Part shown: positions 1-64,000 of the stretch, one piece after another
Layout of the letters: every line of letters begins with the position of its first letter
How positions within the stretch are numbered: the stretch's first letter is position 1
Assembly (NCBI GenBank): GCA_041393395.1
Contig: JAWKKG010000003.1
Location: forward strand, 891,126-955,125
Source: a bacterium
Lineage (GTDB): Bacteria; ARS69
Length of the DNA stretch: 64,000 bases
Direction of reading: 5' to 3'
The notes under the pieces: model-generated
The model's database searches: none
The model's input: only the letters and a program-made list of their open reading frames with translations
What the model was told of the DNA's origin: nothing
Position numbers and translations under genes: made by a program

Positions 1-1
1 T

Positions 2-97
2 GCGCACGACTGGGAGGCGGCGAGCCGGCGGCATGCGGAACGCGGCATCGATCCCGCCGCGCGCGAACTCCTCGAGTCGCTCGGCTATCTCGATTGA
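2..97 (+). CDS. 3' end of a gene entering from the left edge (partial, function unknown)
   Basis: Frame is open from the window edge, ends ...RELLESLGYLD, with TGA at 95-97. Too short to assign. Confidence 0.3.
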   Translation, partial: AHDWEAASRRHAERGIDPAARELLESLGYLD

Positions 98-142
98 CGC
101 GGTGCGCATCGGTGCTGGCTCGACGTCCGCGTCGCGGTTAGG

Positions 143-1384
143 ATGCCGCGCATGACTGTGACGTTCGCCCGCCGAGACCGCACGCCGAACCGGCGCAATC
201 GCCGGCGTCGCCCGGGGCGCTCCCCGCGCTCCCCGCGCGCCGCGCTCGTCGCCGTGGTGGCGATCGTCGGGGCGGCCACGCTCGCCTGGCGGGTCGCGGC
301 CTCGGGTCCGGGCGCCCGTCCGTCCGCTCCCCCTCCCACGGTGGTCCGGTGTCTGCTGCGCCCGGTGAGCATCCCGAGCCTGTCCTGCACGTCGGCCATT
401 CTCGTGGAGGCGGAGACAGGTACCGTCCTGTACCAGAAGAACGCGGACGAACGTCGGGCGCCGGCTTCGCTCGCCAAGATGATGACCGAGCTGGTCCTGC
501 TCGAGGACGTCGCGGCCGGCAAACTCCGACTCGACGAGGAGATCGAGGTCTCGGCGAACGCTTCCACGATGGGCGGCTCGCAGGTGTTTCTGAAGCACGG
601 CGAGAAGCAGCCGGCGGAAGCGTTGCTGCACGCGCTCGGTATCGCGTCGGCGAACGATGCGGCCATGGCTCTCGCCGAGCACGTCGCCGGCAGCGAAAAG
701 GCGTTCGTGGCCCGCATGAACGCGCGTGCGAAGGAGCTCGGCTGCCGGCAGACGAAGTTCGTGAACGTGCACGGTCTCGATCTGCCGCGGCAAGACAAGA
801 ACTGGACGTCGGCGCGCGATCTCGCACTGATCGCGGGTGCGCTCGTCCGCCACCCGAAGGCGCTGGAGATCTCCTCCACGTGGCGCGAGCCGTTTCGGGG
901 CGGCGAGTTCTGGCTCGACAACACGAACAAGTCGTTGAAGCGCTTCGAAGGCATGGACGGTCTCAAGACGGGCTGGACCCCGCGCGCGGGTGGTTGTTTC
1001 GTGGGGACTGCGTCGCGCGACGGAGTTCGTCTGATCGCGGTGATCCTCGACTCGAAGCCGGGCCGCGACCGCTTCGACGTCGCGATGAAGCTGCTCGCGG
1101 CGGGCTTCGCGCCGCGGCCCCAGTGGCAGGAAGCCGTGCGCGTGGGCGCGCCCGTGGCCGCGATCGAGCCGGCCGGTGAGGCCGTCGCCTCCAAGAGCCC
1201 GACGACGGCCGGGGGCACGGTGCGGGTTCTCATCGAGGAAAGCCGGGAGGACGCGCTCGTCGCCCGCTATCGACCTCGGGGCGAGGACACGCCGGCAGAC
1301 GTCGCACCCGAGGTGGCGGGATGGGTGGATCTGCGACTCGGGGACAAGACGGTGGCGACCGTGCCGGCCCGCCCGGGCCGGTAG
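143..1384 (+). CDS. D-alanyl-D-alanine carboxypeptidase (PBP5/6-type, peptidase S11)
   Basis: 413-aa ORF with a basic/hydrophobic N-terminus. Carries SxxK (ASLAKMM), SxN (SANDAA) and KTG (LKTGWT) boxes in canonical order. An alternative start exists at 152. Confidence 0.88.
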   Translation: MPRMTVTFARRDRTPNRRNRRRRPGRSPRSPRAALVAVVAIVGAATLAWRVAASGPGARPSAPPPTVVRCLLRPVSIPSLSCTSAILVEAETGTVLYQKNADERRAPASLAKMMTELVLLEDVAAGKLRLDEEIEVSANASTMGGSQVFLKHGEKQPAEALLHALGIASANDAAMALAEHVAGSEKAFVARMNARAKELGCRQTKFVNVHGLDLPRQDKNWTSARDLALIAGALVRHPKALEISSTWREPFRGGEFWLDNTNKSLKRFEGMDGLKTGWTPRAGGCFVGTASRDGVRLIAVILDSKPGRDRFDVAMKLLAAGFAPRPQWQEAVRVGAPVAAIEPAGEAVASKSPTTAGGTVRVLIEESREDALVARYRPRGEDTPADVAPEVAGWVDLRLGDKTVATVPARPGR

Positions 1385-1500
1385 CGCCCCCGGCCGCACT
1401 CCGGGAGCTCGGACGCGGAGCCGTCGACGCCCCTCCGGGGCTCGCCTCCGCCCGCCGGAACCGGTACCCTCGAACGTCCATTCGAGCCTCGGGGGGAACC

Positions 1501-2832
1501 ATGACCCTGCCTTCCACGTCGTCGATCGGTCCGAGCGGCCTCCGCATCGTCCCCGACATGCCGATCTGCCAGCGGGACCTGCCGCTGGACTGGTACCAGG
1601 AGGAGTTCCGTCCGTACGCGGAGGAGTACCTCGCGCTCCCCGACCGCAGGCCGGAGACGATCCTGCCGTGGATGGACCGCTACCTCGAGCCGGCGCTCGC
1701 TCACTTCGGCGACTCGATCATGCTGCTCGCCCACTACTACATGGGCGGCGAGATCGTGAAGCTCGTGGAGCGATACGGCGGTCGCATCGCGGACTCGTAC
1801 GAGCTGGCGTTGCAGACGCGCGAGCGCGCCGACGTGAAGATCTTCGTGGAGTCCGCCGTGCACTTCATGGCGGAGTCGATCGCGATCCTGGCGAACGACG
1901 ATCAGCAGGTCTGGATCACGAATCCGAAGTCCGGCTGCACCATGGAGATGATGGCGAAGGACTGGATGGTCGAGCCCGTCTTCGAGGAATTGCGGACGCG
2001 CTACGGAGACGACCTCCTCGTGCTCGCGTACATGAACACGTCGGGGCGCGTGAAGGCGCTCGCGGGGGAGACGGGCGGTGCGGTCTGCACGAGCTCGAAT
2101 GCGAAGCACGTCGTGCGATGGGCGCTCGATTCCGGGCGGAAGATCTTCTTCGTGCCCGATCGTCATCTCGGCGAGGTCGTCGCCGGGCAGGTCGGTCTCG
2201 TCGGCGCGGATCTGTTCCAGTGGGGCGGCGGGGAAGAGGGCGGTCGGATGGCGATCGCGTCGCTCGATCCGCGCGAGCGGGAGCGGCTGGACGCGTCGCG
2301 CATGGTGCTGTGGGGCAGCTGGTGCGGTGTGCACACCACGTTCACGCCGGAGCAAGTCCGCTACTGGCAGGAGCAAGGCTACCGCGTGCTCGTGCATCCC
2401 GAGTGCCCGAAGGTCGTCGTGGACGCCGCCGACGGCGCGGGCTCCACGAAGTACCTCTGGCAGGAGGTGTTCGACGCGCCACGGGGAACGCGGCTCGCGA
2501 TCGCGACCGAGGGCCACTTCGTGCGGAATGCGCGGGATCAGGGCGTGCTGCGAGGGGTCGACGTCGTCAACGTCGCCGACGTTCCGGGCGAGAAGTCCCT
2601 GGGCTGCGGCTGCGCGACGATGTCGCGGAATGACCCGCCGCACCTCGTGGCGATGCTCGATCTGCTCCGCCGGGGCGAAGGGCCCGACCTGAACCACGTA
2701 CTGCCCGGCGACTCCGTGGACGAGATCACGGGACGCCGCGAACGCCTCACCGAGGCCGAGCGCCGCGGGGTCGTCGCGAACGCGCGCAAGGCGCTCGAGC
2801 GGATGATCGAGATCACGCGCGCGGCGAGCTGA
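1501..2832 (+). CDS. nadA: quinolinate synthase NadA (long form)
   Basis: In-frame ATG at 1501 preceded by GGGGGGAA. NadA-like blocks: LLAHYYMGGE, ADSYELA, VHFMAESIAIL, SGCTMEMM, WCGVHTTF, VHPECP, GCGCATMSRN (Fe-S cysteines). Confidence 0.82.
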   Translation: MTLPSTSSIGPSGLRIVPDMPICQRDLPLDWYQEEFRPYAEEYLALPDRRPETILPWMDRYLEPALAHFGDSIMLLAHYYMGGEIVKLVERYGGRIADSYELALQTRERADVKIFVESAVHFMAESIAILANDDQQVWITNPKSGCTMEMMAKDWMVEPVFEELRTRYGDDLLVLAYMNTSGRVKALAGETGGAVCTSSNAKHVVRWALDSGRKIFFVPDRHLGEVVAGQVGLVGADLFQWGGGEEGGRMAIASLDPRERERLDASRMVLWGSWCGVHTTFTPEQVRYWQEQGYRVLVHPECPKVVVDAADGAGSTKYLWQEVFDAPRGTRLAIATEGHFVRNARDQGVLRGVDVVNVADVPGEKSLGCGCATMSRNDPPHLVAMLDLLRRGEGPDLNHVLPGDSVDEITGRRERLTEAERRGVVANARKALERMIEITRAAS

Positions 2833-2852
2833 GCCGGCCGGACGTGCGCCGG

Positions 2853-2902
2853 AAAAATCGAAGCCCCGCGGGTCGCGCGGAACGCGGACCCCGCGGGGCT
2901 TC
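2853..2902 (-). terminator. rho-independent terminator of cspA (hairpin shared with convergent nadA)
   Basis: 15-bp GC stem GAAGCCCCGCGGGTC / GACCCCGCGGGGCTTC (2860-2902). The A-run at 2853-2857 gives a U-tail on the minus strand. Confidence 0.7.
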
Positions 2903-2938
2903 TGTCGGTTCGATCCGGGTCCGGATCGGAAGAGTCTC

Positions 2939-3139
2939 TCAGCCCTTCACGACCTGCGCGGCCTGGGGACCTTTCGGACCGTCGACGATCTCGAACGAGA
3001 CCTGATCTCCCTCGTTGAGCGTGCGGTAACCGTCGCCCTCGATGGCGGTGAAGTGGACGAACACGTCGTTCCCTGCTTCCGGAGCGATGAAACCGAAGCC
3101 CTTCGAGTCGCTGAACCACTTGACCGTGCCGTTTGGCAT
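2939..3139 (-). CDS. cspA: cold-shock protein (CspA family)
   Basis: 66 aa. [18 protein letters not shown] (RNP1) and VFVHF (RNP2). GAGGAG RBS upstream. Confidence 0.96.
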
Positions 3140-3207
3140 CGAGCTACTCCTCGGTCTTGCGTTGCGAGCCCTCGTCCGGGTGGACGAGGAGGCGGAAACA
3201 GGAGCGC

Positions 3208-3249
3208 GCGAAAACGAGAAACGGCCGCGGGGGGATGCCCCGGCGGCCG
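3208..3249 (-). terminator. terminator-like hairpin between the EEP gene and cspA
   Basis: Stem CGGCCGC-GGGG / CCCC-GCGGCCG (3222-3249), followed on the minus strand by GTTTCTCGTTTTC. It could terminate the upstream gene or be part of the cspA leader. Confidence 0.4.
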
Positions 3250-3401
3250 CCTCGGTGGAACGGGTGCTTATGGACTCGTGCGCTCCATCGGCGAAATCTT
3301 AGTCGGGGCGAGAAGACGGGGTCAAGATTCCGGGAGCGGCCCGGGACCGGGGGGCGGCCCCGCGGGGCGACGGGCCCGACGACGGGGCCGGGCCGGCCCG
3401 T

Positions 3402-5318
3402 CTAGGGCCGCTCGAGCCGGATCTCGGCCACCACGGCACGATGATCGGAGCCCCAGGCGCCGGCGACCCGCGACGAGATCACCGAGCAGCCGTCGCCGGC
3501 CAGGATCGTGTCGATGCGCCGCACCGGACCGCGCGATGGGTAGGTCGGGGGGAGTGGCGGCGAGGCCGCGGCCCCCGCGTCCTGCCAGCCGGCGGCGCCG
3601 AGGAGCGAGAGCGAGCGAGACCCCGGCAACGCGTTGAAGTCGCCGAGCAGCAGCGACCGTCCGGAGGGGCCGAGCGCGTGCACGAGCGCCGTGGCCTGCT
3701 GCACGCGAATGTCCTCGTCGTCCTCGCGGTGATGGAAATGGGTTCCGATCACGCGGAGCGGCTCCGGCCCGACCGTGGTCGGGATCGAGACGACGGTGGC
3801 CTGCCGCGTGAGCGGGAGGTCGCGCGGCGGCAGCGGCAGTCGCTCCACGGCGACGGGCAGGACACGCGTGAATACCGCGTTCCCCCAGTCGGACGACGTC
3901 GCGGGACCGAACGTGCCGGCCATCGCGAGTCGCTCGCGCGCGAGCTCGAAGAGATCGGCGCCTCCGTTCGCGAGCCACCCGCGACTCACTTCCTGCAGTG
4001 CGATGACGTCCGGGTGCTCGGCCGCGAGGGAGTCGAGCATTCGTTCGAGCGCGAAGCCGCCGCGCTCGTCGAATCCGTTGTGCAGGTTGAACGTCGCGGC
4101 ACGGAGCGGTGAGTCCACGCGCTCGCGAAGATCGGGAGCGGCCGAGGGGCGCAGCAGCGGAAGCATCGTGGCCACGAGGGCGACGGCTGCAACCGAACCG
4201 AGACGCGCCCGCGACGGGGCGGAGCGCTCCCCGGGAGACGCCGCGGCGGCCGCGATCGCGAGCGCGGCGATGGCGAGGAGCGACCACACGATCGGTTCGC
4301 CCGGGAGCGGGAGGTCGTAGCTCGCGTAGTGGAGGAACACGAGCAGCAGGAACGTGATCCCTCCCGTCGCGGCGCCGATCGACGCGCGGCGGGAAGACGG
4401 CGTCGGGGTGGAGCGGAGCGCGAGCACGAGCAGGGCGCCGGCCGCGATCTGCGCGAGCGGAAGAAACGCCACCGAGAACGTGCCGGCGGGCTCGAGCCGC
4501 CACACCGCCGGCGCCAGGATCGCGGCTGCGAGCAGCGCGACTCCGCGACTCCACTTGCCGGGCACGCGGGAGAGGACGGCCGCGATCAACGTCGCGAGGC
4601 CGAGTCCTCCCGCGACGAGCGCGCCGGAAGCGGGTGTCTCGTATCCCGTTCGCGCGGACGCGCGCGCGACGTTGCCGAGCAGCTCGAGCTGCAGCGCGAG
4701 CCACGGACCGAGCGCGAACAAGGCCGCGCCGCTCGCCCGGGCGTTGTGCGCAGGTTCGCGCGGCGACGATGGCACGCGCAACGCCTGACGCACGGCGAGT
4801 CCCCCGAGGAGGAGCAGCAGCAACGTGACCACGGTCGGGCCGAAGCCGCCCCAGTGCAGGTCGCGCGTGCCCGCGACGGCGTGGATGGCCACGTCGCCGG
4901 TGGCACCCGCGAGTACCGCGTCGGCGAGCGGCGCCCGCGAGGCTGCGCGCGCGACCGCGGCGAGGAAGAACAGGAAAGCCACGGTGCCGGCGGCGGAAAC
5001 CACGAGGGAGACCGCGGGATCGCCCGGCCAGATCTGCAAGACGAGGCGGGCGAGAAGGAGCGGGATCGCGGTCCGCGCGAGGGCGTCGAGCGGGCGGCCC
5101 GAGGTCGCGCGACCGGGGCCGAACCAGGCGAGCCCGAACAGCACGAGTCCGATGCCCCCCAGCGCCGGGGAACCCAGACCGAAGCGGTCCTTCGCCACGT
5201 AGACCAGGAGCGGGAACATCGCCCGGAGGATCTGGAGTCCCGTCAGCGTCCCCAGGGCCACCAGGAGCGGCGCCGCCCAGCCGGAGGCAGGGGCGGAACG
5301 AGCGCGACGGTGCGGCAC
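3402..5318 (-). CDS. polytopic membrane protein with C-terminal endonuclease/exonuclease/phosphatase (EEP) domain
   Basis: The N-terminal ~340 aa are hydrophobic multi-TM. C-terminal EEP blocks: ATFNLHNG, VIALQEV, LLLGDFNA, WGSDHRAV. Confidence 0.8.
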   Translation of the reverse strand: MPHRRARSAPASGWAAPLLVALGTLTGLQILRAMFPLLVYVAKDRFGLGSPALGGIGLVLFGLAWFGPGRATSGRPLDALARTAIPLLLARLVLQIWPGDPAVSLVVSAAGTVAFLFFLAAVARAASRAPLADAVLAGATGDVAIHAVAGTRDLHWGGFGPTVVTLLLLLLGGLAVRQALRVPSSPREPAHNARASGAALFALGPWLALQLELLGNVARASARTGYETPASGALVAGGLGLATLIAAVLSRVPGKWSRGVALLAAAILAPAVWRLEPAGTFSVAFLPLAQIAAGALLVLALRSTPTPSSRRASIGAATGGITFLLLVFLHYASYDLPLPGEPIVWSLLAIAALAIAAAAASPGERSAPSRARLGSVAAVALVATMLPLLRPSAAPDLRERVDSPLRAATFNLHNGFDERGGFALERMLDSLAAEHPDVIALQEVSRGWLANGGADLFELARERLAMAGTFGPATSSDWGNAVFTRVLPVAVERLPLPPRDLPLTRQATVVSIPTTVGPEPLRVIGTHFHHREDDEDIRVQQATALVHALGPSGRSLLLGDFNALPGSRSLSLLGAAGWQDAGAAASPPLPPTYPSRGPVRRIDTILAGDGCSVISSRVAGAWGSDHRAVVAEIRLERP

Positions 5319-5388
5319 GAGCTTCCTCCGGGGTTGCGGGGCGCCTCGCGAGGCTCCCGGCCGCGGACGGTACCACGGAGGCTCCCTC

Positions 5389-5428
5389 TTGACGTCCCCG
5401 GCTTGATCATCTATATATCTCGATATAT
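5389..5428 (+). promoter_or_regulatory. sigma-70-type promoter plus palindromic operator in front of the sahR-like gene
   Basis: TTGACG (5389-5394), 17-nt spacer, TATATA (5412-5417). Perfect inverted repeat ATATATC-TC-GATATAT (5413-5428) overlaps the -10 box and the ATG at 5427. This is an AT-rich island in a ~70% GC context. Confidence 0.55.
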
Positions 5429-6377
5429 GGATGAACTACGGACCCAAGATGCCGTCCTCCGGGCGCTGAAAGCCGCCGCCGACGGCATCCGGCTGCGGAT
5501 TCTTCGCGTGCTCGCGGAGGGGCCGTTCCACGTGGCGGAGCTCACGGAGATCCTCGGCGCGGGGCAGTCGTCCGTGTCGCGGCATCTGCGGATTCTTGCC
5601 GACGCCGAGCTCGTCCAGGTCCGCCGGGTGGGCACGTGGTCCTGGTACTCGCTCCGCGAGGGCTCGGACGAAGGCGCTCCCGCGGCGCGGGTCCTGTCGA
5701 TCCTGGAGGCGTTGCCGGGTCTGAACGGCGACGCCGAGGCGGTGGACCGCGTCCTCGCAAAGCGCCGGCACGCCACGTCGGAGTTCTTCCGTCGCACCGC
5801 GCCGGTGTGGGACACCGTACGCGAGCGTCACCTCGGCCCGGCCGAGCATCTCGAGCCGCTGCTCGACGCGATCGGGCGCGGGCGGGTGGTCGCGGACCTC
5901 GGCACCGGGACCGGCGTGCTGCTCGCGCGGCTCGCGTCGACCTTCGATCAGGTGATCGGCATCGACGCGTCGCCCGAGATGCTCGAGGAGGCGCGCCGGC
6001 GTCTGGACGACACGGGATCCGGTCCGGCCGAGTTGCGCCTCGGACGACTCGAGCACCTGCCGCTCGCCGACGGTGAGGCCGACGTGATGGTCGCGAACCT
6101 CGTTCTGCACCACGTGGCGGATCCGGCCGGCGTCCTGCGCGAGATCCGGCGCGGGCTCGCCTCGCGCGGAAGACTCGTGATCGCGGACCTCGAGGAGTAC
6201 GCGGACGACTCGTTGCGCTCGGCGCTCGGCGCCCAGTGGCCCGGCTTCCGCCCGGACGACGTCACGACCTGGCTGCGCGCCGCGGGCTTCACGCCGCGAC
6301 GCTCCGAACGCATCACCCGACCGAACGGGGCCGAGCCCGGCCCCGCGATTCATCTCTGGGAAGCCATCGCACGCTAG
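5427..6377 (+). CDS. sahR: ArsR-family wHTH fused to a SAM-methyltransferase-like domain (SahR-type regulator)
   Basis: N-terminal RLRILRVLAEGPFHVAELTEILGAGQSSVSRHLRIL (ArsR/SmtB HTH). C-terminal class I MTase motif I VADLGTGTGVLL. Lies directly upstream of ahcY. Confidence 0.75.
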   Translation: MDELRTQDAVLRALKAAADGIRLRILRVLAEGPFHVAELTEILGAGQSSVSRHLRILADAELVQVRRVGTWSWYSLREGSDEGAPAARVLSILEALPGLNGDAEAVDRVLAKRRHATSEFFRRTAPVWDTVRERHLGPAEHLEPLLDAIGRGRVVADLGTGTGVLLARLASTFDQVIGIDASPEMLEEARRRLDDTGSGPAELRLGRLEHLPLADGEADVMVANLVLHHVADPAGVLREIRRGLASRGRLVIADLEEYADDSLRSALGAQWPGFRPDDVTTWLRAAGFTPRRSERITRPNGAEPGPAIHLWEAIAR

Positions 6378-6404
6378 AACCGTTCCACCGCAAAGGAGAA
6401 CCCG

Positions 6405-7718
6405 TTGGAGACTTCGACGAAGCCGGCCTACAAGGTCAAGGACATGGCGCTCGCGGAATGGGGTCGCAAGGAGATCCTGCTCGCCGAGCAGGAGATGCCG
6501 GGACTCATGGCGCTCCGCGAGAAGTACGGCAAGACCAAGCCGCTCGCGGGCGCGCGCATCGCGGGCTGCCTGCACATGACGATCCAGACCGCGGTGCTGA
6601 TCGAGACGCTGCGCGAGCTGGGCGCCGAGGTGCAGTGGTCCAGCTGCAACATCTTCTCCACGCAGGATCACGCCGCCGCCGCGATCGCGCAGGCCGGCGT
6701 GCCCGTCTACGCCTGGAAAGGCGAGACCGAGGAGGAGTACGACTGGTGCATCGAGCAGACGCTCGTGTTCCCGGACGGGCAGCCGCTGAACATGATCCTC
6801 GACGACGGCGGTGATCTCACGGTGATGGTGCACGACAAGTACCCCGAGTACTTCCAGCACATCCGCGGGATCTCCGAGGAGACGACGACCGGCGTTCATC
6901 GCCTGTACCAGATGGCGGAGCGCGGCACGCTGAAGGCGCCCGCCATCAACGTCAACGACTCGGTGACGAAGTCGAAGTTCGACAATCTCTACGGCTGCCG
7001 GGAGTCGCTCGCCGACGGCATCAAGCGTGCGACGGACATCATGGTCGCCGGCAAGGTCGTCGTGGTGGCCGGATTCGGAGACGTCGGCAAGGGCTGCGCC
7101 GACGCGATGCGTGGCCTCGGCGGCCGCGTGGTCGTGACCGAGATCGATCCGATCTGCGCGCTGCAGGCCGCGATGGAAGGCTACCAGGTGGTCACCATGG
7201 ACGAGGCCGCGCCGATGGGCGACATCTTCGTCACGGCCACGGGTTGCTGCGACATCATCTGCGGCAAGCACATGCAGCAGATGAAGAACGACGCGATCGT
7301 GTGCAACATCGGGCACTTCGACTCGGAGATCGAGATCGCGTGGCTCAAGAATCCGGCGAACGGCTGCCACCGAGTGGAGGTCAAGCCGCAGGTGGACCGC
7401 TGGGAGCTCCCGAACGGCCGGCACGTGATCGTCCTCGCGGAGGGCCGTCTCGTGAATCTCGGCTGCGCCACGGGTCACCCGTCGTTCGTGATGTCGAACT
7501 CGTTCACGAACCAGGTGCTCGCGCAGATCGAGCTGTGGACGAAGCACTCCGAGTACCCCACGGGCGTGTACACGCTCCCGAAGGCGCTGGACGAGGAGGT
7601 CGCACGCCTGCACCTCGCGAAGCTCGGCGTGAAGCTGACCGAGCTGACGAAGAAGCAGGCCGAGTACCTCGGTGTGCCGCAGCACGGACCGTTCAAGCCC
7701 GAGTACTACCGCTACTAG
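6405..7718 (+). CDS. ahcY: adenosylhomocysteinase
   Basis: 437 aa, canonical throughout ([34 protein letters not shown] loop GFGDVGKG, C-terminal PFKPEYYRY). Confidence 0.97.
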
Positions 7719-7741
7719 GCGTGCCCTGATTCGCGAATCGA

Positions 7742-7780
7742 GCGGGGGCCGTGGGCGACCACGGTCCCCGCCTTCGTTTC
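7742..7780 (+). terminator. rho-independent terminator after ahcY
   Basis: 13-bp stem GCGGGGGCCGTGG / CCACGGTCCCCGC with a GCGA loop, followed by CTTCGTTTC. Confidence 0.62.
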
Positions 7781-7848
7781 GGCCCGAACCGCTGGACCGT
7801 CGGGGTGCTCCCTGGCAATCTGAGGCCTGGCTCTCTCCGGAGGTTCTG

Positions 7849-8388
7849 GTGCGTACGTTGCTCGCCGTGCTGATCGCGACCGTGTTGCAGATGGGATGGG
7901 GATTCGTGAGCTGGGGCGTCCTCGCGGATCGACTCCAGATCGTGCGCGGCGCGCCGGCGGAGGAGCCGATTCGCGCGGCACTCCGCACGCTGCCGGAGAA
8001 GGGAGCGTACTTCGTGCCCATCGAAGGCTACGGCACGGAGGACTGGGCGCAGCGACACCGGGAGGGTCCCGTGGCTCTCCTGTTCGTGCACCCCGCGGGC
8101 GTGGAGCCCGCGATGGGGAACACGCTCGCGGAGGGGGCCGCACACTTCCTCGCGAGCGCGTTGCTCCTGGTGGCGCTCCTGCGACTCGTGGGCCCCCCGG
8201 CGACGTTTGCGGCGCGGTTCGGGCTGATCGTCGCGATCGCGTTCTTCGCCGCGTTCGTGCGCTACGGTGCGGACGCGGTGTGGTGGTACGTGCCGGGGGA
8301 CTACGCGGCGTTCGGCACGATCGTGATGGTGGTGTCGTGGGCGCTCGCAGGCCTCCCGATCGCGGCGCTGGTACGCACGCGAACGTGA
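7849..8388 (+). CDS. hypothetical integral membrane protein
   Basis: GTG at 7849 with GGAGG 5 nt upstream. About 4-5 hydrophobic segments. The longer ORF starting at 7672 would overlap ahcY and its terminator. Confidence 0.55.
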   Translation: MRTLLAVLIATVLQMGWGFVSWGVLADRLQIVRGAPAEEPIRAALRTLPEKGAYFVPIEGYGTEDWAQRHREGPVALLFVHPAGVEPAMGNTLAEGAAHFLASALLLVALLRLVGPPATFAARFGLIVAIAFFAAFVRYGADAVWWYVPGDYAAFGTIVMVVSWALAGLPIAALVRTRT

Positions 8389-8403
8389 TCCGGGGATGCC
8401 CGG

Positions 8404-9189
8404 CTACGGGCTCGGGGGCCGCTGATCCTCGTTGAGGCTCCAGTCGTAGTCCGTGTACTCGATCGGAACGTCCGTGCCCGGCTTGATCTCCTCCAGACCC
8501 TCCATGTACGGACGCACGAACTCGATCACGGACCCCGCGCCCCGCTCGAAGTCCTCGTGGTACCAGTCGAGGATCTTGGAGAGATGCGCGCGGCCTTCCT
8601 CGTCCACCCAGTTGCGCCTCGGATCGCCGAGGAACTGGCGCGTCTGTGCCTCGAGCTGTGTTTCCAGGTCCGCGCCGCGGTACGCCTCCCCGCGCAGCGG
8701 CGGACAGCCGATCGCAGCGCAGTTCAGTGCGAAGTGGATGCGCGGCTCGCGGAACTGCACCCGGATGATCGAGTTCTCGATCCGGTCCAGGGAGAGCTTG
8801 TGCCCCTCCACCGTGACGACGTCCTTCTTCCAGGGCGTGCGGAGGAGGTTGCCGAGGTCCTTGATGCTGTCGACCGGGTAACCCTCGAGCACGAGGCGCA
8901 GCGTGGCGGCGTTGTAGAGATTGATCCAGTAGGCGAGCGCGGCGTCGCTCTGGCCGGGGGTCGCCGCGAGCTTCTCGATCGGCGTGTGTTCGAGCTCGTG
9001 GATGTACCGGTTCAGAGCCTCCATGTCGTCGGCGTTCGCGTGCCAGTCCGCGTAGCGGACGCCGTACGGCGTCACGTACTCGTGGAGGAGCGCGTCGAAC
9101 GTCGCGTGATCGGGCGCCGGAACGACGGCCGCACTCGCGACGCCGACGAACGGGGACAGGGCGAGCCACACCACGAGCCAGAAACGCAT
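8404..9189 (-). CDS. secreted DUF547-family protein
   Basis: ATG at 9189 with an AGGAG RBS and signal peptide MRFWLVVWLALSPFVGVASA. DUF547-like core AYWINLYNAATL...HFALNCAAIGCPPL. Confidence 0.8.
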   Translation of the reverse strand: MRFWLVVWLALSPFVGVASAAVVPAPDHATFDALLHEYVTPYGVRYADWHANADDMEALNRYIHELEHTPIEKLAATPGQSDAALAYWINLYNAATLRLVLEGYPVDSIKDLGNLLRTPWKKDVVTVEGHKLSLDRIENSIIRVQFREPRIHFALNCAAIGCPPLRGEAYRGADLETQLEAQTRQFLGDPRRNWVDEEGRAHLSKILDWYHEDFERGAGSVIEFVRPYMEGLEEIKPGTDVPIEYTDYDWSLNEDQRPPSP

Positions 9190-9199
9190 CACGGACTCC

Positions 9200-10663
9200 T
9201 CAGGGGGACGAAGCGACGGATCCACGGTAACCGATGCCGTGGAACACTTCGAGGCCGGGTTCGATCCCGGGCTCGGCCGGGACAGCGGCGGCCGCCCGGA
9301 ACTCGCGGAACGCCGCCACGACGGCTGCGGGCGGCCGCGCCCCACGCGGCTCGACCCACACCACCTCGGCGTCGAGCGGCAGGTCGCCGGTGCCGGTCGC
9401 GAACACCGGATCCGTGGGCAACCACACGCCCGGCGGCGAGCCGGTCGCGCGTCGCCCGTACGCCCAGGCAAGCCCGAAGGCGAGTCCGTAGTCCCCGCTG
9501 CCGAGGATCGCGCCGCGCTCGAGCGCCTCCGTCACGCGCGCGTCGCGCGCCGGAAGCTCGTCGTACTCGCGAAGGCGCTCGCTCCAGCGTCGAGCCGACG
9601 AAACGGCGCCCTCGCGCGGTCCCACGTGGATCGCGTACGTGCGATCGAGGGCGGGCCACCGGCGAAGTCGGTCCGACCAGCCCGGCTCCGCGATCAATGC
9701 GCCGACCGCGAGGAGCCACCCGGTCGACGCGAGCGTCAGGGCGGCGAGGCGACGTTCCCGGCCGGCCCGACCGAGTGCGTCGGCGCCCGCGGGGGCGAGC
9801 AACACGAGCCCCGGCAGGAACCAGTTCGCCTTCGCCTGTCCCGCGAGCAGGAACGCCGCGAAGACCGCCAGCCATCCCAGTCCCGTGAGTCGCACGACGT
9901 CGTCGCGACGCCCCCGGAACGCGCCCACGCCCGCGACGTAGAGGAGCCCGGGGCCGGCGTTCGCGACGAGTTCCAGCGCGGTCCACGCGAACCTCCCGAC
10001 GAGGCCGACGTCCGGAGCGAATCGCCCGAGTTCGGCCAGGCCTCGCCGCGTCTCGGAATCCAATCGGTTCGCCACGAGAACGGCCCCGATCGCGAGGATC
10101 AGCAACGAGAGCAGACTCGGCGCCGGAGCCGACCGGAATCGCCGGATCGCGAGCCATGCGGCGGGGAAGCCCAGCAGCCCGCCGACCGGCTTGGAGAGCG
10201 CGGCCAGCGCGGCACTCGCAGCCGGGCCGACGCCGGGACGCCGGGCGTCGGCCGTCGCCGCGAAGCCGGCCGCGGCGAGCAGCAACCAGGCGTCCGGGTG
10301 GGCGACGATCCCGGCCCACGCTCCGCCGAGCGAGGCAGCCAGCGCGAGCGCCGTCCATCCGGCGATCGAGATCGAGGCGCCGCGCGCCCGGATGATCGCG
10401 GCGAGCAGGAACGGCGCCGCGGCGGCCGCGATCACGCTCGGCGAGCGGATCGCGCGGGCGGAGTCGCCGAACGCGTTCGTGGCGATCCGGATCGTGGTCG
10501 TGAGCGCGGGGGAATAGCCTTCGCCGAGGTGGGCCCACGCCCAGTACGCGACCTCGTCCCGCCCCGGCGCGAGTCGCCACGCCAGCACCGCGCGCGCCGC
10601 CATCACCGCGACCAGCAGCGCGAAGGGCAGCCAGGCGCGGCTGCGGTCGCCATCTCGCGTCAC
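9200..10663 (-). CDS. GT39/ArnT-like membrane glycosyltransferase
   Basis: About 11 TM segments. First-loop RDEVAYWAWA resembles the DExxY motif of PMT/ArnT enzymes. GTG at 10663 with a GGGGGAGG RBS; the start is uncertain (ORF is open to 10801). Confidence 0.6.
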   Translation of the reverse strand: MTRDGDRSRAWLPFALLVAVMAARAVLAWRLAPGRDEVAYWAWAHLGEGYSPALTTTIRIATNAFGDSARAIRSPSVIAAAAAPFLLAAIIRARGASISIAGWTALALAASLGGAWAGIVAHPDAWLLLAAAGFAATADARRPGVGPAASAALAALSKPVGGLLGFPAAWLAIRRFRSAPAPSLLSLLILAIGAVLVANRLDSETRRGLAELGRFAPDVGLVGRFAWTALELVANAGPGLLYVAGVGAFRGRRDDVVRLTGLGWLAVFAAFLLAGQAKANWFLPGLVLLAPAGADALGRAGRERRLAALTLASTGWLLAVGALIAEPGWSDRLRRWPALDRTYAIHVGPREGAVSSARRWSERLREYDELPARDARVTEALERGAILGSGDYGLAFGLAWAYGRRATGSPPGVWLPTDPVFATGTGDLPLDAEVVWVEPRGARPPAAVVAAFREFRAAAAVPAEPGIEPGLEVFHGIGYRGSVASSP

Positions 10664-10773
10664 GTCGCCTCCCCCGCGACGTGGGCCTCGCCGTCGCCAC
10701 TCCGTGATATCATGAAGCGTCTTCGCCTGCTCCCGTTCCGAGAACCGCGACCTGGCCCTCGAAAGGACCCGGA

Positions 10774-11808
10774 TTGCCTCCCATCTTCGTCGTGGGCGCA
10801 CCCCGGACCGGCACCACGCTGGTCAAGGAAATCCTGAACCGCCACCCGCGCGTTCACCTGTTCGACGAGGTCCACTTCTTCGAACGCGTGTGGGACGACC
10901 GCGCCGCGATCGGCGATCTCGCGAGTCCGATGTCGCAGTCGACCGCGATCCAGCGAGTGCGCGACATCGTCTCGCGGTACGGCAGCGACGCGGAGATCGC
11001 GGAGATCCTGACCGTCGAGGAGTACCGGCGCCGGCTCATGTCGGAGGGGCGGCAGTACCGCAACCTGTTCCGCATCCTGCTCGAGACCGGCGCCAAGAGA
11101 CACGGCGCGGATTGCTGGGGCGACTCGAGCCCGCAGGACGTTCTGTATCTCGACCGGCTCTTCGAGTGGTATCCGGAGGCGCGCATCGTGGCGCTGATCC
11201 GGGACCCGCGCGGCTATCTGTCGTCGTGCAAGAACTACTTCCGCCGTCAGGTCGCGACGTACAAGGAACGTTCGAACCCGCTGACGCAGGCGATGCTCTG
11301 GCGTACGTACATGTCCGCGGCGACCGAGGCGGCCGCGGGACCGCACGCGGGCTCCGTGCTGCTGCTGCGGTACGAGGATCTCGTCTCCGACCCGGAGACC
11401 TGGGTCCGCCGGCTCGCCGAGCACGTGCAGGTCGAGTTCGATCCCGAGATGCTGGCGGTGGATCGCGCGAACACGTCGTTCCCGGAGGCCGGCGCGCCGG
11501 TGCGCGGCATCTTCGACGCCTCGAAGGATCGCTGGCGCGCGGAGCTCACACCGACCGAGATCTGGATCGCGGAGCGGATCTGCGGTGAGCTGATGCGCAA
11601 GCTCGGCTACGAGCCGGCGACGCTTCCTTCCGGTCAGCGGGCGAAGCCCGCGGTCTCCGAATTGCTGAAGATCGCCGCGCTGCTTCCTTCGCGGGCGTAC
11701 CGTCACGTGTTCCACTCCCACAAGCCGCTGCGCATGGGCAAGGTGAAGCGCGTGCTCGAACACCTACGGCCGTCGGGCGCGTCCGGCGCGGCAAGGAGAA
11801 CGAAGTGA
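10774..11808 (+). CDS. sulfotransferase family protein
   Basis: PAPS 5'-PSB loop VVGAPRTGTTL and 3'-PB region VALIRDPRGYLSS. Confidence 0.85.
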   Translation: MPPIFVVGAPRTGTTLVKEILNRHPRVHLFDEVHFFERVWDDRAAIGDLASPMSQSTAIQRVRDIVSRYGSDAEIAEILTVEEYRRRLMSEGRQYRNLFRILLETGAKRHGADCWGDSSPQDVLYLDRLFEWYPEARIVALIRDPRGYLSSCKNYFRRQVATYKERSNPLTQAMLWRTYMSAATEAAAGPHAGSVLLLRYEDLVSDPETWVRRLAEHVQVEFDPEMLAVDRANTSFPEAGAPVRGIFDASKDRWRAELTPTEIWIAERICGELMRKLGYEPATLPSGQRAKPAVSELLKIAALLPSRAYRHVFHSHKPLRMGKVKRVLEHLRPSGASGAARRTK

Positions 11809-12092
11809 TCACGATCGGAATGGACTACGAGGTGCTGCCGGGCAAGGAGGCGGCGTTCGAGGAGAAGTTCCGCGACGTGCTCGCGGCGTTCGAGGCCGGC
11901 ACGGGACACCGCCGGTCGCGACTGTACCGACAGGTCGATGCGCCCAGCACCTACCTCATCCACAGCGAGTGGGATTCGCGCGAGGCGTTCCAGGAGTTCC
12001 TCAAGTCGGATGCTTTCCGGGCGGTCACGAACTGGGGTCGCGAGCAGATCCTCGCCGGTCGCCCGCGGCATCGCGTGTACGGGGACGAGTAG
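11805..12092 (+). CDS. antibiotic-biosynthesis-monooxygenase (ABM) domain protein
   Basis: 95 aa. GTGA overlap with the sulfotransferase stop, AAGGAG RBS. ABM-like pattern ...YLIHSEWDSREAFQEFLKSDAF. Confidence 0.75.
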   Translation: MITIGMDYEVLPGKEAAFEEKFRDVLAAFEAGTGHRRSRLYRQVDAPSTYLIHSEWDSREAFQEFLKSDAFRAVTNWGREQILAGRPRHRVYGDE

Positions 12093-12125
12093 CCCGCGCT
12101 CCGCGGCGGGCGCCGTCGAACCGCG

Positions 12126-12875
12126 CTAGGCAGGACGGGGAGGCACCGGCTGCTCCACCGGTGTGGCACTCGACGGCGTGGCGCTCGGCGCCGGGTTCTT
12201 GACGTCGCGTCGCGCGAGCTCCGTCCCGGTCGGTGCGCGCAGCCCCGCCGTGCTCTCGCGGCGCATCTCCTCGAGCGTCGGCGCGAGGTGTTCCCGGTAG
12301 CAGTCGGGACAGACGCCGTGGCTGAACTCGGCATCCGAGAAGCGCTCCAGGTAGGCTTCGACGTCGGTCCAGTAGTTCTGATCGTCGCGGATCTTCTTGC
12401 AGTACGAGCAGATCGGCAGCAGCCCCTGAAGCGTCTTGACCTCGTGGAGCGCCCGCTCGAGATCGCGGACGCGATCGGCGAGCGCCTTCTGCAGGATGCG
12501 CATCCGCGCGCCCACGCGGACCCGGGCCTGCAGCTCGTCGCGACGGAACGGCTTCGTGACGTAGTCGTCGGCGCCGGCGGCGAACCCCACGACGACGTCG
12601 GCCGACGCCTCCCGCGCGGTCAGCAGGATCACGTAGATCGGGTTCGCCACGCCGGTGCTCTGCTCGAGAGCGCGGAGCTGGCGGACGACCTCCGGGCCTT
12701 CCAGGTCCGGCATCATCCAGTCGAGGATCGCCATGCCCGGCGGGTTCGGTCCGGACAGGACCTGCCAGGCCTCGGATCCGCTCCGGGTCACGACCGGCTC
12801 GAACCCCCACTTCTGGAGGAATCGCTCCAGCATCTGGCAGGAGACGGGTTCGTCTTCAGCGATCAGGATTCGCAT
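12126..12875 (-). CDS. response regulator with a C-terminal Cys/His-rich PICxxCKKIRD domain
   Basis: REC domain: MRILIAEDEP, phospho-Asp context MAILDWMMPDLEG, YVTKPF. The tail is LLPICSYCKKIRDDQNYWTDVEAYLERFSDAEFSHGVCPDCY. Confidence 0.85.
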   Translation of the reverse strand: MRILIAEDEPVSCQMLERFLQKWGFEPVVTRSGSEAWQVLSGPNPPGMAILDWMMPDLEGPEVVRQLRALEQSTGVANPIYVILLTAREASADVVVGFAAGADDYVTKPFRRDELQARVRVGARMRILQKALADRVRDLERALHEVKTLQGLLPICSYCKKIRDDQNYWTDVEAYLERFSDAEFSHGVCPDCYREHLAPTLEEMRRESTAGLRAPTGTELARRDVKNPAPSATPSSATPVEQPVPPRPA

Positions 12876-12996
12876 CGTTTGATCCGGTCCGGGTTCTTCC
12901 TCGCATCGGCAACGTTGGCTGCGCGCTGAAGGCCGACTCGCGGAGCATGAATCCGGTATGATGGGAGAGTCCGGTGCCCCCGAGGAACCCGCCCGC

Positions 12997-14355
12997 ATGA
13001 CCCGAATCGTCCCGAGCCGGCCGCGTCGCCCGAGCGCGTTTCTTGCCGCTTTCGTGGCCCTGGCGGCCGTGGTGGCGCTGACCACCGGGTGTTCGGACCG
13101 CGGGGACGGGTCCACCGGCCCGGATCCGGAGCCCACGATTCCGGGCCCCTTCGCCGCCGCGGCCACCTGCGGCGCCTGCCACCCCCAGCACTTCGCGGAG
13201 TGGACCCGGTCCATGCACGCGTTCGCCGGCTCCGACCCGGCGATGATCGCCCAGTCCCTGATGGCGTCGCGGGAGGGGGGAGACGCGATCGGGTCGGAGT
13301 GCCGGAACTGCCACGCGCCGTCCCTGGTGCGGCAGGAGCGCTGGGTGAACTCGCTGCCGCCGGGCAGCAACCCGGTGCTGGCGGACCTGTCCCACGACGG
13401 CATCTCGTGCGATTTCTGCCACTCGATCCAGGTGGTGCCGCCGGTCGGTCGGATCGACTGGTTCGACACGATCGACCCGGCCGACCCGAAGCTCGGCAGC
13501 ATCGTCGACCCGGTGGCGAACGACTTCCACGAGTCCCGGCACGACGACTCGTTTCGCACGTCGGCGCAGTGTGCGTCGTGTCACCAGATCCATCTCGCGG
13601 ATGGCACCGGCATCGAGAACACGCACCGCGAGTGGGAAACGTCGATCCTGTCCGGCATGGGAATCGAGTGCCAGGAGTGTCACATGCCGGCCTACGACGG
13701 TCCGGCCGCCACGACCGGCCCCGTGCGGCGCGTGCACCGACACGAGTTCGTGGGCGTGGATTACCTCACCGTGGACTTCCGCGACGCCGACCGGGCGCGC
13801 CAGCTCGAGTCCGTGCGCTCGCTGCTCGCGAACAGCGTGACCGTGACGTCGACGGTGCCGTCGAGCGTGGCGAGCGCGGACACGATGGCGATCGAGGTGC
13901 GCGTGCTCAACAACCTCACCGGTCACTCGATTCCTTCCGGAACGTCCTTCTCGCGCGACATGTGGATCCAGGTCACGGTGCGCGACGCCGGGGATTCCGA
14001 GATCTATCGTTCCGGCTGGCTCGAGGCGGACGGGGAGCTCGTGGCCCCGGCCACGGACCCGGACCTCGTGCGGTTCGGCTCCACCCTGTTCGACGCGGAC
14101 GGCCATTCCACGCCGTTCAGCTGGCGTGCCGTCTCGATCGACGAATCGGAGCTCCTCCCGTTCGGCGCCACGCGCGTGGCGACGTATGCGATCCCCGTTC
14201 CGCCCGCCGCGACCGGCCCACTCACGGTGGATCTCGCGCTGCGCTTCCGGCCGATGAAGCCCTCCATCCTGCGCGCCTCGGGTCTCGAGGATCTGCTCCC
14301 CGTGGAGATCTTCGAGATGTGGAGCACGCAGGAGACGGTGGCGATCGAACTCTGA
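12997..14355 (+). CDS. pentaheme c-type cytochrome lipoprotein
   Basis: Lipobox ALTTGC. Five CxxCH motifs (CGACH, CRNCH, CDFCH, CASCH, CQECH). The start could instead be 12958. Confidence 0.8.
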   Translation: MTRIVPSRPRRPSAFLAAFVALAAVVALTTGCSDRGDGSTGPDPEPTIPGPFAAAATCGACHPQHFAEWTRSMHAFAGSDPAMIAQSLMASREGGDAIGSECRNCHAPSLVRQERWVNSLPPGSNPVLADLSHDGISCDFCHSIQVVPPVGRIDWFDTIDPADPKLGSIVDPVANDFHESRHDDSFRTSAQCASCHQIHLADGTGIENTHREWETSILSGMGIECQECHMPAYDGPAATTGPVRRVHRHEFVGVDYLTVDFRDADRARQLESVRSLLANSVTVTSTVPSSVASADTMAIEVRVLNNLTGHSIPSGTSFSRDMWIQVTVRDAGDSEIYRSGWLEADGELVAPATDPDLVRFGSTLFDADGHSTPFSWRAVSIDESELLPFGATRVATYAIPVPPAATGPLTVDLALRFRPMKPSILRASGLEDLLPVEIFEMWSTQETVAIEL

Positions 14356-14423
14356 GACTTCGGGGTTCCGGGATGTCTCCGGTTTCCGCGGCTCGGCTCG
14401 GGCCGCGAACTCGCGGTCCCGCC

Positions 14424-14666
14424 TCAGATCGCGCGGAAGAACCGCTGCGCCACTCCGCCGTCGCCGATCGGAACCCGTAGGCGAGCGAGGCAACGCGGGC
14501 ATCGGCCCTCGTACGCGCGCCGATCACGGGTGCGGTAGATGCGGCCGTAGACTCCGCAGCACGTGAAGTGGATGCCGAGGAACGGTGCTCGCGACGTGCC
14601 GCCCGCATCACCGCCGCGGCCGAGCGCGGCCCACGCCGCGCGACGCTTCTCCGAACGCGTGCTCAC
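14424..14666 (-). CDS. small hypothetical protein with a zinc-ribbon-like CC...CxxC tail
   Basis: GTG at 14666, 8 nt after the upstream lipoprotein stop. C-terminus is GIHFTCCGVYGRIYRTRDRRAYEGRCPRCLARL. The N-terminal half is low complexity. Confidence 0.35.
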   Translation of the reverse strand: MSTRSEKRRAAWAALGRGGDAGGTSRAPFLGIHFTCCGVYGRIYRTRDRRAYEGRCPRCLARLRVPIGDGGVAQRFFRAI

Positions 14667-14674
14667 GGCGTCCC

Positions 14675-15274
14675 CTAGAAGGAAGCGAGGGAAGCCGGCA
14701 TCTCGTCGGCGAGATCCCGGAACACGGCGCTGAGACCGAGGGGGAGGGACTCGGAAGGCTCCGTCTCGCGGATCCGGTTCGCGCTCCAGATCACGGAACC
14801 CGTGCTCAGATCCACGAGTCGTGCGAGGAATCCGACCCGGCCCTTCTTCGCGAGGAACAGGATGCCCGGCTTGCCGGGCTTCCACTCGTACACTTCGGAC
14901 AGCAGCGCGCAGTCGATGCCGAGGGAGTCCATCGCCGCGACCTCCGCTCCGTCCAGCACGCGATCGAGCGGGATCTTCAAGCGGTCGAGGCCCGACTCGA
15001 AGCGCTCGTACTCGAGCACCTCGTACGAGCGGAGCAGCTCGGTTGCGTAGAGCGCCGCGAGCGAGGCGCCATCCGCCTCGGCCGGGGTCACGTTCGCGGG
15101 CAGCTGCACCGGCAGCACCACGATTCGCGTCTCCCGCCCCGGCGAGTGACGGTGACTCATGGAGAGCCGGTCCACGGACCCGCCACACGCGGCGAGCAAC
15201 CCGGCCAGCGCGAGCACCGACACCCCGGCGACGACACGACCTTTCGAGCGATCTTTGCGGATCTCGTGCGGCAC
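14675..15274 (-). CDS. lipoprotein, function unknown
   Basis: GTG at 15274 with a GGGAG RBS. Lipobox LLAACGG. Soluble alpha/beta-looking body. Confidence 0.65.
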   Translation of the reverse strand: MPHEIRKDRSKGRVVAGVSVLALAGLLAACGGSVDRLSMSHRHSPGRETRIVVLPVQLPANVTPAEADGASLAALYATELLRSYEVLEYERFESGLDRLKIPLDRVLDGAEVAAMDSLGIDCALLSEVYEWKPGKPGILFLAKKGRVGFLARLVDLSTGSVIWSANRIRETEPSESLPLGLSAVFRDLADEMPASLASF

Positions 15275-15525
15275 TCGGCAACTCCCGGCGAGTCGAGGAT
15301 TTCCATCGCGGAATCGGCGTTTCGTGGCGCGCGCTTGAGCGCGGAGCCGGCGGATCGAGCGCCGGGCGAAGTTTCGGTGCGGCGGGAGTTCAGGAGAAAG
15401 CCAACGTTGCCGAGAATCGATCAGGCCCGGGAAGCGATTCCGGCGTCGACGGTCGGAGTGCCGCCGCCGATCCGGATCCCGCCGGCCCATTTCACCGTCG
15501 GCCGTCAGACCGGAGGGCAGGACCG

Positions 15526-17070
15526 ATGCGCGACACCGATTTCCTGGTCGTGGGGAGCGGGCCGGCGGGCCAGAAGGCCGCGATCCAGGCGGCGAAGCTC
15601 GGCAAGCGCGTGCTGCTCGTGGAACGCCGGGCCCGGCCCGGCGGGGTCACCGTCCACACCGGGACGATCCCGAGCAAGACCCTGCGCGAGGCCGTGCTCT
15701 ACCTCTCCGGCTGGAAGCAACGCGGGTTCTACGGCCGCGGCTACCGGCTCAAGAAGAACATCTCCATGCAGGACCTGATGGAGCGCCTCGACGTCACGAT
15801 CACGCACGAGATCGAGGTGATTCGCGACCAGCTCCACCGCAACGGCGTGGAGGTGATGGACGGCTCGGCCCGCTTCCTCGCGCCGCACGAGATGCGCGTC
15901 GATCGCGGCGACGGCTCGAGCGAGGTCGTTCGCGCGGAGCGGATCCTGCTCGCCACGGGAACGCGTCCCGTTCGCCCTTCGCACCTGCCGTTCGATGGCC
16001 GGCGCGTGCTCGACTCCGATGACCTGCTCCTGATGCGTGAGCTGCCGCGGACGATGACGATCGTCGGCGCGGGCGTGATCGGCACCGAGTACGCCACGAT
16101 CTTCAACGCGCTCGACGTGAAAGTCTCGCTCGTCGACGGACGGGACGAGCTGCTCGGATTCCTCGATCGCGAGGTCCGCCGGTCGCTCGAGTACCAGCTG
16201 CGTGAGCGCGGCATCGTGCTCCGACTCGGCGAGAAGGTGAAGTCGGTGGAGGTCTGCGACGGTCGGACCGTGACCCGTCTGGAGAGTGGCAAGCTGCTCC
16301 GCTCGGAGGTCGTGCTGTTCGCGGCGGGTCGCGCCGGCTGCACCGACGAGCTCGACCTCGTGGAGGCCGGTCTCGAAGCGGACGCTCAGGGCAGACTCAC
16401 CGTGGACGAGAGCTTCCGCACGAAGGTGCCGCACATCTTCGCCGCGGGCGACGTCATCGGGTTTCCGAGCCTCGCGTCCACGTCGATGGAGCAGGGGCGC
16501 CTCGCGGCCTGCAACGCGTTCGGGTACCAGACGAGCTGCTATCCGGAGTTCTTTCCGTTCGGGATCTACGCCGTCCCCGAGATCAGCACGATCGGTCTGA
16601 CGGAAGACGAGCTCACGCGCGACGGCGTGCCCTACGAGGTCGGCGTGGCGCGGCTGCGGGAGACGGCCCGCGGCCAGGTGCTCGGCCTCGACCACGGCCT
16701 GCTCAAGGTCATCTTCCATCTGGAGACGCGGAAGGTGCTGGGCGTCCACATCTTCGGGGAAGGCGCGACCGAGCTGATCCACATCGGTCAGGCCGTGCTC
16801 GCTCTGGGCGGGACGCTCGAGTATTTCGTGGAGAACGTGTTCAACTACCCCACGCTCGCCGAGGCGTACAAGGTCGCGGCGCTCGACGCGTGGAACCGCA
16901 TGCCCACCCGGCCTTCGTCCGCGGGGGACCCCGTGCGCTCCGAGGAGTTGCTGCGGGACGTTCCGACCCTGCGCGACCCGGAGGCGCCCACCGATCTCCG
17001 TCCCCGCGTGGCCCGCGGTGCGACGGATCGAGTGGAGAAACAGGCCGGCGAGACTTCCCCCTCCGCCTGA
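15526..17070 (+). CDS. sthA: soluble pyridine nucleotide transhydrogenase (SthA-like flavoprotein)
   Basis: GGAGGG RBS. FAD site VVGSGPAGQKAA. GTIPSKTL replaces the redox CxxxxC of Lpd, as in SthA. About 50-aa non-conserved C-terminal tail. Confidence 0.85.
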   Translation: MRDTDFLVVGSGPAGQKAAIQAAKLGKRVLLVERRARPGGVTVHTGTIPSKTLREAVLYLSGWKQRGFYGRGYRLKKNISMQDLMERLDVTITHEIEVIRDQLHRNGVEVMDGSARFLAPHEMRVDRGDGSSEVVRAERILLATGTRPVRPSHLPFDGRRVLDSDDLLLMRELPRTMTIVGAGVIGTEYATIFNALDVKVSLVDGRDELLGFLDREVRRSLEYQLRERGIVLRLGEKVKSVEVCDGRTVTRLESGKLLRSEVVLFAAGRAGCTDELDLVEAGLEADAQGRLTVDESFRTKVPHIFAAGDVIGFPSLASTSMEQGRLAACNAFGYQTSCYPEFFPFGIYAVPEISTIGLTEDELTRDGVPYEVGVARLRETARGQVLGLDHGLLKVIFHLETRKVLGVHIFGEGATELIHIGQAVLALGGTLEYFVENVFNYPTLAEAYKVAALDAWNRMPTRPSSAGDPVRSEELLRDVPTLRDPEAPTDLRPRVARGATDRVEKQAGETSPSA

Positions 17071-17192
17071 GTGGAAGCTCTTGGTCTGGACCCGGGGGAC
17101 CGGGCCGCCCGCGGAAGGGCGGCCCCCCCGAGTCACTCTCCTGACCGTCGGCTCCGACCCGAGAGGACGAATCGCGGCCGGGGAGATCGAGC

Positions 17193-17654
17193 CTAGATCA
17201 CGCGGCCGAGGATCGCATCCAGGACGTCGTTCACGGCGGAGATCGGCGCCGCCACCCGGACGACCTCGTCCGGCGAGTCGACGTAGATGTGGATCGTGCC
17301 CTTCTTCATCTCGACCTGCACGATCTCCTCGTTCGTGCGGATGTCCACGAGCATGCCGTCGCGAACCTTGCCGAGCTCGCGCAGCGAGGCGCGCGCGATC
17401 TCGATGCCCTGGCGGGCGTCGTCGTCCAGCTCGCAGCGGATGTCGTCCACGATGACGGACGGAGCCAGTCGGATCGCGACGGGAACCAGCATCGCGGGGA
17501 TCGTCACGCCGACCTCGCCGCCTTCCTTCTCGATCACGCGGCACTCGATCGCGCCGGGAGTCCAGCTGTCCGCCGCGATCAGCACGAACGGCAGCACGAG
17601 CAGGACCGGAATCGCGAACAGCAGTGCGAACAGGGTGCGGTCACTGCGTTTCAT
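17193..17654 (-). CDS. membrane-anchored hypothetical protein (paralogous module with the next gene)
   Basis: GAGGAGGAA RBS and an N-terminal TM anchor. Shares an 'xHVxV..D.V.V..P....L' module with 17675-18220. Confidence 0.7.
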   Translation of the reverse strand: MKRSDRTLFALLFAIPVLLVLPFVLIAADSWTPGAIECRVIEKEGGEVGVTIPAMLVPVAIRLAPSVIVDDIRCELDDDARQGIEIARASLRELGKVRDGMLVDIRTNEEIVQVEMKKGTIHIYVDSPDEVVRVAAPISAVNDVLDAILGRVI

Positions 17655-17674
17655 GGTCGTTCCTCCTCGTGGGG

Positions 17675-18220
17675 TCAGTCGTTCTGCGCGTTCTTGCGGT
17701 CCACCCAGATACGCACCGCGGCGCCGTCGTCGTTCACCGTGACGAGGTTCTCGCCCTCGTACTTCGAGAGCACGTCGAGGGCGGCGAGGATGTCGAGCTC
17801 GTCGTCCTCGCCGGACACGAGCGCCGAGAGCACCTCGATCGGCATGCGCACGTTGACGGTGTCGTCGTCGTCCTCACGGATGTCCACGTGCAGGAACTTG
17901 CCTTCCTTGCGGACCTTCACCGTGTCGCGGCCGTCCTCGACGGTGACGTACTCGCCGTCCTGGGCGTCGCGGATCGCGCGGAGCAGGGTCACGATCTGCT
18001 CGGGCTCGAGGTCCATGTCGTCGATGCGGACCCGGCCGTGGTGGAACTCGTCGGCTTCGATCAGCGGGAGCGCCGCGGTGACGACCGTCAGCGGGACGTT
18101 GACGCGGACCCGGTCGCCGTCGTCGTCGACGGCCACGTGCAGCCAGCGGGAGTCGTCGCCGGCGGACGCGACGACGGGAATCATCAGGGCGACGATCGGG
18201 ATCAGTCGGAGCAGCTTCAT
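17675..18220 (-). CDS. secreted acidic hypothetical protein with an internal duplication
   Basis: Signal peptide MKLLRLIPIVALMIPVVASA. Two ~30-aa repeats: WLHVAVDDDGDRVRVNVPLTVVTAAL and FLHVDIREDDDDTVNVRMPIEVLSAL. Confidence 0.7.
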   Translation of the reverse strand: MKLLRLIPIVALMIPVVASAGDDSRWLHVAVDDDGDRVRVNVPLTVVTAALPLIEADEFHHGRVRIDDMDLEPEQIVTLLRAIRDAQDGEYVTVEDGRDTVKVRKEGKFLHVDIREDDDDTVNVRMPIEVLSALVSGEDDELDILAALDVLSKYEGENLVTVNDDGAAVRIWVDRKNAQND

Positions 18221-18547
18221 CGGGCACCCCCCGGTTTGCGTTGGTGATAGGGGGCTTACGGGAGGCGAGGCCGCCGGGTTGCGGGTTCTCGCCGATTCGG
18301 GGCCGATCGAGGGCCGATTCTGGGACGAACGGACACGTGCGGCCCGGCCCCCGGCCCGCAAGGACAGGAATCGTGTCGTATTGGGTGAAAAATGGCGGCG
18401 GGGGGCTGTCCCGGACGAGGATCGGGGAGAGGCGCCCTCCCGGACCGACCCCGAATCCGGGACGGGATCAAGCGGGCGGGCGCCGGTGCCGATCGCACGA
18501 ATCAGGGAGAGCGCCGATCGGGAGAACCGGCGCGAACGGGAGGATCC

Positions 18548-19732
18548 ATGATCGACCTGCGCCGATCGCGCGGGGCCGGCGAGTGCCACCGTTTGGTGGA
18601 GGACCTCGACGGGCTCCGGCCGTCACTCGACGCCATCCTGGCGCGCGTGAACCAGTTGCTGCAGACCCCGCTGTCCGGGGACAGCCGCCAGCACGCGGAT
18701 TCGATCGCGCGCGACGCCCGGTCCCTGCTCGCCCGGGTGGGGAGCATCCGCGACGTGGCGGAGCTCACCGAGGGACACCTCGGGATCCGGGAGATCGAGT
18801 TCTCGCCCGCGGTCGCACTGCGGGCGGAGATCGACCGCCTGGCCCCGCTCGCGGAGGGCGAAGGGCTCGACCTCTCGCTTCGTCTGGAGACGGACCTTCC
18901 GGCGCGCGTGGTGGGCGACCCGAGTCGCATCCGCCAGGCGCTCGAGGAACTCGTCCGCTTCGCGGTGGATCACACCCCGCGCGGGAGCGTCGAGGTTCGC
19001 GCCGGGTGGGCCGAGGAAGACGTCCTGCGGATCACGGTGGAGGACACCGGGGTCGGGACCCGTTCCGAGCATCTCGAGCGCGTGCTCGCGGGCGAGCCGT
19101 CGAGCCACGGTCTGGCGTTCGCGCGCGAGCTCGTGGAGCTCATGGGCGGCACGCTCGTGGGACGCAGCCGGCTCGGGCTCGGTTCGCGCTTCGACCTGGA
19201 GCTGCCGCTCGAACGAGCGGCCCAATCCGTGCCGCTCGTGCACGGGCGACTCGCGGGGTCACGGATCCTGTTCCTCGGCGAGGAGGATCCGGAGCTCGAG
19301 GAACGTCTCGAGTCGCTCGGCGCGCGCACGATGTACTGCGGATCGTCCACGCAGGCGCTGCGTCGACTGCGCGAGACGGCCGAGGCGGGCGAGCCGTTCG
19401 ATCTTCTCGTCGCGAATCCGCCGTTCTCGGGTCCGGACGCCCTCACGTTCGGCTCGCTCGTGCAGGGCGACACGCGACTGCGCTCCACGGAGCTCGTCCT
19501 CGTCGCGCCGGCCGGTCAGCCGGGGGACGCGGCGCGTCTGGAGGCGGTGGGCTGGCGCGGCTACTTCACGCGACCTTCCACGCCGGAGTTCCTCACGCTC
19601 GCGCTCGCCACCGTGCTCGGCACGGCCCGCAACTTCGGTCCGCGCTTCGTGACCCGGCATCTCCTCGCGGAGTGCGAGGTCATCGCGGAGGACGAGGTCG
19701 CGGCGCGGACGAATCGATCGCGCTTCGAATGA
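18548..19732 (+). CDS. sensor-less histidine-kinase-like protein with a degenerate receiver domain
   Basis: GGGAGGA RBS. DHp-like helices and HATPase G1 EDTGVG are present. The N-box Asn positions read ELVRFAV. In the REC-like C-terminus the phospho-Asp position reads LLVANPP. Confidence 0.65.
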   Translation: MIDLRRSRGAGECHRLVEDLDGLRPSLDAILARVNQLLQTPLSGDSRQHADSIARDARSLLARVGSIRDVAELTEGHLGIREIEFSPAVALRAEIDRLAPLAEGEGLDLSLRLETDLPARVVGDPSRIRQALEELVRFAVDHTPRGSVEVRAGWAEEDVLRITVEDTGVGTRSEHLERVLAGEPSSHGLAFARELVELMGGTLVGRSRLGLGSRFDLELPLERAAQSVPLVHGRLAGSRILFLGEEDPELEERLESLGARTMYCGSSTQALRRLRETAEAGEPFDLLVANPPFSGPDALTFGSLVQGDTRLRSTELVLVAPAGQPGDAARLEAVGWRGYFTRPSTPEFLTLALATVLGTARNFGPRFVTRHLLAECEVIAEDEVAARTNRSRFE

Positions 19733-20417
19733 CCTCGAACGCGAGCGCGGAGAGCTGATCCGGCGTGCGCCCGTCGACCTCGATGGGGTCGTGCAGGCGC
19801 ACGCGCACGACACCCGGACGCAGCCGGAACCCGCTCACCTGCTGGAACTCGAACGCCCCCGTCATCGAGACGGGGATGATCGCCGCCCCCCAGCGCGTCG
19901 CCAGGCGGAACACCCCGGAGCGGAACAGGCTCAATGAGCCGTCTCGCGTGCGGGTCCCCTCCGGAAAGATGACGAGGCTGTAGCCGCGGTCGAGACGATC
20001 GCGTGCCTCCCGGTCCAGCCGTACCAGCCCCTCGCGGGATGGCCGATCCGGCACCGGCACGTTGCCGAACGCACGCATCAACCAGCCGTACACGGGCACG
20101 TCGAAGTGTGACTCGAGCTCGAGGCCACGTGCTCGCTGCCCGAGCGACGCGTAGACGACGAACGGATCGAACACGTTCACGTGGTTCGACAGGAACAGGT
20201 ACTTCGCCCCGGCGTCGATTCTCGGCGAGCGCTCCACCTCCAGCCGCATCCCGGCGAGTCGCACGACGTTCCGGGAGTACAGGCGAAGCAGCGGCTCGAT
20301 GCGTCGCGGGCCGAGCAGCGGCCGCAGAGCGACGAGAAGCAACGTGGCCGGAATGAAGTGCGCGAAGCTGATCGCCCACCGGAACGCGGAGCGCACGTCT
20401 GCGCCGAGGTCGCTCAC
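19680..20417 (-). CDS. plsC: 1-acyl-sn-glycerol-3-phosphate acyltransferase family (PlsC/AGPAT)
   Basis: NHVNVFD (HX4D) and FPEGTRTRDG blocks. GTG start forms a GTGA overlap with the upstream stop (20414-20417). Confidence 0.85.
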   Translation of the reverse strand: MSDLGADVRSAFRWAISFAHFIPATLLLVALRPLLGPRRIEPLLRLYSRNVVRLAGMRLEVERSPRIDAGAKYLFLSNHVNVFDPFVVYASLGQRARGLELESHFDVPVYGWLMRAFGNVPVPDRPSREGLVRLDREARDRLDRGYSLVIFPEGTRTRDGSLSLFRSGVFRLATRWGAAIIPVSMTGAFEFQQVSGFRLRPGVVRVRLHDPIEVDGRTPDQLSALAFEVIRSAIDSSAPRPRPPR

Positions 20418-22213
20418 GCCAGCGGCCGCATTCGATCGGGAGACGACCGCTCCCGCAGGTGCTCCGCCAGCACGCCGCGCTTCACCTTCATCGAGGCCGT
20501 GCGCGGGAACTCCTCGCTCCAGAACAGCACCGCACTCGCCCGCTGGTGCTCGGGGAGTCGCCGGTTGCGGGTTTCGATCTCCGCGAACAGCTCGTCCTCC
20601 GAGGGGCGTTCGGGATCGGGCCGCGCCACGAGCACGAGTCGCTCGTCGCGGGCCGTGCCCGGCCAGAGCCAGTGAGCCGCGAACAGGCACAGATCCGGCG
20701 CGAGCCCCGCGAAGGCGATCTCCACGTCCTCGGGGTACACGTTCTTGCCGCCTTCGGTCACGATCATGTTCTTGCGACGCCCCACGAGCTGGAGCGCGCC
20801 TCCCGCGGTGAGGCGGCCGAGGTCGCCGGTGCACAGCCAGCCCTCCGCGAACGTCTCCGCCGTGAGTTCGGGATCGTCGAGGTAGCCGCGCATGATCATC
20901 GGACTGCGAACGCGAACCTCGCCGATGCCGTCCGGGCCGGGGTCGGCGATCGTGAGCTCGATGCCGGGGAGCGGAGTGCCGACCGTCTCCGGTTGCGGGG
21001 GATCGAGACGATCGAGCGTGATCGCGGTGCCCGCCTCCGTGAGGCCGTAGCCGTTCGCCACGGGGATGCCGAGCCGGTGGAAGAAACGCAACGTCTCCGG
21101 CGCGGAGTATGCGCCGCCCACGAACAGTGCCTCGAGCCGGCCGCCGAACGCGTCGTGCACGGGGCGCAGCAGGCGACGTGCGATCGCGGGGCGCGGCCTG
21201 CCGCCCGACAGCGCGACGTTCAGGCGCACGAGTCCCTCGAACACCGCGCGCCGGAGCGGCGGCAGCTCGTCGAAACGGCGGCGAAGTCCCGTCTCCAGGT
21301 TCTTGAGCACCAGGGGGACGAGCGCCATGTGCGTGATGCGGTAGCGCGGGAACGCGTCGCGCACGAACTCCGGACGCAGCGTGCGCAGGTGCACCACCGT
21401 CGCGCCGCGGAAGTACGGGCCCAGGAACCCGACCATGAAGTCGATCGCGTGGTTCGTGGGGAGGATCGAGAGGTACCGCGTGCCGGGGCCGAGCGGGTGC
21501 AGCTGCGCGAGCGCGTCGAACTGGGCGAGGTAGTTGCCGTGCGTGAGCTGGCAGCCCTTGGGGCGACCGCCCGTGCCCGAGGAGTACACCAGGCAGGCGA
21601 CGTCTTCCGGCGCGCGCTCCACCGTCGGGGGGACGCTGATGGGGGCGGGCTCTTCGGGCACGGCGCCGGCATCACGAGTCGGGTCGGACGGAGCGCCGGC
21701 GCCCGTGGTCTCATCGAACGGCGTCGCGCGCGCGGTCGCCGGCCGGGCGATCTCCTGGCCCGGGGGCACGTCGGTCGCCACGACGTCCGCGATCCCGAGC
21801 GACGCGAACTCCGCCACGCCTCCCTGCGCCCGCAGCAGATGCCACTCCGCGAACACGACCTTCGGCTTCGCGTGCGCGAGGAGCGCGACCTGCTCCCCGG
21901 CCGAGAGCTTGAAGTCCAGCGGCACGAGCACGCCGCCGCGCCGGAACACGGCCGCCGCGGCGACGTGCCAGCGCGCCTGGTTCGACATCACGATCGCGGC
22001 GCGATCTCCCGGCCCGAAGCCGCGCTCCGCGAGCCACGCCGCGAGCCCTCCGGAACGTGCCTCGAGATCCCGGTACGTCAGGCGACCGTTCTCGCGATCG
22101 CGGTCCGCCTCGATGTGCGCGAGCGCGTCGCCGTGGCGCGCGAACGCCCGCGTCAACGCCACGCCGAGACTCGTGGGGTTCCCGAGGTCGGACAGAGGGG
22201 AAGGAGTGGTCAA
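20414..22213 (-). CDS. AMP-dependent synthetase/ligase (long-chain acyl-CoA/acyl-AMP ligase)
   Basis: AMP-binding core LVYSSGTGGRPKG, GYGLTE, TGDLG...GRRKNMIV. TTG start overlaps the ACP stop (TTGA). Confidence 0.85.
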   Translation of the reverse strand: MTTPSPLSDLGNPTSLGVALTRAFARHGDALAHIEADRDRENGRLTYRDLEARSGGLAAWLAERGFGPGDRAAIVMSNQARWHVAAAAVFRRGGVLVPLDFKLSAGEQVALLAHAKPKVVFAEWHLLRAQGGVAEFASLGIADVVATDVPPGQEIARPATARATPFDETTGAGAPSDPTRDAGAVPEEPAPISVPPTVERAPEDVACLVYSSGTGGRPKGCQLTHGNYLAQFDALAQLHPLGPGTRYLSILPTNHAIDFMVGFLGPYFRGATVVHLRTLRPEFVRDAFPRYRITHMALVPLVLKNLETGLRRRFDELPPLRRAVFEGLVRLNVALSGGRPRPAIARRLLRPVHDAFGGRLEALFVGGAYSAPETLRFFHRLGIPVANGYGLTEAGTAITLDRLDPPQPETVGTPLPGIELTIADPGPDGIGEVRVRSPMIMRGYLDDPELTAETFAEGWLCTGDLGRLTAGGALQLVGRRKNMIVTEGGKNVYPEDVEIAFAGLAPDLCLFAAHWLWPGTARDERLVLVARPDPERPSEDELFAEIETRNRRLPEHQRASAVLFWSEEFPRTASMKVKRGVLAEHLRERSSPDRMRPLA

Positions 22214-22452
22214 CGTCGCGCGTGGATCCGCTCGGAGAGCGTGCGGAAATCGGTGACGCCCTGCATCTCCCAGTCCGGCAGCTCCACGCCGAAGTGACCC
22301 TCCAGGCGCGAGAGCAGTTCCAGCGCCTTGAGGCTGTCGATGCGAAGCTTCGCGAAGAAGTCGTCGTCCGGCGCGAGCGTGTCGCGCGAGACGTCGAAGT
22401 GGCGGGCGGCGAGATCCAGGATCTCCTCCAGTGTCTCGTTCGGCGTGCTCAT
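22210..22452 (-). CDS. acyl carrier protein
   Basis: 80 aa with the phosphopantetheine-site context FFAKLRIDSLKALELL. Confidence 0.85.
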   Translation of the reverse strand: MSTPNETLEEILDLAARHFDVSRDTLAPDDDFFAKLRIDSLKALELLSRLEGHFGVELPDWEMQGVTDFRTLSERIHARR

Positions 22453-22460
22453 CTCGGACC

Positions 22461-23279
22461 TCACGGAAGGTAGGGAAGCGGATCCGCGCTGTTCACGAAC
22501 CGGCGGAGGCCTTCCTCCACCGCGGGGCGGGCGAGCAGCTCGCAGAAGACGTCGATCTCCTCGGCGAGCCGTTCGTACGGGACGGGCTTCGCGAATCGCT
22601 TCGCGGCCGTCGCGGTGCCGGCGTCGAACTTCGTGGTCTGCGCCGCGGTCGCGAGGGCGGCCGGCAGCGCCTGGCCCTCTCCCACGAGCTGACTCACGAG
22701 GCCGACCTCGTGCGCGCGCTTCGCGTTCAGGCTGCGGCCCGTGAGCAGCAGGTCGCGGACGACCGCGTTGCCCACGTCGCGTTCGAGGCGCGGGATGCCG
22801 CCGAAGCCGGGAATCAGGCCCAGCCGCAGCTCGGGGAAGCAGAACCGCGCGAGCTTGTCGGCCACGAGTACATCGCAGGCCAGCGCGAGCTCGAAGCCGC
22901 CGCCGAATACCATGCCGTGGAGCGCCGCGATCGTGGTGAGGGAGGAGTCGTCGAGGCGGTTCAGCACCGCGTGGATGCGCTCCAGGAACTCGCGCACGCC
23001 GGCGACGCGCTCGCTTGCGGGAAGGGCCTCCGCGCGTCGCCACAGCTCGCGCAGGTCCGCGCCCGCGCAGAATCCCGCCGGCAACGACGAGTACAGGACC
23101 AGCGCCCGCGCCCGCTCCTCCAGTGCCGGCAGCGCGCCGGCGAGGCGCTCGAGATCGTCGAGCATCTCGCTGCCGATCTCGTTCGCGGGCGCGCGATGCA
23201 GCTCCACCCGCACGACGTGACCCTCGACGGACCAGGAAAGCGTGTCTCCGCGGTACTCGAGCACGTCGCCTCCCGTCAC
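22461..23279 (-). CDS. enoyl-CoA hydratase/isomerase (crotonase) family protein
   Basis: Oxyanion-hole region GFCAGADLRE and downstream ALHGMVFGGGFELALACD. GTGA overlap with the upstream stop. Confidence 0.85.
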   Translation of the reverse strand: MTGGDVLEYRGDTLSWSVEGHVVRVELHRAPANEIGSEMLDDLERLAGALPALEERARALVLYSSLPAGFCAGADLRELWRRAEALPASERVAGVREFLERIHAVLNRLDDSSLTTIAALHGMVFGGGFELALACDVLVADKLARFCFPELRLGLIPGFGGIPRLERDVGNAVVRDLLLTGRSLNAKRAHEVGLVSQLVGEGQALPAALATAAQTTKFDAGTATAAKRFAKPVPYERLAEEIDVFCELLARPAVEEGLRRFVNSADPLPYLP

Positions 23280-24919
23280 GCCGACACGGCGGACTGCGCG
23301 TACAGCGCGTCGATCGAGTCACGGAACCGCTCGGCGATCGCGGCGCGCCGGAGCTTTCCGTTCGCGGTGAGGAGCCCATCCTCGGCTGTGAACGGTGTCT
23401 CGATCACGAGTGATCCGCGCACGCGCCGGTAGTGGGGGAGATCGACGTTGATCTCCTCGAGCGCGCGTTCCACTTCTTCCGGCCTTACGGACCCCGTGAC
23501 CAGGACCGCGAGCCACGGTTTCGCATCGCCGATCACCACCACCTGCTGGGCCGACGGCAGCCGCGCCGCGATCGCTTCCTCGAGCGGCTCGGGCGCGACG
23601 TTGTGGCCGGACGTCGGCACGATCAGGTTCTTGATGCGTCCGATCACGCGCCAGTTGCCGTCGGCATCCACCTCGCCCTGATCGCCCGTGCGGAACCAGC
23701 CGTCCGTGAACGACGCGGACGTCGCGTCCGGGCGGTTCCAGTAGCCGCCGAACACGTTCGGGCCGCGCGCGAGGATCTCGTCGTGCTCGCCCAGCCGCAT
23801 CTCCACGCCTTCCACCGCGCGGCCCACGCGGCCCGGCACCACGCGGTCCGGCTCGTCCATCGTGAGGATCGCGGTGGTCTCCGTGAGGCCGTAGACCTGG
23901 AGCACGGGGATGCCGATCAGGTCGAAGAATCCCTGCGTTTCGCTCGTCAACGGCGCGGAGCCGCAGATCAGCGCGCGGAGTCGCGGCCCGAGGCGACGTC
24001 GCACCGTGGGGAACAGCACGGCGCGTGCCGTGCCGCGCGCCACGAAGTCGCGCCGGCGCGGGGATTCTCCGCGCATCTCGGCCTGCTGCGCGCGCTCGGC
24101 GGCGCGGAACAGCGCGCGCGTCGGCGGGCGGCGCGCGAGTGCGCGCGTGATGCCCTCGCGCATCCGCTCCAGCAGCACCGGCACGTTCTGGAAGTAATGC
24201 GGCTTCGCGAGCGCGAGATCCTCCACGATCGAGGACAGATCCGTGTTCAGCGTGAGGATGCTCCGCCGGCCGAGCGACGCGAGCAGCAGGATCCACGATC
24301 CCGCGAAGCAGAAGGGCAGGTAGTGGAACACGCGATCCGGACCCGGCTCGCGGCCCATCAGTCCATCGAGGCGCCGGTTCGTTCGCTCGAGCATGAAGTC
24401 CAGGTTCGCGCCGGTCAGCACCACGCCCTTCGGCTCGCCCGACGTGCCGGACGTGTACAGGATCGCCACCGGCGACTCGACGTCGCGCTCGGGCGGCGCG
24501 TCTCCGCGATCCTCCGCCTGATCGAGCGCAGCGAGCTCGTGGATCGGAACGTCGACTCCCGCTTGCCGCAGCGCCGCGGCCTGCTCGGCCGACTCCACCA
24601 GCACCAGCGTCGGGGTGGCGTCGCGCAGCAGCGCCGCCATCTCCGCCGGCTGGCTGCGCGCGTACAGCGGCACCACGATCGCCCCGTGCGCGATGATCGC
24701 GAGATCGGCGGCGACCCAGCTCGCGGAGTTCGTGCCGAGCAGCGCCACGCGGTCGCCGCGGCGCACACCGGCGTCGCTCAGGAACGCACGCGCGCGTCGG
24801 ATCCGCTCCGCGAGCCACGAGCCGGGGAACGCGAGAAGCTGTCCGCCTCGCGCCTCCTGCACGAACGGGTGATCGGGGTGGCGATCGAGCTCCCCGAGGA
24901 TCCGCTCGAGGTGCTTCAC
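23276..24919 (-). CDS. long-chain acyl-CoA synthetase (AMP-binding)
   Basis: ILYTSGTSGEPKG, VYGLTET, TGDQGEVD...GRIKNLIV. GTG at 24919 overlaps the upstream stop (GTGA). Confidence 0.85.
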   Translation of the reverse strand: MKHLERILGELDRHPDHPFVQEARGGQLLAFPGSWLAERIRRARAFLSDAGVRRGDRVALLGTNSASWVAADLAIIAHGAIVVPLYARSQPAEMAALLRDATPTLVLVESAEQAAALRQAGVDVPIHELAALDQAEDRGDAPPERDVESPVAILYTSGTSGEPKGVVLTGANLDFMLERTNRRLDGLMGREPGPDRVFHYLPFCFAGSWILLLASLGRRSILTLNTDLSSIVEDLALAKPHYFQNVPVLLERMREGITRALARRPPTRALFRAAERAQQAEMRGESPRRRDFVARGTARAVLFPTVRRRLGPRLRALICGSAPLTSETQGFFDLIGIPVLQVYGLTETTAILTMDEPDRVVPGRVGRAVEGVEMRLGEHDEILARGPNVFGGYWNRPDATSASFTDGWFRTGDQGEVDADGNWRVIGRIKNLIVPTSGHNVAPEPLEEAIAARLPSAQQVVVIGDAKPWLAVLVTGSVRPEEVERALEEINVDLPHYRRVRGSLVIETPFTAEDGLLTANGKLRRAAIAERFRDSIDALYAQSAVSA

Positions 24920-26358
24920 GCGGGAACTCCCGATCGATGAGGCGTGCCCAGTACGGGGGCGTCCGTCGCCCAGCGGGCGGCGAGCGCCTCGAGTCCGGGC
25001 GAGAGCGGCGGCAGGTACTCGCGCCAGGGGACGAGCCCTTCGCGGACGGGGAACTCCGCAAAGCGACGAGCGACTTCGGCCTCCAGGAACGCGCCCATGC
25101 GCGCCATCCGCACGAGGTTGTCCGCGACCGTGCGCCCGAGATCGTCGCGCATCGACTCCGCCTCGTCGTCCAGCCGATGCAGGATGCCGAGCAGTCGCTC
25201 CTCGAGCGCGGGGTCGTCCACCGTGAGCAGCAGATGCTCGTGGCCGCGCTCGTGCATCAGGTTGCGGATGCGCTCGTCCATCGTGATGCCGGCGGACGGC
25301 ACGAGCGCCGGCATGCTCGTGACGATCGCGTGGAAGCGCGACGACACGAGCCGGTCGCAGCGCCGGAGGATCGACACGAGCGTGTGCATGTCGTGCTCGC
25401 CGGAGGCGAAAACCGGCGCTCCGTCGAGCCGGGCCGCGACGCGCTCGCACGCGTCCTGGTCCAGCGCTTCCATCGCCACGAGCACGGGAAACACTTGCCG
25501 CTCGCGCCGGTACGCGGTCACGGCGTTCGCGATCGAGGACAGGTAGCGGTCGTACGCCGCGTCGACGTCGGCGCCTGCGCGGTGGAAGTAGATCGAGCGG
25601 TAGTGGCTCTCCCGGTACGCGCCGAACAGTCGCGCCGCGCCCTTGAGGATCGACGGTCGCACGGGCCACCAGAACGGATTGATCGGACACAGCCCGAGGA
25701 TCGGGGTCGAGCCGTCCCAGCCGGCCGCGCGCAGCAGCGTGTCCGCCCGCTCGGCGCCCCGCGGCTCGAACGTCCACGCGGTGTCGGTGCCGGGCTCGAC
25801 CGGAACTCCGAGCGCGCGCAGGCGGGTCTCCGACTCGCGGTTGCGCGTGATCACGAGCGACGAGCCGCAATGCCGGCGCACGAGCCGTTCGAGGCCCGGG
25901 TGCATGTCGCCGGCCTCGGCGCCGTAGCCGATGGAGATCCCGTTCCGCGCCGAGGCGACCCCGAGCGCGCCGACCATCATCGTGGTCAACGCATCCGCGA
26001 AGCGGCTCTTGAACATGGAGCCCTCGGCCGCGATCACTCCGTGGTGACGCGGCACCTCGCGTGCGAGGAACGGCGGGAACACGTCGGGCAGTTTCACCTG
26101 CCGCGACCGACCGAAGTAGCCCTCGGTGAGCCGGAAGTCCTGGGTGAGCACCGAGATGCGCACGCGGTCCGGACCGAGGACGTGCTCGATCTGCCGTACC
26201 ATCTCCTCGACACGAACGTCGGAGCCGGTGTTGCGCGCGCCGTTGTAGCCCGCGATCAGCAGGTCGAGCGGCTGGCCGGGGCGCCACGGGCGGGCGGGGC
26301 CGCGCTTGGCGCCCTCGATCACGGCGCCGGTCCAGCGACGCAGCAGCACGTCACTCAT
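24916..26358 (-). CDS. polysaccharide pyruvyl transferase family protein
   Basis: N-terminal LLIAGYNGARNTGSDVRVE and C-terminal LVSSRFHAIVTSM resemble the CsaB/WcaK-type PS_pyruv_trans fold. ATG at 26358 overlaps the upstream gene by 8 nt. Confidence 0.65.
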   Translation of the reverse strand: MSDVLLRRWTGAVIEGAKRGPARPWRPGQPLDLLIAGYNGARNTGSDVRVEEMVRQIEHVLGPDRVRISVLTQDFRLTEGYFGRSRQVKLPDVFPPFLAREVPRHHGVIAAEGSMFKSRFADALTTMMVGALGVASARNGISIGYGAEAGDMHPGLERLVRRHCGSSLVITRNRESETRLRALGVPVEPGTDTAWTFEPRGAERADTLLRAAGWDGSTPILGLCPINPFWWPVRPSILKGAARLFGAYRESHYRSIYFHRAGADVDAAYDRYLSSIANAVTAYRRERQVFPVLVAMEALDQDACERVAARLDGAPVFASGEHDMHTLVSILRRCDRLVSSRFHAIVTSMPALVPSAGITMDERIRNLMHERGHEHLLLTVDDPALEERLLGILHRLDDEAESMRDDLGRTVADNLVRMARMGAFLEAEVARRFAEFPVREGLVPWREYLPPLSPGLEALAARWATDAPVLGTPHRSGVPA

Positions 26359-27580
26359 GGGCGGCCCTCGAGCGGGAATGGGAGCCGTTCGAGCCGTTCG
26401 TCGTCTTCGCGGCGGCCGCGACGTCTTCGAGCGTGGCCGGACGCGACGGCGCCGGCGGCCGGTCCGCGCCCTCCGGCCACTCGCGGTGCGGGTAGCGGAA
26501 GTCCTGGCGACGCGACCAGTCCAGCAGCGGTGCCGCGTACTTCGGGAACGACGCGGGCGCGCGGCCGAGCTCGGTGACCACGCGGGAGGAATCGAACACC
26601 GTATCGTACGTGAGATACGGGAAGAAGACGTCGAGGAGCCGCGCGCCGAGTCGCACCGGCTTGGGACCGAACCGCCCGAGGGCGGAGGCCGCGAACCGGA
26701 ACGGCCCTTCGAGCCCGGGCACGTAGGCCGGGCGGCCCGTGCCGAGGGACTCGGACAGCGTGTCCGTGATCGCGCGGTACGTCGGCGCCTCGCGGCCGGC
26801 CGAGAGATGGTACACGCGATGATCCGTCCGCTCGCGCAGGTGCAACGTGACGATCGCATCGGCCACCCAGTTCGCGGGCACGATGTCGATCCGATCGAGC
26901 GGACGGAGCGGCAGCACGGGCAGCGACGCGAGGAACGAGAACGCCCGCACCATGTCGAACTGCGTCGTCTCCGCGAAGCGGCTGTCGCCCATCACGATGG
27001 ACGGCCGGAACACGAGGCGGGAGACGTCGGGCAGCAGCTCGCCCACCAGGTGCTCCGCGAATTTCTTCGTGCGGCCGTAGGCGTCGTAGTCGCGACGTTG
27101 CCAGTCGACGGCGGAGTCCTCGTCCACGACCTCGTGCGATCGCTCGCCCGCCACCGACACCGTCGACACGTGGCTGAACCGACGCAGGCCGCGCTCGTCC
27201 TGGATCTCGCGCGCGAGCTTCGCGAGCGCGAGCGTGCCCCGGATGTTGACGTTGAGGCATGCACGCTCGGACCGCCGGTTCAGCGAGGCGGCGCAGTGCA
27301 GAATCGCGTCGGTGGTGCGCGCGAGGCGGAGACGATCGTCGGGCGAGAGGCCGAAGTCCGGTTCCGTGAGGTCGCCCGCGAACACCTCGACCCGCAACCG
27401 GAGGTGCTCGAAGAAGTCCTCGGGCGACAGGTGGAGTTGCCAGGCGCGCCACAGACGTCGCTCCGCCTCCGCCCGGTCGCGCGCGCGCACGAGCACCGCC
27501 ACGGGCTCGCCCTCGCGCAGCAAGCCGGCCGCGAGGTACGAACCCAGGTATCCGGTGGAGCCGGTGAGCAGCGTGGCCAT
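26351..27580 (-). CDS. SDR-type thioester/acyl reductase (NAD_binding_4-like)
   Basis: MATLLTGSTGYLGSYL Rossmann motif and YGRTKKFAEHL (YxxxK). TGATG junction with the upstream gene at 27580. Confidence 0.8.
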   Translation of the reverse strand: MATLLTGSTGYLGSYLAAGLLREGEPVAVLVRARDRAEAERRLWRAWQLHLSPEDFFEHLRLRVEVFAGDLTEPDFGLSPDDRLRLARTTDAILHCAASLNRRSERACLNVNIRGTLALAKLAREIQDERGLRRFSHVSTVSVAGERSHEVVDEDSAVDWQRRDYDAYGRTKKFAEHLVGELLPDVSRLVFRPSIVMGDSRFAETTQFDMVRAFSFLASLPVLPLRPLDRIDIVPANWVADAIVTLHLRERTDHRVYHLSAGREAPTYRAITDTLSESLGTGRPAYVPGLEGPFRFAASALGRFGPKPVRLGARLLDVFFPYLTYDTVFDSSRVVTELGRAPASFPKYAAPLLDWSRRQDFRYPHREWPEGADRPPAPSRPATLEDVAAAAKTTNGSNGSHSRSRAAHE

Positions 27581-29508
27581 CAGGTCTTCACCCCGGCGGG
27601 CGTGGCGGGCTTCTCGCGGGACGTCTCGACCGGCTTCGGTCGTCCGGACCCGCGACGCTCGATCAGCGGATACGCCCACCGGCGGAGCGCCGGGATGTGG
27701 ACGTGGATCCAGTAGTCGTACCAGTCGATCGCCTCGGGATTCCAGGGGAACCGCGCCTGCTCCTCATCCGACAGCGCGTGGAACAGCGTGGCGACGTGAT
27801 CCGCCTCGAACACCGGCTCGTGGTCGAGGAGAAACGGCTCGTACAGCTCGATCAGCTCCGTGGCGCGACGCAGCCGCTTCTCCACGGACGCGAGCGGCGC
27901 GCGCCGGCCCGGCGTGACGGCGGCGATCGCGCGGTTCAGTCCGCGCACGATCGCGAGCTGGCGCGGCGCGGACAGGTTCTCGTAGCGGGCGCGTGACACG
28001 GGCGTGGCCTCGAGACGGCCGAGCACGCGCTCGCGCCACGTGCGTCCCTGGCGGTAGAACCGCCGGTGCGCGAGGGCGGTGAGCTCCACCGCGCGCTCCA
28101 GGTTCAGCGGGTTCGTGGCGGAGGTGGCGAGCTGCGTCACGAGCGGGGCGCGGCCCTCCAGCAGCGCGGCGGCCACGATCGTCATCCCGCGGCACAGCAG
28201 GTCCACCGGGATCACGTCGAGTCGCTTGCGCTCGTTCACCGGCAGCTGTCGGAACGCCGTGCCGAGCAGGTGGGCGAGCGGCGCCGACGTGTTGATCCCC
28301 TCGTTCCAGCCGGGGGAGGAGAATGCGGACGTCTCCACGATCGCCGGACGCGCGATCGCGAGCGGCACGTCGCCGCGGCGTTCGGCCACGAGCGTCTCGC
28401 CGAGCGACTTCGTGAACGTGTACACGTTCGGCCAGCCGAGCTCGCGGGCACGGTCGCGAGCGAGTCGCACGAGCTCGCGTCGCCGCGGGCCCTCCATCGA
28501 CTGCCGCGCGAGACGCTCGCGCTCGGCGGTGGCGTCGAGCGGCAGGCCGAACGGCGTGCGCGTGCCGTCGAGCGTTTCGGCCACGCGACCCTCGCGCGCG
28601 CCCGCGACGAAACACGTCGACACGTGGAGGAATGCCGCACCGGCCTCGCGCGCGAGTTCGAGCAGGCGGAGCGGTCCGTCGACGTTGACGGCCAGCGCGT
28701 CGCGCGGATCGGGATTGAACTCGGTGAGCCCCGCGCAGTTGATCACGAGATCCGTCGATTCCACGACGCGCCGCCGATCGTCGCCGGAGAGTCCGAGATC
28801 CGGTCGCGCGAGATCGCCGGCCACGGCGCGCACCGCGGCGCGAGCGTCGGCGGGGACCTCCGCGAACACCGGGCTCGCGATCATCTGCGCGAGGCGGGCC
28901 TCCGGGTCCTGTCCTCGGGCGCGGAGCATCAGCGTCACGCTCCCGAGCTCCGGGAGCTGGCTCAGGAGCTGGGCGAGCCAGACCTTGCCGATGAAGCCCG
29001 TGGCGCCGCTGATGAGGAGTCGCTGCCCGGCGAGTGCGTCCCGAACCGACCAGGGGGCCGGCAGGGCGCCGCTCAGGAAGACCGGAGCGGGGCGCGCGGC
29101 GTCGTCCAGTCGCACCAGGTGCAGGTCGGGGAGTACGCGGCCGGTGGCCTTGCCGTCGCGGATCTCCACGCGGCGGCACACGTACCGATCGATCGAGAGC
29201 CGCCGCGCCACGGCGCGGACGACCGGCTCGAAGGCGTCGCTCTCGAGCACCACGACGTGGCCGGCGCGGAGCGCCTCGCGCACCCGGGTCACGCCATCCG
29301 GATTGAGACAGAGGGTCTCGGCGATCGCCTCACCGCGCCAGCGCAGTCGATCCTCGCTCGTGCCCGCGAGGCGCCGCGGCACGTGGCGGCCGGGAGCGAG
29401 ATCGCCCGGATCGAGCAGCAGGTCCCGCTCGAGCGAGACGGGCTCGGTCCGGAAGACCCGGGCTGCCGGGTCCGGACGTTCGGGGAGTGTCACGGGATCA
29501 CCGGCCAC
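27580..29508 (-). CDS. fatty acyl-CoA/ACP reductase-like protein (NAD_binding_4 plus C-terminal domain) with a ~190-aa N-terminal extension
   Basis: LISGATGFIGKVWL and YTFTKSLGE (YxxxK). Preferred start is GTG at 29508 with a GAGGAA RBS. The ORF finder's TTG at 29631 lies in low-GC, non-coding-looking DNA. Confidence 0.75.
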   Translation of the reverse strand: MAGDPVTLPERPDPAARVFRTEPVSLERDLLLDPGDLAPGRHVPRRLAGTSEDRLRWRGEAIAETLCLNPDGVTRVREALRAGHVVVLESDAFEPVVRAVARRLSIDRYVCRRVEIRDGKATGRVLPDLHLVRLDDAARPAPVFLSGALPAPWSVRDALAGQRLLISGATGFIGKVWLAQLLSQLPELGSVTLMLRARGQDPEARLAQMIASPVFAEVPADARAAVRAVAGDLARPDLGLSGDDRRRVVESTDLVINCAGLTEFNPDPRDALAVNVDGPLRLLELAREAGAAFLHVSTCFVAGAREGRVAETLDGTRTPFGLPLDATAERERLARQSMEGPRRRELVRLARDRARELGWPNVYTFTKSLGETLVAERRGDVPLAIARPAIVETSAFSSPGWNEGINTSAPLAHLLGTAFRQLPVNERKRLDVIPVDLLCRGMTIVAAALLEGRAPLVTQLATSATNPLNLERAVELTALAHRRFYRQGRTWRERVLGRLEATPVSRARYENLSAPRQLAIVRGLNRAIAAVTPGRRAPLASVEKRLRRATELIELYEPFLLDHEPVFEADHVATLFHALSDEEQARFPWNPEAIDWYDYWIHVHIPALRRWAYPLIERRGSGRPKPVETSREKPATPAGVKT

Positions 29509-29676
29509 GTTTTCCTCACGGATCCCGGAACTCTCCGGCGATCTTGAAAAAAATACAAGGCACAAGGAGTCCGAGCGTGCCGCGCCCGGGGCGGGAGTTT
29601 CGCCCGGATCCTCGAACTTGTTTGAATTCAATGTCTTGTGCGTGCCCGGGGCCCGATGGAGTCTGCGCAGATGGAA

Positions 29677-29693
29677 TGGGCACGCTTCCTGCT
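29677..29693 (+). promoter_or_regulatory. sigma-54 (-24/-12) promoter match
   Basis: tgGGCACGcttcCTGCt: GGCACG at 29679-29684 and TGC at 29690-92, spaced as in the consensus TGGCACG-N4-TTGCW. Intergenic, next to a sigma-54 activator gene. Confidence 0.5.
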
Positions 29694-29702
29694 GTGTACC
29701 GG

Positions 29703-29802
29703 TTCAATCCTTTCCCGGGATGTGACCCTCGGGTACCCGAGCCCGAGACTCGCGGAAGGAAGGAAATGGACCCCCGGGCTTGCTCGGGGGTCCTTCCTTT
29801 TG
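29703..29802 (+). ncRNA. candidate sigma-54-dependent small RNA (about 100 nt)
   Basis: Bounded by the -12 element (predicted start ~29703) and the strong hairpin plus T-run at 29761-29802. Contains no credible ORF apart from a possible 21-codon one. Confidence 0.3.
29761..29802. terminator. bidirectional intrinsic terminator
   Basis: AGGAA-at-GGACCCCCGG-cttg-CTCGGGGGTCC-TTCCT, then TTTTG on the plus strand. On the minus strand it sits 26 nt after the sigma-54 activator stop. Confidence 0.6.
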
Positions 29803-29827
29803 CGGTCCCGGCTCGTGAGAGAGCCGA

Positions 29828-31228
29828 CTAGCGCGCGCTCGGTTCGGGCGCCGAGTCCACCGCGGCATCGCGGGCCGCGCCGTGCTCGTCCTGCTCGTAT
29901 TCCTTGAGCCGATTGTAGAGCGTCTTGAGGCTGACGCCCAGGGTCGCGGCCGCCTCTCGCTTGTTTCCGCCCAGCTGCTCGAGCGTCGCGAGAATGAGCG
30001 CCTTCTCCGCCGTGGCGATCGACGTTCCGACCTCCACCGTGACCCGATGGCCGCTCTGCGTCGCGCGGGGACGGCGCGTGCCGAGCGGGACCGCGTCGGC
30101 GCCGATGATCTCGCCGCCCATGATCCAGGCCCGCTCCACCACGTTCTTCAGCTCGCGGACGTTGCCGGGCCAGTCGTGCTGGGAAAGCCGCGCGAGCGCC
30201 TCGTCCGAGAAGCGCTTCGGCTCGGGCTTGCCCTGATTCAGCGAGTCGAGGAACGCGTGCGCGAGCAGCCCGACGTCGTCGTCGCGATCGCGCAGCGGCG
30301 GCAGTTCCACGGGGAACACGTTCAGCCGGTACAGGAGATCCTCGCGCAGCTTTCCGTCGGAGACGGCCTGCTCCGGATCGCGGTTCGTGGCGGAGATCAG
30401 TCGCACGTCGACCTTCTTGGCCACACCGCCGCCGATGCGCGTGACCTCGCCCGTCTCCAGGATCCGAAGCAGCTTCACCTGCAGCTCGGTCGGCATCTCG
30501 GTGATCTCGTCGAGGAACAGCGTGCCGCCGTCCGCGCGCTCGAAGATTCCGGTGCGGCGTTCCTGCGCGCCCGTGAAGCTGCCCTTCTCGTGTCCGAAGA
30601 ACTCGGACTCGATGAGCGAGGGCGCGATCGCGCCGCAGTTCACCGCGAGGAACGGCTTCTTCGCGCGCCGGCTCAGCTCGTGCAGCGTATGGGCCGCGAC
30701 TTCCTTGCCGGTGCCGGTCTCGCCCGTGATGAGCACGGTGGTGTCCGTGGGCGCGACGCGTTCGATGCGGTCGTACACGCCCTGCATCGCGGGCGAGCCG
30801 CCGATGATGCGGCCGAAGCGGCCGAGCCGGCGCAGCTCGCCGCGCAGCGTGTCGATCTCGCGGCGCAGGTCCGCGTTGCGCTCCACGTGACCGAGGATCT
30901 TCCGCAACCGATCGAGGTCCACGGGCTTCGTGAGGTAATCCACCGCGCCGCCGCGCATCGCGTCCACGGCGGAGCGGATCGAGCCCTGCCCGGTCATGAA
31001 CACGACTTCCGTGTCCGGGAGGTTCGTCAGGTCCTCGAGCAGATCGAGGCCCGTTCCGTCCGGCAGGTAGAGATCGAGCAGCACGACGTCGGGGTTCGAG
31101 CGATCGAGCTGGGAGCGGGCGGCTTCGAGCGAGTCGGCGGTGCTGACCTCGAAACCCTCGCGCTCGACCCAGCGGGCGAGCGAGCGGAGTCCGCCCGGGT
31201 CGTCGTCGATGAGAAGGGCGCTCGGCAT
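29828..31228 (-). CDS. sigma-54-dependent response regulator (NtrC family)
   Basis: REC domain (LLIDDDP, VLLDLYLPDG). AAA+ domain with GETGTGKE and a GSFTGA loop. C-terminal Fis-type HTH AAATLGVSLKTLYNRLKE. Confidence 0.93.
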   Translation of the reverse strand: MPSALLIDDDPGGLRSLARWVEREGFEVSTADSLEAARSQLDRSNPDVVLLDLYLPDGTGLDLLEDLTNLPDTEVVFMTGQGSIRSAVDAMRGGAVDYLTKPVDLDRLRKILGHVERNADLRREIDTLRGELRRLGRFGRIIGGSPAMQGVYDRIERVAPTDTTVLITGETGTGKEVAAHTLHELSRRAKKPFLAVNCGAIAPSLIESEFFGHEKGSFTGAQERRTGIFERADGGTLFLDEITEMPTELQVKLLRILETGEVTRIGGGVAKKVDVRLISATNRDPEQAVSDGKLREDLLYRLNVFPVELPPLRDRDDDVGLLAHAFLDSLNQGKPEPKRFSDEALARLSQHDWPGNVRELKNVVERAWIMGGEIIGADAVPLGTRRPRATQSGHRVTVEVGTSIATAEKALILATLEQLGGNKREAAATLGVSLKTLYNRLKEYEQDEHGAARDAAVDSAPEPSAR

Positions 31229-31235
31229 GGGCGTT

Positions 31236-31973
31236 CTAGTCCTCCTGGAGCGGCAACTCGATCTCGACCGCGGTTCCCGCTCCGCGCGACTCGACCCGGA
31301 TCCGCCCGTGATGCTCCGATTCGAGGATGTCCCGGGCGATGGTCAGACCGAGGCCGTCGTGGTCGGGTTTCCTCGTGAACCGCGCCTCGAACACCCGTTC
31401 GAGATCCGCGGCGGCGACTCCCTCGCCGGCGTCGGTCACCGTGGTTCGAGCGCGCCCGCCCTCGAGGGTCGTCGCGATCCGCACCACGCCGCCGGACGAC
31501 GAGGCCTCGAGCGCGTTCAGGAGGACGTTCAGGGCCGCCTGCAGCAGCGGTCCGTGTCCTCCCTGCACTCGAGGCGCCGATTCCGGACGCGAGACCTCGA
31601 CGCGGACCCCCCGCAGGAGGGCGCGCTGCCGGGTCAGGCGCACGGCTTCCTCCCAGACGTCGCAAGGATCGAGCCCGCTTTGCGTTTTTTGCAAAGCGTC
31701 GGGCAACGGCGCCACCGAACTCAGCCCAGAGTTTACCCGGGAGAGCTCCCGGGCCAGCGTCTCGATCGACTCGAGGGCCCGGACCCGCACTCCGGGGTGG
31801 CCCCAGTCGTCGAGGTCGAGGCCCTGGCGCAGGAGGTCCAGCTCCAGCGTGGCGGCGTTCAGAGGGCCTCGCGCGTCGTGGATGAGGGTGCCCTGCACGA
31901 CCTCGCGGAGGCGGGCGAGGTTCGCGAGACGTAGACAATCCAGGCTCTCCGCCGAGCGAGCGGTCGTGGGCAC
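31236..31973 (-). CDS. cytoplasmic histidine kinase (no sensor domain)
   Basis: H-box LIHDARGPLNA and HATPase G-boxes DAGEGV / GLGLTIAR. Lies 7 nt upstream of the sigma-54 regulator. Confidence 0.82.
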   Translation of the reverse strand: MPTTARSAESLDCLRLANLARLREVVQGTLIHDARGPLNAATLELDLLRQGLDLDDWGHPGVRVRALESIETLARELSRVNSGLSSVAPLPDALQKTQSGLDPCDVWEEAVRLTRQRALLRGVRVEVSRPESAPRVQGGHGPLLQAALNVLLNALEASSSGGVVRIATTLEGGRARTTVTDAGEGVAAADLERVFEARFTRKPDHDGLGLTIARDILESEHHGRIRVESRGAGTAVEIELPLQED

Positions 31974-32263
31974 GGCAGTCTCCTCCAGGGGGCAGGTGCG
32001 ACGCGGATTCTAGCAGGCGCCGCCGGTGGGCGGGGACGTTCCCCCGGATTCGCCCGCCGGATTTTGTAGAAATTTCCATCGCGCTGAAAAAACGGCGCCG
32101 ACGTTCCCCGCGCCGGACAACCCGCGGATCTCTCCGAGAATTGCTGATTGTGAAGATTCGATGTGAATTCTGGCCCCTCGGGGTCGCGAGGAGCGGGGTC
32201 CTCCGAAAGCCGGTCCCCCGGGTCCGGTTTGGTCTCCGTCTTGCAGAAAGAACGTTCTGCGCG

Positions 32264-32279
32264 TGGCACCCCGCGCGCT
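32264..32279 (+). promoter_or_regulatory. sigma-54 (-24/-12) promoter match upstream of the small membrane protein gene
   Basis: TGGCACcccgcgcGCt: perfect TGGCAC (32264-32269) and GC at 32277-78 with consensus spacing. Lies 22 nt before the ATG at 32301, with AGGAGGG between. Confidence 0.45.
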
Positions 32280-32300
32280 TAACCACCAGGAGGGTGATCC

Positions 32301-32591
32301 ATGTACCGCCCCTCTCCCGTTTCTACATCCTCGCTCCCGGATCGCGCTTCGTTCCCGCTCGCGGCAGCGGTGGTGACGGGCGCGTGGGCGCTGGCGGCCT
32401 CCATCGTCTCCTTCGTTGCGCGCCCCCTCGGGGCCTATGAGCTCTCGCTCGGCGCGGCGCACGCGGCGATGTGGCTGTTCGGCGGCACCGCAGTTTGCCT
32501 GACCATCGCGATGCTCGTGAGTCGCCGGTTCGTGCCGCGCGGCCACCTGAGCCACTCGTCGCACGTCTCGATCACGGGCCGGCCGTACTAG
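32301..32591 (+). CDS. small (96 aa) two-TM membrane protein
   Basis: Strong RBS AGGAGGG. Two hydrophobic helices: FPLAAAVVTGAWALAASIVSF and AAMWLFGGTAVCLTIAMLV. Confidence 0.55.
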   Translation: MYRPSPVSTSSLPDRASFPLAAAVVTGAWALAASIVSFVARPLGAYELSLGAAHAAMWLFGGTAVCLTIAMLVSRRFVPRGHLSHSSHVSITGRPY

Positions 32592-32684
32592 CTTTCGGCC
32601 GGCCAGTTTCGTCCGGCTTCGCCCGGGAGCTTCGACCAGGCCGCTTGGGCCGGGCCGCTTCGTTCGGCATCGGGCCACCCCGGA

Positions 32685-35600
32685 TCAGGCGCGCCCGCAT
32701 TCCGCCAGGAGCGTGGCGAGACGCTGCGTGTCGACGGGCTTCGTGAGGTGCAGCCGGAAGCCCGCCTCGCGCGCGGCGCGAATCGTGTCCTCGTCGCCGA
32801 AGCCCGTGAGCGCGATCAGGTGGATCGCCTTCGTCTCGGGCGATGCCTGCAGACGTCGCGCGACCTCGAAACCATCCATGCCCGGCAGCCCGATGTCGCA
32901 CACGAGCACGTCCGGCGAGAACTCGCGCGCCTGCTCGAGTCCGGCCGGGCCGTCGTACGCCACCGCGACCTGGTTGCCGGAGATCTCGAGCAACCGCTTC
33001 AGCGCGTCGGCGGAGTCGCGGTGATCGTCCACCACGAGGATGCGACGCGGTGACGTCGTGCCGTTCGCGGCCGGCTTCGGCGCCTGCGCGGCCGCGCTCG
33101 TGTCGATCGGCAGCGTGAATCGGAAGTCCGCGCCGAGTCCCTGGCCTTCGCTGCGCACTTCCACGCGTCCGCCGTGCGCCTCCACGAGGCCCTTCACGAT
33201 CGGGAGACCGAGTCCGAGCCCGCCCGTCATCCGGTCGCGTGCGAGCTCGGTCTGCACGAACGGCTCGAACACGCGCGCGAGGTCGGCGGGGTCGATGCCG
33301 CAGCCGCTGTCGGCCACGGAGACCGTCGTCTCGCCGGTGGCGACGTCTTCGGTCAGCGACACCGCGATCGTGCCGCCCGCGTCCGTGAACTTGCGCGCGT
33401 TCGCGAGCAGGTTCGCGAGCACCTGCTGCACCCGGTACGGATCGGCGCGCACGCGCACCGCGTGGTCCGGCACCGCGGCGGTGAGCACGAGTCCGGTCGC
33501 CTCGAAGCGCGCGCGCACGGATTCCACGGAGTCGAGCACGATCTCGCGCAGGTCCGCTGTCTCGGGGCGCAGCGTGAGCTTGTCGCTCGCGAGCTGCGAG
33601 ACCTCGAGCAGATCGTCCACGAGTCGCGCGAGCTGATCGACCTGACGATCGATGATGCGTCGCATGCGGCGGGCGTCGCCGTCCCCGTTGTCGGAGGTCG
33701 AGCGTCCGTTCATCTCGTCGCGACGCCAGGACGACGTGAGGACCTGCATCGCCGTGCGGATCGAGCCGAGCGGGTTGCGCAGCTCGTGCCCGAGCATGTG
33801 GATGAAGTTGTCCTTCGCCTCGTTCGTCGCCTTCAGGCGCGAGGACGCGGAACGCTGCGCTTCGTACAGCATCGCGTTGTCCATGGCGATCGCGGCCTGC
33901 GCGGCGAGGGACGCCGCGATCTCCTCGTCGCGCGCGCGGAAGCGGCCGGGGCGGCCGTGCGCCACGCGCAACGTTCCCTGCGCCTGCCCCGAGCGCGACA
34001 CGACGGGCACCGCGAGCTCGCTCGCGAACCGATGGGCCGCAGGGTCGTGGCCGCCGAACACGGAGCCGAGCGGACCCGAGATCGCGCGCCGACGTTCCGC
34101 CACCCCCTCCTCGTCACGCACGGTGTAGTCCAGCGAGCCGGCCTCCGCGCCCGTGAGCTCGGTGGCGGCGTCGGTGACGGCCTGCACCACCTTCGAGAGA
34201 TCGAGCTCGGCGGACACGAGGCGCCCCAGCGTCTGCGTGCGGCGGAGAACGTCCTCGGTACGGCGACGTTCCTGGACCTCGGTGCGCAGGTTCGTCATGG
34301 ACTGCTCGAGCTCGTGCGTGCGATCGCGCACCGCGTCTTCCAGCGTACGTGCGCGCAGCGCCGCGACGTCCGCGAACCGGAACGTGAGGGTGAGCAGGAT
34401 CGCGATCAGCAGCGACGCGCCGAGCGCGAGCCCCGGCAGCGGGGTGGCGAGCGCCGCGAGCAGCCCGGGCTGGGGCGCGAGCGCGATCTCCCACGGCACC
34501 GCGCCCGGAAGCTCGAGCGGCATGCGTCGCGTCCACGGCGGCGGCGTCGTGAGGTCCAGTTCGCCCTCGCGGAACACCTCGCGTCCCTGGCAGAGCACCA
34601 CCACGGAGTAGCCCGGCGTGAGATGACGTGACAGCGCCGAGAACGCGCGCTTCGCGGAGAACACGCCGGAGAGATACGCCTCCGGATGCGACGGCGACGC
34701 GAGCGGGATGATCACGCGGAACACCTTGCCGCCGTCATCCGCCACCTCGAACGGCCCGACCACGACCGCCTGGCCCGTCTCGCGGGAGACGAGCAGCGCG
34801 CGCTCGCGCCGGATCTGGTTCTGGTAGGTGTCCGCGAGTCGCACCGGCTCGTCGCGCGTGGACGCCACGATGCGCGGCGCGAAGCGCGCGTCGATCCACT
34901 CGATCAGCTCGAAGCCGCGGAACGCGCCGACGGTGAGGCGCGCATCCTTCTGCCACGCGGCCGGGGAGTCCCAGCCGCTTTCCTTGCCTTGATCCGCGAG
35001 TCGGGTGAGTGCGAGCACCACTGATCCCGTGGACGTGATCATCTCGTTGCGCAGGCCGCGCGCGGTGGCCTCGACCATGCGGTGGATCGTGTCCTGCTCC
35101 TGCGCGCGCAGCGCGGCCCAGAACAGCACGCCGGCCACGGCGGCGCTCGTGCCCACGAGCACGGGCCGCCACCACGAACGTTCCTCGCGGATCTGCGCCT
35201 CGCGCTCGAACGCGAGGAAGATGACTCCGGAACCGAACACGGTGAACGCGAGCGCCGAGTGGATCGCCATGCGCGCGGCGGCGCCCCAGCCGAACGCCTG
35301 CGTCACGTCGGCGGCGTAGCCGAGCAGCGCGACCGCGCCGAGCGTGAGCACGCCCACGCCGAGCAGCGCGCCGAGGTACACCGAGCGACGCACCACCAGG
35401 ATCGCGCCGGCCGCGAGCGCGAACGCCATCAACGTGTTCGGCGCGATCGGCCCGTCCGGGCCCATGTCGTCGTTCTGCGCGGAGTCCACGACCATCACGG
35501 GCTCGTTCGGCAGCTCCACGATCTCGGCGAGCTCGGGATCGATCGCGGGCGCGCCCTTCTGCACCGACGTGCCGGGCGCACTCGGCGCGGCCTCGGTGGT

Positions 35601-35936
35601 CTCCTCGGCCGCGGGCGGTGGCGGCGCCTCGATCGGCGCGCGCGGCAGGAACTGCGGCAGCGCGGAGGAGATCACGAGCACGACCGCGGCCACGCTGAGG
35701 TGCGCGACGCGTCGCCATTCGCGATGCCTCGCCACGAGGCCGAGGCCGATGAACACGAGCCCCGCCGCCACGAGCGGTCGCATCGGCGGCAACCACGGGC
35801 GGACCTGCGTCAGACCCGAGTTGCCGGTCTGCCAGCCCACGAGGACGGTCACGCCCAGCAGCGCGACGAGCAGTCCCGCGAGGAACGGAGCGCCGCGGAA
35901 GATCCGGCGAAGCAGCAGAACGAAGCGCATCGGCAT
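32685..35936 (-). CDS. hybrid sensor histidine kinase/response regulator (multi-TM N-terminus, periplasmic-type sensor, GAF-like, HisKA, HATPase, REC)
   Basis: Start MPMRFVLLL. H-box MLGHELRNPLGS. HATPase DSGCGI / GLGLGLPIV. C-terminal REC RILVVDDH...VLVCDIGLPGMDG. Confidence 0.88.
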   Translation of the reverse strand: MPMRFVLLLRRIFRGAPFLAGLLVALLGVTVLVGWQTGNSGLTQVRPWLPPMRPLVAAGLVFIGLGLVARHREWRRVAHLSVAAVVLVISSALPQFLPRAPIEAPPPPAAEETTEAAPSAPGTSVQKGAPAIDPELAEIVELPNEPVMVVDSAQNDDMGPDGPIAPNTLMAFALAAGAILVVRRSVYLGALLGVGVLTLGAVALLGYAADVTQAFGWGAAARMAIHSALAFTVFGSGVIFLAFEREAQIREERSWWRPVLVGTSAAVAGVLFWAALRAQEQDTIHRMVEATARGLRNEMITSTGSVVLALTRLADQGKESGWDSPAAWQKDARLTVGAFRGFELIEWIDARFAPRIVASTRDEPVRLADTYQNQIRRERALLVSRETGQAVVVGPFEVADDGGKVFRVIIPLASPSHPEAYLSGVFSAKRAFSALSRHLTPGYSVVVLCQGREVFREGELDLTTPPPWTRRMPLELPGAVPWEIALAPQPGLLAALATPLPGLALGASLLIAILLTLTFRFADVAALRARTLEDAVRDRTHELEQSMTNLRTEVQERRRTEDVLRRTQTLGRLVSAELDLSKVVQAVTDAATELTGAEAGSLDYTVRDEEGVAERRRAISGPLGSVFGGHDPAAHRFASELAVPVVSRSGQAQGTLRVAHGRPGRFRARDEEIAASLAAQAAIAMDNAMLYEAQRSASSRLKATNEAKDNFIHMLGHELRNPLGSIRTAMQVLTSSWRRDEMNGRSTSDNGDGDARRMRRIIDRQVDQLARLVDDLLEVSQLASDKLTLRPETADLREIVLDSVESVRARFEATGLVLTAAVPDHAVRVRADPYRVQQVLANLLANARKFTDAGGTIAVSLTEDVATGETTVSVADSGCGIDPADLARVFEPFVQTELARDRMTGGLGLGLPIVKGLVEAHGGRVEVRSEGQGLGADFRFTLPIDTSAAAQAPKPAANGTTSPRRILVVDDHRDSADALKRLLEISGNQVAVAYDGPAGLEQAREFSPDVLVCDIGLPGMDGFEVARRLQASPETKAIHLIALTGFGDEDTIRAAREAGFRLHLTKPVDTQRLATLLAECGRA

Positions 35937-36039
35937 CCGCAGGGGGAAAGGAAGGGCAGACGCCTGGACTATACCGAAGCCGGACCGCCTCTGGCGATCC
36001 CCGCGCGCCTTGGCTACCTTGCAGGCGGCGGAGGCGGCC

Positions 36040-38568
36040 TTGATCGATCGAGCGGAAATCTTCTGGTCCCGGGTGAGGCGGCTCGTGAGCCGGCACTCCT
36101 GGACCGCCCGGATCCTCGGCGCGAAGCCGGTGGTGGGCCACGCGGACGAGCCCGGCCTGGTCCTGATCCAGGTCGACGGGCTCGGAGAGGCGGTCCTCCG
36201 GCGGGCACTGGCCGAGGGCAAGATGCCGTTCCTGCGTCACCTGGTGGAGGACGAGGGCTACGGCGTCCACCGGCTGTACTCCGGGGTGCCCAGCAACACG
36301 CCGGCGTTCCAGGCGGAGCTGTTCTGGGGGGTACCCGGCGTGGTGCCCGGGTTCGGGTTCCGCGACCCGGAGACGGGGCGCGCGGTCTGGATGACGCAGC
36401 GGGGCACCGCCGCCCGGGTGGAGGAGCAGCTCGCCGCGGAGCACGAGGGGCTGCTGCGCGGCGGGTCCGCCTGGTCGGACATCTACTCCGGCGGGGCGGC
36501 GGAGCCGCGGTTCTGCTCCTCCACGGCCGGCGTGAGCGACCTGCTGCGCGAGCTGTCGCCGGGGCGACTCGTGGGACTGCTGGTCTGGCACGGCTGGAGC
36601 GTGGTCCGCGTGCTCGCGAACATCGTGGCGGAGACGGGGCTCGCGCTCTGGGACTTCGCGCGCGGCGCGATCGCCGGCCGCGATCTCGCGGCGGAGTTCC
36701 GGTTCATCGGCGAACGCGTGGGCGTCACGGCGGTGCTGCGCGAGATCATCACCGCCGGCGCGTGCGTGGACGCGGACCGCGGTCTCCCGATCGTGCATCT
36801 GAACTACCTGGGCTACGACGAGCACGCGCACCGCCGCGGCCCCGACTCGGGCTTCGCGCTGTGGGCACTCCAGGGAATCGACGCCTCCATCCGCCGCGTG
36901 TGGCTCGCCGCGCACCGATCGCGTCACCGCGACTACCAGGTGTGGATCTACTCGGATCACGGGCAGGAAACGGTCACCGCGTACCGCCCGCGCTACGGCG
37001 AGACGATCGAGGTCGCGGCGCGCCGCGCGTGGGACGCGTGGAAGGCGGGACGCGAGGCACAGCCGCGCCCCGAGAACCCGGCGGCCGGCGCGTCCGAACG
37101 CTTCGTCCGCGCGGAACGTCGCGGGCATCGCACGGCCGCGATGCGCGAGGAGCTGCCGGACTGGATGCGTCGGTGGAAGGAACGTCCGGGGGAGGAGCCG
37201 GCGCCGGTGGCGGAGGAGGGCGAGCCGTTCGTCCTGGAGCGCGGCCCGATCGGGTTCATGTACCTGCCGGAAGGCGAGCGGGATTTCGAGACCCGGCGAG
37301 CCGTGGCGGCGCGCGTGGCGCGCGAGGGACGTTCGCCCACCGTCCTCGTGGCCACGGAAGACGGCGGCGCGATCGCGTTCCCGGACGACGGGGGCGAGAT
37401 CCGGCTGCCGGGCGAGGAAGAGGCGCTGCTCGGCCCGGACCATCCGCACCGGGAAGCCGTGGTGCAGGATCTATTGCGGCTCGTGCACCACGAGCTGTCC
37501 GGCGAGCTCGTGCTGCTGAGCTGGCACCCGGCGCGACCGATGTCGTTCAACGTGGTGAACGGCGCGCACGGCGGACCGGGACCCCGCGAGACGACCGCGT
37601 TCCTGGTGACGCCGCCGGAGACGAACGAATCCGTGCCGCGCCATCGTTTGCGCGCGTCCGGCCTGCGCGAGCTCGCGCGCGACGTGCTCGACCCGACCCG
37701 CGCGAACCTGCGCCGGCACCGCATGCGCGCGGTGAGCGGAACGTCGGATCGCCTGCTGCGCATCGCCACCTACAACGTCCACGGCTGCCGCGGCATGGAC
37801 GGGCGCTACTCGGTCGAGCGCATCGCGCGCACGCTCGCCCGCCTCGCGCCCGACGTGGTCTGCCTGCAGGAGCTGGACCTCCAGCGCGCGCGGTCGGGCG
37901 GTCTCGATCAGGGACGCGAGATCGCGCAGCGCCTGGAGACCGACTATTTCTCGCACGCGGTGCGCGAGGCGGACGACGGTCTGTTCGGAAACGCGGTGCT
38001 GTCCACGTTGCCGGTCCGTCTCGTGGCGGCGGGTCCGCTGCCGGCGCTCGACACGCGCCTCGACCTCGAGCCGCGCGGCGTGCTGTGGGTGGAGATCGAT
38101 CTCGACGGGATCCCGGTGCAGGTCTTCAACACGCACCTCTCGATCCTGTCCCGCGAACGTCGCCTGCAGGTGCAGGAGCTGCTGTCGGAGCGCTGGCTGG
38201 GTCACCCGGACTGCACCGGCCCCGTGATCCTGCTCGGGGATTTCAACGCGGCCACGGACTCGTGGTGCTCGCACCGTCTCGCGGAGCGTGTACCGAACAT
38301 CGTGGATCAGGAGATCGAACTGCCGGGACCGCGCTCGCCGATCCGTCCCACGTGGTCGGGGCGCCTGCCCGTCCGCCGGATCGATCACGTGTTCGCGAGC
38401 GAGCACTTCCGGGTGAGACGCGTGGACGCGCCGCGCAACCGCCTCACGCGCGTGGCGTCGGATCACCTGCCGCTGGTGGTGGACCTCTCGATCGATTCCT
38501 CGTCGCTCGTGCCCCAGTCGGGCGTGAGCCGCAGGAACTGGAGCGAGACGAGCGAGAGCAGGACGTAG
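36040..38568 (+). CDS. two-domain phosphoesterase: alkaline-phosphatase-superfamily (type I phosphodiesterase-like) N-domain plus EEP C-domain
   Basis: N-domain: LVLIQVDGLG, VPSNTPAFQ, IYSDHGQE. C-domain: RIATYNVHG, VVCLQELD, ILLGDFNA, ASDHLPLVVDL. TTG at 36040 with GGAGG 5 nt upstream; the start is uncertain (GTG at 36073 is also possible). Confidence 0.72.
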   Translation: MIDRAEIFWSRVRRLVSRHSWTARILGAKPVVGHADEPGLVLIQVDGLGEAVLRRALAEGKMPFLRHLVEDEGYGVHRLYSGVPSNTPAFQAELFWGVPGVVPGFGFRDPETGRAVWMTQRGTAARVEEQLAAEHEGLLRGGSAWSDIYSGGAAEPRFCSSTAGVSDLLRELSPGRLVGLLVWHGWSVVRVLANIVAETGLALWDFARGAIAGRDLAAEFRFIGERVGVTAVLREIITAGACVDADRGLPIVHLNYLGYDEHAHRRGPDSGFALWALQGIDASIRRVWLAAHRSRHRDYQVWIYSDHGQETVTAYRPRYGETIEVAARRAWDAWKAGREAQPRPENPAAGASERFVRAERRGHRTAAMREELPDWMRRWKERPGEEPAPVAEEGEPFVLERGPIGFMYLPEGERDFETRRAVAARVAREGRSPTVLVATEDGGAIAFPDDGGEIRLPGEEEALLGPDHPHREAVVQDLLRLVHHELSGELVLLSWHPARPMSFNVVNGAHGGPGPRETTAFLVTPPETNESVPRHRLRASGLRELARDVLDPTRANLRRHRMRAVSGTSDRLLRIATYNVHGCRGMDGRYSVERIARTLARLAPDVVCLQELDLQRARSGGLDQGREIAQRLETDYFSHAVREADDGLFGNAVLSTLPVRLVAAGPLPALDTRLDLEPRGVLWVEIDLDGIPVQVFNTHLSILSRERRLQVQELLSERWLGHPDCTGPVILLGDFNAATDSWCSHRLAERVPNIVDQEIELPGPRSPIRPTWSGRLPVRRIDHVFASEHFRVRRVDAPRNRLTRVASDHLPLVVDLSIDSSSLVPQSGVSRRNWSETSESRT

Positions 38569-39002
38569 GACACGAACCAGTAGAAGCCGACCTCGAGGTT
38601 CGCGTCGAGCTGGTCCGTGGCCTTTGCGGACAGGAACGCCACGTACACCGCCACCACGAAGACGTCGTTCATGGCCCACTTGCTGATGCCGCGCGCGAAG
38701 TTCGCGATGTAGCGGCGGGGGAGCGCGGCGCGCAGCGACAGCGCCACGCCGAGCAGCACGCCCTTCACGATCGGCACCACCACGCCGAACAGGAAGATCA
38801 GTCCCGCCACGAGATCGTTGCCCGAGTCGTGCAGACTCTCCACGGTCTGCAGGATGCTGCGGGTCTCGCGGAACACCTCGCGCTCGGTGCCGAACAGCGA
38901 GATCTTCGCGGTGATCGTGATCAGCGGCTTCGTGATGCCGGGCCACAGCGCCGCGAACGAGGCGACGAGCAGCGCCAGCCCGATCGCGTTGCGGACCTTC
39001 AC
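38463..39002 (-). CDS. PqiA-like (paraquat-inducible protein A family) membrane protein
   Basis: 179 aa, 4 TM. ISKWAMNDVFVVAVYVAFL resembles the PqiA signature. Its 3' end overlaps the convergent gene by 106 nt. Confidence 0.6.
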   Translation of the reverse strand: MKVRNAIGLALLVASFAALWPGITKPLITITAKISLFGTEREVFRETRSILQTVESLHDSGNDLVAGLIFLFGVVVPIVKGVLLGVALSLRAALPRRYIANFARGISKWAMNDVFVVAVYVAFLSAKATDQLDANLEVGFYWFVSYVLLSLVSLQFLRLTPDWGTSDEESIERSTTSGR

Positions 39003-39042
39003 GACGCGCGCCGCGCGGGAGAGCGGCGGGGGCCGGGCCGCG

Positions 39043-40335
39043 TCACGAGGCGAGGCCGAGGTTCTGGCGCAGGCGACTCGCCCACGGGCTCTTGGGATCG
39101 GCCTCGAGGTACACGCGCGCGTGACGTCGCGCGTCCTGGGCGCGTCCCGCGCCGAGGTAGGCCTCGGCGAGGTTGTAGTGCGCGTCCGGGAACGCGGGAG
39201 CGAGCTCCACCGCGCGACGTCCGGCCGCGATCGCTTCTTCCCACTCCTCGAACTGCGCGTGCACGCTCGCGAGGTTGTTCCAGGCCTCCGCGTACGCGGG
39301 ATCGATCTCCACCGCCTGCTCGAATCGCGAGAGCGCCTCCTCGAGCCGGCCGAGCGAGTGCAGCACGTTGCCGAGGTTGAACGCGATCTCGGCCGACGGG
39401 CCGCCCGCGAGCAACGCCTCGCGGTACGCGCGCGCGGCCTCGTCCAGGTGATCCGCGTCCTCGAGCTCGAGCGCGAGCTCGAACCATTCGTCGGCCGTGC
39501 GGGGATTCGTGGGCAGCACGGGAGCGGCGGCCGGCGGTGAGTGCGGAGTCGGCGTCGAGGCGCCGGCGCCCCCCTCGATCACGAAGAGGCGCGGCCGGCC
39601 GGCCGGCGGGGTCTCTTCCGGGGAGTCGAGGTCCGAGTCGTCGTCCGAGCCCGCCGGCGCGGCGGGGCCCGAGTTGCCGGTTGCGCCTTCCGCGCCGAAG
39701 CCGAGCGTCATCTGGCCGGACGGCTCCGCGAGGCGTCCCGGTCCGAGGCGGACCAGCAGGCCGGCGGATCCGCCGAGCGTGTCCAGACGTTGCAAGGCAC
39801 TCTCGTTCTCGGGGAGCCAGCGCGCGAGCTGCGCGAGGCTCTCGCGGATCGTGGCCACGGACGCGCCGCGCGCCGTGAGCTCCGCGAGGCGCTTGACCTC
39901 CGCCGCCTGGCGGAAGTCGAAGTAGTCGAGCCGGGCCTCCGTGCGTGCCGGCTTGAGGATGCCGCGACGGATCCACGCGCGGATGCGGCGAGCGGGGATG
40001 CGCAGGAGCCGCGCGAGCTGGGCCGTGGTGTAGAGCGTGTCGAGCGGGCGCTCGTCGACGCCGGTGGCGCCGAGCGCGGCGAGGAAGTCGTGCTCGGAGA
40101 CGATTTCGAGCGAACGGCCGCCCTCGATCAGCGCGCGTGCTCGTTCCAGGTTCACGGCGAGGTGACCGTCGTCCTGGATCGGCCACGGTTCTGCGCCGAC
40201 CACCACGATGTCCGTCGACTCGTCGCAGCGCGACACCGGCGTGCCGCCGGCCTGCGCCACGAGCTCCGCCGCCTCCTCGCGCGTGACCGCGGCAAAGCGG
40301 CCGGCGAACGCCACGCGTCGTCCCCGGTAACTCAT
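39043..40335 (-). CDS. BRCT-like / MerR-type HTH / TPR three-domain protein
   Basis: N-terminus RRVAFAGRFAAVTREEAAELVAQAGG...IVVVG (BRCT-like). LYTTAQLARLLRIPARRIRAWIRRGIL (MerR HTH). C-terminal TPRs (AEIAFNLGNVL, AEAWNNLASV, PDAHYNLAEAY). Alternative start at 40389. Confidence 0.65.
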   Translation of the reverse strand: MSYRGRRVAFAGRFAAVTREEAAELVAQAGGTPVSRCDESTDIVVVGAEPWPIQDDGHLAVNLERARALIEGGRSLEIVSEHDFLAALGATGVDERPLDTLYTTAQLARLLRIPARRIRAWIRRGILKPARTEARLDYFDFRQAAEVKRLAELTARGASVATIRESLAQLARWLPENESALQRLDTLGGSAGLLVRLGPGRLAEPSGQMTLGFGAEGATGNSGPAAPAGSDDDSDLDSPEETPPAGRPRLFVIEGGAGASTPTPHSPPAAAPVLPTNPRTADEWFELALELEDADHLDEAARAYREALLAGGPSAEIAFNLGNVLHSLGRLEEALSRFEQAVEIDPAYAEAWNNLASVHAQFEEWEEAIAAGRRAVELAPAFPDAHYNLAEAYLGAGRAQDARRHARVYLEADPKSPWASRLRQNLGLAS

Positions 40336-40474
40336 CCACCACTCCCATCCTCGGACGCGGCGAAGATATGACGGCGACGCGACGTCCACAAGGGCCGGTC
40401 ACCCGAAGGTAGCGGGTCCGAATGACCCACGACCCACCCGACGGCGGCCGGCCCGGGGACGGGGGAGGGAGTTG

Positions 40475-41104
40475 CTACGGCTTCGCCGAGAGCGGCGGGG
40501 GGAACTTCGCGAGGACGGCCTCGGCGATCTTCTCGTAGTCGTTGTCCGGGGAGGTCGGGTCCGCGAGTCCCTTGCCCCAGCCGAACCAGACGAGCTGACT
40601 CGTCCGGGTGTCGATGATCTCCACGATCACGTCGCCTTCCTCGAGGCTCTCGTACTCGAAGCCCTCCACCTGCCAGTCGCTATCGAACGGCTCCGTGACC
40701 TGCGGGTCCTGCTTGCCGTGATCCGGCACGTCGCCCACGCCCGAGCGACCCGGGGTGATGATGTCCGGCTGGGTCAGATCCCCGTCGTCGACCTGCACGC
40801 GGAGCTTCGCGACCTCCACCCCGAGGATGTAGTGCACCCGGAAGTCGGGATTCCGGTCGGTCGGTCCCTCGAAGCCCTTCCTGCGGAGTACCGCCTCGAC
40901 GCCCGCACGGGCGGCGGCGCGCAGGTCCGCGTCGACCGTGGTGGGGTCCTCGTCCAGACGCGTGTCCCAGCCGAAGGTGCGGTACGCGCCGAACGGCGCG
41001 TGCTCGTCGAACTGGCTCTGGACCTGGACTCCGGCGCAGCCGGAGAGGAGTGGCAGACCGATCAGCATCAGGGTACCGGCGACGAGCGAGTTTCCGGAGC
41101 GCAT
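40475..41104 (-). CDS. DUF4136-like lipoprotein
   Basis: Lipobox LLSGCAG. FGWD...RVHYILGVE pattern. Confidence 0.65.
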   Translation of the reverse strand: MRSGNSLVAGTLMLIGLPLLSGCAGVQVQSQFDEHAPFGAYRTFGWDTRLDEDPTTVDADLRAAARAGVEAVLRRKGFEGPTDRNPDFRVHYILGVEVAKLRVQVDDGDLTQPDIITPGRSGVGDVPDHGKQDPQVTEPFDSDWQVEGFEYESLEEGDVIVEIIDTRTSQLVWFGWGKGLADPTSPDNDYEKIAEAVLAKFPPPLSAKP

Positions 41105-41165
41105 CAGAGTCCTCCCTTCGGGAAGCGTCGCGCCGGAGGGCCGTGGGGGCAGGTCCGCGGGGGAC

Positions 41166-42089
41166 CTACTCGGCGACGGTATCCAGGAAGACCGGGGCCC
41201 GCAGCTGACCGTCCGGCGTGTGCTCGAGGAATTTCACCCGGCAGAACACGTTCGGTTCCACCCAGATGACTTCTTCTCCGCCCTGCGACGGAACCGAAAT
41301 GAAGGGCGTCGGCCGCACGTGGGCGCGGAGGCGGTCGTTCAGCGCGCGGCGGCGCACGTCGTCGAGGCCGCTGCCCACACGGCCGGCGTACACGAGCTCG
41401 CCGCCGCTCTCGAGACCGATGACGAGACTCCGCAGGTCGCGCTCGCCGTCCGGCAGGAACCCGAGGATCGCGCAGTAGGCGGTGCGCGACTGCTTGATCT
41501 TGAGCCAGGAGTCCGAGCGCTTGCCGGGAAGGTAGCGGCTCGCGAGTCGCTTCGCGACGACGCCCTCGAGCTCCATCGCGCACGCCTGCTCGAAGTACGC
41601 GAGACCTTGCCCGATCACGCCGTCCGAGAACACCACGGTCGATTGCAGGTCGGTGTCCAGTTCGCCCATCAGCTCGCGCAGGGCGGCGCGGCGATCGGCG
41701 AGCGTCCAGTCCACGATCGACTCGCCAGCCCGCCACAGGAGATCGAACACCACGTACACCGCCGGCATCGACTGCGCGAGCAGCGCCACGCGACGTTCCC
41801 CGCGAGCCTGCTCCCGGCGCAGCATGCCGTGGAAGCTCGGGCGGCCGTCGATCAGGACCGCGATCTCGCCGTCGAGCACGGTACCGTCCGGCAGGCCGGC
41901 GAGGCCGGCGAGCTCGGGGTAGCGTTCGCGCTGCGGGTTCGCCTTGCGGTTCAAGAGGCGATAGTCGCCGCCCTCCACGAACGCGAGCGCGCGCGTGCCG
42001 TCCCACTTGATCTCGAAGATCCAGTCCGGGTCGTCGAACGGCTCGCCGATCTTCGCGAGCATGGGCGGGATGAACTCGGGGAGGGGCAT
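41166..42089 (-). CDS. ATP-dependent DNA ligase (stand-alone LigD-type ligase domain)
   Basis: Motif I EIKWDGTR with the catalytic Lys, LDGEIAV, VYVVFDLL, EGVVAKR, WLKIKQ. Confidence 0.9.
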   Translation of the reverse strand: MPLPEFIPPMLAKIGEPFDDPDWIFEIKWDGTRALAFVEGGDYRLLNRKANPQRERYPELAGLAGLPDGTVLDGEIAVLIDGRPSFHGMLRREQARGERRVALLAQSMPAVYVVFDLLWRAGESIVDWTLADRRAALRELMGELDTDLQSTVVFSDGVIGQGLAYFEQACAMELEGVVAKRLASRYLPGKRSDSWLKIKQSRTAYCAILGFLPDGERDLRSLVIGLESGGELVYAGRVGSGLDDVRRRALNDRLRAHVRPTPFISVPSQGGEEVIWVEPNVFCRVKFLEHTPDGQLRAPVFLDTVAE

Positions 42090-42197
42090 GCGCCGTCCTT
42101 GTCTCGGGGCGGGGAACGAGTCCGCGGTGGCCGTTGCGCAATCGGAAGTGGCCGATCGTTGCGTCCGTCAGCAGGCTCGAGTCGATGGAAAGGTTAG

Positions 42198-42389
42198 CAC
42201 GAGGATGCTACGATTGCCGTGCTTCTCGCTCGAACGTTGAGTGACGGACCGCTGGCTAGCGGTCGTCACGACCTGGTGTGGGACGGTTTGAGTCAAACAG
42301 GTGCGGCCGCCGCCGATGGTGTCTATTTCTTGCGGGTGGAGGCGCGCGGGTATTCACGCACACACAAGCTCGTCCGCGTCGGGAGGTAG
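42198..42389 (+). pseudogene. orphan remnant of a FlgD-Ig/T9SS-like C-terminal sorting domain
   Basis: The frame after the TAG at 42195 reads ...VLLARTLSDGPLASGRHDLVWDGLSQTGAAAADGVYFLRVEARGYSRTHKLVRVGR*. This aligns with the CTDs ending the genes at 57550 and 63036. There is no upstream passenger domain. Confidence 0.6.
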
Positions 42390-42390
42390 G

Positions 42391-43680
42391 ATGAACCGCA
42401 CGCAGATCGCCACCCTGGTCGTCGCACTCGCGAGTTCCTCGCCCGTCTCTGCAACGACACTACGTGTCCCCGAGGACTTCCCGACGATTCAAGCCGCCGT
42501 GGATTCCGCCGGCCCGATCGACGTCGTGGACGTCGCTCCGGGCACTTGGTCGGACGCGGAGACACGCTCGGTGTGGAACGGCGGGATGTACGTCAACGTC
42601 CGGTCGGTGGTGTTCCTGAAGCCCGGCGTCACCGTGCGCTCACGAAGTGGCGCCGAGGTCACGATCATCGATCTCTCGCTGAACCCGGGCCCGGGTTTCC
42701 AGACTCCAGTGGTCTATCCAGGTCTCCAAGCCGGGCCGGCGACGATCCAGGGTTTCACGGTATTGGGAGCGGGCTCGGGCGGAGGGGCCATTAGTTCTCT
42801 GGCGGCCCAGAAGTTGATCGTGCGGGAGTGTATCGTACGGGACATCGACACCGGGGGGCGTGCGATCACGGTCGCCAATGGCGGCGGGCTTGAGATCTAC
42901 GACACGGTCGTGGAGAACGTGACGTTGCTCGGCGGCACCGCGATCCGCGCCATCAACGGCGGAAGCCTGAAGATGATCCGGACCACGATTCGCGACAACT
43001 CTGCGGGAGGCCTCTTCTCGGAGGTACCGACCGTGATCGAGGACTGTAGCTTCATCAGGAACCGGACGACGCAGGGCGGGGCGGGCGTGGTCCTCAGCAA
43101 GACCTCGGAAGTCAGGAACTGTCTCTTCCAGGAAAACGTCTCGTTTGAAGGTGTGGGTGCGGGCCTCTGGGTCGGCCTGTCGCCGGCCGTCGTCGAAGGA
43201 TGCACGTTCGTCCGGGACTCGTGCGGGGCGAGTGGCGCGGCGGCGGGGCTGCTCCTTTCCTATACGTCCGGAAGCTCTGTCGTTCGGAACAACACGTTCG
43301 TGGGTTGTCACTCTCCGGCCTTTCCTCCGTCTGCGTTCGGGGTGTCCAATAGCGTGGCAGAGTTCTCGAACAACATCGTCACGGGCAGCACCGGGGCGGC
43401 GGCACTGCACAACACGGGTGGGACGGTCACCGGCGGCTGCAACGACTACTGGAACAATGAAGCGGGCGACTTCGACGCATGGGCCCCGTTCCCCACCGAC
43501 TTCTCCGCCGATCCCCTCTTCTGCGATCCGGAGTCCGACGACTACCGTCTCCATAGCAACTCCCTTTGCGCGCCGGATCAGAACCCGACCTGCGGTCAGG
43601 TCGGGGCCTGGCCCGTCGCGTGCGGATCCGTGTCCATCGAGTCCCTCTCCTGGGGGCGAATCAAGGGGGCCTACCGATGA
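42391..43680 (+). CDS. secreted right-handed beta-helix (pectin-lyase-fold-like) protein
   Basis: GGGAGG RBS and a signal peptide. Repetitive NxxxGG/Vxxxxx rungs (ITVANGGGLEIYDT, IRAINGGSLKM, NSAGGLFSE...). The C-terminal tail is SWGRIKGAYR. Confidence 0.7.
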   Translation: MNRTQIATLVVALASSSPVSATTLRVPEDFPTIQAAVDSAGPIDVVDVAPGTWSDAETRSVWNGGMYVNVRSVVFLKPGVTVRSRSGAEVTIIDLSLNPGPGFQTPVVYPGLQAGPATIQGFTVLGAGSGGGAISSLAAQKLIVRECIVRDIDTGGRAITVANGGGLEIYDTVVENVTLLGGTAIRAINGGSLKMIRTTIRDNSAGGLFSEVPTVIEDCSFIRNRTTQGGAGVVLSKTSEVRNCLFQENVSFEGVGAGLWVGLSPAVVEGCTFVRDSCGASGAAAGLLLSYTSGSSVVRNNTFVGCHSPAFPPSAFGVSNSVAEFSNNIVTGSTGAAALHNTGGTVTGGCNDYWNNEAGDFDAWAPFPTDFSADPLFCDPESDDYRLHSNSLCAPDQNPTCGQVGAWPVACGSVSIESLSWGRIKGAYR

Positions 43681-44297
43681 TTTCCCGTGCGATCCTGCTC
43701 GCGGCACTTGGTCTCGTATCCCTCCCGGCGGCGCCCGTCCGCGCCGAAAGGGAGGTCTTCCCGTGCACGGAACAGGCGTTGATCACGAACGGCGCAGGAC
43801 TCGGCCGCTTCCTGTTCCGCTTCGATGGGACGACGGCTCTCCGCGACGAGCTCGTCACGGCGGCGTGGCTCGACGTTGCCTGCGGATGGGTTTCCGAGGA
43901 TGTCCTCTCCGTTCGGGTTGCGCCGCTGGATCGGGCTTGGTCGTCTGCGTCCGTGACCTGGACCTCTCCTTGGCACGACGCCGGTGGAGATCTCGCTCGG
44001 GCGTTCATCACCGCCGAGGATGTCCGGTCCGCAACCGTGCGCCTGAACGTGACGGAGTGGGTGCGGAGCCACTTTGCAGGGGATGTCGAGGACTACGGTT
44101 TGCTGCTCACGGTAGATGACGGCGCACGAGGGGGATTCACACCCGGTGAGCGTGCTCTGTTCGGCGATCTGCCGGACGCCTCGCTCATCGTGGAGTACCG
44201 CGATTTGACGGGGCAGGGGATCGAAGGAGGCCCGCGGGCGTTCCTCGCGCGCCGCCAAGCGAGGATCGCGTCCGAGCGACCGGACCGGAGCAAGTAG
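43677..44297 (+). CDS. secreted DNRLRE-like domain protein
   Basis: ATGA overlap with the upstream gene. Signal peptide. AWSSASVTWTSPW and VTEWV...DYGLLLTV motifs. Confidence 0.5.
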   Translation: MISRAILLAALGLVSLPAAPVRAEREVFPCTEQALITNGAGLGRFLFRFDGTTALRDELVTAAWLDVACGWVSEDVLSVRVAPLDRAWSSASVTWTSPWHDAGGDLARAFITAEDVRSATVRLNVTEWVRSHFAGDVEDYGLLLTVDDGARGGFTPGERALFGDLPDASLIVEYRDLTGQGIEGGPRAFLARRQARIASERPDRSK

Positions 44298-44319
44298 AAA
44301 GAGGGAGCGCCGTGTCGCC

Positions 44320-45201
44320 CTAACCCGCCTTCCGCTTCGCCTTCGCCCGCGTCTTCGTGCTCGGCGACATCTTCGTGGCGACCTTCTTGCTCGCCTTCCG
44401 GGGCGCGGCGGGGGCGGCCTTGCGCGCGCCCTCCACGGAGGCCTTGAGCGCCTCCATCAGGTTGATCACCTTCGGCTCTTCCACGTCCGGCGCCGCGACG
44501 ACCTCCTGGCCCTCGATCTTCAGCTCGATGAGCGCGCGCATCTCGCCGACGTACTCGTCCTTCCACTGCGCGTAGTCGAAGTCCTCGCGCTTCGTGGCGT
44601 CCACGAGCATTTTCGTGAGCTTCTTCTCCTCGGCCGTGATCTTCGTCGCCTTCACGCCGTCCGCGAACTCCCCGGGCTGGCGCACCTTCTCCGCGTACTG
44701 GAGGACGTTCATCACGAGCAGATCCTCCAGCGGGCGGATCGCGACCATCTGCGTGCGGCCGGAGAGGATCGCGGTGCCGATCGCGTAGAGGTCCTCGTCG
44801 CGCATGGACTCGCGCAGGAGCTGGTACGGCTTCTGGCCGGCGGGGCCGTCGGGCTGCAGGTAGTACGCGCGCCCCGCGAAGTACATCGGATCGAGCTGGT
44901 CCCTGGGGACGAAGCACTCGATGTCCACGGCCTTCTCGCTCTTCTTCCGGAGCTTCTGCACTTCCTCGGGATCGATCACGACGTACTCGTCCTTCGTGTG
45001 CTCGAAGCCCGAGACGATCTCGTCGTTCGCGACCTCGCCGTGATCGGGGCAGATCTTCTTGTAGCGGATCCGCTGGTTGCAGTCCTTGTGGAGCTGGTTC
45101 AGACGGATCTCGGCTCCCGTCTGGTTCGCGGTGAAGCCGCGGACCGGAACGGAGACGAGGCTCAGGCGGATGAATCCCCGGAAAGACGAGCGCGGTGGCA
45201 T
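44320..45201 (-). CDS. ku: Ku protein (NHEJ)
   Basis: FRGFIRLSLVSVPVRGF, YKKICPDHG, MYFAGRAYYLQPDG. Lys-rich C-terminal tail. Confidence 0.93.
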   Translation of the reverse strand: MPPRSSFRGFIRLSLVSVPVRGFTANQTGAEIRLNQLHKDCNQRIRYKKICPDHGEVANDEIVSGFEHTKDEYVVIDPEEVQKLRKKSEKAVDIECFVPRDQLDPMYFAGRAYYLQPDGPAGQKPYQLLRESMRDEDLYAIGTAILSGRTQMVAIRPLEDLLVMNVLQYAEKVRQPGEFADGVKATKITAEEKKLTKMLVDATKREDFDYAQWKDEYVGEMRALIELKIEGQEVVAAPDVEEPKVINLMEALKASVEGARKAAPAAPRKASKKVATKMSPSTKTRAKAKRKAG

Positions 45202-45338
45202 GGTTCTCCCTGCGTTTGAAGAGGCCCGTTCAGTCTGACGCCGGAACGCTCGAAACGCCAACCGCTTTCTGTGGAAGGGCCCCGGCGATCGCCGGATCCG
45301 GCCGCCGGATCGGAAGCGATTTCGGAGCGACGATTCGA

Positions 45339-46703
45339 CTACTTCCCCGTCAGCCCGTGCTTCTTGAGGAAATACCCCAGATTCCGCTCGTCGATCCCGA
45401 GGGAGCGCGCGGCCTCGCGCCGCACGCCCTGCGAGCGACGGAGCGCCTCCTCCAGCAGCCGACGTTCCTCCGCGGCGAGCGCCGCCCGCAGCGTGGTGGG
45501 CGGCTCGCCGTTCTCCTCGCGGGCCGCGTCGCGGATGTCGGCGGGGAGCAGGTCCTCGCCGATCGTGTCGCCGCTCGCGAGGAGCACGCCGCGCTCGACC
45601 ACGTTGCGGAGCTCGCGAACGTTGCCGGGCCAGCCGTAGCGGCGGAGCGCGGCCATCGCGGCGTCGTCGATCGTGCGCACGCCCTTGTTGAGTCGCGCGC
45701 TGAACTCCTCCACGAACGCGCGCGCGAGTACCGGCACGTCGTCCGGGCGCTCGCGCAGCGGCGGGATCGCGATCGTGAGCACGTTGATGCGGTAGTACAG
45801 GTCCGGACGGAAGCGCCCGGCCTCGACCTCGGCCGCGAGGTCCGCGTTGCTCGCGCAGATCAACCGCACGTCCACGTTCGTGGGCAGGCTGTCGCCCACG
45901 CGATCGAAGCTGCCGTCCTGCAGCACGCGCAGCACCTTGGCCTGCGCGATCGCCGGCAGCGAGTTGATCTCGTCCAGGAACAGCGTGCCGTGGTGCGCCA
46001 CCCGGAACCGGCCCACGCGATCCGACACCGCGCCCGTGAACGCGCCCTTGCGGTGCCCGAAGAACTCGCTCTCGAACAGCTCGGTGGGGATCGCGGCGCA
46101 GTTCACGCGCACGAACGCGCCCTCGGCGCGCGCGCTGCGGCGATGGATCAGCTGCGCGACCTCTTCCTTGCCGGTGCCGGACTCGCCCACGAGCAGTACG
46201 GACGTGTCGGTGGGCGCCGCGAGCTCCGCGATCGACACGACCTGCTTCCACTCCGCACTCACGCCGAGCGGCTCGTCGTGCTTCTCCTGCGACGCCTTCC
46301 GGTCGCGCAGGTAGTCGACCTCGCGCTTCAGGTCGGACTGCGCGGTCGCGCGCTCGAGGATGATGCCGAGCTCGTCCGGCTCCACCGGCTTCATCACGTA
46401 CTCGAACGCGCCCGCCTTCATGCAGTCCACCGCGGACTTCACCGTGCCGTGGCCCGTGAGCACGATCACCGGAAGTGCCGGGTCCGTCTTCGCGAGGCGG
46501 CCGACGAGCGTGAGCCCGTCCTCGTCCGGCATGCGCAGGTCGGAGATCACGACGTCCACGCCGTCCAGCAGATGCGCCTGCGTGGCGTCCTTCGCGGAGG
46601 ATGCCACGCGCACGATCCAGCCGCGCCGCTCCAGCAGCTTCGCGAGCGAGTCGCGGACGTAGTCCTCGTCGTCCACGAGCAGCACGGTTCCCGCCTTCTT
46701 CAT
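45339..46703 (-). CDS. sigma-54-dependent response regulator (NtrC family)
   Basis: REC domain (VLLVDDED, VVISDLRMPDEDG). GESGTGKE, exact GAFTGA, C-terminal HTH. ATGA overlap with the kinase stop. Confidence 0.93.
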   Translation of the reverse strand: MKKAGTVLLVDDEDYVRDSLAKLLERRGWIVRVASSAKDATQAHLLDGVDVVISDLRMPDEDGLTLVGRLAKTDPALPVIVLTGHGTVKSAVDCMKAGAFEYVMKPVEPDELGIILERATAQSDLKREVDYLRDRKASQEKHDEPLGVSAEWKQVVSIAELAAPTDTSVLLVGESGTGKEEVAQLIHRRSARAEGAFVRVNCAAIPTELFESEFFGHRKGAFTGAVSDRVGRFRVAHHGTLFLDEINSLPAIAQAKVLRVLQDGSFDRVGDSLPTNVDVRLICASNADLAAEVEAGRFRPDLYYRINVLTIAIPPLRERPDDVPVLARAFVEEFSARLNKGVRTIDDAAMAALRRYGWPGNVRELRNVVERGVLLASGDTIGEDLLPADIRDAAREENGEPPTTLRAALAAEERRLLEEALRRSQGVRREAARSLGIDERNLGYFLKKHGLTGK

Positions 46704-48277
46704 TTCGTTCCTCCGAGCGGAAGCTCCACGGTGAAGCGCGCGCCGCCGTCCGCGCGGTTCTCGCCGCGGATCGTGCCTCCGTGGTCCTCCACGATGCCGT
46801 GGCAGATCGCGAGTCCGAGTCCGGTCGAGCCGCGCGTGGAATGGAACGGCTCGAACAGGCGACGTTTCACCTCGTCGGTCAGGCCGGGGCCGCGGTCCTC
46901 CACGGACACGATCGCGAGCGCGCCGCCGTTCTCCAGCGCGGCGCGCACGTCCACGCGGCCGGATTCGGGCTGCGCGTGGCACGCGTTCAGCACGAGATTC
47001 AGGAACAGCTGGCCGAGGGTCGTGGAGTTGCCCTCCAGCGCGAGCGGCCGCGACGTCTCCAGCGCCAGCTCCAGGTGCCGGAACTCGGGGTTGCGACGCA
47101 CGAACGACACGGTGCGGTCCAGCACGTCGGCGAGGTCGACGGGTTCGCGCGGGCTGCGTCCCGGGTCCGCGAACGAGAGCACCTGCCGCACGATGCCCGC
47201 GGTGCGATCGAGTCCCTCCTGCACGCGATCCACGAGCGGCTCGGCCTCCTCCGCGCGTCCCTCGCGGAGATCGTCGCGCAGGAGTGCCAGGTAGTTCGCC
47301 ATGCCCTCGAGCGGGTTGTTGATCTCGTGCGCGATGCCGGCCGCGAGCCGGCCGACGCTCGCGAGACGGTCCGCGTGCTGCACCTGTCGCTCCAGCTCGC
47401 GCACGCGTTCCTGGTGCCGGTTCTCCGCCTCGGCGCGATCCGCGCGCCGTGCGTGCCGGTACGCGAACACGGCGAGGCCGAACGCGCCGGACAGGAGCAC
47501 GAAGTCGAGCAGCAGCGTCGTGCGGAACCGGCGCGCGAGAACGTCGTAGGAACCGAGCAGCTCGCTCTCGTTCTCGCGGCGCGCGAGCGTCCAGTGAATC
47601 GGCGGGGTCCAGTCCGCGCGCTCCACGGGCTGGCGCACGGTCACGATTCCCGCCGCTCGTTCCGCCGTGGGGGTCGCAAGCGGCTCGGTCGTGAGCGTGA
47701 GCGTGGCGTTGCCGGCCGGGACGGCGGTGTCGAGCAGGCGGACGGGCGCGATCCACGCGAGCAGCGTGCCGGCGCCGACCCGTCGGCCGAGCGGCCACAC
47801 GGAGCGTACGGTCGCGGCGAGGGCGTCGTCGTTCTCGAGGTTCTCGAGATCGTCGGCGCCGAGGAACACGGGGCGGTCCTGTCGGCGACCGATGCCGAGC
47901 AGCTCCGTGCCGTCGCGACCGAGGAGAACGAGTCGCTCGATCGCCGCGTGCGATTCCGCGAACAGGTACAGCGTGCCTTCCACGTCGAGTCGGCCCTGCC
48001 GCTGCCGGAACGGATCGTCGTCGATCAGCATCTCGGCCGCGCGCGTGATGGTGGGCGACTGCGCGAGGAACAGGAGATCGCCGCGGAGCGTGGCGAGCGC
48101 GGACTCCACGGTGCGCGCCTGCGCGGTGGTGCGCAGCGCGAGATCCGCGACCGCGATCTCCCGCGCCTCGCGCCGCGAATCGATCAGCCCCCAGATCGCC
48201 ACGCCGAGAATCGCGACGAGGGTCACGGCCAGGATGACGAGGACGCCGGATCGGCGGCGGGACGGGGTGGGACTCAT
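46700..48277 (-). CDS. membrane sensor histidine kinase (NtrB/AtoS-like)
   Basis: Two TM segments flank a ~250-aa periplasmic region. H-box GIAHEINNPLEG. HATPase EDRGPGL / GLGLAICHG. Alternative start at 48310. Confidence 0.85.
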   Translation of the reverse strand: MSPTPSRRRSGVLVILAVTLVAILGVAIWGLIDSRREAREIAVADLALRTTAQARTVESALATLRGDLLFLAQSPTITRAAEMLIDDDPFRQRQGRLDVEGTLYLFAESHAAIERLVLLGRDGTELLGIGRRQDRPVFLGADDLENLENDDALAATVRSVWPLGRRVGAGTLLAWIAPVRLLDTAVPAGNATLTLTTEPLATPTAERAAGIVTVRQPVERADWTPPIHWTLARRENESELLGSYDVLARRFRTTLLLDFVLLSGAFGLAVFAYRHARRADRAEAENRHQERVRELERQVQHADRLASVGRLAAGIAHEINNPLEGMANYLALLRDDLREGRAEEAEPLVDRVQEGLDRTAGIVRQVLSFADPGRSPREPVDLADVLDRTVSFVRRNPEFRHLELALETSRPLALEGNSTTLGQLFLNLVLNACHAQPESGRVDVRAALENGGALAIVSVEDRGPGLTDEVKRRLFEPFHSTRGSTGLGLAICHGIVEDHGGTIRGENRADGGARFTVELPLGGTK

Positions 48278-48422
48278 AGCGCCTATGATACGCCAGTTCT
48301 CGCGGTTCATGGAACATATGAACCCGAAGTCGCGAATCTGCCGGGGGGCCGGTGAGGGCTGGGCGGCGACTGGAGGCAGCGTGGCGCCGCGGGAGGGGGG
48401 TGGCGGTCCGTTGCGGCGGCGG

Positions 48423-49661
48423 CTAACGACCCAGCACGATGAGGCGTGTCGCAGAACGAGCCCCGCCGTCCGGCCGCAGGAAGTAGATCCCGGCCGCCAC
48501 CGGCCGGCCGAGGTCGGTCCGGAGGTCCCAGCGGGCGGCGCCCGCGGGCAGGGTGCGGATCCGGCGGCCGGCCAGGTCGAAGACCGCGATCTCGGCCCCG
48601 CCCACGGAGAGCTCCACGGCGTTCGCACCGGCCGGGGCCGGGTTCGGCCAGACCCGGAAGGGCGGGGCCACGGCCGGCGCGAGCTCTGCGATCGCGTCCG
48701 GCGCCCCCGGGGCCGCCGGGTCGCCCGCATCGAACTGCACCGAGATGGTCATCCGGAACGAGCGCGTGCCTCCCGCGGGCCACACGTCGACGGGCGGGAA
48801 CACCACGAGCAACCGCACGTCGTCCGGGAACCCGGGCGCGGGATCGATCGTCGGCCGGTCCGCGAAGTCCCCGCGCATGAGTCGCCACCGCGCGGTGTCG
48901 TCCGGCGGATCGATGGAGTCCAGCGTGAGGTGCACGCGGTGGAACGCGTTCTGCACGGCACCGATCCCGAGCGACAGCCCGGGCGAATCCTCGGGGATCA
49001 CGTCGGAGTCCTCGAGACACACGGTGTCGCCGCGCCGCGCGAGCGACGTCGAGCCCCACGCCTCGAAGCGCACCGTGTCGTCGCCCCAGTACGCGGTGCC
49101 GGAGCTCGCGCGACCGAGATCCGGATCGAGCTGCAGGCCCACGAACACCTCGGTCCACGCGCCGCCGGACTCGTTCGTGATCTCCCAGGTGACGTCGATG
49201 GCGGGGCCGCCGTGCGGGATCTGCACCGGCACGGCGCGCTCGTGCACGAACGCTCCGAGCGCCTGGTGATCGGTCGCCGGCACGTCGTCCGTGAACTCGG
49301 CCGCGAGTCGTTCCGCGAGCGGCAGGTCCGTGTCGCGATCGGGCGCCACCGGCGCGAACTCGGGCGGCCACGCGGTGGACACGAGCGTGTCGGCGCGCGT
49401 CGGCGACGGGACGATCGCGCCGAGCCACAATCCGCCGAACATCCGGAACGTCTCGCTCGCGGGACCGTTGAGGAGCTGGCCGTCGTCGCGGACGGAGATC
49501 GAGGAACCCGCGAGCGGCAGCGATCCGACCGTATCGGCGAGCGCGGCGCCGGATCGCGAGTCGAATCGTGAGCCGAAGAGCGAGCCGGTCCACGGGGAGA
49601 GAAGGGCCAGGAGAACGGCGACGCTCGCGGTCCGGACGGATCGTGTCCAGTAAGCGGCCAT
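48423..49661 (-). CDS. secreted hypothetical protein with a FlgD-Ig/T9SS-like C-terminal domain
   Basis: Signal peptide. C-terminus is FRVWPNPA...IAVFDLAGRRIRTL...GIYFLRP. Confidence 0.75.
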   Translation of the reverse strand: MAAYWTRSVRTASVAVLLALLSPWTGSLFGSRFDSRSGAALADTVGSLPLAGSSISVRDDGQLLNGPASETFRMFGGLWLGAIVPSPTRADTLVSTAWPPEFAPVAPDRDTDLPLAERLAAEFTDDVPATDHQALGAFVHERAVPVQIPHGGPAIDVTWEITNESGGAWTEVFVGLQLDPDLGRASSGTAYWGDDTVRFEAWGSTSLARRGDTVCLEDSDVIPEDSPGLSLGIGAVQNAFHRVHLTLDSIDPPDDTARWRLMRGDFADRPTIDPAPGFPDDVRLLVVFPPVDVWPAGGTRSFRMTISVQFDAGDPAAPGAPDAIAELAPAVAPPFRVWPNPAPAGANAVELSVGGAEIAVFDLAGRRIRTLPAGAARWDLRTDLGRPVAAGIYFLRPDGGARSATRLIVLGR

Positions 49662-49735
49662 GAAGACCTCCGGAAAGAGTCTGCTCCCGATCCGCCGGGA
49701 CGTCCACCGGCGCGAAAGACGGCTATGATCCCGGC

Positions 49736-51814
49736 ATGAGCGCCCGGAAGAAGAACGACTCGCTGGATGCCTACCGCAAGAAGCGCGACTTCGGCCGCAC
49801 CACGGAGCCGGCGCCGTCTCCCGCGCGTCGCGAGGAGTCGGAGCGGGCCACCGGGGTCGACCGCGGCCGGTTCGTGATCCACCGACACGAGGCGCGGAAC
49901 CTCCACTACGACCTGCGCCTCGAGATGGACGGAGTGCTCAAATCCTGGGCGGTGCCGCGCGGCTTTTCCTGGGATCCCGCGGACAAGCACCTCGCCGTAC
50001 AGACCGAGGATCACCCGATCGAGTACCTCGATTTCGACGGCGTGATCCCCAAGGGCGAGTACGGCGCGGGCACCATGGTGATCTGGGACGTCGGCACGTT
50101 CGTGGAGATCCAGGGCGACGGCCTCGCCGCGCTCGAAGCGGGCGAGCTGAAGCTCGAGCTGGACGGCGCGCGCCTGCGCGGGCAGTGGCACGTCGTGCGC
50201 ACGCGCGGCGAGAAGGACTGGCTCCTGTTCAAGACGCGCGATCGCTACGTGCGCGCGCCGGGGGAAGGCGCCTTTCCGATCGACCTCACGCGCGAGGCGC
50301 GTTCCGACTTTCCCGCGAAGGTGCGCGCGATGCGCGCGACCACGGCGGACGCGCCGCTCGACGATCCGGAGCTCCTGTACGAGCTGGACTTCGCCGGCCA
50401 GCGTCTGCTCGCGTTCGTGCGAGACGGCGACGAGGTCTCTTTCCACGACGCCGACGGTCGCGCCTTCCGTCCCGCACTCGAGGAGCTTTCCGAGGAGCTC
50501 CGCGGCCTTCGCGCCCGCGACGCGATCCTGGACGGCGTCCTGGTGGCGACGGACGACACGGATCGCCCGGATGCGAAGGAGCTCGCGCGCCGGCTGAAGG
50601 CGGGGGACACGGCGGGCCTCGTGTACTACGCATTCGATCTGCTTCGCTACGACGACTGGGATCTTCGCGCGCAGCCCTTGCTCCGACGCAAGGAGGCGCT
50701 GGCCGACGTGCTGCCGGACTCGAAGCGCCTGCTGTACGTGGATCACGTGGCCGGCCGCGGGCGGGATCTGCTCGCCGTCGTGGAGGCCGGCGCGCTGCCG
50801 GGCATCGTGGCGAAGGCGGCGTCTTCCCCGTACGAGGCCGGCGAGTCCGAAAGCTGGCGACGGATCGGAGCGGGCAAGCCGGGCAAGAAGACCGCCGGGA
50901 GCGTGCACGACGCGCTCGGCGGCGCGCGTCGCAAGGGCCGCGTGAAGTTCTCGAACCTCGAGAAGATCTACTGGCCGAAGGAGGAGATCACCAAGGGGCA
51001 GCTCCTCGACTACTACGACGCCGTGGCCGATCGCATCCTGCCGTACCTGCGCGACCGGCCGTGTCACATGCTGCGCTACCCGGACGGCATCGAGGGGAAG
51101 TTCTTCTACCAGAAGAACGTCGTGGGGCGCGTGCCGGACTGGGTGCCCACGCAGCTCATCAAGATGGAGGGCGGGGAGGAGATCCGCTACGTCGTGTGCA
51201 ACGACCGCGACACGCTGCTCTACCTCGTGAACCTCGGCAGCATCGACCTGCACCCGTGGCTCTCGCGCTGCGACGATCCCGAGACACCGGACGTCGCGGT
51301 CATCGACCTCGATCCGTCGACGGACGACTTCGGCCCCGTGATCCGGATCGCGCAGACGGTGGGCAAGATCCTGCGCGGCGCCGGCCTGCGCCCGTACCTG
51401 AAGACCTCCGGCAAGACCGGCCTGCACATCTACCTGCCGCTCGAGCGGCGCTACTCGTACGAGCAGGTGCGGATGTTCTGCGAGGCGGTCGCGCGCATGA
51501 CGGTGCAGGAGCATCGTGACATCGCCACCGTGGAGCGCAACGTCCAGCGTCGCGACACGCGCCTCTACGTGGACTTCGGCCAGAACCGTCGCGAGCAGAC
51601 GCTGGTCCCGCCCTACGTGGTGCGCCCGGTGGCCGGCGCGACCGTGTCGACCCCGCTCGACTGGGACGAGCTCCGCAGCGGCCTGCATCCGTCGCAGTTC
51701 GACCTCTTCAACGTGCCGGAGCGGCTGGAGCTCCGGGGCGACCTGTTCCTGGGTGTGGTGAACGACCCGCAGGGGCTCGAGGACGCGATCGAGGCGCTGT
51801 CGCGGCGGGGGTAG
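49736..51814 (+). CDS. ligD: LigD-like NHEJ protein: phosphoesterase - degenerate ligase-like - polymerase/primase
   Basis: PE domain: FVIHRHEARNLHYDLRLE, HPIEYLDFDG. The middle domain aligns to the ligase fold, but motif I reads YELDFAGQR. Pol domain: KFSNLEKIYWP, IDLHPW, VIDLDP, KTSGKTGLHIYLP. Confidence 0.88.
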   Translation: MSARKKNDSLDAYRKKRDFGRTTEPAPSPARREESERATGVDRGRFVIHRHEARNLHYDLRLEMDGVLKSWAVPRGFSWDPADKHLAVQTEDHPIEYLDFDGVIPKGEYGAGTMVIWDVGTFVEIQGDGLAALEAGELKLELDGARLRGQWHVVRTRGEKDWLLFKTRDRYVRAPGEGAFPIDLTREARSDFPAKVRAMRATTADAPLDDPELLYELDFAGQRLLAFVRDGDEVSFHDADGRAFRPALEELSEELRGLRARDAILDGVLVATDDTDRPDAKELARRLKAGDTAGLVYYAFDLLRYDDWDLRAQPLLRRKEALADVLPDSKRLLYVDHVAGRGRDLLAVVEAGALPGIVAKAASSPYEAGESESWRRIGAGKPGKKTAGSVHDALGGARRKGRVKFSNLEKIYWPKEEITKGQLLDYYDAVADRILPYLRDRPCHMLRYPDGIEGKFFYQKNVVGRVPDWVPTQLIKMEGGEEIRYVVCNDRDTLLYLVNLGSIDLHPWLSRCDDPETPDVAVIDLDPSTDDFGPVIRIAQTVGKILRGAGLRPYLKTSGKTGLHIYLPLERRYSYEQVRMFCEAVARMTVQEHRDIATVERNVQRRDTRLYVDFGQNRREQTLVPPYVVRPVAGATVSTPLDWDELRSGLHPSQFDLFNVPERLELRGDLFLGVVNDPQGLEDAIEALSRRG

Positions 51815-51923
51815 GGCGACCAACTTTCTTGGTCACGCGACCACCTTTGGGTGGTAGGTCGGGAACCGGCTGGATCCGCCGCGGGACCTCGCGTACGCTG
51901 ACGCGGCTTCGGGAGGCTGCCCC

Positions 51924-52853
51924 GTGATCCGAGTCGAGAACCTGCGCAAGACCTACGGCGACTTCGTGGCGGTCGACGGGGTCTCGTTCGCGGCCGAGCC
52001 CGGCCAGGTGTTCGGGCTCCTCGGTCCGAACGGCGCCGGCAAGTCCACCACGATCGGTTGCATCTCCGGCCTGCTCCGCCCCACCGACGGCCACGTCTCC
52101 GTGCTCGGCCACGACGTGGTGTCCGACGGTCCGGCCTCGCGCCGTCAGCTCGGCGTGGTGCCGCAGGAGCTGGCGCTCTACGAGGACCTCTCCGCGCGCG
52201 AGAACCTCGAGTACTGGGGCGCCGCGTACGGGCTGCGCGGCGCGGCTCTCGCGGCGCGCGTCGACTCCGTGCTCGGCACGATCGGGCTCGCGGACCGCGC
52301 GAAGGATCCGCCGAGCAAGTTCTCCGGCGGAATGAAACGTCGCCTGAACTTCGGGTGCGGCATCGTGCACGAGCCGCACGCGTTGCTGCTGGACGAGCCG
52401 ACCGTGGGCGTGGATCCGCAGAGTCGCGTCAACCTGCTCGACCTCGTGCGCGAGCAGGCGAAGCGAGGCGTGTGCGTGCTCTACACCACGCACTACATGG
52501 AGGAGGCGGAGAGCCTCTGCGACACGATCGCGATCGTGGACCACGGCAAGATCATCGCCGCCGGCACGCTGGACGAACTGCGCGTGCTGATCGGCGAGCG
52601 CGATCTCTTGCGCCTGACCGGCACGTTCGATCCCACACGCGTCCGCGAGGTGCTCGGCCGTATCGACGACGCGGAGGTCGTGCAGGCCGAGCCGGAATCG
52701 CTCACGGTCGCGATGCGCGGCGCGTCGGGTCGCCTGTCCGACGTGTTCCAGGCGCTTCGCGAGAGCGGGGCGGAAGTCCGGGAGACCACGCTCACGCGCC
52801 CGAACCTCGAGAGCCTGTTCATCAAGCTCACCGGCAAGGAGCTCCGCGAGTGA
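51924..52853 (+). CDS. ABC transporter ATP-binding protein (ABC-2 type)
   Basis: Walker A GPNGAGKST, signature FSGGMKRRL, Walker B LLLDEP. Confidence 0.93.
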   Translation: MIRVENLRKTYGDFVAVDGVSFAAEPGQVFGLLGPNGAGKSTTIGCISGLLRPTDGHVSVLGHDVVSDGPASRRQLGVVPQELALYEDLSARENLEYWGAAYGLRGAALAARVDSVLGTIGLADRAKDPPSKFSGGMKRRLNFGCGIVHEPHALLLDEPTVGVDPQSRVNLLDLVREQAKRGVCVLYTTHYMEEAESLCDTIAIVDHGKIIAAGTLDELRVLIGERDLLRLTGTFDPTRVREVLGRIDDAEVVQAEPESLTVAMRGASGRLSDVFQALRESGAEVRETTLTRPNLESLFIKLTGKELRE

Positions 52854-52875
52854 CGGCCGCGCGCAGGACGCCGCG

Positions 52876-54192
52876 ATGAGCTTCGTCCTCGCCACGCTGC
52901 GGAAGGACTTCAAGCGGATCCTCCAGGATCCCGCGGCGCTCGTCTCCTGGCTCGGGATCCCGCTGCTGATCGGAACGATCATGGTGCTGCTCTCCGGCGG
53001 CAAGGAGGGCCCGAAGCCGCAGGCGCACGTGCTCGTGGTGGACCGGGACGACTCGTTCCTGTCCGGACTGCTGGTCGGTTCGCTGAGCCAGGATCGTGCC
53101 GGCGGGTTCGTGCAGGCCGAGTCCGTGGAGGAGAGCGAGGGGCGCGCGCGGATCGCGAAGGGCGAGGCGAGCGCTCTGCTCGTGATCCCGGAGGGCTTCG
53201 CCGACGCGTTGCTGCAGGACGAACCCGCCGAGATCGAGCTCGTGAAGAACCCCGCCCAGCGGATCCTCCCCGGCCTCGTGGAGGAGATGGTCTCGGTGAT
53301 GGTGGAGGGAACGTTCTACGCGCAGCGCACGTTCGGCGACGAGCTGCGCCCGATCTTCGACGACCTGCGCGCCCGCGAGGACGCGGGAGAGAGCACCGGC
53401 CCCTCCGATCAGCTCGTGTCGACGGTGGCGATCCGCGTGAACGGCATCGTGGAGCGTCTGCAGAACGAGCTGTTCCCGCCCGCGATCGTGCTGCGCACGG
53501 AGGCGCCGCCGGAGATCCGCGCGGCGATCGCGGATTCGATCGCGGCGGCGGGTGGCGACGTCGAGGAGAAGGAGCCGGCCGCGAAGCGGACGATCGCGCT
53601 GCTGTTCGTGCCGGGGTTGCTGTTCATGTCCCTGCTGTTCATGTCGCAGGGCATCGCCTCGGACGTCTGGCGCGAGCGCGAGATGAAGACGTTGCGGCGC
53701 GTAGTCGCGTCTCCGCGGCCGGTGGCGGCGTTCCTGCTCGGCAAGGTGCTCGCCGGCGTGGCGTTCGTGGCGGCCGTCGCGGCGGTCGCGCTCGCGGCGG
53801 GCTACGCGTACTTCGAGCTCCCCTGGGCGACGTATCCCCTCGCCGTCGCCTGGTGCGCGATCTCGGGCGCGCTGCTGATCGTGCTGCTCGCGTGGATCAA
53901 GATGGGCGCCGGGAGTGCGCGCGCCTCCGAGATCCTGTCCATGGCGGTGATCTTTCCGCTGATGATGCTGGGCGGGAGCTTCTTTCCGTTCGAGGCGATG
54001 CCGGAAGGCATGAGGGCGATCGGCAAGTGGACGCCGAACGGCTGGGCGCTGCTTCGGTTGAAGGAGATCCTGCTCGGCGAGATCGCGCCCGCCACGCTCG
54101 CCGCCTCGCTCGGCGGCCTGCTCGCCGTGATCGCGGTCCTGTTCCTGCTCTCCGCGCGACGCCTCGGCGGACGCTTCGCGAGGTCCGGATGA
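52876..54192 (+). CDS. ABC-2 family permease
   Basis: N-terminal TM, large extracytoplasmic loop, then 5 C-terminal TM segments. Confidence 0.8.
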   Translation: MSFVLATLRKDFKRILQDPAALVSWLGIPLLIGTIMVLLSGGKEGPKPQAHVLVVDRDDSFLSGLLVGSLSQDRAGGFVQAESVEESEGRARIAKGEASALLVIPEGFADALLQDEPAEIELVKNPAQRILPGLVEEMVSVMVEGTFYAQRTFGDELRPIFDDLRAREDAGESTGPSDQLVSTVAIRVNGIVERLQNELFPPAIVLRTEAPPEIRAAIADSIAAAGGDVEEKEPAAKRTIALLFVPGLLFMSLLFMSQGIASDVWREREMKTLRRVVASPRPVAAFLLGKVLAGVAFVAAVAAVALAAGYAYFELPWATYPLAVAWCAISGALLIVLLAWIKMGAGSARASEILSMAVIFPLMMLGGSFFPFEAMPEGMRAIGKWTPNGWALLRLKEILLGEIAPATLAASLGGLLAVIAVLFLLSARRLGGRFARSG

Positions 54193-55319
54193 AGGACCTG
54201 ATCTTCGTCGCGTCGCGCGATCTCCGGTACATGCTGCGACAGCGCGAGACCCTGCTCTGGGTGTTCGCGATGCCCGTGCTGTTCTTCTGGTTCATCGGCA
54301 CCGTGACCGGCGGGTTCGGCGGACGCGACCCGAACGCGCCGACGCCGATCGCGCTCGTGGCGCCGGACGACGCGGGTTTCCTCGCGGACGAGGTCGCCCG
54401 ACGTCTCACCGAGGACTCCTACCGTGTTCAGCGAGCCGCGGTGCGCGACAGTGTTTCCGGGTACTCGCGCAAGCTCACGCTGCCGGCGGCGTTCACGGAC
54501 TCCGTGCTCGCCGGCCATCAGCGCGAAGTGTGGTTCGAGCACTCCCGCGAGGGCATCGACGCGGACTACGAGAATGTCCGCGTCGCGCGGGCCGTGTACC
54601 GCGTGCTCGCCGACCTCGTGGCCGCCGGCGACACGGTCTCGCCCGCGGCGATCGCGGCCCTCGATGCGGAGCCGCGGAACCTCACGCTCCGGGTGGAGAC
54701 CGCGGGGGAACGTCGAGACCCGCCGAGCGGATTCGAGCAGGCGGTGCCCGGCACCATGGTCATGTTCACGCTGCTCGTCATGGCGACGAGCGGCGCGATC
54801 CTGCTCGTGATCGAGCGGCGGGAGGGACTGCTGCGCCGTCTCGCGTCCACGCCGATTCCGGTGAGCGCGGTGGTACTGGGCAAGTGGGTCGGACGCCTGG
54901 CACTCGGCCTCGTGCAGATCGGTTTCGCCATGCTGGTCGGGCGGCTGCTGTTCCACGTGAACTGGGGTCCGAATCTCGCGGTCGTCCTGTTCGTGATGCT
55001 CGTGTACGGCGCCATGATGGCGGCGCTCGGGCTGCTGCTCGGCACGCTGGTCCGTACGGAGAAGCAGGCGGCCGCGATCGGCGTGATCTCCGCGAACCTG
55101 CTCGGCGCCCTGGGCGGCTGCTGGTGGCCGATCGAGGTCACCCCGGCCTGGATGCAGAAGCTCGCGCTGTTCCTGCCCACGGGCTGGGCCATGAACGCCC
55201 TGCACGAGCTCGTGAACTTCGCCGGCCCGCCCGCCGCGGTGCTGCCGCACCTCGTGGGGATGGCGGCGGCGACGGCCCTGCTGCTGTGGCTGGTCGCGCG
55301 GGCGTTCCGCTACGAGTGA
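54189..55319 (+). CDS. ABC-2 family permease (second subunit)
   Basis: ATGA overlap with the previous permease, and the same topology. Confidence 0.8.
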   Translation: MKDLIFVASRDLRYMLRQRETLLWVFAMPVLFFWFIGTVTGGFGGRDPNAPTPIALVAPDDAGFLADEVARRLTEDSYRVQRAAVRDSVSGYSRKLTLPAAFTDSVLAGHQREVWFEHSREGIDADYENVRVARAVYRVLADLVAAGDTVSPAAIAALDAEPRNLTLRVETAGERRDPPSGFEQAVPGTMVMFTLLVMATSGAILLVIERREGLLRRLASTPIPVSAVVLGKWVGRLALGLVQIGFAMLVGRLLFHVNWGPNLAVVLFVMLVYGAMMAALGLLLGTLVRTEKQAAAIGVISANLLGALGGCWWPIEVTPAWMQKLALFLPTGWAMNALHELVNFAGPPAAVLPHLVGMAAATALLLWLVARAFRYE

Positions 55320-55429
55320 CCTTCGCCGGTCCGCCGGACGGGTCGCACGGGTTGTGCCTCGGGACCGAAACGCGAGACAATGAGCGCGTGCCCGCCCCCC
55401 GGACGACCATTCCAGCGAAGGAGCGTCCG

Positions 55430-56026
55430 ATGTTCGTGCGTCCGTCCGCCGCCGAGATCGCGGCTTCGTTGTTCGTCGTCTCGTTCGTGATCGCGTCGAC
55501 CCTCACGCCGGCCGGCCCCGCCGCCGCCGACGTCTTCTGGTCCGTGAACGTCAGCGAGAGCCCCACCGAGTGCTGGGTCACGAGCGGCCCGGACTTCACG
55601 GGCGAGAAGACCCTCTATCTCAGTCTGTGCGGCGAGTTCCCGCTCGCGATGGAGTTCGGCCTCGAGACGACGTTCGACGAGATCGTGAGCATCACGCCCG
55701 CCACCGGCGTCAGCGTCACCGGCCCCCTCGACTCGATGCAGTTCTGTCTCGCCGGCGCCGCGGCCGATCCCTTCGGTGTCGTGGCCACGCTCGTGGTCCG
55801 CGATGCGGATGGCAGCGGGGGCGGCGTCTGCTTCGCGCCGTCCACGGAGCGCGGCCGCGTGTGTTATGCCTACAACTGCGACGACTTCAACTGGACGTCG
55901 GCGTTCTGGACACCACTCGGCTACAACACCGCCTCCGGCGTCGCCTGCTCCACGCCGGTGACGGACTGCGGTCCGAATCCCGTCGAGTCCGAGGGCTGGG
56001 GACGCGTCAAGGCGCTTCACCGCTAG
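55430..56026 (+). CDS. secreted Cys-rich hypothetical protein
   Basis: GAAGGAG RBS and a signal/anchor segment. Ten Cys residues. The C-terminal tail is EGWGRVKALHR. Confidence 0.65.
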   Translation: MFVRPSAAEIAASLFVVSFVIASTLTPAGPAAADVFWSVNVSESPTECWVTSGPDFTGEKTLYLSLCGEFPLAMEFGLETTFDEIVSITPATGVSVTGPLDSMQFCLAGAAADPFGVVATLVVRDADGSGGGVCFAPSTERGRVCYAYNCDDFNWTSAFWTPLGYNTASGVACSTPVTDCGPNPVESEGWGRVKALHR

Positions 56027-56065
56027 GTCCCACGTTTCGCTTTCACGCATCTCGAGGAGAGCCTC

Positions 56066-57550
56066 TTGTTCCCACGTCGCCTCGCCGCCTCGCTGCTCCC
56101 GTTCCTCGCGTCGCCCGTGGTGGCGGCCGTGCCGACGTACTCCACGTTCGAGCTCCAGGCGCGCTCCGAGTTCGTCTCCGGGTACAACCTGCCCGCCGGC
56201 AGCTCGTTCAACAGCGGCACGCCGACCCTGAACGACGACGCCACGCTCTCGTTCCGGCTGATCGTGGTGGGCAACACCGGCAACGCGGGGCTGTGGGTCG
56301 GTGCGGGCGGCAGCGGCGGCGTGGTCTATCACGCGCCCGCGAACTGGTTGCTCAGCGATCCCACCATCAACTCGGCGGGCAAGGTCGTGTTCGAGCAGGC
56401 GGACATCGGCATCTCGGATGGCGTGCTGCTCTACGACCCCGTCACCGGCAACACCACGCAGCGGGTGGCGCCGGGCGGGATCTACGGGATCAACTCCTTC
56501 GGGAGCCCGCAGATCAACGACTCGGACGTGGTGGGTTTCCGCGCGAACCAGGGCTCGCAGTACGCGTACTTCTTCGACACGGCCGGCACGCAGACACCGG
56601 TGGCCGTGATGGGCGGCGGCGTGGCGTACCTGTTCTCGCCGCAGTTCAACAACTCCTCCCAGTTCGCGGCGAAGGTCCGGCTCGGCACCACGGCGGAGGC
56701 GTCGCCGGACGAGATCCGCCGCTACCAGCCGAACGGCCTGTACCTCGTGATGGCGGAAGACGACGATTCGAACCCGCTGTCTCCCTTCACGTCGTTCCAG
56801 AACGGGGTCGGGTTCTCGAACTCCGGCCTCGTGGCGTTCGTGGCGAACGCCGGCGGCGGGACCGGTGTGTACCTCGCGAACGGGTCGAGCGTGATCCCGA
56901 TCGCGACCACGGCGGATCCCGACGTCTCCGGCATCGACTTCTTCGCGCCCGTCGTGAACGACGCCGGCCTCGTGGCGTTCCGGGGTTACGACGCCGCGGG
57001 GCTGCGCGCGATCTTCGCCGGCGACGGCACGACGCTGCGTCGCGTGATCGGCGAGCACGATCTCATCCGCACGGACCTCGGTCAGGCGCGGATCGATCAG
57101 CACGATTCGTCTCCGGTGTTCGGCGGCACCGTGGACATCAACTCGCACGGCGACATCGCGTTCGCGGCGACCCTCACGCCGCCGGACGACAACCAGATCG
57201 AGTGGGGAACCGGGATGTTCATCGCGTACGCGGACGGCGACGTCTCGGCACCGACGCCGGCCGTCGCGCGTCTCGCCGCGCCGTCCCCGAATCCGTTCGT
57301 GGAGCGCACCACGATCTCGTTCCGCGTGCCGCGCGCGGGGATCGCCACCGTCGACGTGTACGACGTCTCCGGCCGTCGCCTCCGCACGCTGGCGAGCGGC
57401 CCGGTGGCCGAGGGCACGCACGACGTCGTCTGGGACGGCCTCACCTCGGCGGGCGTGCCGGCGCCGGCCGGCGTCTACTTCGTCCGGCTCACCTCGCCGG
57501 GCGAGACCCCGGCTTCCCGGCGGGTCGTCCGGCTGCGGGACCGTCCGTAG
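56066..57550 (+). CDS. secreted repeat (propeller-like) protein with a FlgD-Ig/T9SS-like C-terminal domain
   Basis: Six 'N-x-x-G-x-V-x-F' repeats (INSAGKVVFE, INDSDVVGFR, SNSGLVAFVA, VNDAGLVAFRG, INSHGDIAFAA...). CTD is VDVYDVSGRRLRTL...GVYFVRL. TTG start. Confidence 0.75.
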   Translation: MFPRRLAASLLPFLASPVVAAVPTYSTFELQARSEFVSGYNLPAGSSFNSGTPTLNDDATLSFRLIVVGNTGNAGLWVGAGGSGGVVYHAPANWLLSDPTINSAGKVVFEQADIGISDGVLLYDPVTGNTTQRVAPGGIYGINSFGSPQINDSDVVGFRANQGSQYAYFFDTAGTQTPVAVMGGGVAYLFSPQFNNSSQFAAKVRLGTTAEASPDEIRRYQPNGLYLVMAEDDDSNPLSPFTSFQNGVGFSNSGLVAFVANAGGGTGVYLANGSSVIPIATTADPDVSGIDFFAPVVNDAGLVAFRGYDAAGLRAIFAGDGTTLRRVIGEHDLIRTDLGQARIDQHDSSPVFGGTVDINSHGDIAFAATLTPPDDNQIEWGTGMFIAYADGDVSAPTPAVARLAAPSPNPFVERTTISFRVPRAGIATVDVYDVSGRRLRTLASGPVAEGTHDVVWDGLTSAGVPAPAGVYFVRLTSPGETPASRRVVRLRDRP

Positions 57551-57680
57551 CGGCCGCCGGACCGCCCGCGTCACCTCGCGCGGCCGGGCGAATTCGCGGG
57601 GAATCCTTGCGGATCGTGGGCCCTTCGCGGCCCCGCCGGGGAGGTCTCTCCCGGTCGATCCGCGGCGCCACCCGCCCCGG

Positions 57681-57710
57681 TTGAATACGGCTCCCCCCGA
57701 TTGGTAGAAT
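57681..57710 (+). promoter_or_regulatory. sigma-70 promoter with an extended -10 box
   Basis: TTGAAT (57681-86), 18-nt spacer ending in TGg, TAGAAT (57705-10). This leaves a leader of about 175 nt before the ATG at 57892. Confidence 0.5.
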
Positions 57711-57891
57711 GGTGCTCGTTCTGCCCCCCGGCCCGGTGGATGAACCACAACCCGGATGACTCGCAACCCGGAACCCCGTTCGTCTCGTTCGCCTGGGCGC
57801 GTCTGCCGTCCCGCACGCCCCCGGCGACGTCGAAGAGAAGCCGATCTGCTGTCCGCCCGCAAAGCCGCGTTCTCCAACTGAGGTGGTGTCG

Positions 57892-60800
57892 ATGACGGCC
57901 CGTCGTGTCCGGTTGGCCCGGTTCCCTTTCCGGTTCATTTTCCCGGCCCTGCTCCTGCTCCTCGCCCCGTTCGCGAACCGCCCCGCCGCGGCGGCCACGA
58001 TCTCCGCGCGAGTCGAGATCGAGCCCTCGTCGCGAGACGTCGCCGTTTCGAACCAGGGCGTGATCGCGATGCGCCCGGGCGAGCTGCCGCTGGCGCAGGT
58101 CGACGGCGCGGGGACGTTGCCGGTCGCGGTGCGCGCGTTCTTCGTGCCGGCCGGGTTCGAGGTCGCCGACGTTCGCGTCACGCGCCGCGACGAGACGACG
58201 GTCGCCACCGGGCGGCTGCTGTCGACGTTGCCGCGCGCGGAGAGTGAGGCGCGGCTCGAGCTCGGCGCGCCGGGCGAGGCGGCGCGCGACGGCTACGTGC
58301 TCGGCGGCGGCAACCTGGCCGGGTACCGGATCGAGAACGTCGCACTGCTGCCGTACCGGTTCGATCAGGCGACGGGTCGCCTGCTCGCGGCGCGCACGCT
58401 CGACGTTTCGCTGGAGCTCCGCCCGGTCGCGGCCCGGGCCGCCGGCGATCTCGTGCGGGAGCGGCATTCGCCCGAGGCGGACCGCGTGTTCGCGGAGGCG
58501 GTGGCGGCGCTCGTGGCGAACCCTCAGGACGTTCCCGCGCCCGACGCTTCGGCGAACCGTTCGCTTCCCACCGCCGACGGCTTCGCGCCGCAGGACATCC
58601 CCACGATCGACGGGACCGCGGTCGACATGGTCATCGTGACGCCGGCCTCCCTGGAGTCGACGTTCCAGACGCTCGCGGACTGGAAGACCAAGAAGGGCGT
58701 GCCCACGGTGGTGCGCACGGTCGAGTGGATCGAGGCGAACTACCCGGACGGGCACGACCAGGCCGAGCGCATCCGCATCTTCCTGCGCGACGCCTACACG
58801 AAGTGGGGCACCTACATGTTGCTCCTCGGCGGCGACTACTCGCTCGTGCCGCCGCGTTCCGCCTGGAACACGTACTTCTTCGGCGGCGTGGAGATTCCCA
58901 CGGATCAGTACTACGCGTGTCTCGACGGCACCTGGAACGACGACGGCGACCAGTTCTGGGGCGAAGGCTCGAGCGGCGCCGGCCCCGGCGACAACGCGGA
59001 TCTCTTCCCGGACGTCTTCATCGGCCGCGCCCCCGTGGACAACGTGACGCAGGCGCAGACGTTCGTCACGAAGTCGCTCCTGTACGAGAAGACGCCGCCG
59101 GCTGGTTACGTGGAAGACGTCTGCCACCTGGCGGAGGTGCTGTTCCCGCCGGAGTGGGAGTTCGGCGACCCGTTCGAGCAGATCCAGCGGGACGGCAACG
59201 AGTTCACGGAGCGGTTCGACGCGGTGTTCCCGGTCGGATGGACGCGGACGAAGCGCTATCAGAGCGAGAACAACCTGGACCGCACCATCGCGCTGACGGA
59301 GCTGAACGCCGGCCACCACGTGCTGAACCTCATGGCGCACGGGGACGCGTTCAAGTTCTCGGTGGGCAACGGCATCAACCCGCTCATCTATCTCGCCGAC
59401 ACGGACGCGCTCACGAACGGCAACCGCCTGATGTTCGTGAACGCCACGGCCTGCAACCCGAACCAGTTCGACCTCGAGTGCCAGGGCGAGAGCTTCATGA
59501 ACAATCCGAACGGCGGCGCGATCGCGGTGTTCGGGCCCACGCGCGAGGACTTCCCGATCGTGGCGAGCGATTTCCACGAGGACATGCTGCACCTGATCTT
59601 CGAGCAGGGGATCGACCGCTTCGGCGTGTTCGGCCAGATGCACCGGGTTCCGTACGCGGGGCAGGCGTCCTCGGATCTCACGTCCATTCGATGGACGATG
59701 CAGACGCGCGAGCTGTTCGGCGATCCGGATCTGCGGCTGTGGCGGAGCGAGCCGGCGACGTTGAGCGTGGCGCACGCCGCAAGCGTACCGCTCGGCACGG
59801 CTTCGATCACCGTGACCGTGACGGACGGCGGGTCGCCGGTGGACGGCGCGCTCGTCTGCCTGAACGACGGCAACGGCACGTACGAGCGCGCGCGGACGGA
59901 CGCGGCGGGTCAGGCGACGTTGCCGATCACGAGCCACAGTGTCGGCACGGTGAACGTCGTGGCGACGGCCCCGAACTTCCGCCCCCACGAGGGCACGTTC
60001 ACGCTCGGCGCCGCGGCCGGTGCGCACCTCGCGCTCCTGGGCTACACGCTGGACGACGACGGCAGCGGCGCCTCCTCCGGCAACGGCGACGGCAGCGTGG
60101 ACGCGGGCGAGACGATCGAGCTGCTCGCGGACGTTCGCAACGGCGGCACGGTCACCGCGACCGGCGTCACCGTGGACGCGTCGATCGAGGCGGGCAGCAC
60201 GGCGACGTTCGACCTGCGCTGGAACGGCGCGGCGGACCCGGCGCGAGTGTTCGTGGGCCCGAACGCGGTGAATCCCGCCACGGTGCCGTTCACGCTGGAC
60301 TTCGACGCGCCCGCGATCGACTACGTCGGCGCGTACTTCATCACCGCGGGCGGTGACACCGCCCTCTCGGGCGACGAAGGCATCTACCTCTGGCAGGATC
60401 GCGAGGGCTGGCACGTGCGCTGGCTCTCGGGAGTGGATTCGGTCGCGGTCACGGGAACGGTCGCGACGGACGGTCGCGTGCGTCACGCGTTGACCCTCGA
60501 CCTCGAGTCGGTCACGGACACGTATACGATCGCGGCCACGGAGGACACGCTCTCGTTCTCGGGCGAGACCGGGCTCGGCGACCCGTGGGACGAGATCGCG
60601 TTCGCGCTCGCGGACGACACGAAGCTCTCGGTGACGACCGCCTCCGACGCGATCGGGGACATCGCGGCCTCGACGAGCGTCGTGGGCACGACCGTCTTCG
60701 CCGTGGCGAACGACGCGCGAGACGGGCAGGTCGGCTACGTCGACCTCACGTTCACCGACGGTTCGCTGAACACCTGGGCGGCCGAGGTGCCGGTGGTGTT

Positions 60801-63036
60801 CGTGACGCCCGAGCTCGAGGCGTGGGTGTTCGAGGTGGACGATTCCTCGGTGCCGCCCGCCAACGGCGACGGGGACGGCGTGATCGAGGTCGGTGAGACG
60901 GTGCGCTGGACGCCGAGCGTGCTGAACCGCGGGTCGGGTGCCGCGATCGCGGTGACGGGCGCGGCCAGTGCCGCGAGTGGCATCACGTTCGTCGACGCGG
61001 CCGATGCGTACGGGGAGCTCGCGCCGCTCGCGACGTCGAGCGGCACGGACGGCTACGTGTTCACCGTGAACAACGGGAGCGGAACGTCGATCGATCTCGT
61101 CCTCACGGACTCGCTCGGTCGCACCTGGAGCAAGAACGTGGAGTTCGTGGCGCCGGCAGCGCCGATCGACTTCGCGTTCCAGTCCGACCCGTCCAACATC
61201 TTCCTGGCGTGGACCCCGAACGCGGAGCCGGACGTCGCCGGCTACCACGTGTACCGCAGCGCCACTCCGGGCTCCGGCCACGCGCGCGTGACACACGAGC
61301 TGCTGCGCACGGGCACCCGCTACGTGGACGAGAACCTCGCTTTCGGCTCGACCTACTATTACTACGTGACGGCGGTGGATTCCTCCGGGAACGAGAGTGC
61401 CGCGTCCGCCGAGCTCGCGGCCTGGACGACGCAGCCGCAGGTCGCGGGATGGCCGCAGAGCGCGAACAGCAACGTGTTCAGCTCGCCCGCCATCGTCGAC
61501 GCCGACAACACCGGCAATCCCGAGCTCTACGTGGGCTCGCAGGACTTCAAGTACTACGGCTTCCAGTCGGATGCGGCGCCGATCGCGAACTGGCCGGTCA
61601 GCGCCAACGCGCAGATCTGGGGCACGGCGGCGTTCGGGGACCTGGACGGCGACTCGGATCTCGAGATCCTGTTCGGCGCGATGGACAGCCGCTTCTACGC
61701 GGTGCACCACGACGCGAGCCCGGTGTACGGCGCGAACCCGTGGTTCCTCGACGTGCAGGGTTCCGGTCAGACGATCCGCGGCACGCCGGTGATCACCGAC
61801 GTGGACTTCGATCTGAACTGGGAGTTCTTCGTGGGCACGGACGCGGGCACCGTCTACGGGTTCAACCACGACGGCACGCCGATCGCGGGCTCGGGGCCGA
61901 ACGGGCTGCTGATCACAGTGCCGCAGAGCAACACCTTCCCGCCGCGCATCTGGGGACCGATCGCGTCCACGGACCTGGATCTCGACGGGCAGCGCGAGCT
62001 CGTGTTCACGTGCTGGAACGACTCGCTCTACGTGATCGCGGCGGACGGGACCCGGAAGCCCGGCTTCCCGAAGGGCGCCTCGGCGGAGTACCGCCAGGGA
62101 CCGGTGATCGCGGATCTGGACGGCGACGACACGTTCGAGATCATCGCCGCGAACATGGACGGCAAGGTGTACGCGTACGAGCCGGACGGCTCGTCGTACC
62201 TGCCCGGCATGAACGGCGTGCTGTTCACGATGCCGGATCCGTCACGCGGGCTGCCGGCGCCCTGCCAGCTGGACGCCGATCCGGAGCTGGAGCTCGTGCT
62301 CACGTGCCTGGACGGCGGCCTCTACGCGATCAACCACGACGGCACGGGTCTCAACAACCCGAGCGGACTGCTCGCGATGACGGATCCCATGGACGGGTTC
62401 ACGTCGAGCGCGATCGTGGTGGACGTGGACGGCGACAACGACTTCGAGATCTTCGCCGGCCACATGAACGGCAACTTCTACGGATTCCACCACGACGGGA
62501 CACCGATCGTGGGGCTGCCGATTCCCACGAACGGGAACATCTTCGCCACCGCGACGGCCGGGGATCTGGACGGCGACGGCGACGTGGACGTGGCGTTCGC
62601 GTCGTACGACAACACGATCAACGTGCTCGACTTCTCGGGGCCGTCGACGCCGGCGGCGTACGAGTGGGCGACGTACGGCGGCAACGATCGGCGCACGTCC
62701 GTGTACCGCGAGCCCGAGGATCTGGGCGTGGGAGTGGATCCGAACGCGCCGGCCGCGGTGGTGTTCGCGCTCGGCCAGAACGCGCCGAACCCGTTCTCCG
62801 GTTCGACCGCGATCCGGTTCGCGCTGCCGGAGAAGGCGCCGGTCTCGCTCCGCGTGTACGACGTCTCGGGCCGCCTCGTGCGCACGCTCGTGAACGCGCC
62901 GCTCGACGCCGGTCGCCACGCGGTGACCTGGGACGGGCGCGACGACCGCGGACGCACCGCAGCCTCCGGCGTGTACTTCTACCGGCTGAGTTCCGATGCG
63001 CGCGAGCTCACGCGGAAGGCGCTGCGGCTGCGATAG
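57892..63036 (+). CDS. giant secreted peptidase C25 (gingipain-like) / Fn3 / FG-GAP (VCBS) repeat protein with a FlgD-Ig/T9SS-like CTD
   Basis: GAGGTG RBS and a signal peptide. C25 core: DMVIVTP, LLLGGDYSLVP, catalytic context NLMAHGD and NATACNP. Fn3 (YHVYRS...YYYYVTAVDSSGNES). At least 6 FG-GAP repeats (FGDLDGDSDLEI, IADLDGDDTFEI, VDVDGDNDFEI, GDLDGDGDVDV). CTD is LRVYDVSGRLVRTL...GVYFYRL. Confidence 0.88.
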   Translation: MTARRVRLARFPFRFIFPALLLLLAPFANRPAAAATISARVEIEPSSRDVAVSNQGVIAMRPGELPLAQVDGAGTLPVAVRAFFVPAGFEVADVRVTRRDETTVATGRLLSTLPRAESEARLELGAPGEAARDGYVLGGGNLAGYRIENVALLPYRFDQATGRLLAARTLDVSLELRPVAARAAGDLVRERHSPEADRVFAEAVAALVANPQDVPAPDASANRSLPTADGFAPQDIPTIDGTAVDMVIVTPASLESTFQTLADWKTKKGVPTVVRTVEWIEANYPDGHDQAERIRIFLRDAYTKWGTYMLLLGGDYSLVPPRSAWNTYFFGGVEIPTDQYYACLDGTWNDDGDQFWGEGSSGAGPGDNADLFPDVFIGRAPVDNVTQAQTFVTKSLLYEKTPPAGYVEDVCHLAEVLFPPEWEFGDPFEQIQRDGNEFTERFDAVFPVGWTRTKRYQSENNLDRTIALTELNAGHHVLNLMAHGDAFKFSVGNGINPLIYLADTDALTNGNRLMFVNATACNPNQFDLECQGESFMNNPNGGAIAVFGPTREDFPIVASDFHEDMLHLIFEQGIDRFGVFGQMHRVPYAGQASSDLTSIRWTMQTRELFGDPDLRLWRSEPATLSVAHAASVPLGTASITVTVTDGGSPVDGALVCLNDGNGTYERARTDAAGQATLPITSHSVGTVNVVATAPNFRPHEGTFTLGAAAGAHLALLGYTLDDDGSGASSGNGDGSVDAGETIELLADVRNGGTVTATGVTVDASIEAGSTATFDLRWNGAADPARVFVGPNAVNPATVPFTLDFDAPAIDYVGAYFITAGGDTALSGDEGIYLWQDREGWHVRWLSGVDSVAVTGTVATDGRVRHALTLDLESVTDTYTIAATEDTLSFSGETGLGDPWDEIAFALADDTKLSVTTASDAIGDIAASTSVVGTTVFAVANDARDGQVGYVDLTFTDGSLNTWAAEVPVVFVTPELEAWVFEVDDSSVPPANGDGDGVIEVGETVRWTPSVLNRGSGAAIAVTGAASAASGITFVDAADAYGELAPLATSSGTDGYVFTVNNGSGTSIDLVLTDSLGRTWSKNVEFVAPAAPIDFAFQSDPSNIFLAWTPNAEPDVAGYHVYRSATPGSGHARVTHELLRTGTRYVDENLAFGSTYYYYVTAVDSSGNESAASAELAAWTTQPQVAGWPQSANSNVFSSPAIVDADNTGNPELYVGSQDFKYYGFQSDAAPIANWPVSANAQIWGTAAFGDLDGDSDLEILFGAMDSRFYAVHHDASPVYGANPWFLDVQGSGQTIRGTPVITDVDFDLNWEFFVGTDAGTVYGFNHDGTPIAGSGPNGLLITVPQSNTFPPRIWGPIASTDLDLDGQRELVFTCWNDSLYVIAADGTRKPGFPKGASAEYRQGPVIADLDGDDTFEIIAANMDGKVYAYEPDGSSYLPGMNGVLFTMPDPSRGLPAPCQLDADPELELVLTCLDGGLYAINHDGTGLNNPSGLLAMTDPMDGFTSSAIVVDVDGDNDFEIFAGHMNGNFYGFHHDGTPIVGLPIPTNGNIFATATAGDLDGDGDVDVAFASYDNTINVLDFSGPSTPAAYEWATYGGNDRRTSVYREPEDLGVGVDPNAPAAVVFALGQNAPNPFSGSTAIRFALPEKAPVSLRVYDVSGRLVRTLVNAPLDAGRHAVTWDGRDDRGRTAASGVYFYRLSSDARELTRKALRLR

Positions 63037-63865
63037 GGCGGAACAGGAGGAACGAGAGGTCGTCGGGCTTGGAAGGCTGTCCGGCGACCTCTTTCTCCAT
63101 CCGGCCGTGGACCTCGCGGGCCAGCGTGCCCGCCACGGTCGCGAGTCCGCCCTTGCGGACCTTCTCCACGATCTCGGTGGGCAGGAAGTTGTCGAACAGC
63201 CCATCCGAGGCGACGAGCACGGTGTCCCGCGCCGCGAGCTCGATCGCGGAGCCGAGCTCGATGCGCATGTCCTCCGTACCCACGAGGTTCGACACGAGGT
63301 GACGTTCCTCGTGCTGGATCGCCTCCTCCTCGTCCAGCAGGCCGGCTTCCATCGCGTAGCCCACCGGGGAGTGGAACACGGTCATCAGCTTCACGCGCCC
63401 GCGCTGGCCGGTGATCACCACGCCCGAGTCGCCCACGTGGATCGAGCGCACGCGGCGGCCGCGGATCTGCGCCACGGCGACCGTGGTGGCCGCGCCGCGA
63501 CCGTCGGCGAGGACCTTGCGGTTGCCCTCGTCGATCCCGCGGAGCACGGCGTCGCGCAGTTCGATCTCGTCGCGGCGACCGGCCGTGAGCGCGTCGCGGA
63601 TCGCGCGGATCGTGATGCGGGCCGCGTCGCCGCCCGCGGGGAGACCGCCCACGCCGTCTGCCACCACGAGCACGCCGGACTTCCCGTCCCAGGGCAGGAT
63701 CGCGCAGGCGTCCTCGTTCGTGCGGCCGTCCACGCCGGGACAGGGGCGCGTGAACGCGACGACCTCGCCGCCGAGGAAGGAGAAGCAGCGGGGCTGCTCC
63801 AGATCCGCGGCCACGAGCATCACGCCTTCGGGCGGAACCGGCTCGACCGGCGGCGGCTTCACCAC
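63008..63865 (-). CDS. PP2C-family Ser/Thr protein phosphatase
   Basis: NEDACAIL, LVVADGVGG, IHVGDSGVV, LVASDGLFDN. GTG start overlaps the upstream stop. The 3' end overlaps the convergent gene by 29 nt. Confidence 0.85.
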   Translation of the reverse strand: MVKPPPVEPVPPEGVMLVAADLEQPRCFSFLGGEVVAFTRPCPGVDGRTNEDACAILPWDGKSGVLVVADGVGGLPAGGDAARITIRAIRDALTAGRRDEIELRDAVLRGIDEGNRKVLADGRGAATTVAVAQIRGRRVRSIHVGDSGVVITGQRGRVKLMTVFHSPVGYAMEAGLLDEEEAIQHEERHLVSNLVGTEDMRIELGSAIELAARDTVLVASDGLFDNFLPTEIVEKVRKGGLATVAGTLAREVHGRMEKEVAGQPSKPDDLSFLLFRPIAAAAPSA

Positions 63866-64000
63866 TCGATCGCTTCGAGGTGGCGGCGGAGCTGGCCGGC
63901 GGTCCGGAACTTCCGGAGGATCAGCGTGCGGCGCAGGCCGCAGCAGATCTCCTTCACCACGTCGGGTTGCTTCGCATAGTGGCGCGCGCCTCCCAGCGAC
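63859..64000 (-). CDS. 3' end of a gene entering from the right edge (partial, function unknown)
   Basis: Open frame ...HYAKQPDVVKEICCGLRRTLILRKFRTAGQLRRHLEAIEW*. Its stop overlaps the PP2C start. Confidence 0.35.
   Translation of the reverse strand, partial: SLGGARHYAKQPDVVKEICCGLRRTLILRKFRTAGQLRRHLEAIEW

Follow-up and report, generated by a model that had tools for sequence, protein, structure and literature searches.

What do eight closely packed genes for acyl-lipid enzymes make, and why does a gene of the polysaccharide pyruvyl transferase family lie among them? A first-pass annotation of a 64,000-nucleotide stretch of DNA (hereafter the window), which is from a Gemmatimonadota-like genome, drew attention to these genes and read them as a split version of the ElbD-type module for ether or fatty-alcohol lipids, leaving three elements unexplained: the pyruvyl-transferase-family gene, the crotonase and an N-terminal extension of about 190 residues on the fatty acyl-CoA reductase (FAR). 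We find that the observation itself is correct in its genes, motifs and junctions, whereas its interpretation is supported only in part. The genes form an operon that most likely builds an unusual fatty-alcohol-derived, probably ether-linked, membrane lipid, and one of its best-conserved products is an enzyme that has not been linked to lipid synthesis. We found no paper describing this operon.

The eight genes form a single tightly packed operon

All eight open reading frames are present on the minus strand between positions 19680 and 29631, and third-position GC supports their frames. In the order of transcription, and with two further features, they are:

29768-29793, minus strand: GC-rich hairpin between the upstream sigma-54 activator gene and g1, the likely upstream boundary of the operon
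27580-29631, minus strand: g1, HAD-like domain fused to an alcohol-forming-type FAR (683 aa; start codon uncertain)
29107-29385, minus strand: degenerate HAD-IB-like domain within g1 (residues ~83-175)
26351-27580, minus strand: g2, stand-alone thioester-reductase-type NAD(P)H reductase (409 aa)
24916-26358, minus strand: g3, PS_pyruv_trans-family enzyme with a predicted GT-B fold (480 aa)
23276-24919, minus strand: g4, acyl-CoA synthetase (ACS; 547 aa), an accessory gene
22461-23279, minus strand: g5, crotonase-fold enoyl-thioester hydratase (272 aa)
22210-22452, minus strand: g6, acyl carrier protein (ACP; 80 aa)
20414-22213, minus strand: g7, adenylate-forming ligase next to the ACP (599 aa)
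19680-20417, minus strand: g8, PlsC/AGPAT-family acyltransferase (245 aa)

Six of the junctions are start/stop overlaps, exactly as first described: TGATG at 27580, 8 nt at 26351-26358, GTGA at 24916-19 and at 23276-79, TTGA at 22210-13 and GTGA at 20414-17; g5 and g6 are separated by a gap of 8 nt. A scan for terminator-like structures found the hairpin upstream of g1, with a stem of 9-11 pairs, and no promoter-like site was found between it and g1. The start of g1 (TTG at 29631) is uncertain, because the first ~45 residues are not conserved. No AGPS-like flavoenzyme and no ketosynthase, as the first-pass annotation had stated, and no kinase or head-group gene, were found among the window ORFs scanned.

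Domain assignments

Searches against Pfam and NCBIfam models and against sequences of solved structures assigned each protein to a family. g1 matches NAD_binding_4 (171 bits), Sterile (35.6) and, in its N-terminal extension, part of HAD (35.9), and its residues 196-653 match a fatty acyl-CoA reductase, PDB 7EOZ, at E = 4e-36. g2 matches NAD_binding_4 (153 bits) and scores 122 bits with TIGR01746, below the cut-off of that model; its best PDB relatives are MxaA (4U7W), the M. tuberculosis NRP R domain (4DQV) and CAR R domains. Placement of the two reductases in unrelated families such as the sugar epimerases had been named beforehand as an outcome that would count against a lipid role; both belong instead to the FAR/thioester-reductase family. 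g4 matches AMP-binding (196 bits) and AMP-binding_C_3, its best NCBIfam model being FadD11-like but well below the cut-off, whereas g7 matches AMP-binding (245 bits). g5 matches ECH_1 (131 bits) and its best PDB relatives are methylglutaconyl-CoA hydratase and 3-hydroxybutyryl-CoA dehydratase. g6 matches PP-binding (44 bits), and g8 matches Acyltransferase (72 bits) as well as the acyltransferase part of the acyl-[ACP]--phospholipid O-acyltransferase model PRK08633.

The expected motifs are seen in the translations: GATGFIGK and YTFTK in g1, GSTGYLGS and YGRTK in g2, SGTSGEPKG in g4, SGTGGRPKG in g7, IDSL, with the DSL serine, in g6, and NHVNVFD (HX4D) and FPEGTR in g8. The crotonase keeps both of its catalytic glutamates, within GGGFELALACD and FPELRLG.

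The N-terminal extension of g1 is a degenerate HAD-IB-like domain. The Pfam match covers only profile positions 57-152 of 189, TIGR01490 scores 32 bits, and the catalytic DxD is lacking: where motif I (DxDGT) is expected, orthologues read R-V-E-G-S/T and the window reads N-V-A-G-D. In Myxococcota the domain is a separate gene of 219-222 aa. Its role remains unexplained, although, lacking the catalytic aspartates, it is probably structural or regulatory.

g3 passes the threshold of PF04230 only weakly (33.4 bits; cut-off 25.3) and scores 57.8 bits with the CsaB equivalog model, far below the cut-off of 213. It has no detectable sequence match to any solved structure, and an AF2 model (pLDDT 83) matches generic GT-B folds rather than a solved pyruvyl transferase.

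The gene order is conserved across phyla

To test whether the gene set co-occurs in other genomes, we examined 80 loci that carry an orthologue of g3. All eight genes are colinear in 80 of 80, wherever the contig is long enough to show them, an arrangement far beyond chance. These loci are mostly from Acidobacteriota, with Gemmatimonadota, Verrucomicrobiota, Planctomycetota and Myxococcota, and the marker gene is encoded in at least 581 species genomes; the gene order is kept in hundreds of soil bacterial species. An orthologue of g1 is present in 63 of 63 loci with room for it. Across loci, g3, g5 and g6 are the best conserved, g3 with 57-66% identity across phyla and g5 and g6 each with a median identity of 63%; the median for g2 is 56%. 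g3 and its relatives form a distinct, very conserved subfamily, with 302 representatives at E <= 1e-30. Thus, the pyruvyl-transferase-family gene is not the embedded oddity that it was first taken for. Moreover, in other lineages it is fused to the FAR (protein P0271) or to the ACS (protein P0161).

Some versions of the cluster depart from this set. g4 is absent from some Myxococcota and Bdellovibrionota versions (absent in loci L090 and L085, present in L092), and g7 is present in nearly every version seen, but not in locus L086. The Myxococcales version lacks g4 and keeps FAR, thioester reductase, g3, crotonase, ACP, ligase, kinase and acyltransferase, along with a stand-alone HAD-like gene; its single ligase is the orthologue of g7 (48% identity to g7 against 31% to g4). 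In L086 the g3-ACS fusion sits beside a CAR-like A-R enzyme. Frequent accessory genes encode a YegS/DAG-type lipid kinase, which sits inside the operon in 37 loci, and a CDP-alcohol phosphatidyltransferase; both point to a glycerolipid or phospholipid product. In the Gemmatimonadota-type loci the operon follows a conserved block of sensor kinase and sigma-54 activator genes. No acyl-CoA dehydrogenase, wax synthase or glycosyltransferase was found in any version.

A possible route to an alkylglycerol lipid

What our analysis shows is a widespread, strictly colinear and previously uncharacterised lipid-biosynthesis operon of the order HAD-like/FAR, thioester reductase, PS_pyruv_trans-family enzyme, (ACS), crotonase, ACP, adenylating ligase, (lipid kinase) and PlsC acyltransferase; the catalytic steps, the product and the role of each protein are inferred from sequence alone, in the absence of biochemical data for any member of the operon. 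We put the probability that this is a conserved fatty-alcohol-derived lipid operon at about 0.85, but that of the specific route proposed below at only about 0.3. In this view, g4 would activate a fatty acid to acyl-CoA and g1 would reduce it to a fatty alcohol. g3 would use phosphoenolpyruvate (PEP), as all characterised members of its family do, and would transfer the enolpyruvyl unit to the alcohol, forming an ether bond and giving 2-alkoxyacrylate. The new carboxylate would then be adenylated and loaded onto the ACP (g7/g6), or made into a CoA ester by g4; the crotonase would hydrate the alpha,beta-unsaturated thioester, as crotonases hydrate methacrylyl-CoA, to a 2-O-alkylglyceroyl thioester; g2, a carrier-protein-type reductase, would release it as an alkylglycerol; and g8 would acylate a free hydroxyl. 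In genomes that carry them, the YegS-type lipid kinase and the CDP-alcohol phosphatidyltransferase would convert this unphosphorylated backbone into a phospholipid.

The colinearity, the domain assignments and the two natural fusions are in line with this route, although gene fusions do not prove consecutive steps. The CAR-like enzyme of L086 needs no separate ACS to reduce a fatty acid, which suggests that the fused ACS acts on the product of g3, and the Myxococcales version, apart from its HAD-like gene, holds exactly the minimal set that the route needs. As no version has an acyl-CoA dehydrogenase to make a 2-enoyl substrate for the crotonase, the double bond has to come from elsewhere, and we infer that an enolpyruvyl group could supply it. 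g2 resembles carrier-protein thioester reductases that reduce to alcohols, such as MxaA, and a lipid kinase within the operon fits a backbone that is made unphosphorylated. sn-2 alkyl ethers exist in bacteria, in the anammox ladderane lipids (PMC2911534). However, characterised pyruvyl transferases make cyclic ketals on sugar diols and none is known to make enol ethers on fatty alcohols; the match of g3 to its family is weak; and the route predicts a 2-O-alkyl ether, whereas the ether lipids described for myxobacteria (PMC9131029) are 1-O-alkyl, as are those known from Acidobacteria. In addition, the sequences do not allow the two ligases to be assigned to substrates, the HAD-like domain is left unexplained, and the window itself has no kinase or head-group gene.

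Alternative readings

An ElbD-type, AGPS-independent pathway to 1-O-alkyl ether lipids is nearly as possible, if also tentative. Here, g7 would load a fatty acid on the ACP, g2 and/or g1 would reduce it to aldehyde or alcohol, the ether would form at sn-1 of a glycerol phosphate-derived backbone by chemistry still unknown, as it is for Myxococcus ElbD, and g8 would acylate sn-2, with accessory or unknown roles for g3 and g5. The domain inventory is that of elbA-E (HAD-IB, FAR, ACS, ACP, AT and NAD-type reductases; PMC9131029), orthologous clusters occur in Myxococcota with a separate HAD gene, like elbB, and the elb cluster has been reported in subdivision-4 Acidobacteria (PMC13159169), while Blastocatellia loci carry the present operon. 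As orthologues of g3 can lack any recorded Pfam hit, ElbC, described as being of unknown function, could be one, which is no more than a lead. However, this reading leaves three strictly conserved genes (g3, g5 and one of the two reductases) without a role, explains neither the FAR-g3 and g3-ACS fusions nor the lipid kinase in the operon, and the ElbD architecture (Re-A-ACP-AT in one protein) is not found here.

The remaining readings appear unlikely. A diol-based or ketal lipid, in which the crotonase makes 3-hydroxyacyl-CoA, the FAR reduces it to a long-chain 1,3-diol, g3 closes a cyclic pyruvate ketal on the diol, chemically like the 4,6-pyruvylation of a hexose, and the ketal carboxylate is activated by g7 on the ACP and then reduced by g2 or transferred by g8, would use the ketal-forming chemistry of the PS_pyruv_trans family and the catalytic glutamates of g5, and would suit both fusions equally well; yet it needs an acyl-CoA dehydrogenase or a supply of 2-enoyl-CoA, neither of which is encoded in any version, it accounts less naturally for the lipid kinase and the CDP-alcohol transferase, and we know of no lipid of this kind. 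The operon could also serve ordinary acyl-lipid remodelling or storage, making fatty alcohols or wax-type lipids and recycling acyl chains in the manner of Aas, with g3 pyruvylating a polar head group or an unrelated glycan. FAR enzymes make wax-ester precursors in many bacteria, and g6, g7 and g8 resemble a split Aas, but the absence of a wax synthase and of a glycosyltransferase from every version speaks against it, and the conservation and fusions of g3 argue against an unrelated glycan role. Lastly, the product could be a small diffusible metabolite, for example a reduced, hydroxylated fatty acid derivative used as a signal: the set of ligase, carrier protein and reductase is what genome-mining tools call NRPS-like, elb-like clusters are classed that way (PMC9426513), and the block of sensor kinase and sigma-54 activator genes precedes the operon in the Gemmatimonadota-type loci. 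Against this stand the very wide distribution and high sequence conservation of the operon, and its PlsC, lipid kinase and CDP-alcohol phosphatidyltransferase genes, which point to a membrane phospholipid.

Comparison with known systems

The elbA-E ether lipid operon of Myxococcus xanthus (MIBiG BGC0000871; ElbD = FAR-ACS-ACP-AGPAT) has the same set of domain families: a HAD-IB-type protein, a FAR-type reductase, an adenylating ligase, an ACP, a PlsC-type acyltransferase and additional NAD(P)-dependent reductases of the extended SDR type, and neither operon has an AGPS. This parallel is one of domain inventory, not of demonstrated orthology to the Elb proteins. In the present operon every domain is a separate protein, except that HAD is fused to FAR; the ACP gene precedes the ligase gene; and a crotonase and a PS_pyruv_trans-family enzyme are always present, usually with a second ligase. 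With the eukaryotic (peroxisomal) pathway (FAR1, GNPAT, AGPS, acyl/alkyl-DHAP reductase and AGPAT) it shares a FAR with a Sterile C-terminal domain, which would supply a fatty alcohol, a PlsC-superfamily acyltransferase and an NAD(P)H reductase. It has no AGPS flavoenzyme and there is no evidence for a DHAP-based backbone, while carrier-protein chemistry, a crotonase and a PEP-type transferase have no counterpart in that pathway.

Like the polysaccharide pyruvyl transferases (PF04230: CsaB, WcaK, Pvg1p), g3 has a two-domain fold, predicted to be of the GT-B type, an Arg-x-His motif (SSRFHA) and an N-terminal G-Y-N-G-x-R-N-T-G-S-D motif, which resemble motifs of the family; however, it sits in a lipid operon with no glycosyltransferase or sugar gene. 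Precedents for the proposed chemistry, by analogy only since g3 has no sequence relationship to MurA, are the MurA/MurB pair (an enolpyruvyl ether formed from PEP on an alcohol, then a lactyl ether) and the hydration of methacrylyl-CoA, an alpha-substituted acrylyl thioester, by crotonase. Finally, g6, g7 and g8, although separate proteins with a dedicated ACP, reproduce the ligase, carrier and PlsC logic of the Aas acyl-ACP synthetase/acyltransferase, and g2 is closest to the carrier-protein thioester reductases, among the terminal reductases of the carboxylic acid reductase and MxaA type.

Organisation of the locus

The window has about 70% G+C, and eight ORFs, whose frames are supported by third-position GC, are found on the minus strand between 19680 and 29631. 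Pfam searches confirm every family that the first-pass annotation had named, and the assignments are as follows:

27580-29631 (-), g1: NAD_binding_4, Sterile and a partial HAD match
26351-27580 (-), g2: NAD_binding_4
24916-26358 (-), g3: PS_pyruv_trans
23276-24919 (-), g4: AMP-binding plus AMP-binding_C_3
22461-23279 (-), g5: ECH_1
22210-22452 (-), g6: PP-binding
20414-22213 (-), g7: AMP-binding
19680-20417 (-), g8: Acyltransferase

Six of the junctions are start/stop overlaps, exactly as that annotation had described, and g5 and g6 are 8 nt apart; the sequence motifs it had listed for the reductases, the ligases, the ACP and the acyltransferase are also all present. No AGPS-like gene and no ketosynthase was found in the window ORFs that we scanned. 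The observation of a compact eight-gene cluster is thus confirmed, and the finding is real, non-random and widely conserved.

A block of signalling genes sits directly upstream of the operon (29828-36221, minus strand) and consists of a GAF-HisKA-HATPase-receiver hybrid kinase (32685-36221), a small HATPase protein (31236-31973) and an NtrC-type sigma-54 activator (29828-31228). The same block precedes the operon in its nearest non-identical relative, locus L083 (359-6563), and it may regulate the operon. A strong hairpin at 29768-29793 separates these genes from g1. However, although a sigma-54 promoter was looked for upstream of g1, because of the neighbouring activator gene, no match better than chance was found on the correct strand; no sigma-70-like site was found either. 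Downstream lies a convergent HATPase-domain gene.

Other features were seen elsewhere in the window:

41166-42167 (-), 44320-46251 (-) and 49664-51814 (+): a non-homologous end-joining gene set, formed by an ATP-dependent DNA ligase, a Ku-domain protein, and a LigD with phosphoesterase, ligase and primase-polymerase domains
3402-5435 (-) and 35320-38568 (+): two large paralogous proteins with an Exo_endo_phos domain, the second also with a type I phosphodiesterase domain; a similar gene flanks the operon region in L083
57760-63036 (+) and 56027-57550 (+): a 1758-aa gingipain-like Peptidase_C25 protein with FG-GAP and CarboxypepD_reg domains and a C-terminal FlgD_ig domain, and the 507-aa protein before it, which has the same C-terminal domain; this may be a shared secretion or sorting tag
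12126-13580 (-) / 12883-14355 (+), and 14821-17070 (+) / 15505-17544 (-): long overlapping ORFs on opposite strands, both with high third-position GC in the first pair, for which gene calls are ambiguous; the Pfam hits are a receiver domain (12126-13580, -), a cytochrome c554-like domain (12883-14355, +) and a pyridine nucleotide-disulphide oxidoreductase (14821-17070, +), with none for 15505-17544 (-)
42000-46000: a drop in G+C to 0.65-0.68, against about 0.70-0.72 elsewhere, in a stretch that holds a right-handed beta-helix protein (42301-43680, +) and the Ku gene

No tRNA or Rfam RNA was found anywhere in the window.

Conservation of the operon

To examine conservation, g3 was used as the marker gene. 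More than 6,900 clusters (at 90% identity) match g3, and the best 120 are 60-76% identical to it over nearly the full length. A scan of one genome per GTDB species found at least 581 species with a relative. On g3, the window is 98% identical to a Gemmatimonadetes MAG (locus L001); the other top loci are mostly from Acidobacteriota (Terriglobia/'Acidiferrales', Blastocatellia), but Gemmatimonadota, Verrucomicrobiia, Planctomycetaceae and a few others also appear. A tblastn search with all eight proteins showed the same order and strand in 80 of 80 loci, wherever the contig is long enough. Per gene, the counts were 63/63 for g1, 70/70 for g2, 74/74 for g4, 69/69 for g5, 60/62 for g6, 58/58 for g7 and 43/53 for g8. 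Start/stop overlaps recur in other genomes. The loci were chosen by similarity to g3, so that this analysis shows that g3 orthologues always sit in this operon; more distant g3-like proteins, scoring 230-330 bits, sit elsewhere. Median identities were 63% for g5 and g6, 60% for g3, 56% for g2, 52% for g7, 48% for g4, 46% for g8 and 41% for g1. Thus, g3, which the first-pass annotation had regarded as oddly embedded in a lipid operon, is among the best conserved of the genes.

The distant g3-like proteins in Massilia and Paraburkholderia, and one in a gene context that looks archaeal, lie in unrelated surroundings (a Rieske/VanA oxygenase with a TPP enzyme, or translation genes), and were rejected as members of this operon; they are paralogues. 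Those of the Burkholderiales (Massilia aurea, Paraburkholderia nemoris; loci L084, 10001-14595; L087, 4841-9383; L088, 6922-9404) are found next to a TPP-dependent enzyme and/or a Rieske/VanA oxygenase, with a DCC1-like and an AurF-like gene in Massilia, in what looks like a different, also uncharacterised pathway that uses the same enzyme family.

Accessory genes, variants and gene fusions

Clustering of the flanking ORFs, together with Pfam scans, revealed three recurrent additions: a YegS/DAGK_cat lipid kinase between g7 and g8, in 37 loci; a convergent CDP-alcohol phosphatidyltransferase after g8, in 25 loci; and a FabH-like ketosynthase III between g5 and g6, in 10 loci, mainly Blastocatellia (L038, 8936-9937, and nine others). 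The latter hints that a dedicated (possibly branched) acyl primer or chain is supplied there. The window and L083 lack these genes, and share the upstream regulator block instead.

In Myxococcota the operon exists in two forms. In a Myxococcales MAG (L090), the order is HAD (a separate gene, 219 aa), FAR, thioester reductase (TR), g3, crotonase (ECH), ACP, ligase, kinase and acyltransferase (AT), with no g4; the version in a Sandaracinaceae MAG (L092) is the same, but with g4. Orthology is clear, as the identities to the window proteins are 55% for the TR, 51-52% for g3, 54% for the ECH, 49% for the ACP, 37% for the FAR and 34% for the AT, whereas the ligase is 48% identical to g7 but only 31% to g4. 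Therefore, g4 is accessory, and a minimal myxobacterial version of the operon exists.

The g3 gene is central to the operon, and two natural fusions tie it to its neighbours. P0271, a 1014-aa protein from a Pseudobacteriovorax MAG, is a FAR (NAD_binding_4 plus Sterile) fused to g3, and its gene is followed by those for an ECH, an ACP and a ligase. P0161 (967 aa) is g3 fused to a g4-type ACS, followed by a g2-like reductase, an unknown 240-aa protein, an SDR and a CAR-like ligase-reductase.

Properties of the individual proteins

Residues 196-653 of g1 align end to end with a solved fatty acyl-CoA reductase (PDB 7EOZ; E = 4e-36) and have the NAD_binding_4 (171 bits) plus C-terminal Sterile (35.6 bits) architecture of alcohol-forming FARs; the GxxGxxG and YxxxK motifs are present, as GATGFIGK and YTFTK. 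The N-terminal extension of roughly 190 aa, left unexplained by the first-pass annotation, is an HAD-IB-like domain (PF12710; TIGR01490, 32 bits), but a degenerate one. The Pfam match covers only profile positions 57-152 of 189, or 29-153 in a longer acidobacterial orthologue. Where motif I (DxDGT) should be, acidobacterial orthologues read R-V-E-G-S, the stand-alone Myxococcota proteins read R-V-E-G-T/A, and the window reads N-V-A-G-D. An HAD phosphatase would have a DxDx(T/V) nucleophile in motif I together with acidic residues in motif IV; the domain does not fulfil this and is therefore unlikely to be one.

The g2 protein is closest to carrier-protein thioester reductases: MxaA, the M. tuberculosis NRP R domain and CAR. 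It exceeds the Pfam NAD_binding_4 threshold, its closest structures are terminal reductases, and it also matches Epimerase (PF01370, 57 bits), but it scores 122.3 bits with the thioester reductase model TIGR01746, below the cut-off of 213.35. A sugar-epimerase reading was rejected, since both reductases score highest as NAD_binding_4.

For g3, the assignment to PS_pyruv_trans (PF04230) rests on a Pfam score of 33.4 bits, against a cut-off of 25.3, over residues 139-359 (relatives score 47-59 bits), on the CsaB model TIGR03609, for which its score of 57.8 bits is well below the cut-off of 213.1 and does not support equivalence to that characterised pyruvyl transferase, and on invariant motifs such as RNTGSD, EGSMFKS and SSRFH, some of which resemble pyruvyl-transferase motifs. 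The AF2 model is confident (pLDDT 83, pTM 0.85), with a predicted GT-B fold. However, a sequence search against the PDB gave no hit at E <= 1, and Foldseek returned only generic matches, to UDP-GlcNAc 2-epimerases and GT-B glycosyltransferases, with TM 0.4-0.5, so that structure neither confirms nor refines the assignment. In a library clustered at 50% identity, the g3 subfamily has 302 representatives at E <= 1e-30. Some orthologues carry no recorded Pfam hit: that of L092 has none, yet is 52% identical to g3.

The crotonase g5 (ECH_1, 131 bits) is nearest to methylglutaconyl-CoA hydratase and 3-hydroxybutyryl-CoA dehydratase, and keeps both glutamate motifs, GGGFE and FPE, which are assigned as the catalytic pair by reference to rat ECH. 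The nearest solved relatives of g4 and g7 form nearly the same list, of feruloyl-, malonyl-, oxalyl- and fatty acyl-CoA ligases, and do not allow substrates to be assigned to the two ligases. Lastly, g8 (72 bits) matches AGPAT models and the acyltransferase part of acyl-[ACP]--phospholipid O-acyltransferase, and has the HX4D and (F)PEGTR blocks, as NHVNVFD and FPEGTR.

A possible route to an alkylglycerol lipid

What the analysis establishes is a conserved operon of lipid enzymes centred on a FAR, a second reductase, a PS_pyruv_trans-family enzyme, a hydratase, an ACP with its ligase and a PlsC-type acyltransferase, often extended by a lipid kinase and a head-group transferase; the route described next, including PEP-dependent pyruvyl transfer by g3 and the formation of an alkyl ether lipid, is inferred from sequence alone. 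In this view, the FAR would make a fatty alcohol, from acyl-CoA supplied by g4 where it is present, and g3 would use PEP, as its characterised relatives do, to form an enolpyruvyl ether. The new carboxylate would be loaded on the ACP by g7, or on CoA by g4; the crotonase would hydrate this alpha-substituted acrylyl thioester, for which methacrylyl-CoA hydration is the precedent; g2 would release an alkylglycerol, and g8 would acylate it. The kinase and the CDP-alcohol transferase would then turn the unphosphorylated product into a phospholipid. This route gives every conserved gene a role and needs no enzyme from outside the cluster.

The route is consistent with the FAR-g3 and g3-ACS fusions, with the presence in locus L086 of a CAR-like enzyme, which needs no ACS, alongside the g3-ACS fusion, with the carrier-protein reductase type of g2, and with a lipid kinase inside the operon. 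Moreover, no version contains an acyl-CoA dehydrogenase that could supply a 2-enoyl substrate for the crotonase. However, there is no biochemistry for any member, and known pyruvyl transferases make ketals on sugars. The route also predicts a 2-O-alkyl ether, whereas the ether lipids described for myxobacteria are 1-O-alkyl (PMC9131029). Those known from Acidobacteria are likewise 1-O-alkyl, although sn-2 alkyl ethers do occur in anammox ladderane lipids (PMC2911534). We put the probability of the general reading, a fatty-alcohol-derived lipid operon, at about 0.85, and that of the specific route at only about 0.3.

Among the alternatives, an ElbD-like sn-1 ether route of unknown chemistry is possible, and only slightly less likely than the tentative route above. 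A diol or ketal lipid, an ordinary remodelling or wax-type operon, and a diffusible metabolite all seem unlikely; a wax-ester reading in particular was rejected, since no wax synthase or glycosyltransferase gene is present. The interpretation in the first-pass annotation, of a split version of the ElbD logic, is partly supported.

A more far-reaching possibility, which we consider doubtful but which is not excluded, is that the operon encodes a previously unrecognised, oxygen-tolerant, AGPS- and PlsA/Ger-independent way of making glycerol ether lipids, in which the ether bond and the three-carbon backbone both come from phosphoenolpyruvate: a pyruvyl-transferase-family enzyme would make a fatty-alcohol enolpyruvyl ether, which would be thioesterified, hydrated by a crotonase and reduced to an alkylglycerol. 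If so, this would be a candidate for the missing aerobic ether-lipid route of Acidobacteria, which are sources of brGDGT-type lipids, and it might also explain the unknown chemistry of the myxobacterial elb pathway. How aerobic bacteria make alkyl ether lipids is unresolved, and Acidobacteria that make them are the exception to the Ger/PlsA rule (PMC13159169); their lipids underlie widely used brGDGT palaeoclimate proxies. The operon is very widespread in exactly those phyla, has a fixed gene order, and contains a strongly conserved enzyme of a family that is not known to have been linked to lipids, and it therefore gives concrete hypotheses for a new lipid pathway, testable enzyme by enzyme. 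Even if the ether hypothesis fails, the definition of the g3 subfamily, the recognition of the HAD-like domain as a degenerate one, unlikely to be a phosphatase, and the identification of the FAR-g3 and g3-ACS fusions stand.

Comparison with known ether-lipid systems

Literature searches for a pyruvyl transferase in ether-lipid or acidobacterial lipid clusters found nothing relevant, and we found no paper that mentions a gene of this family in such clusters; a search on elbC likewise gave nothing useful. Protein searches with the FAR-g3 fusion and with the Myxococcales HAD protein returned only MAG relatives, and no M. xanthus proteins. The elbA-E genes are described as coding for an NAD-epimerase-family protein, an HAD-like protein, a protein of unknown function, a FAR-ACS-ACP-AGPAT protein and a second NAD-epimerase-family protein, and the steps from fatty acid to alkyl ether through ElbD are unknown (PMC9131029; PMC13012113). 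Since g3 orthologues can lack a recorded Pfam hit, ElbC, the protein of unknown function, might be one, but this is a lead rather than a result. Clusters resembling elb, with neighbouring DAG kinase and CDP-alcohol transferase genes, have been reported in sponge-associated Acidobacteriota and Poribacteria, and the elb cluster itself in subdivision-4 Acidobacteria.

With regard to the AGPS-dependent ether lipid pathway, no FAD-dependent alkyl-DHAP synthase gene occurs in the operon, in the scanned window ORFs or in the related loci. The operon is closest in kind to the elb-like bacterial ether or fatty-alcohol lipid clusters, but we do not assign it to the elb family itself, as the fusion that defines ElbD is absent. 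The window's operon appears to share the elb inventory, although the HAD-IB-like domain of g1, which lacks the DxD motif, and the Epimerase match of g2 are only tentative counterparts of ElbB and of the NAD-dependent epimerase/dehydratase-family proteins ElbA and ElbE. It does not share the elb architecture: the four domain types of ElbD (reductase, adenylation, ACP and AGPAT) are present on four separate proteins (g1, g7, g6 and g8), the ACP gene lies upstream of the ligase gene, and a crotonase and the g3 enzyme are added.
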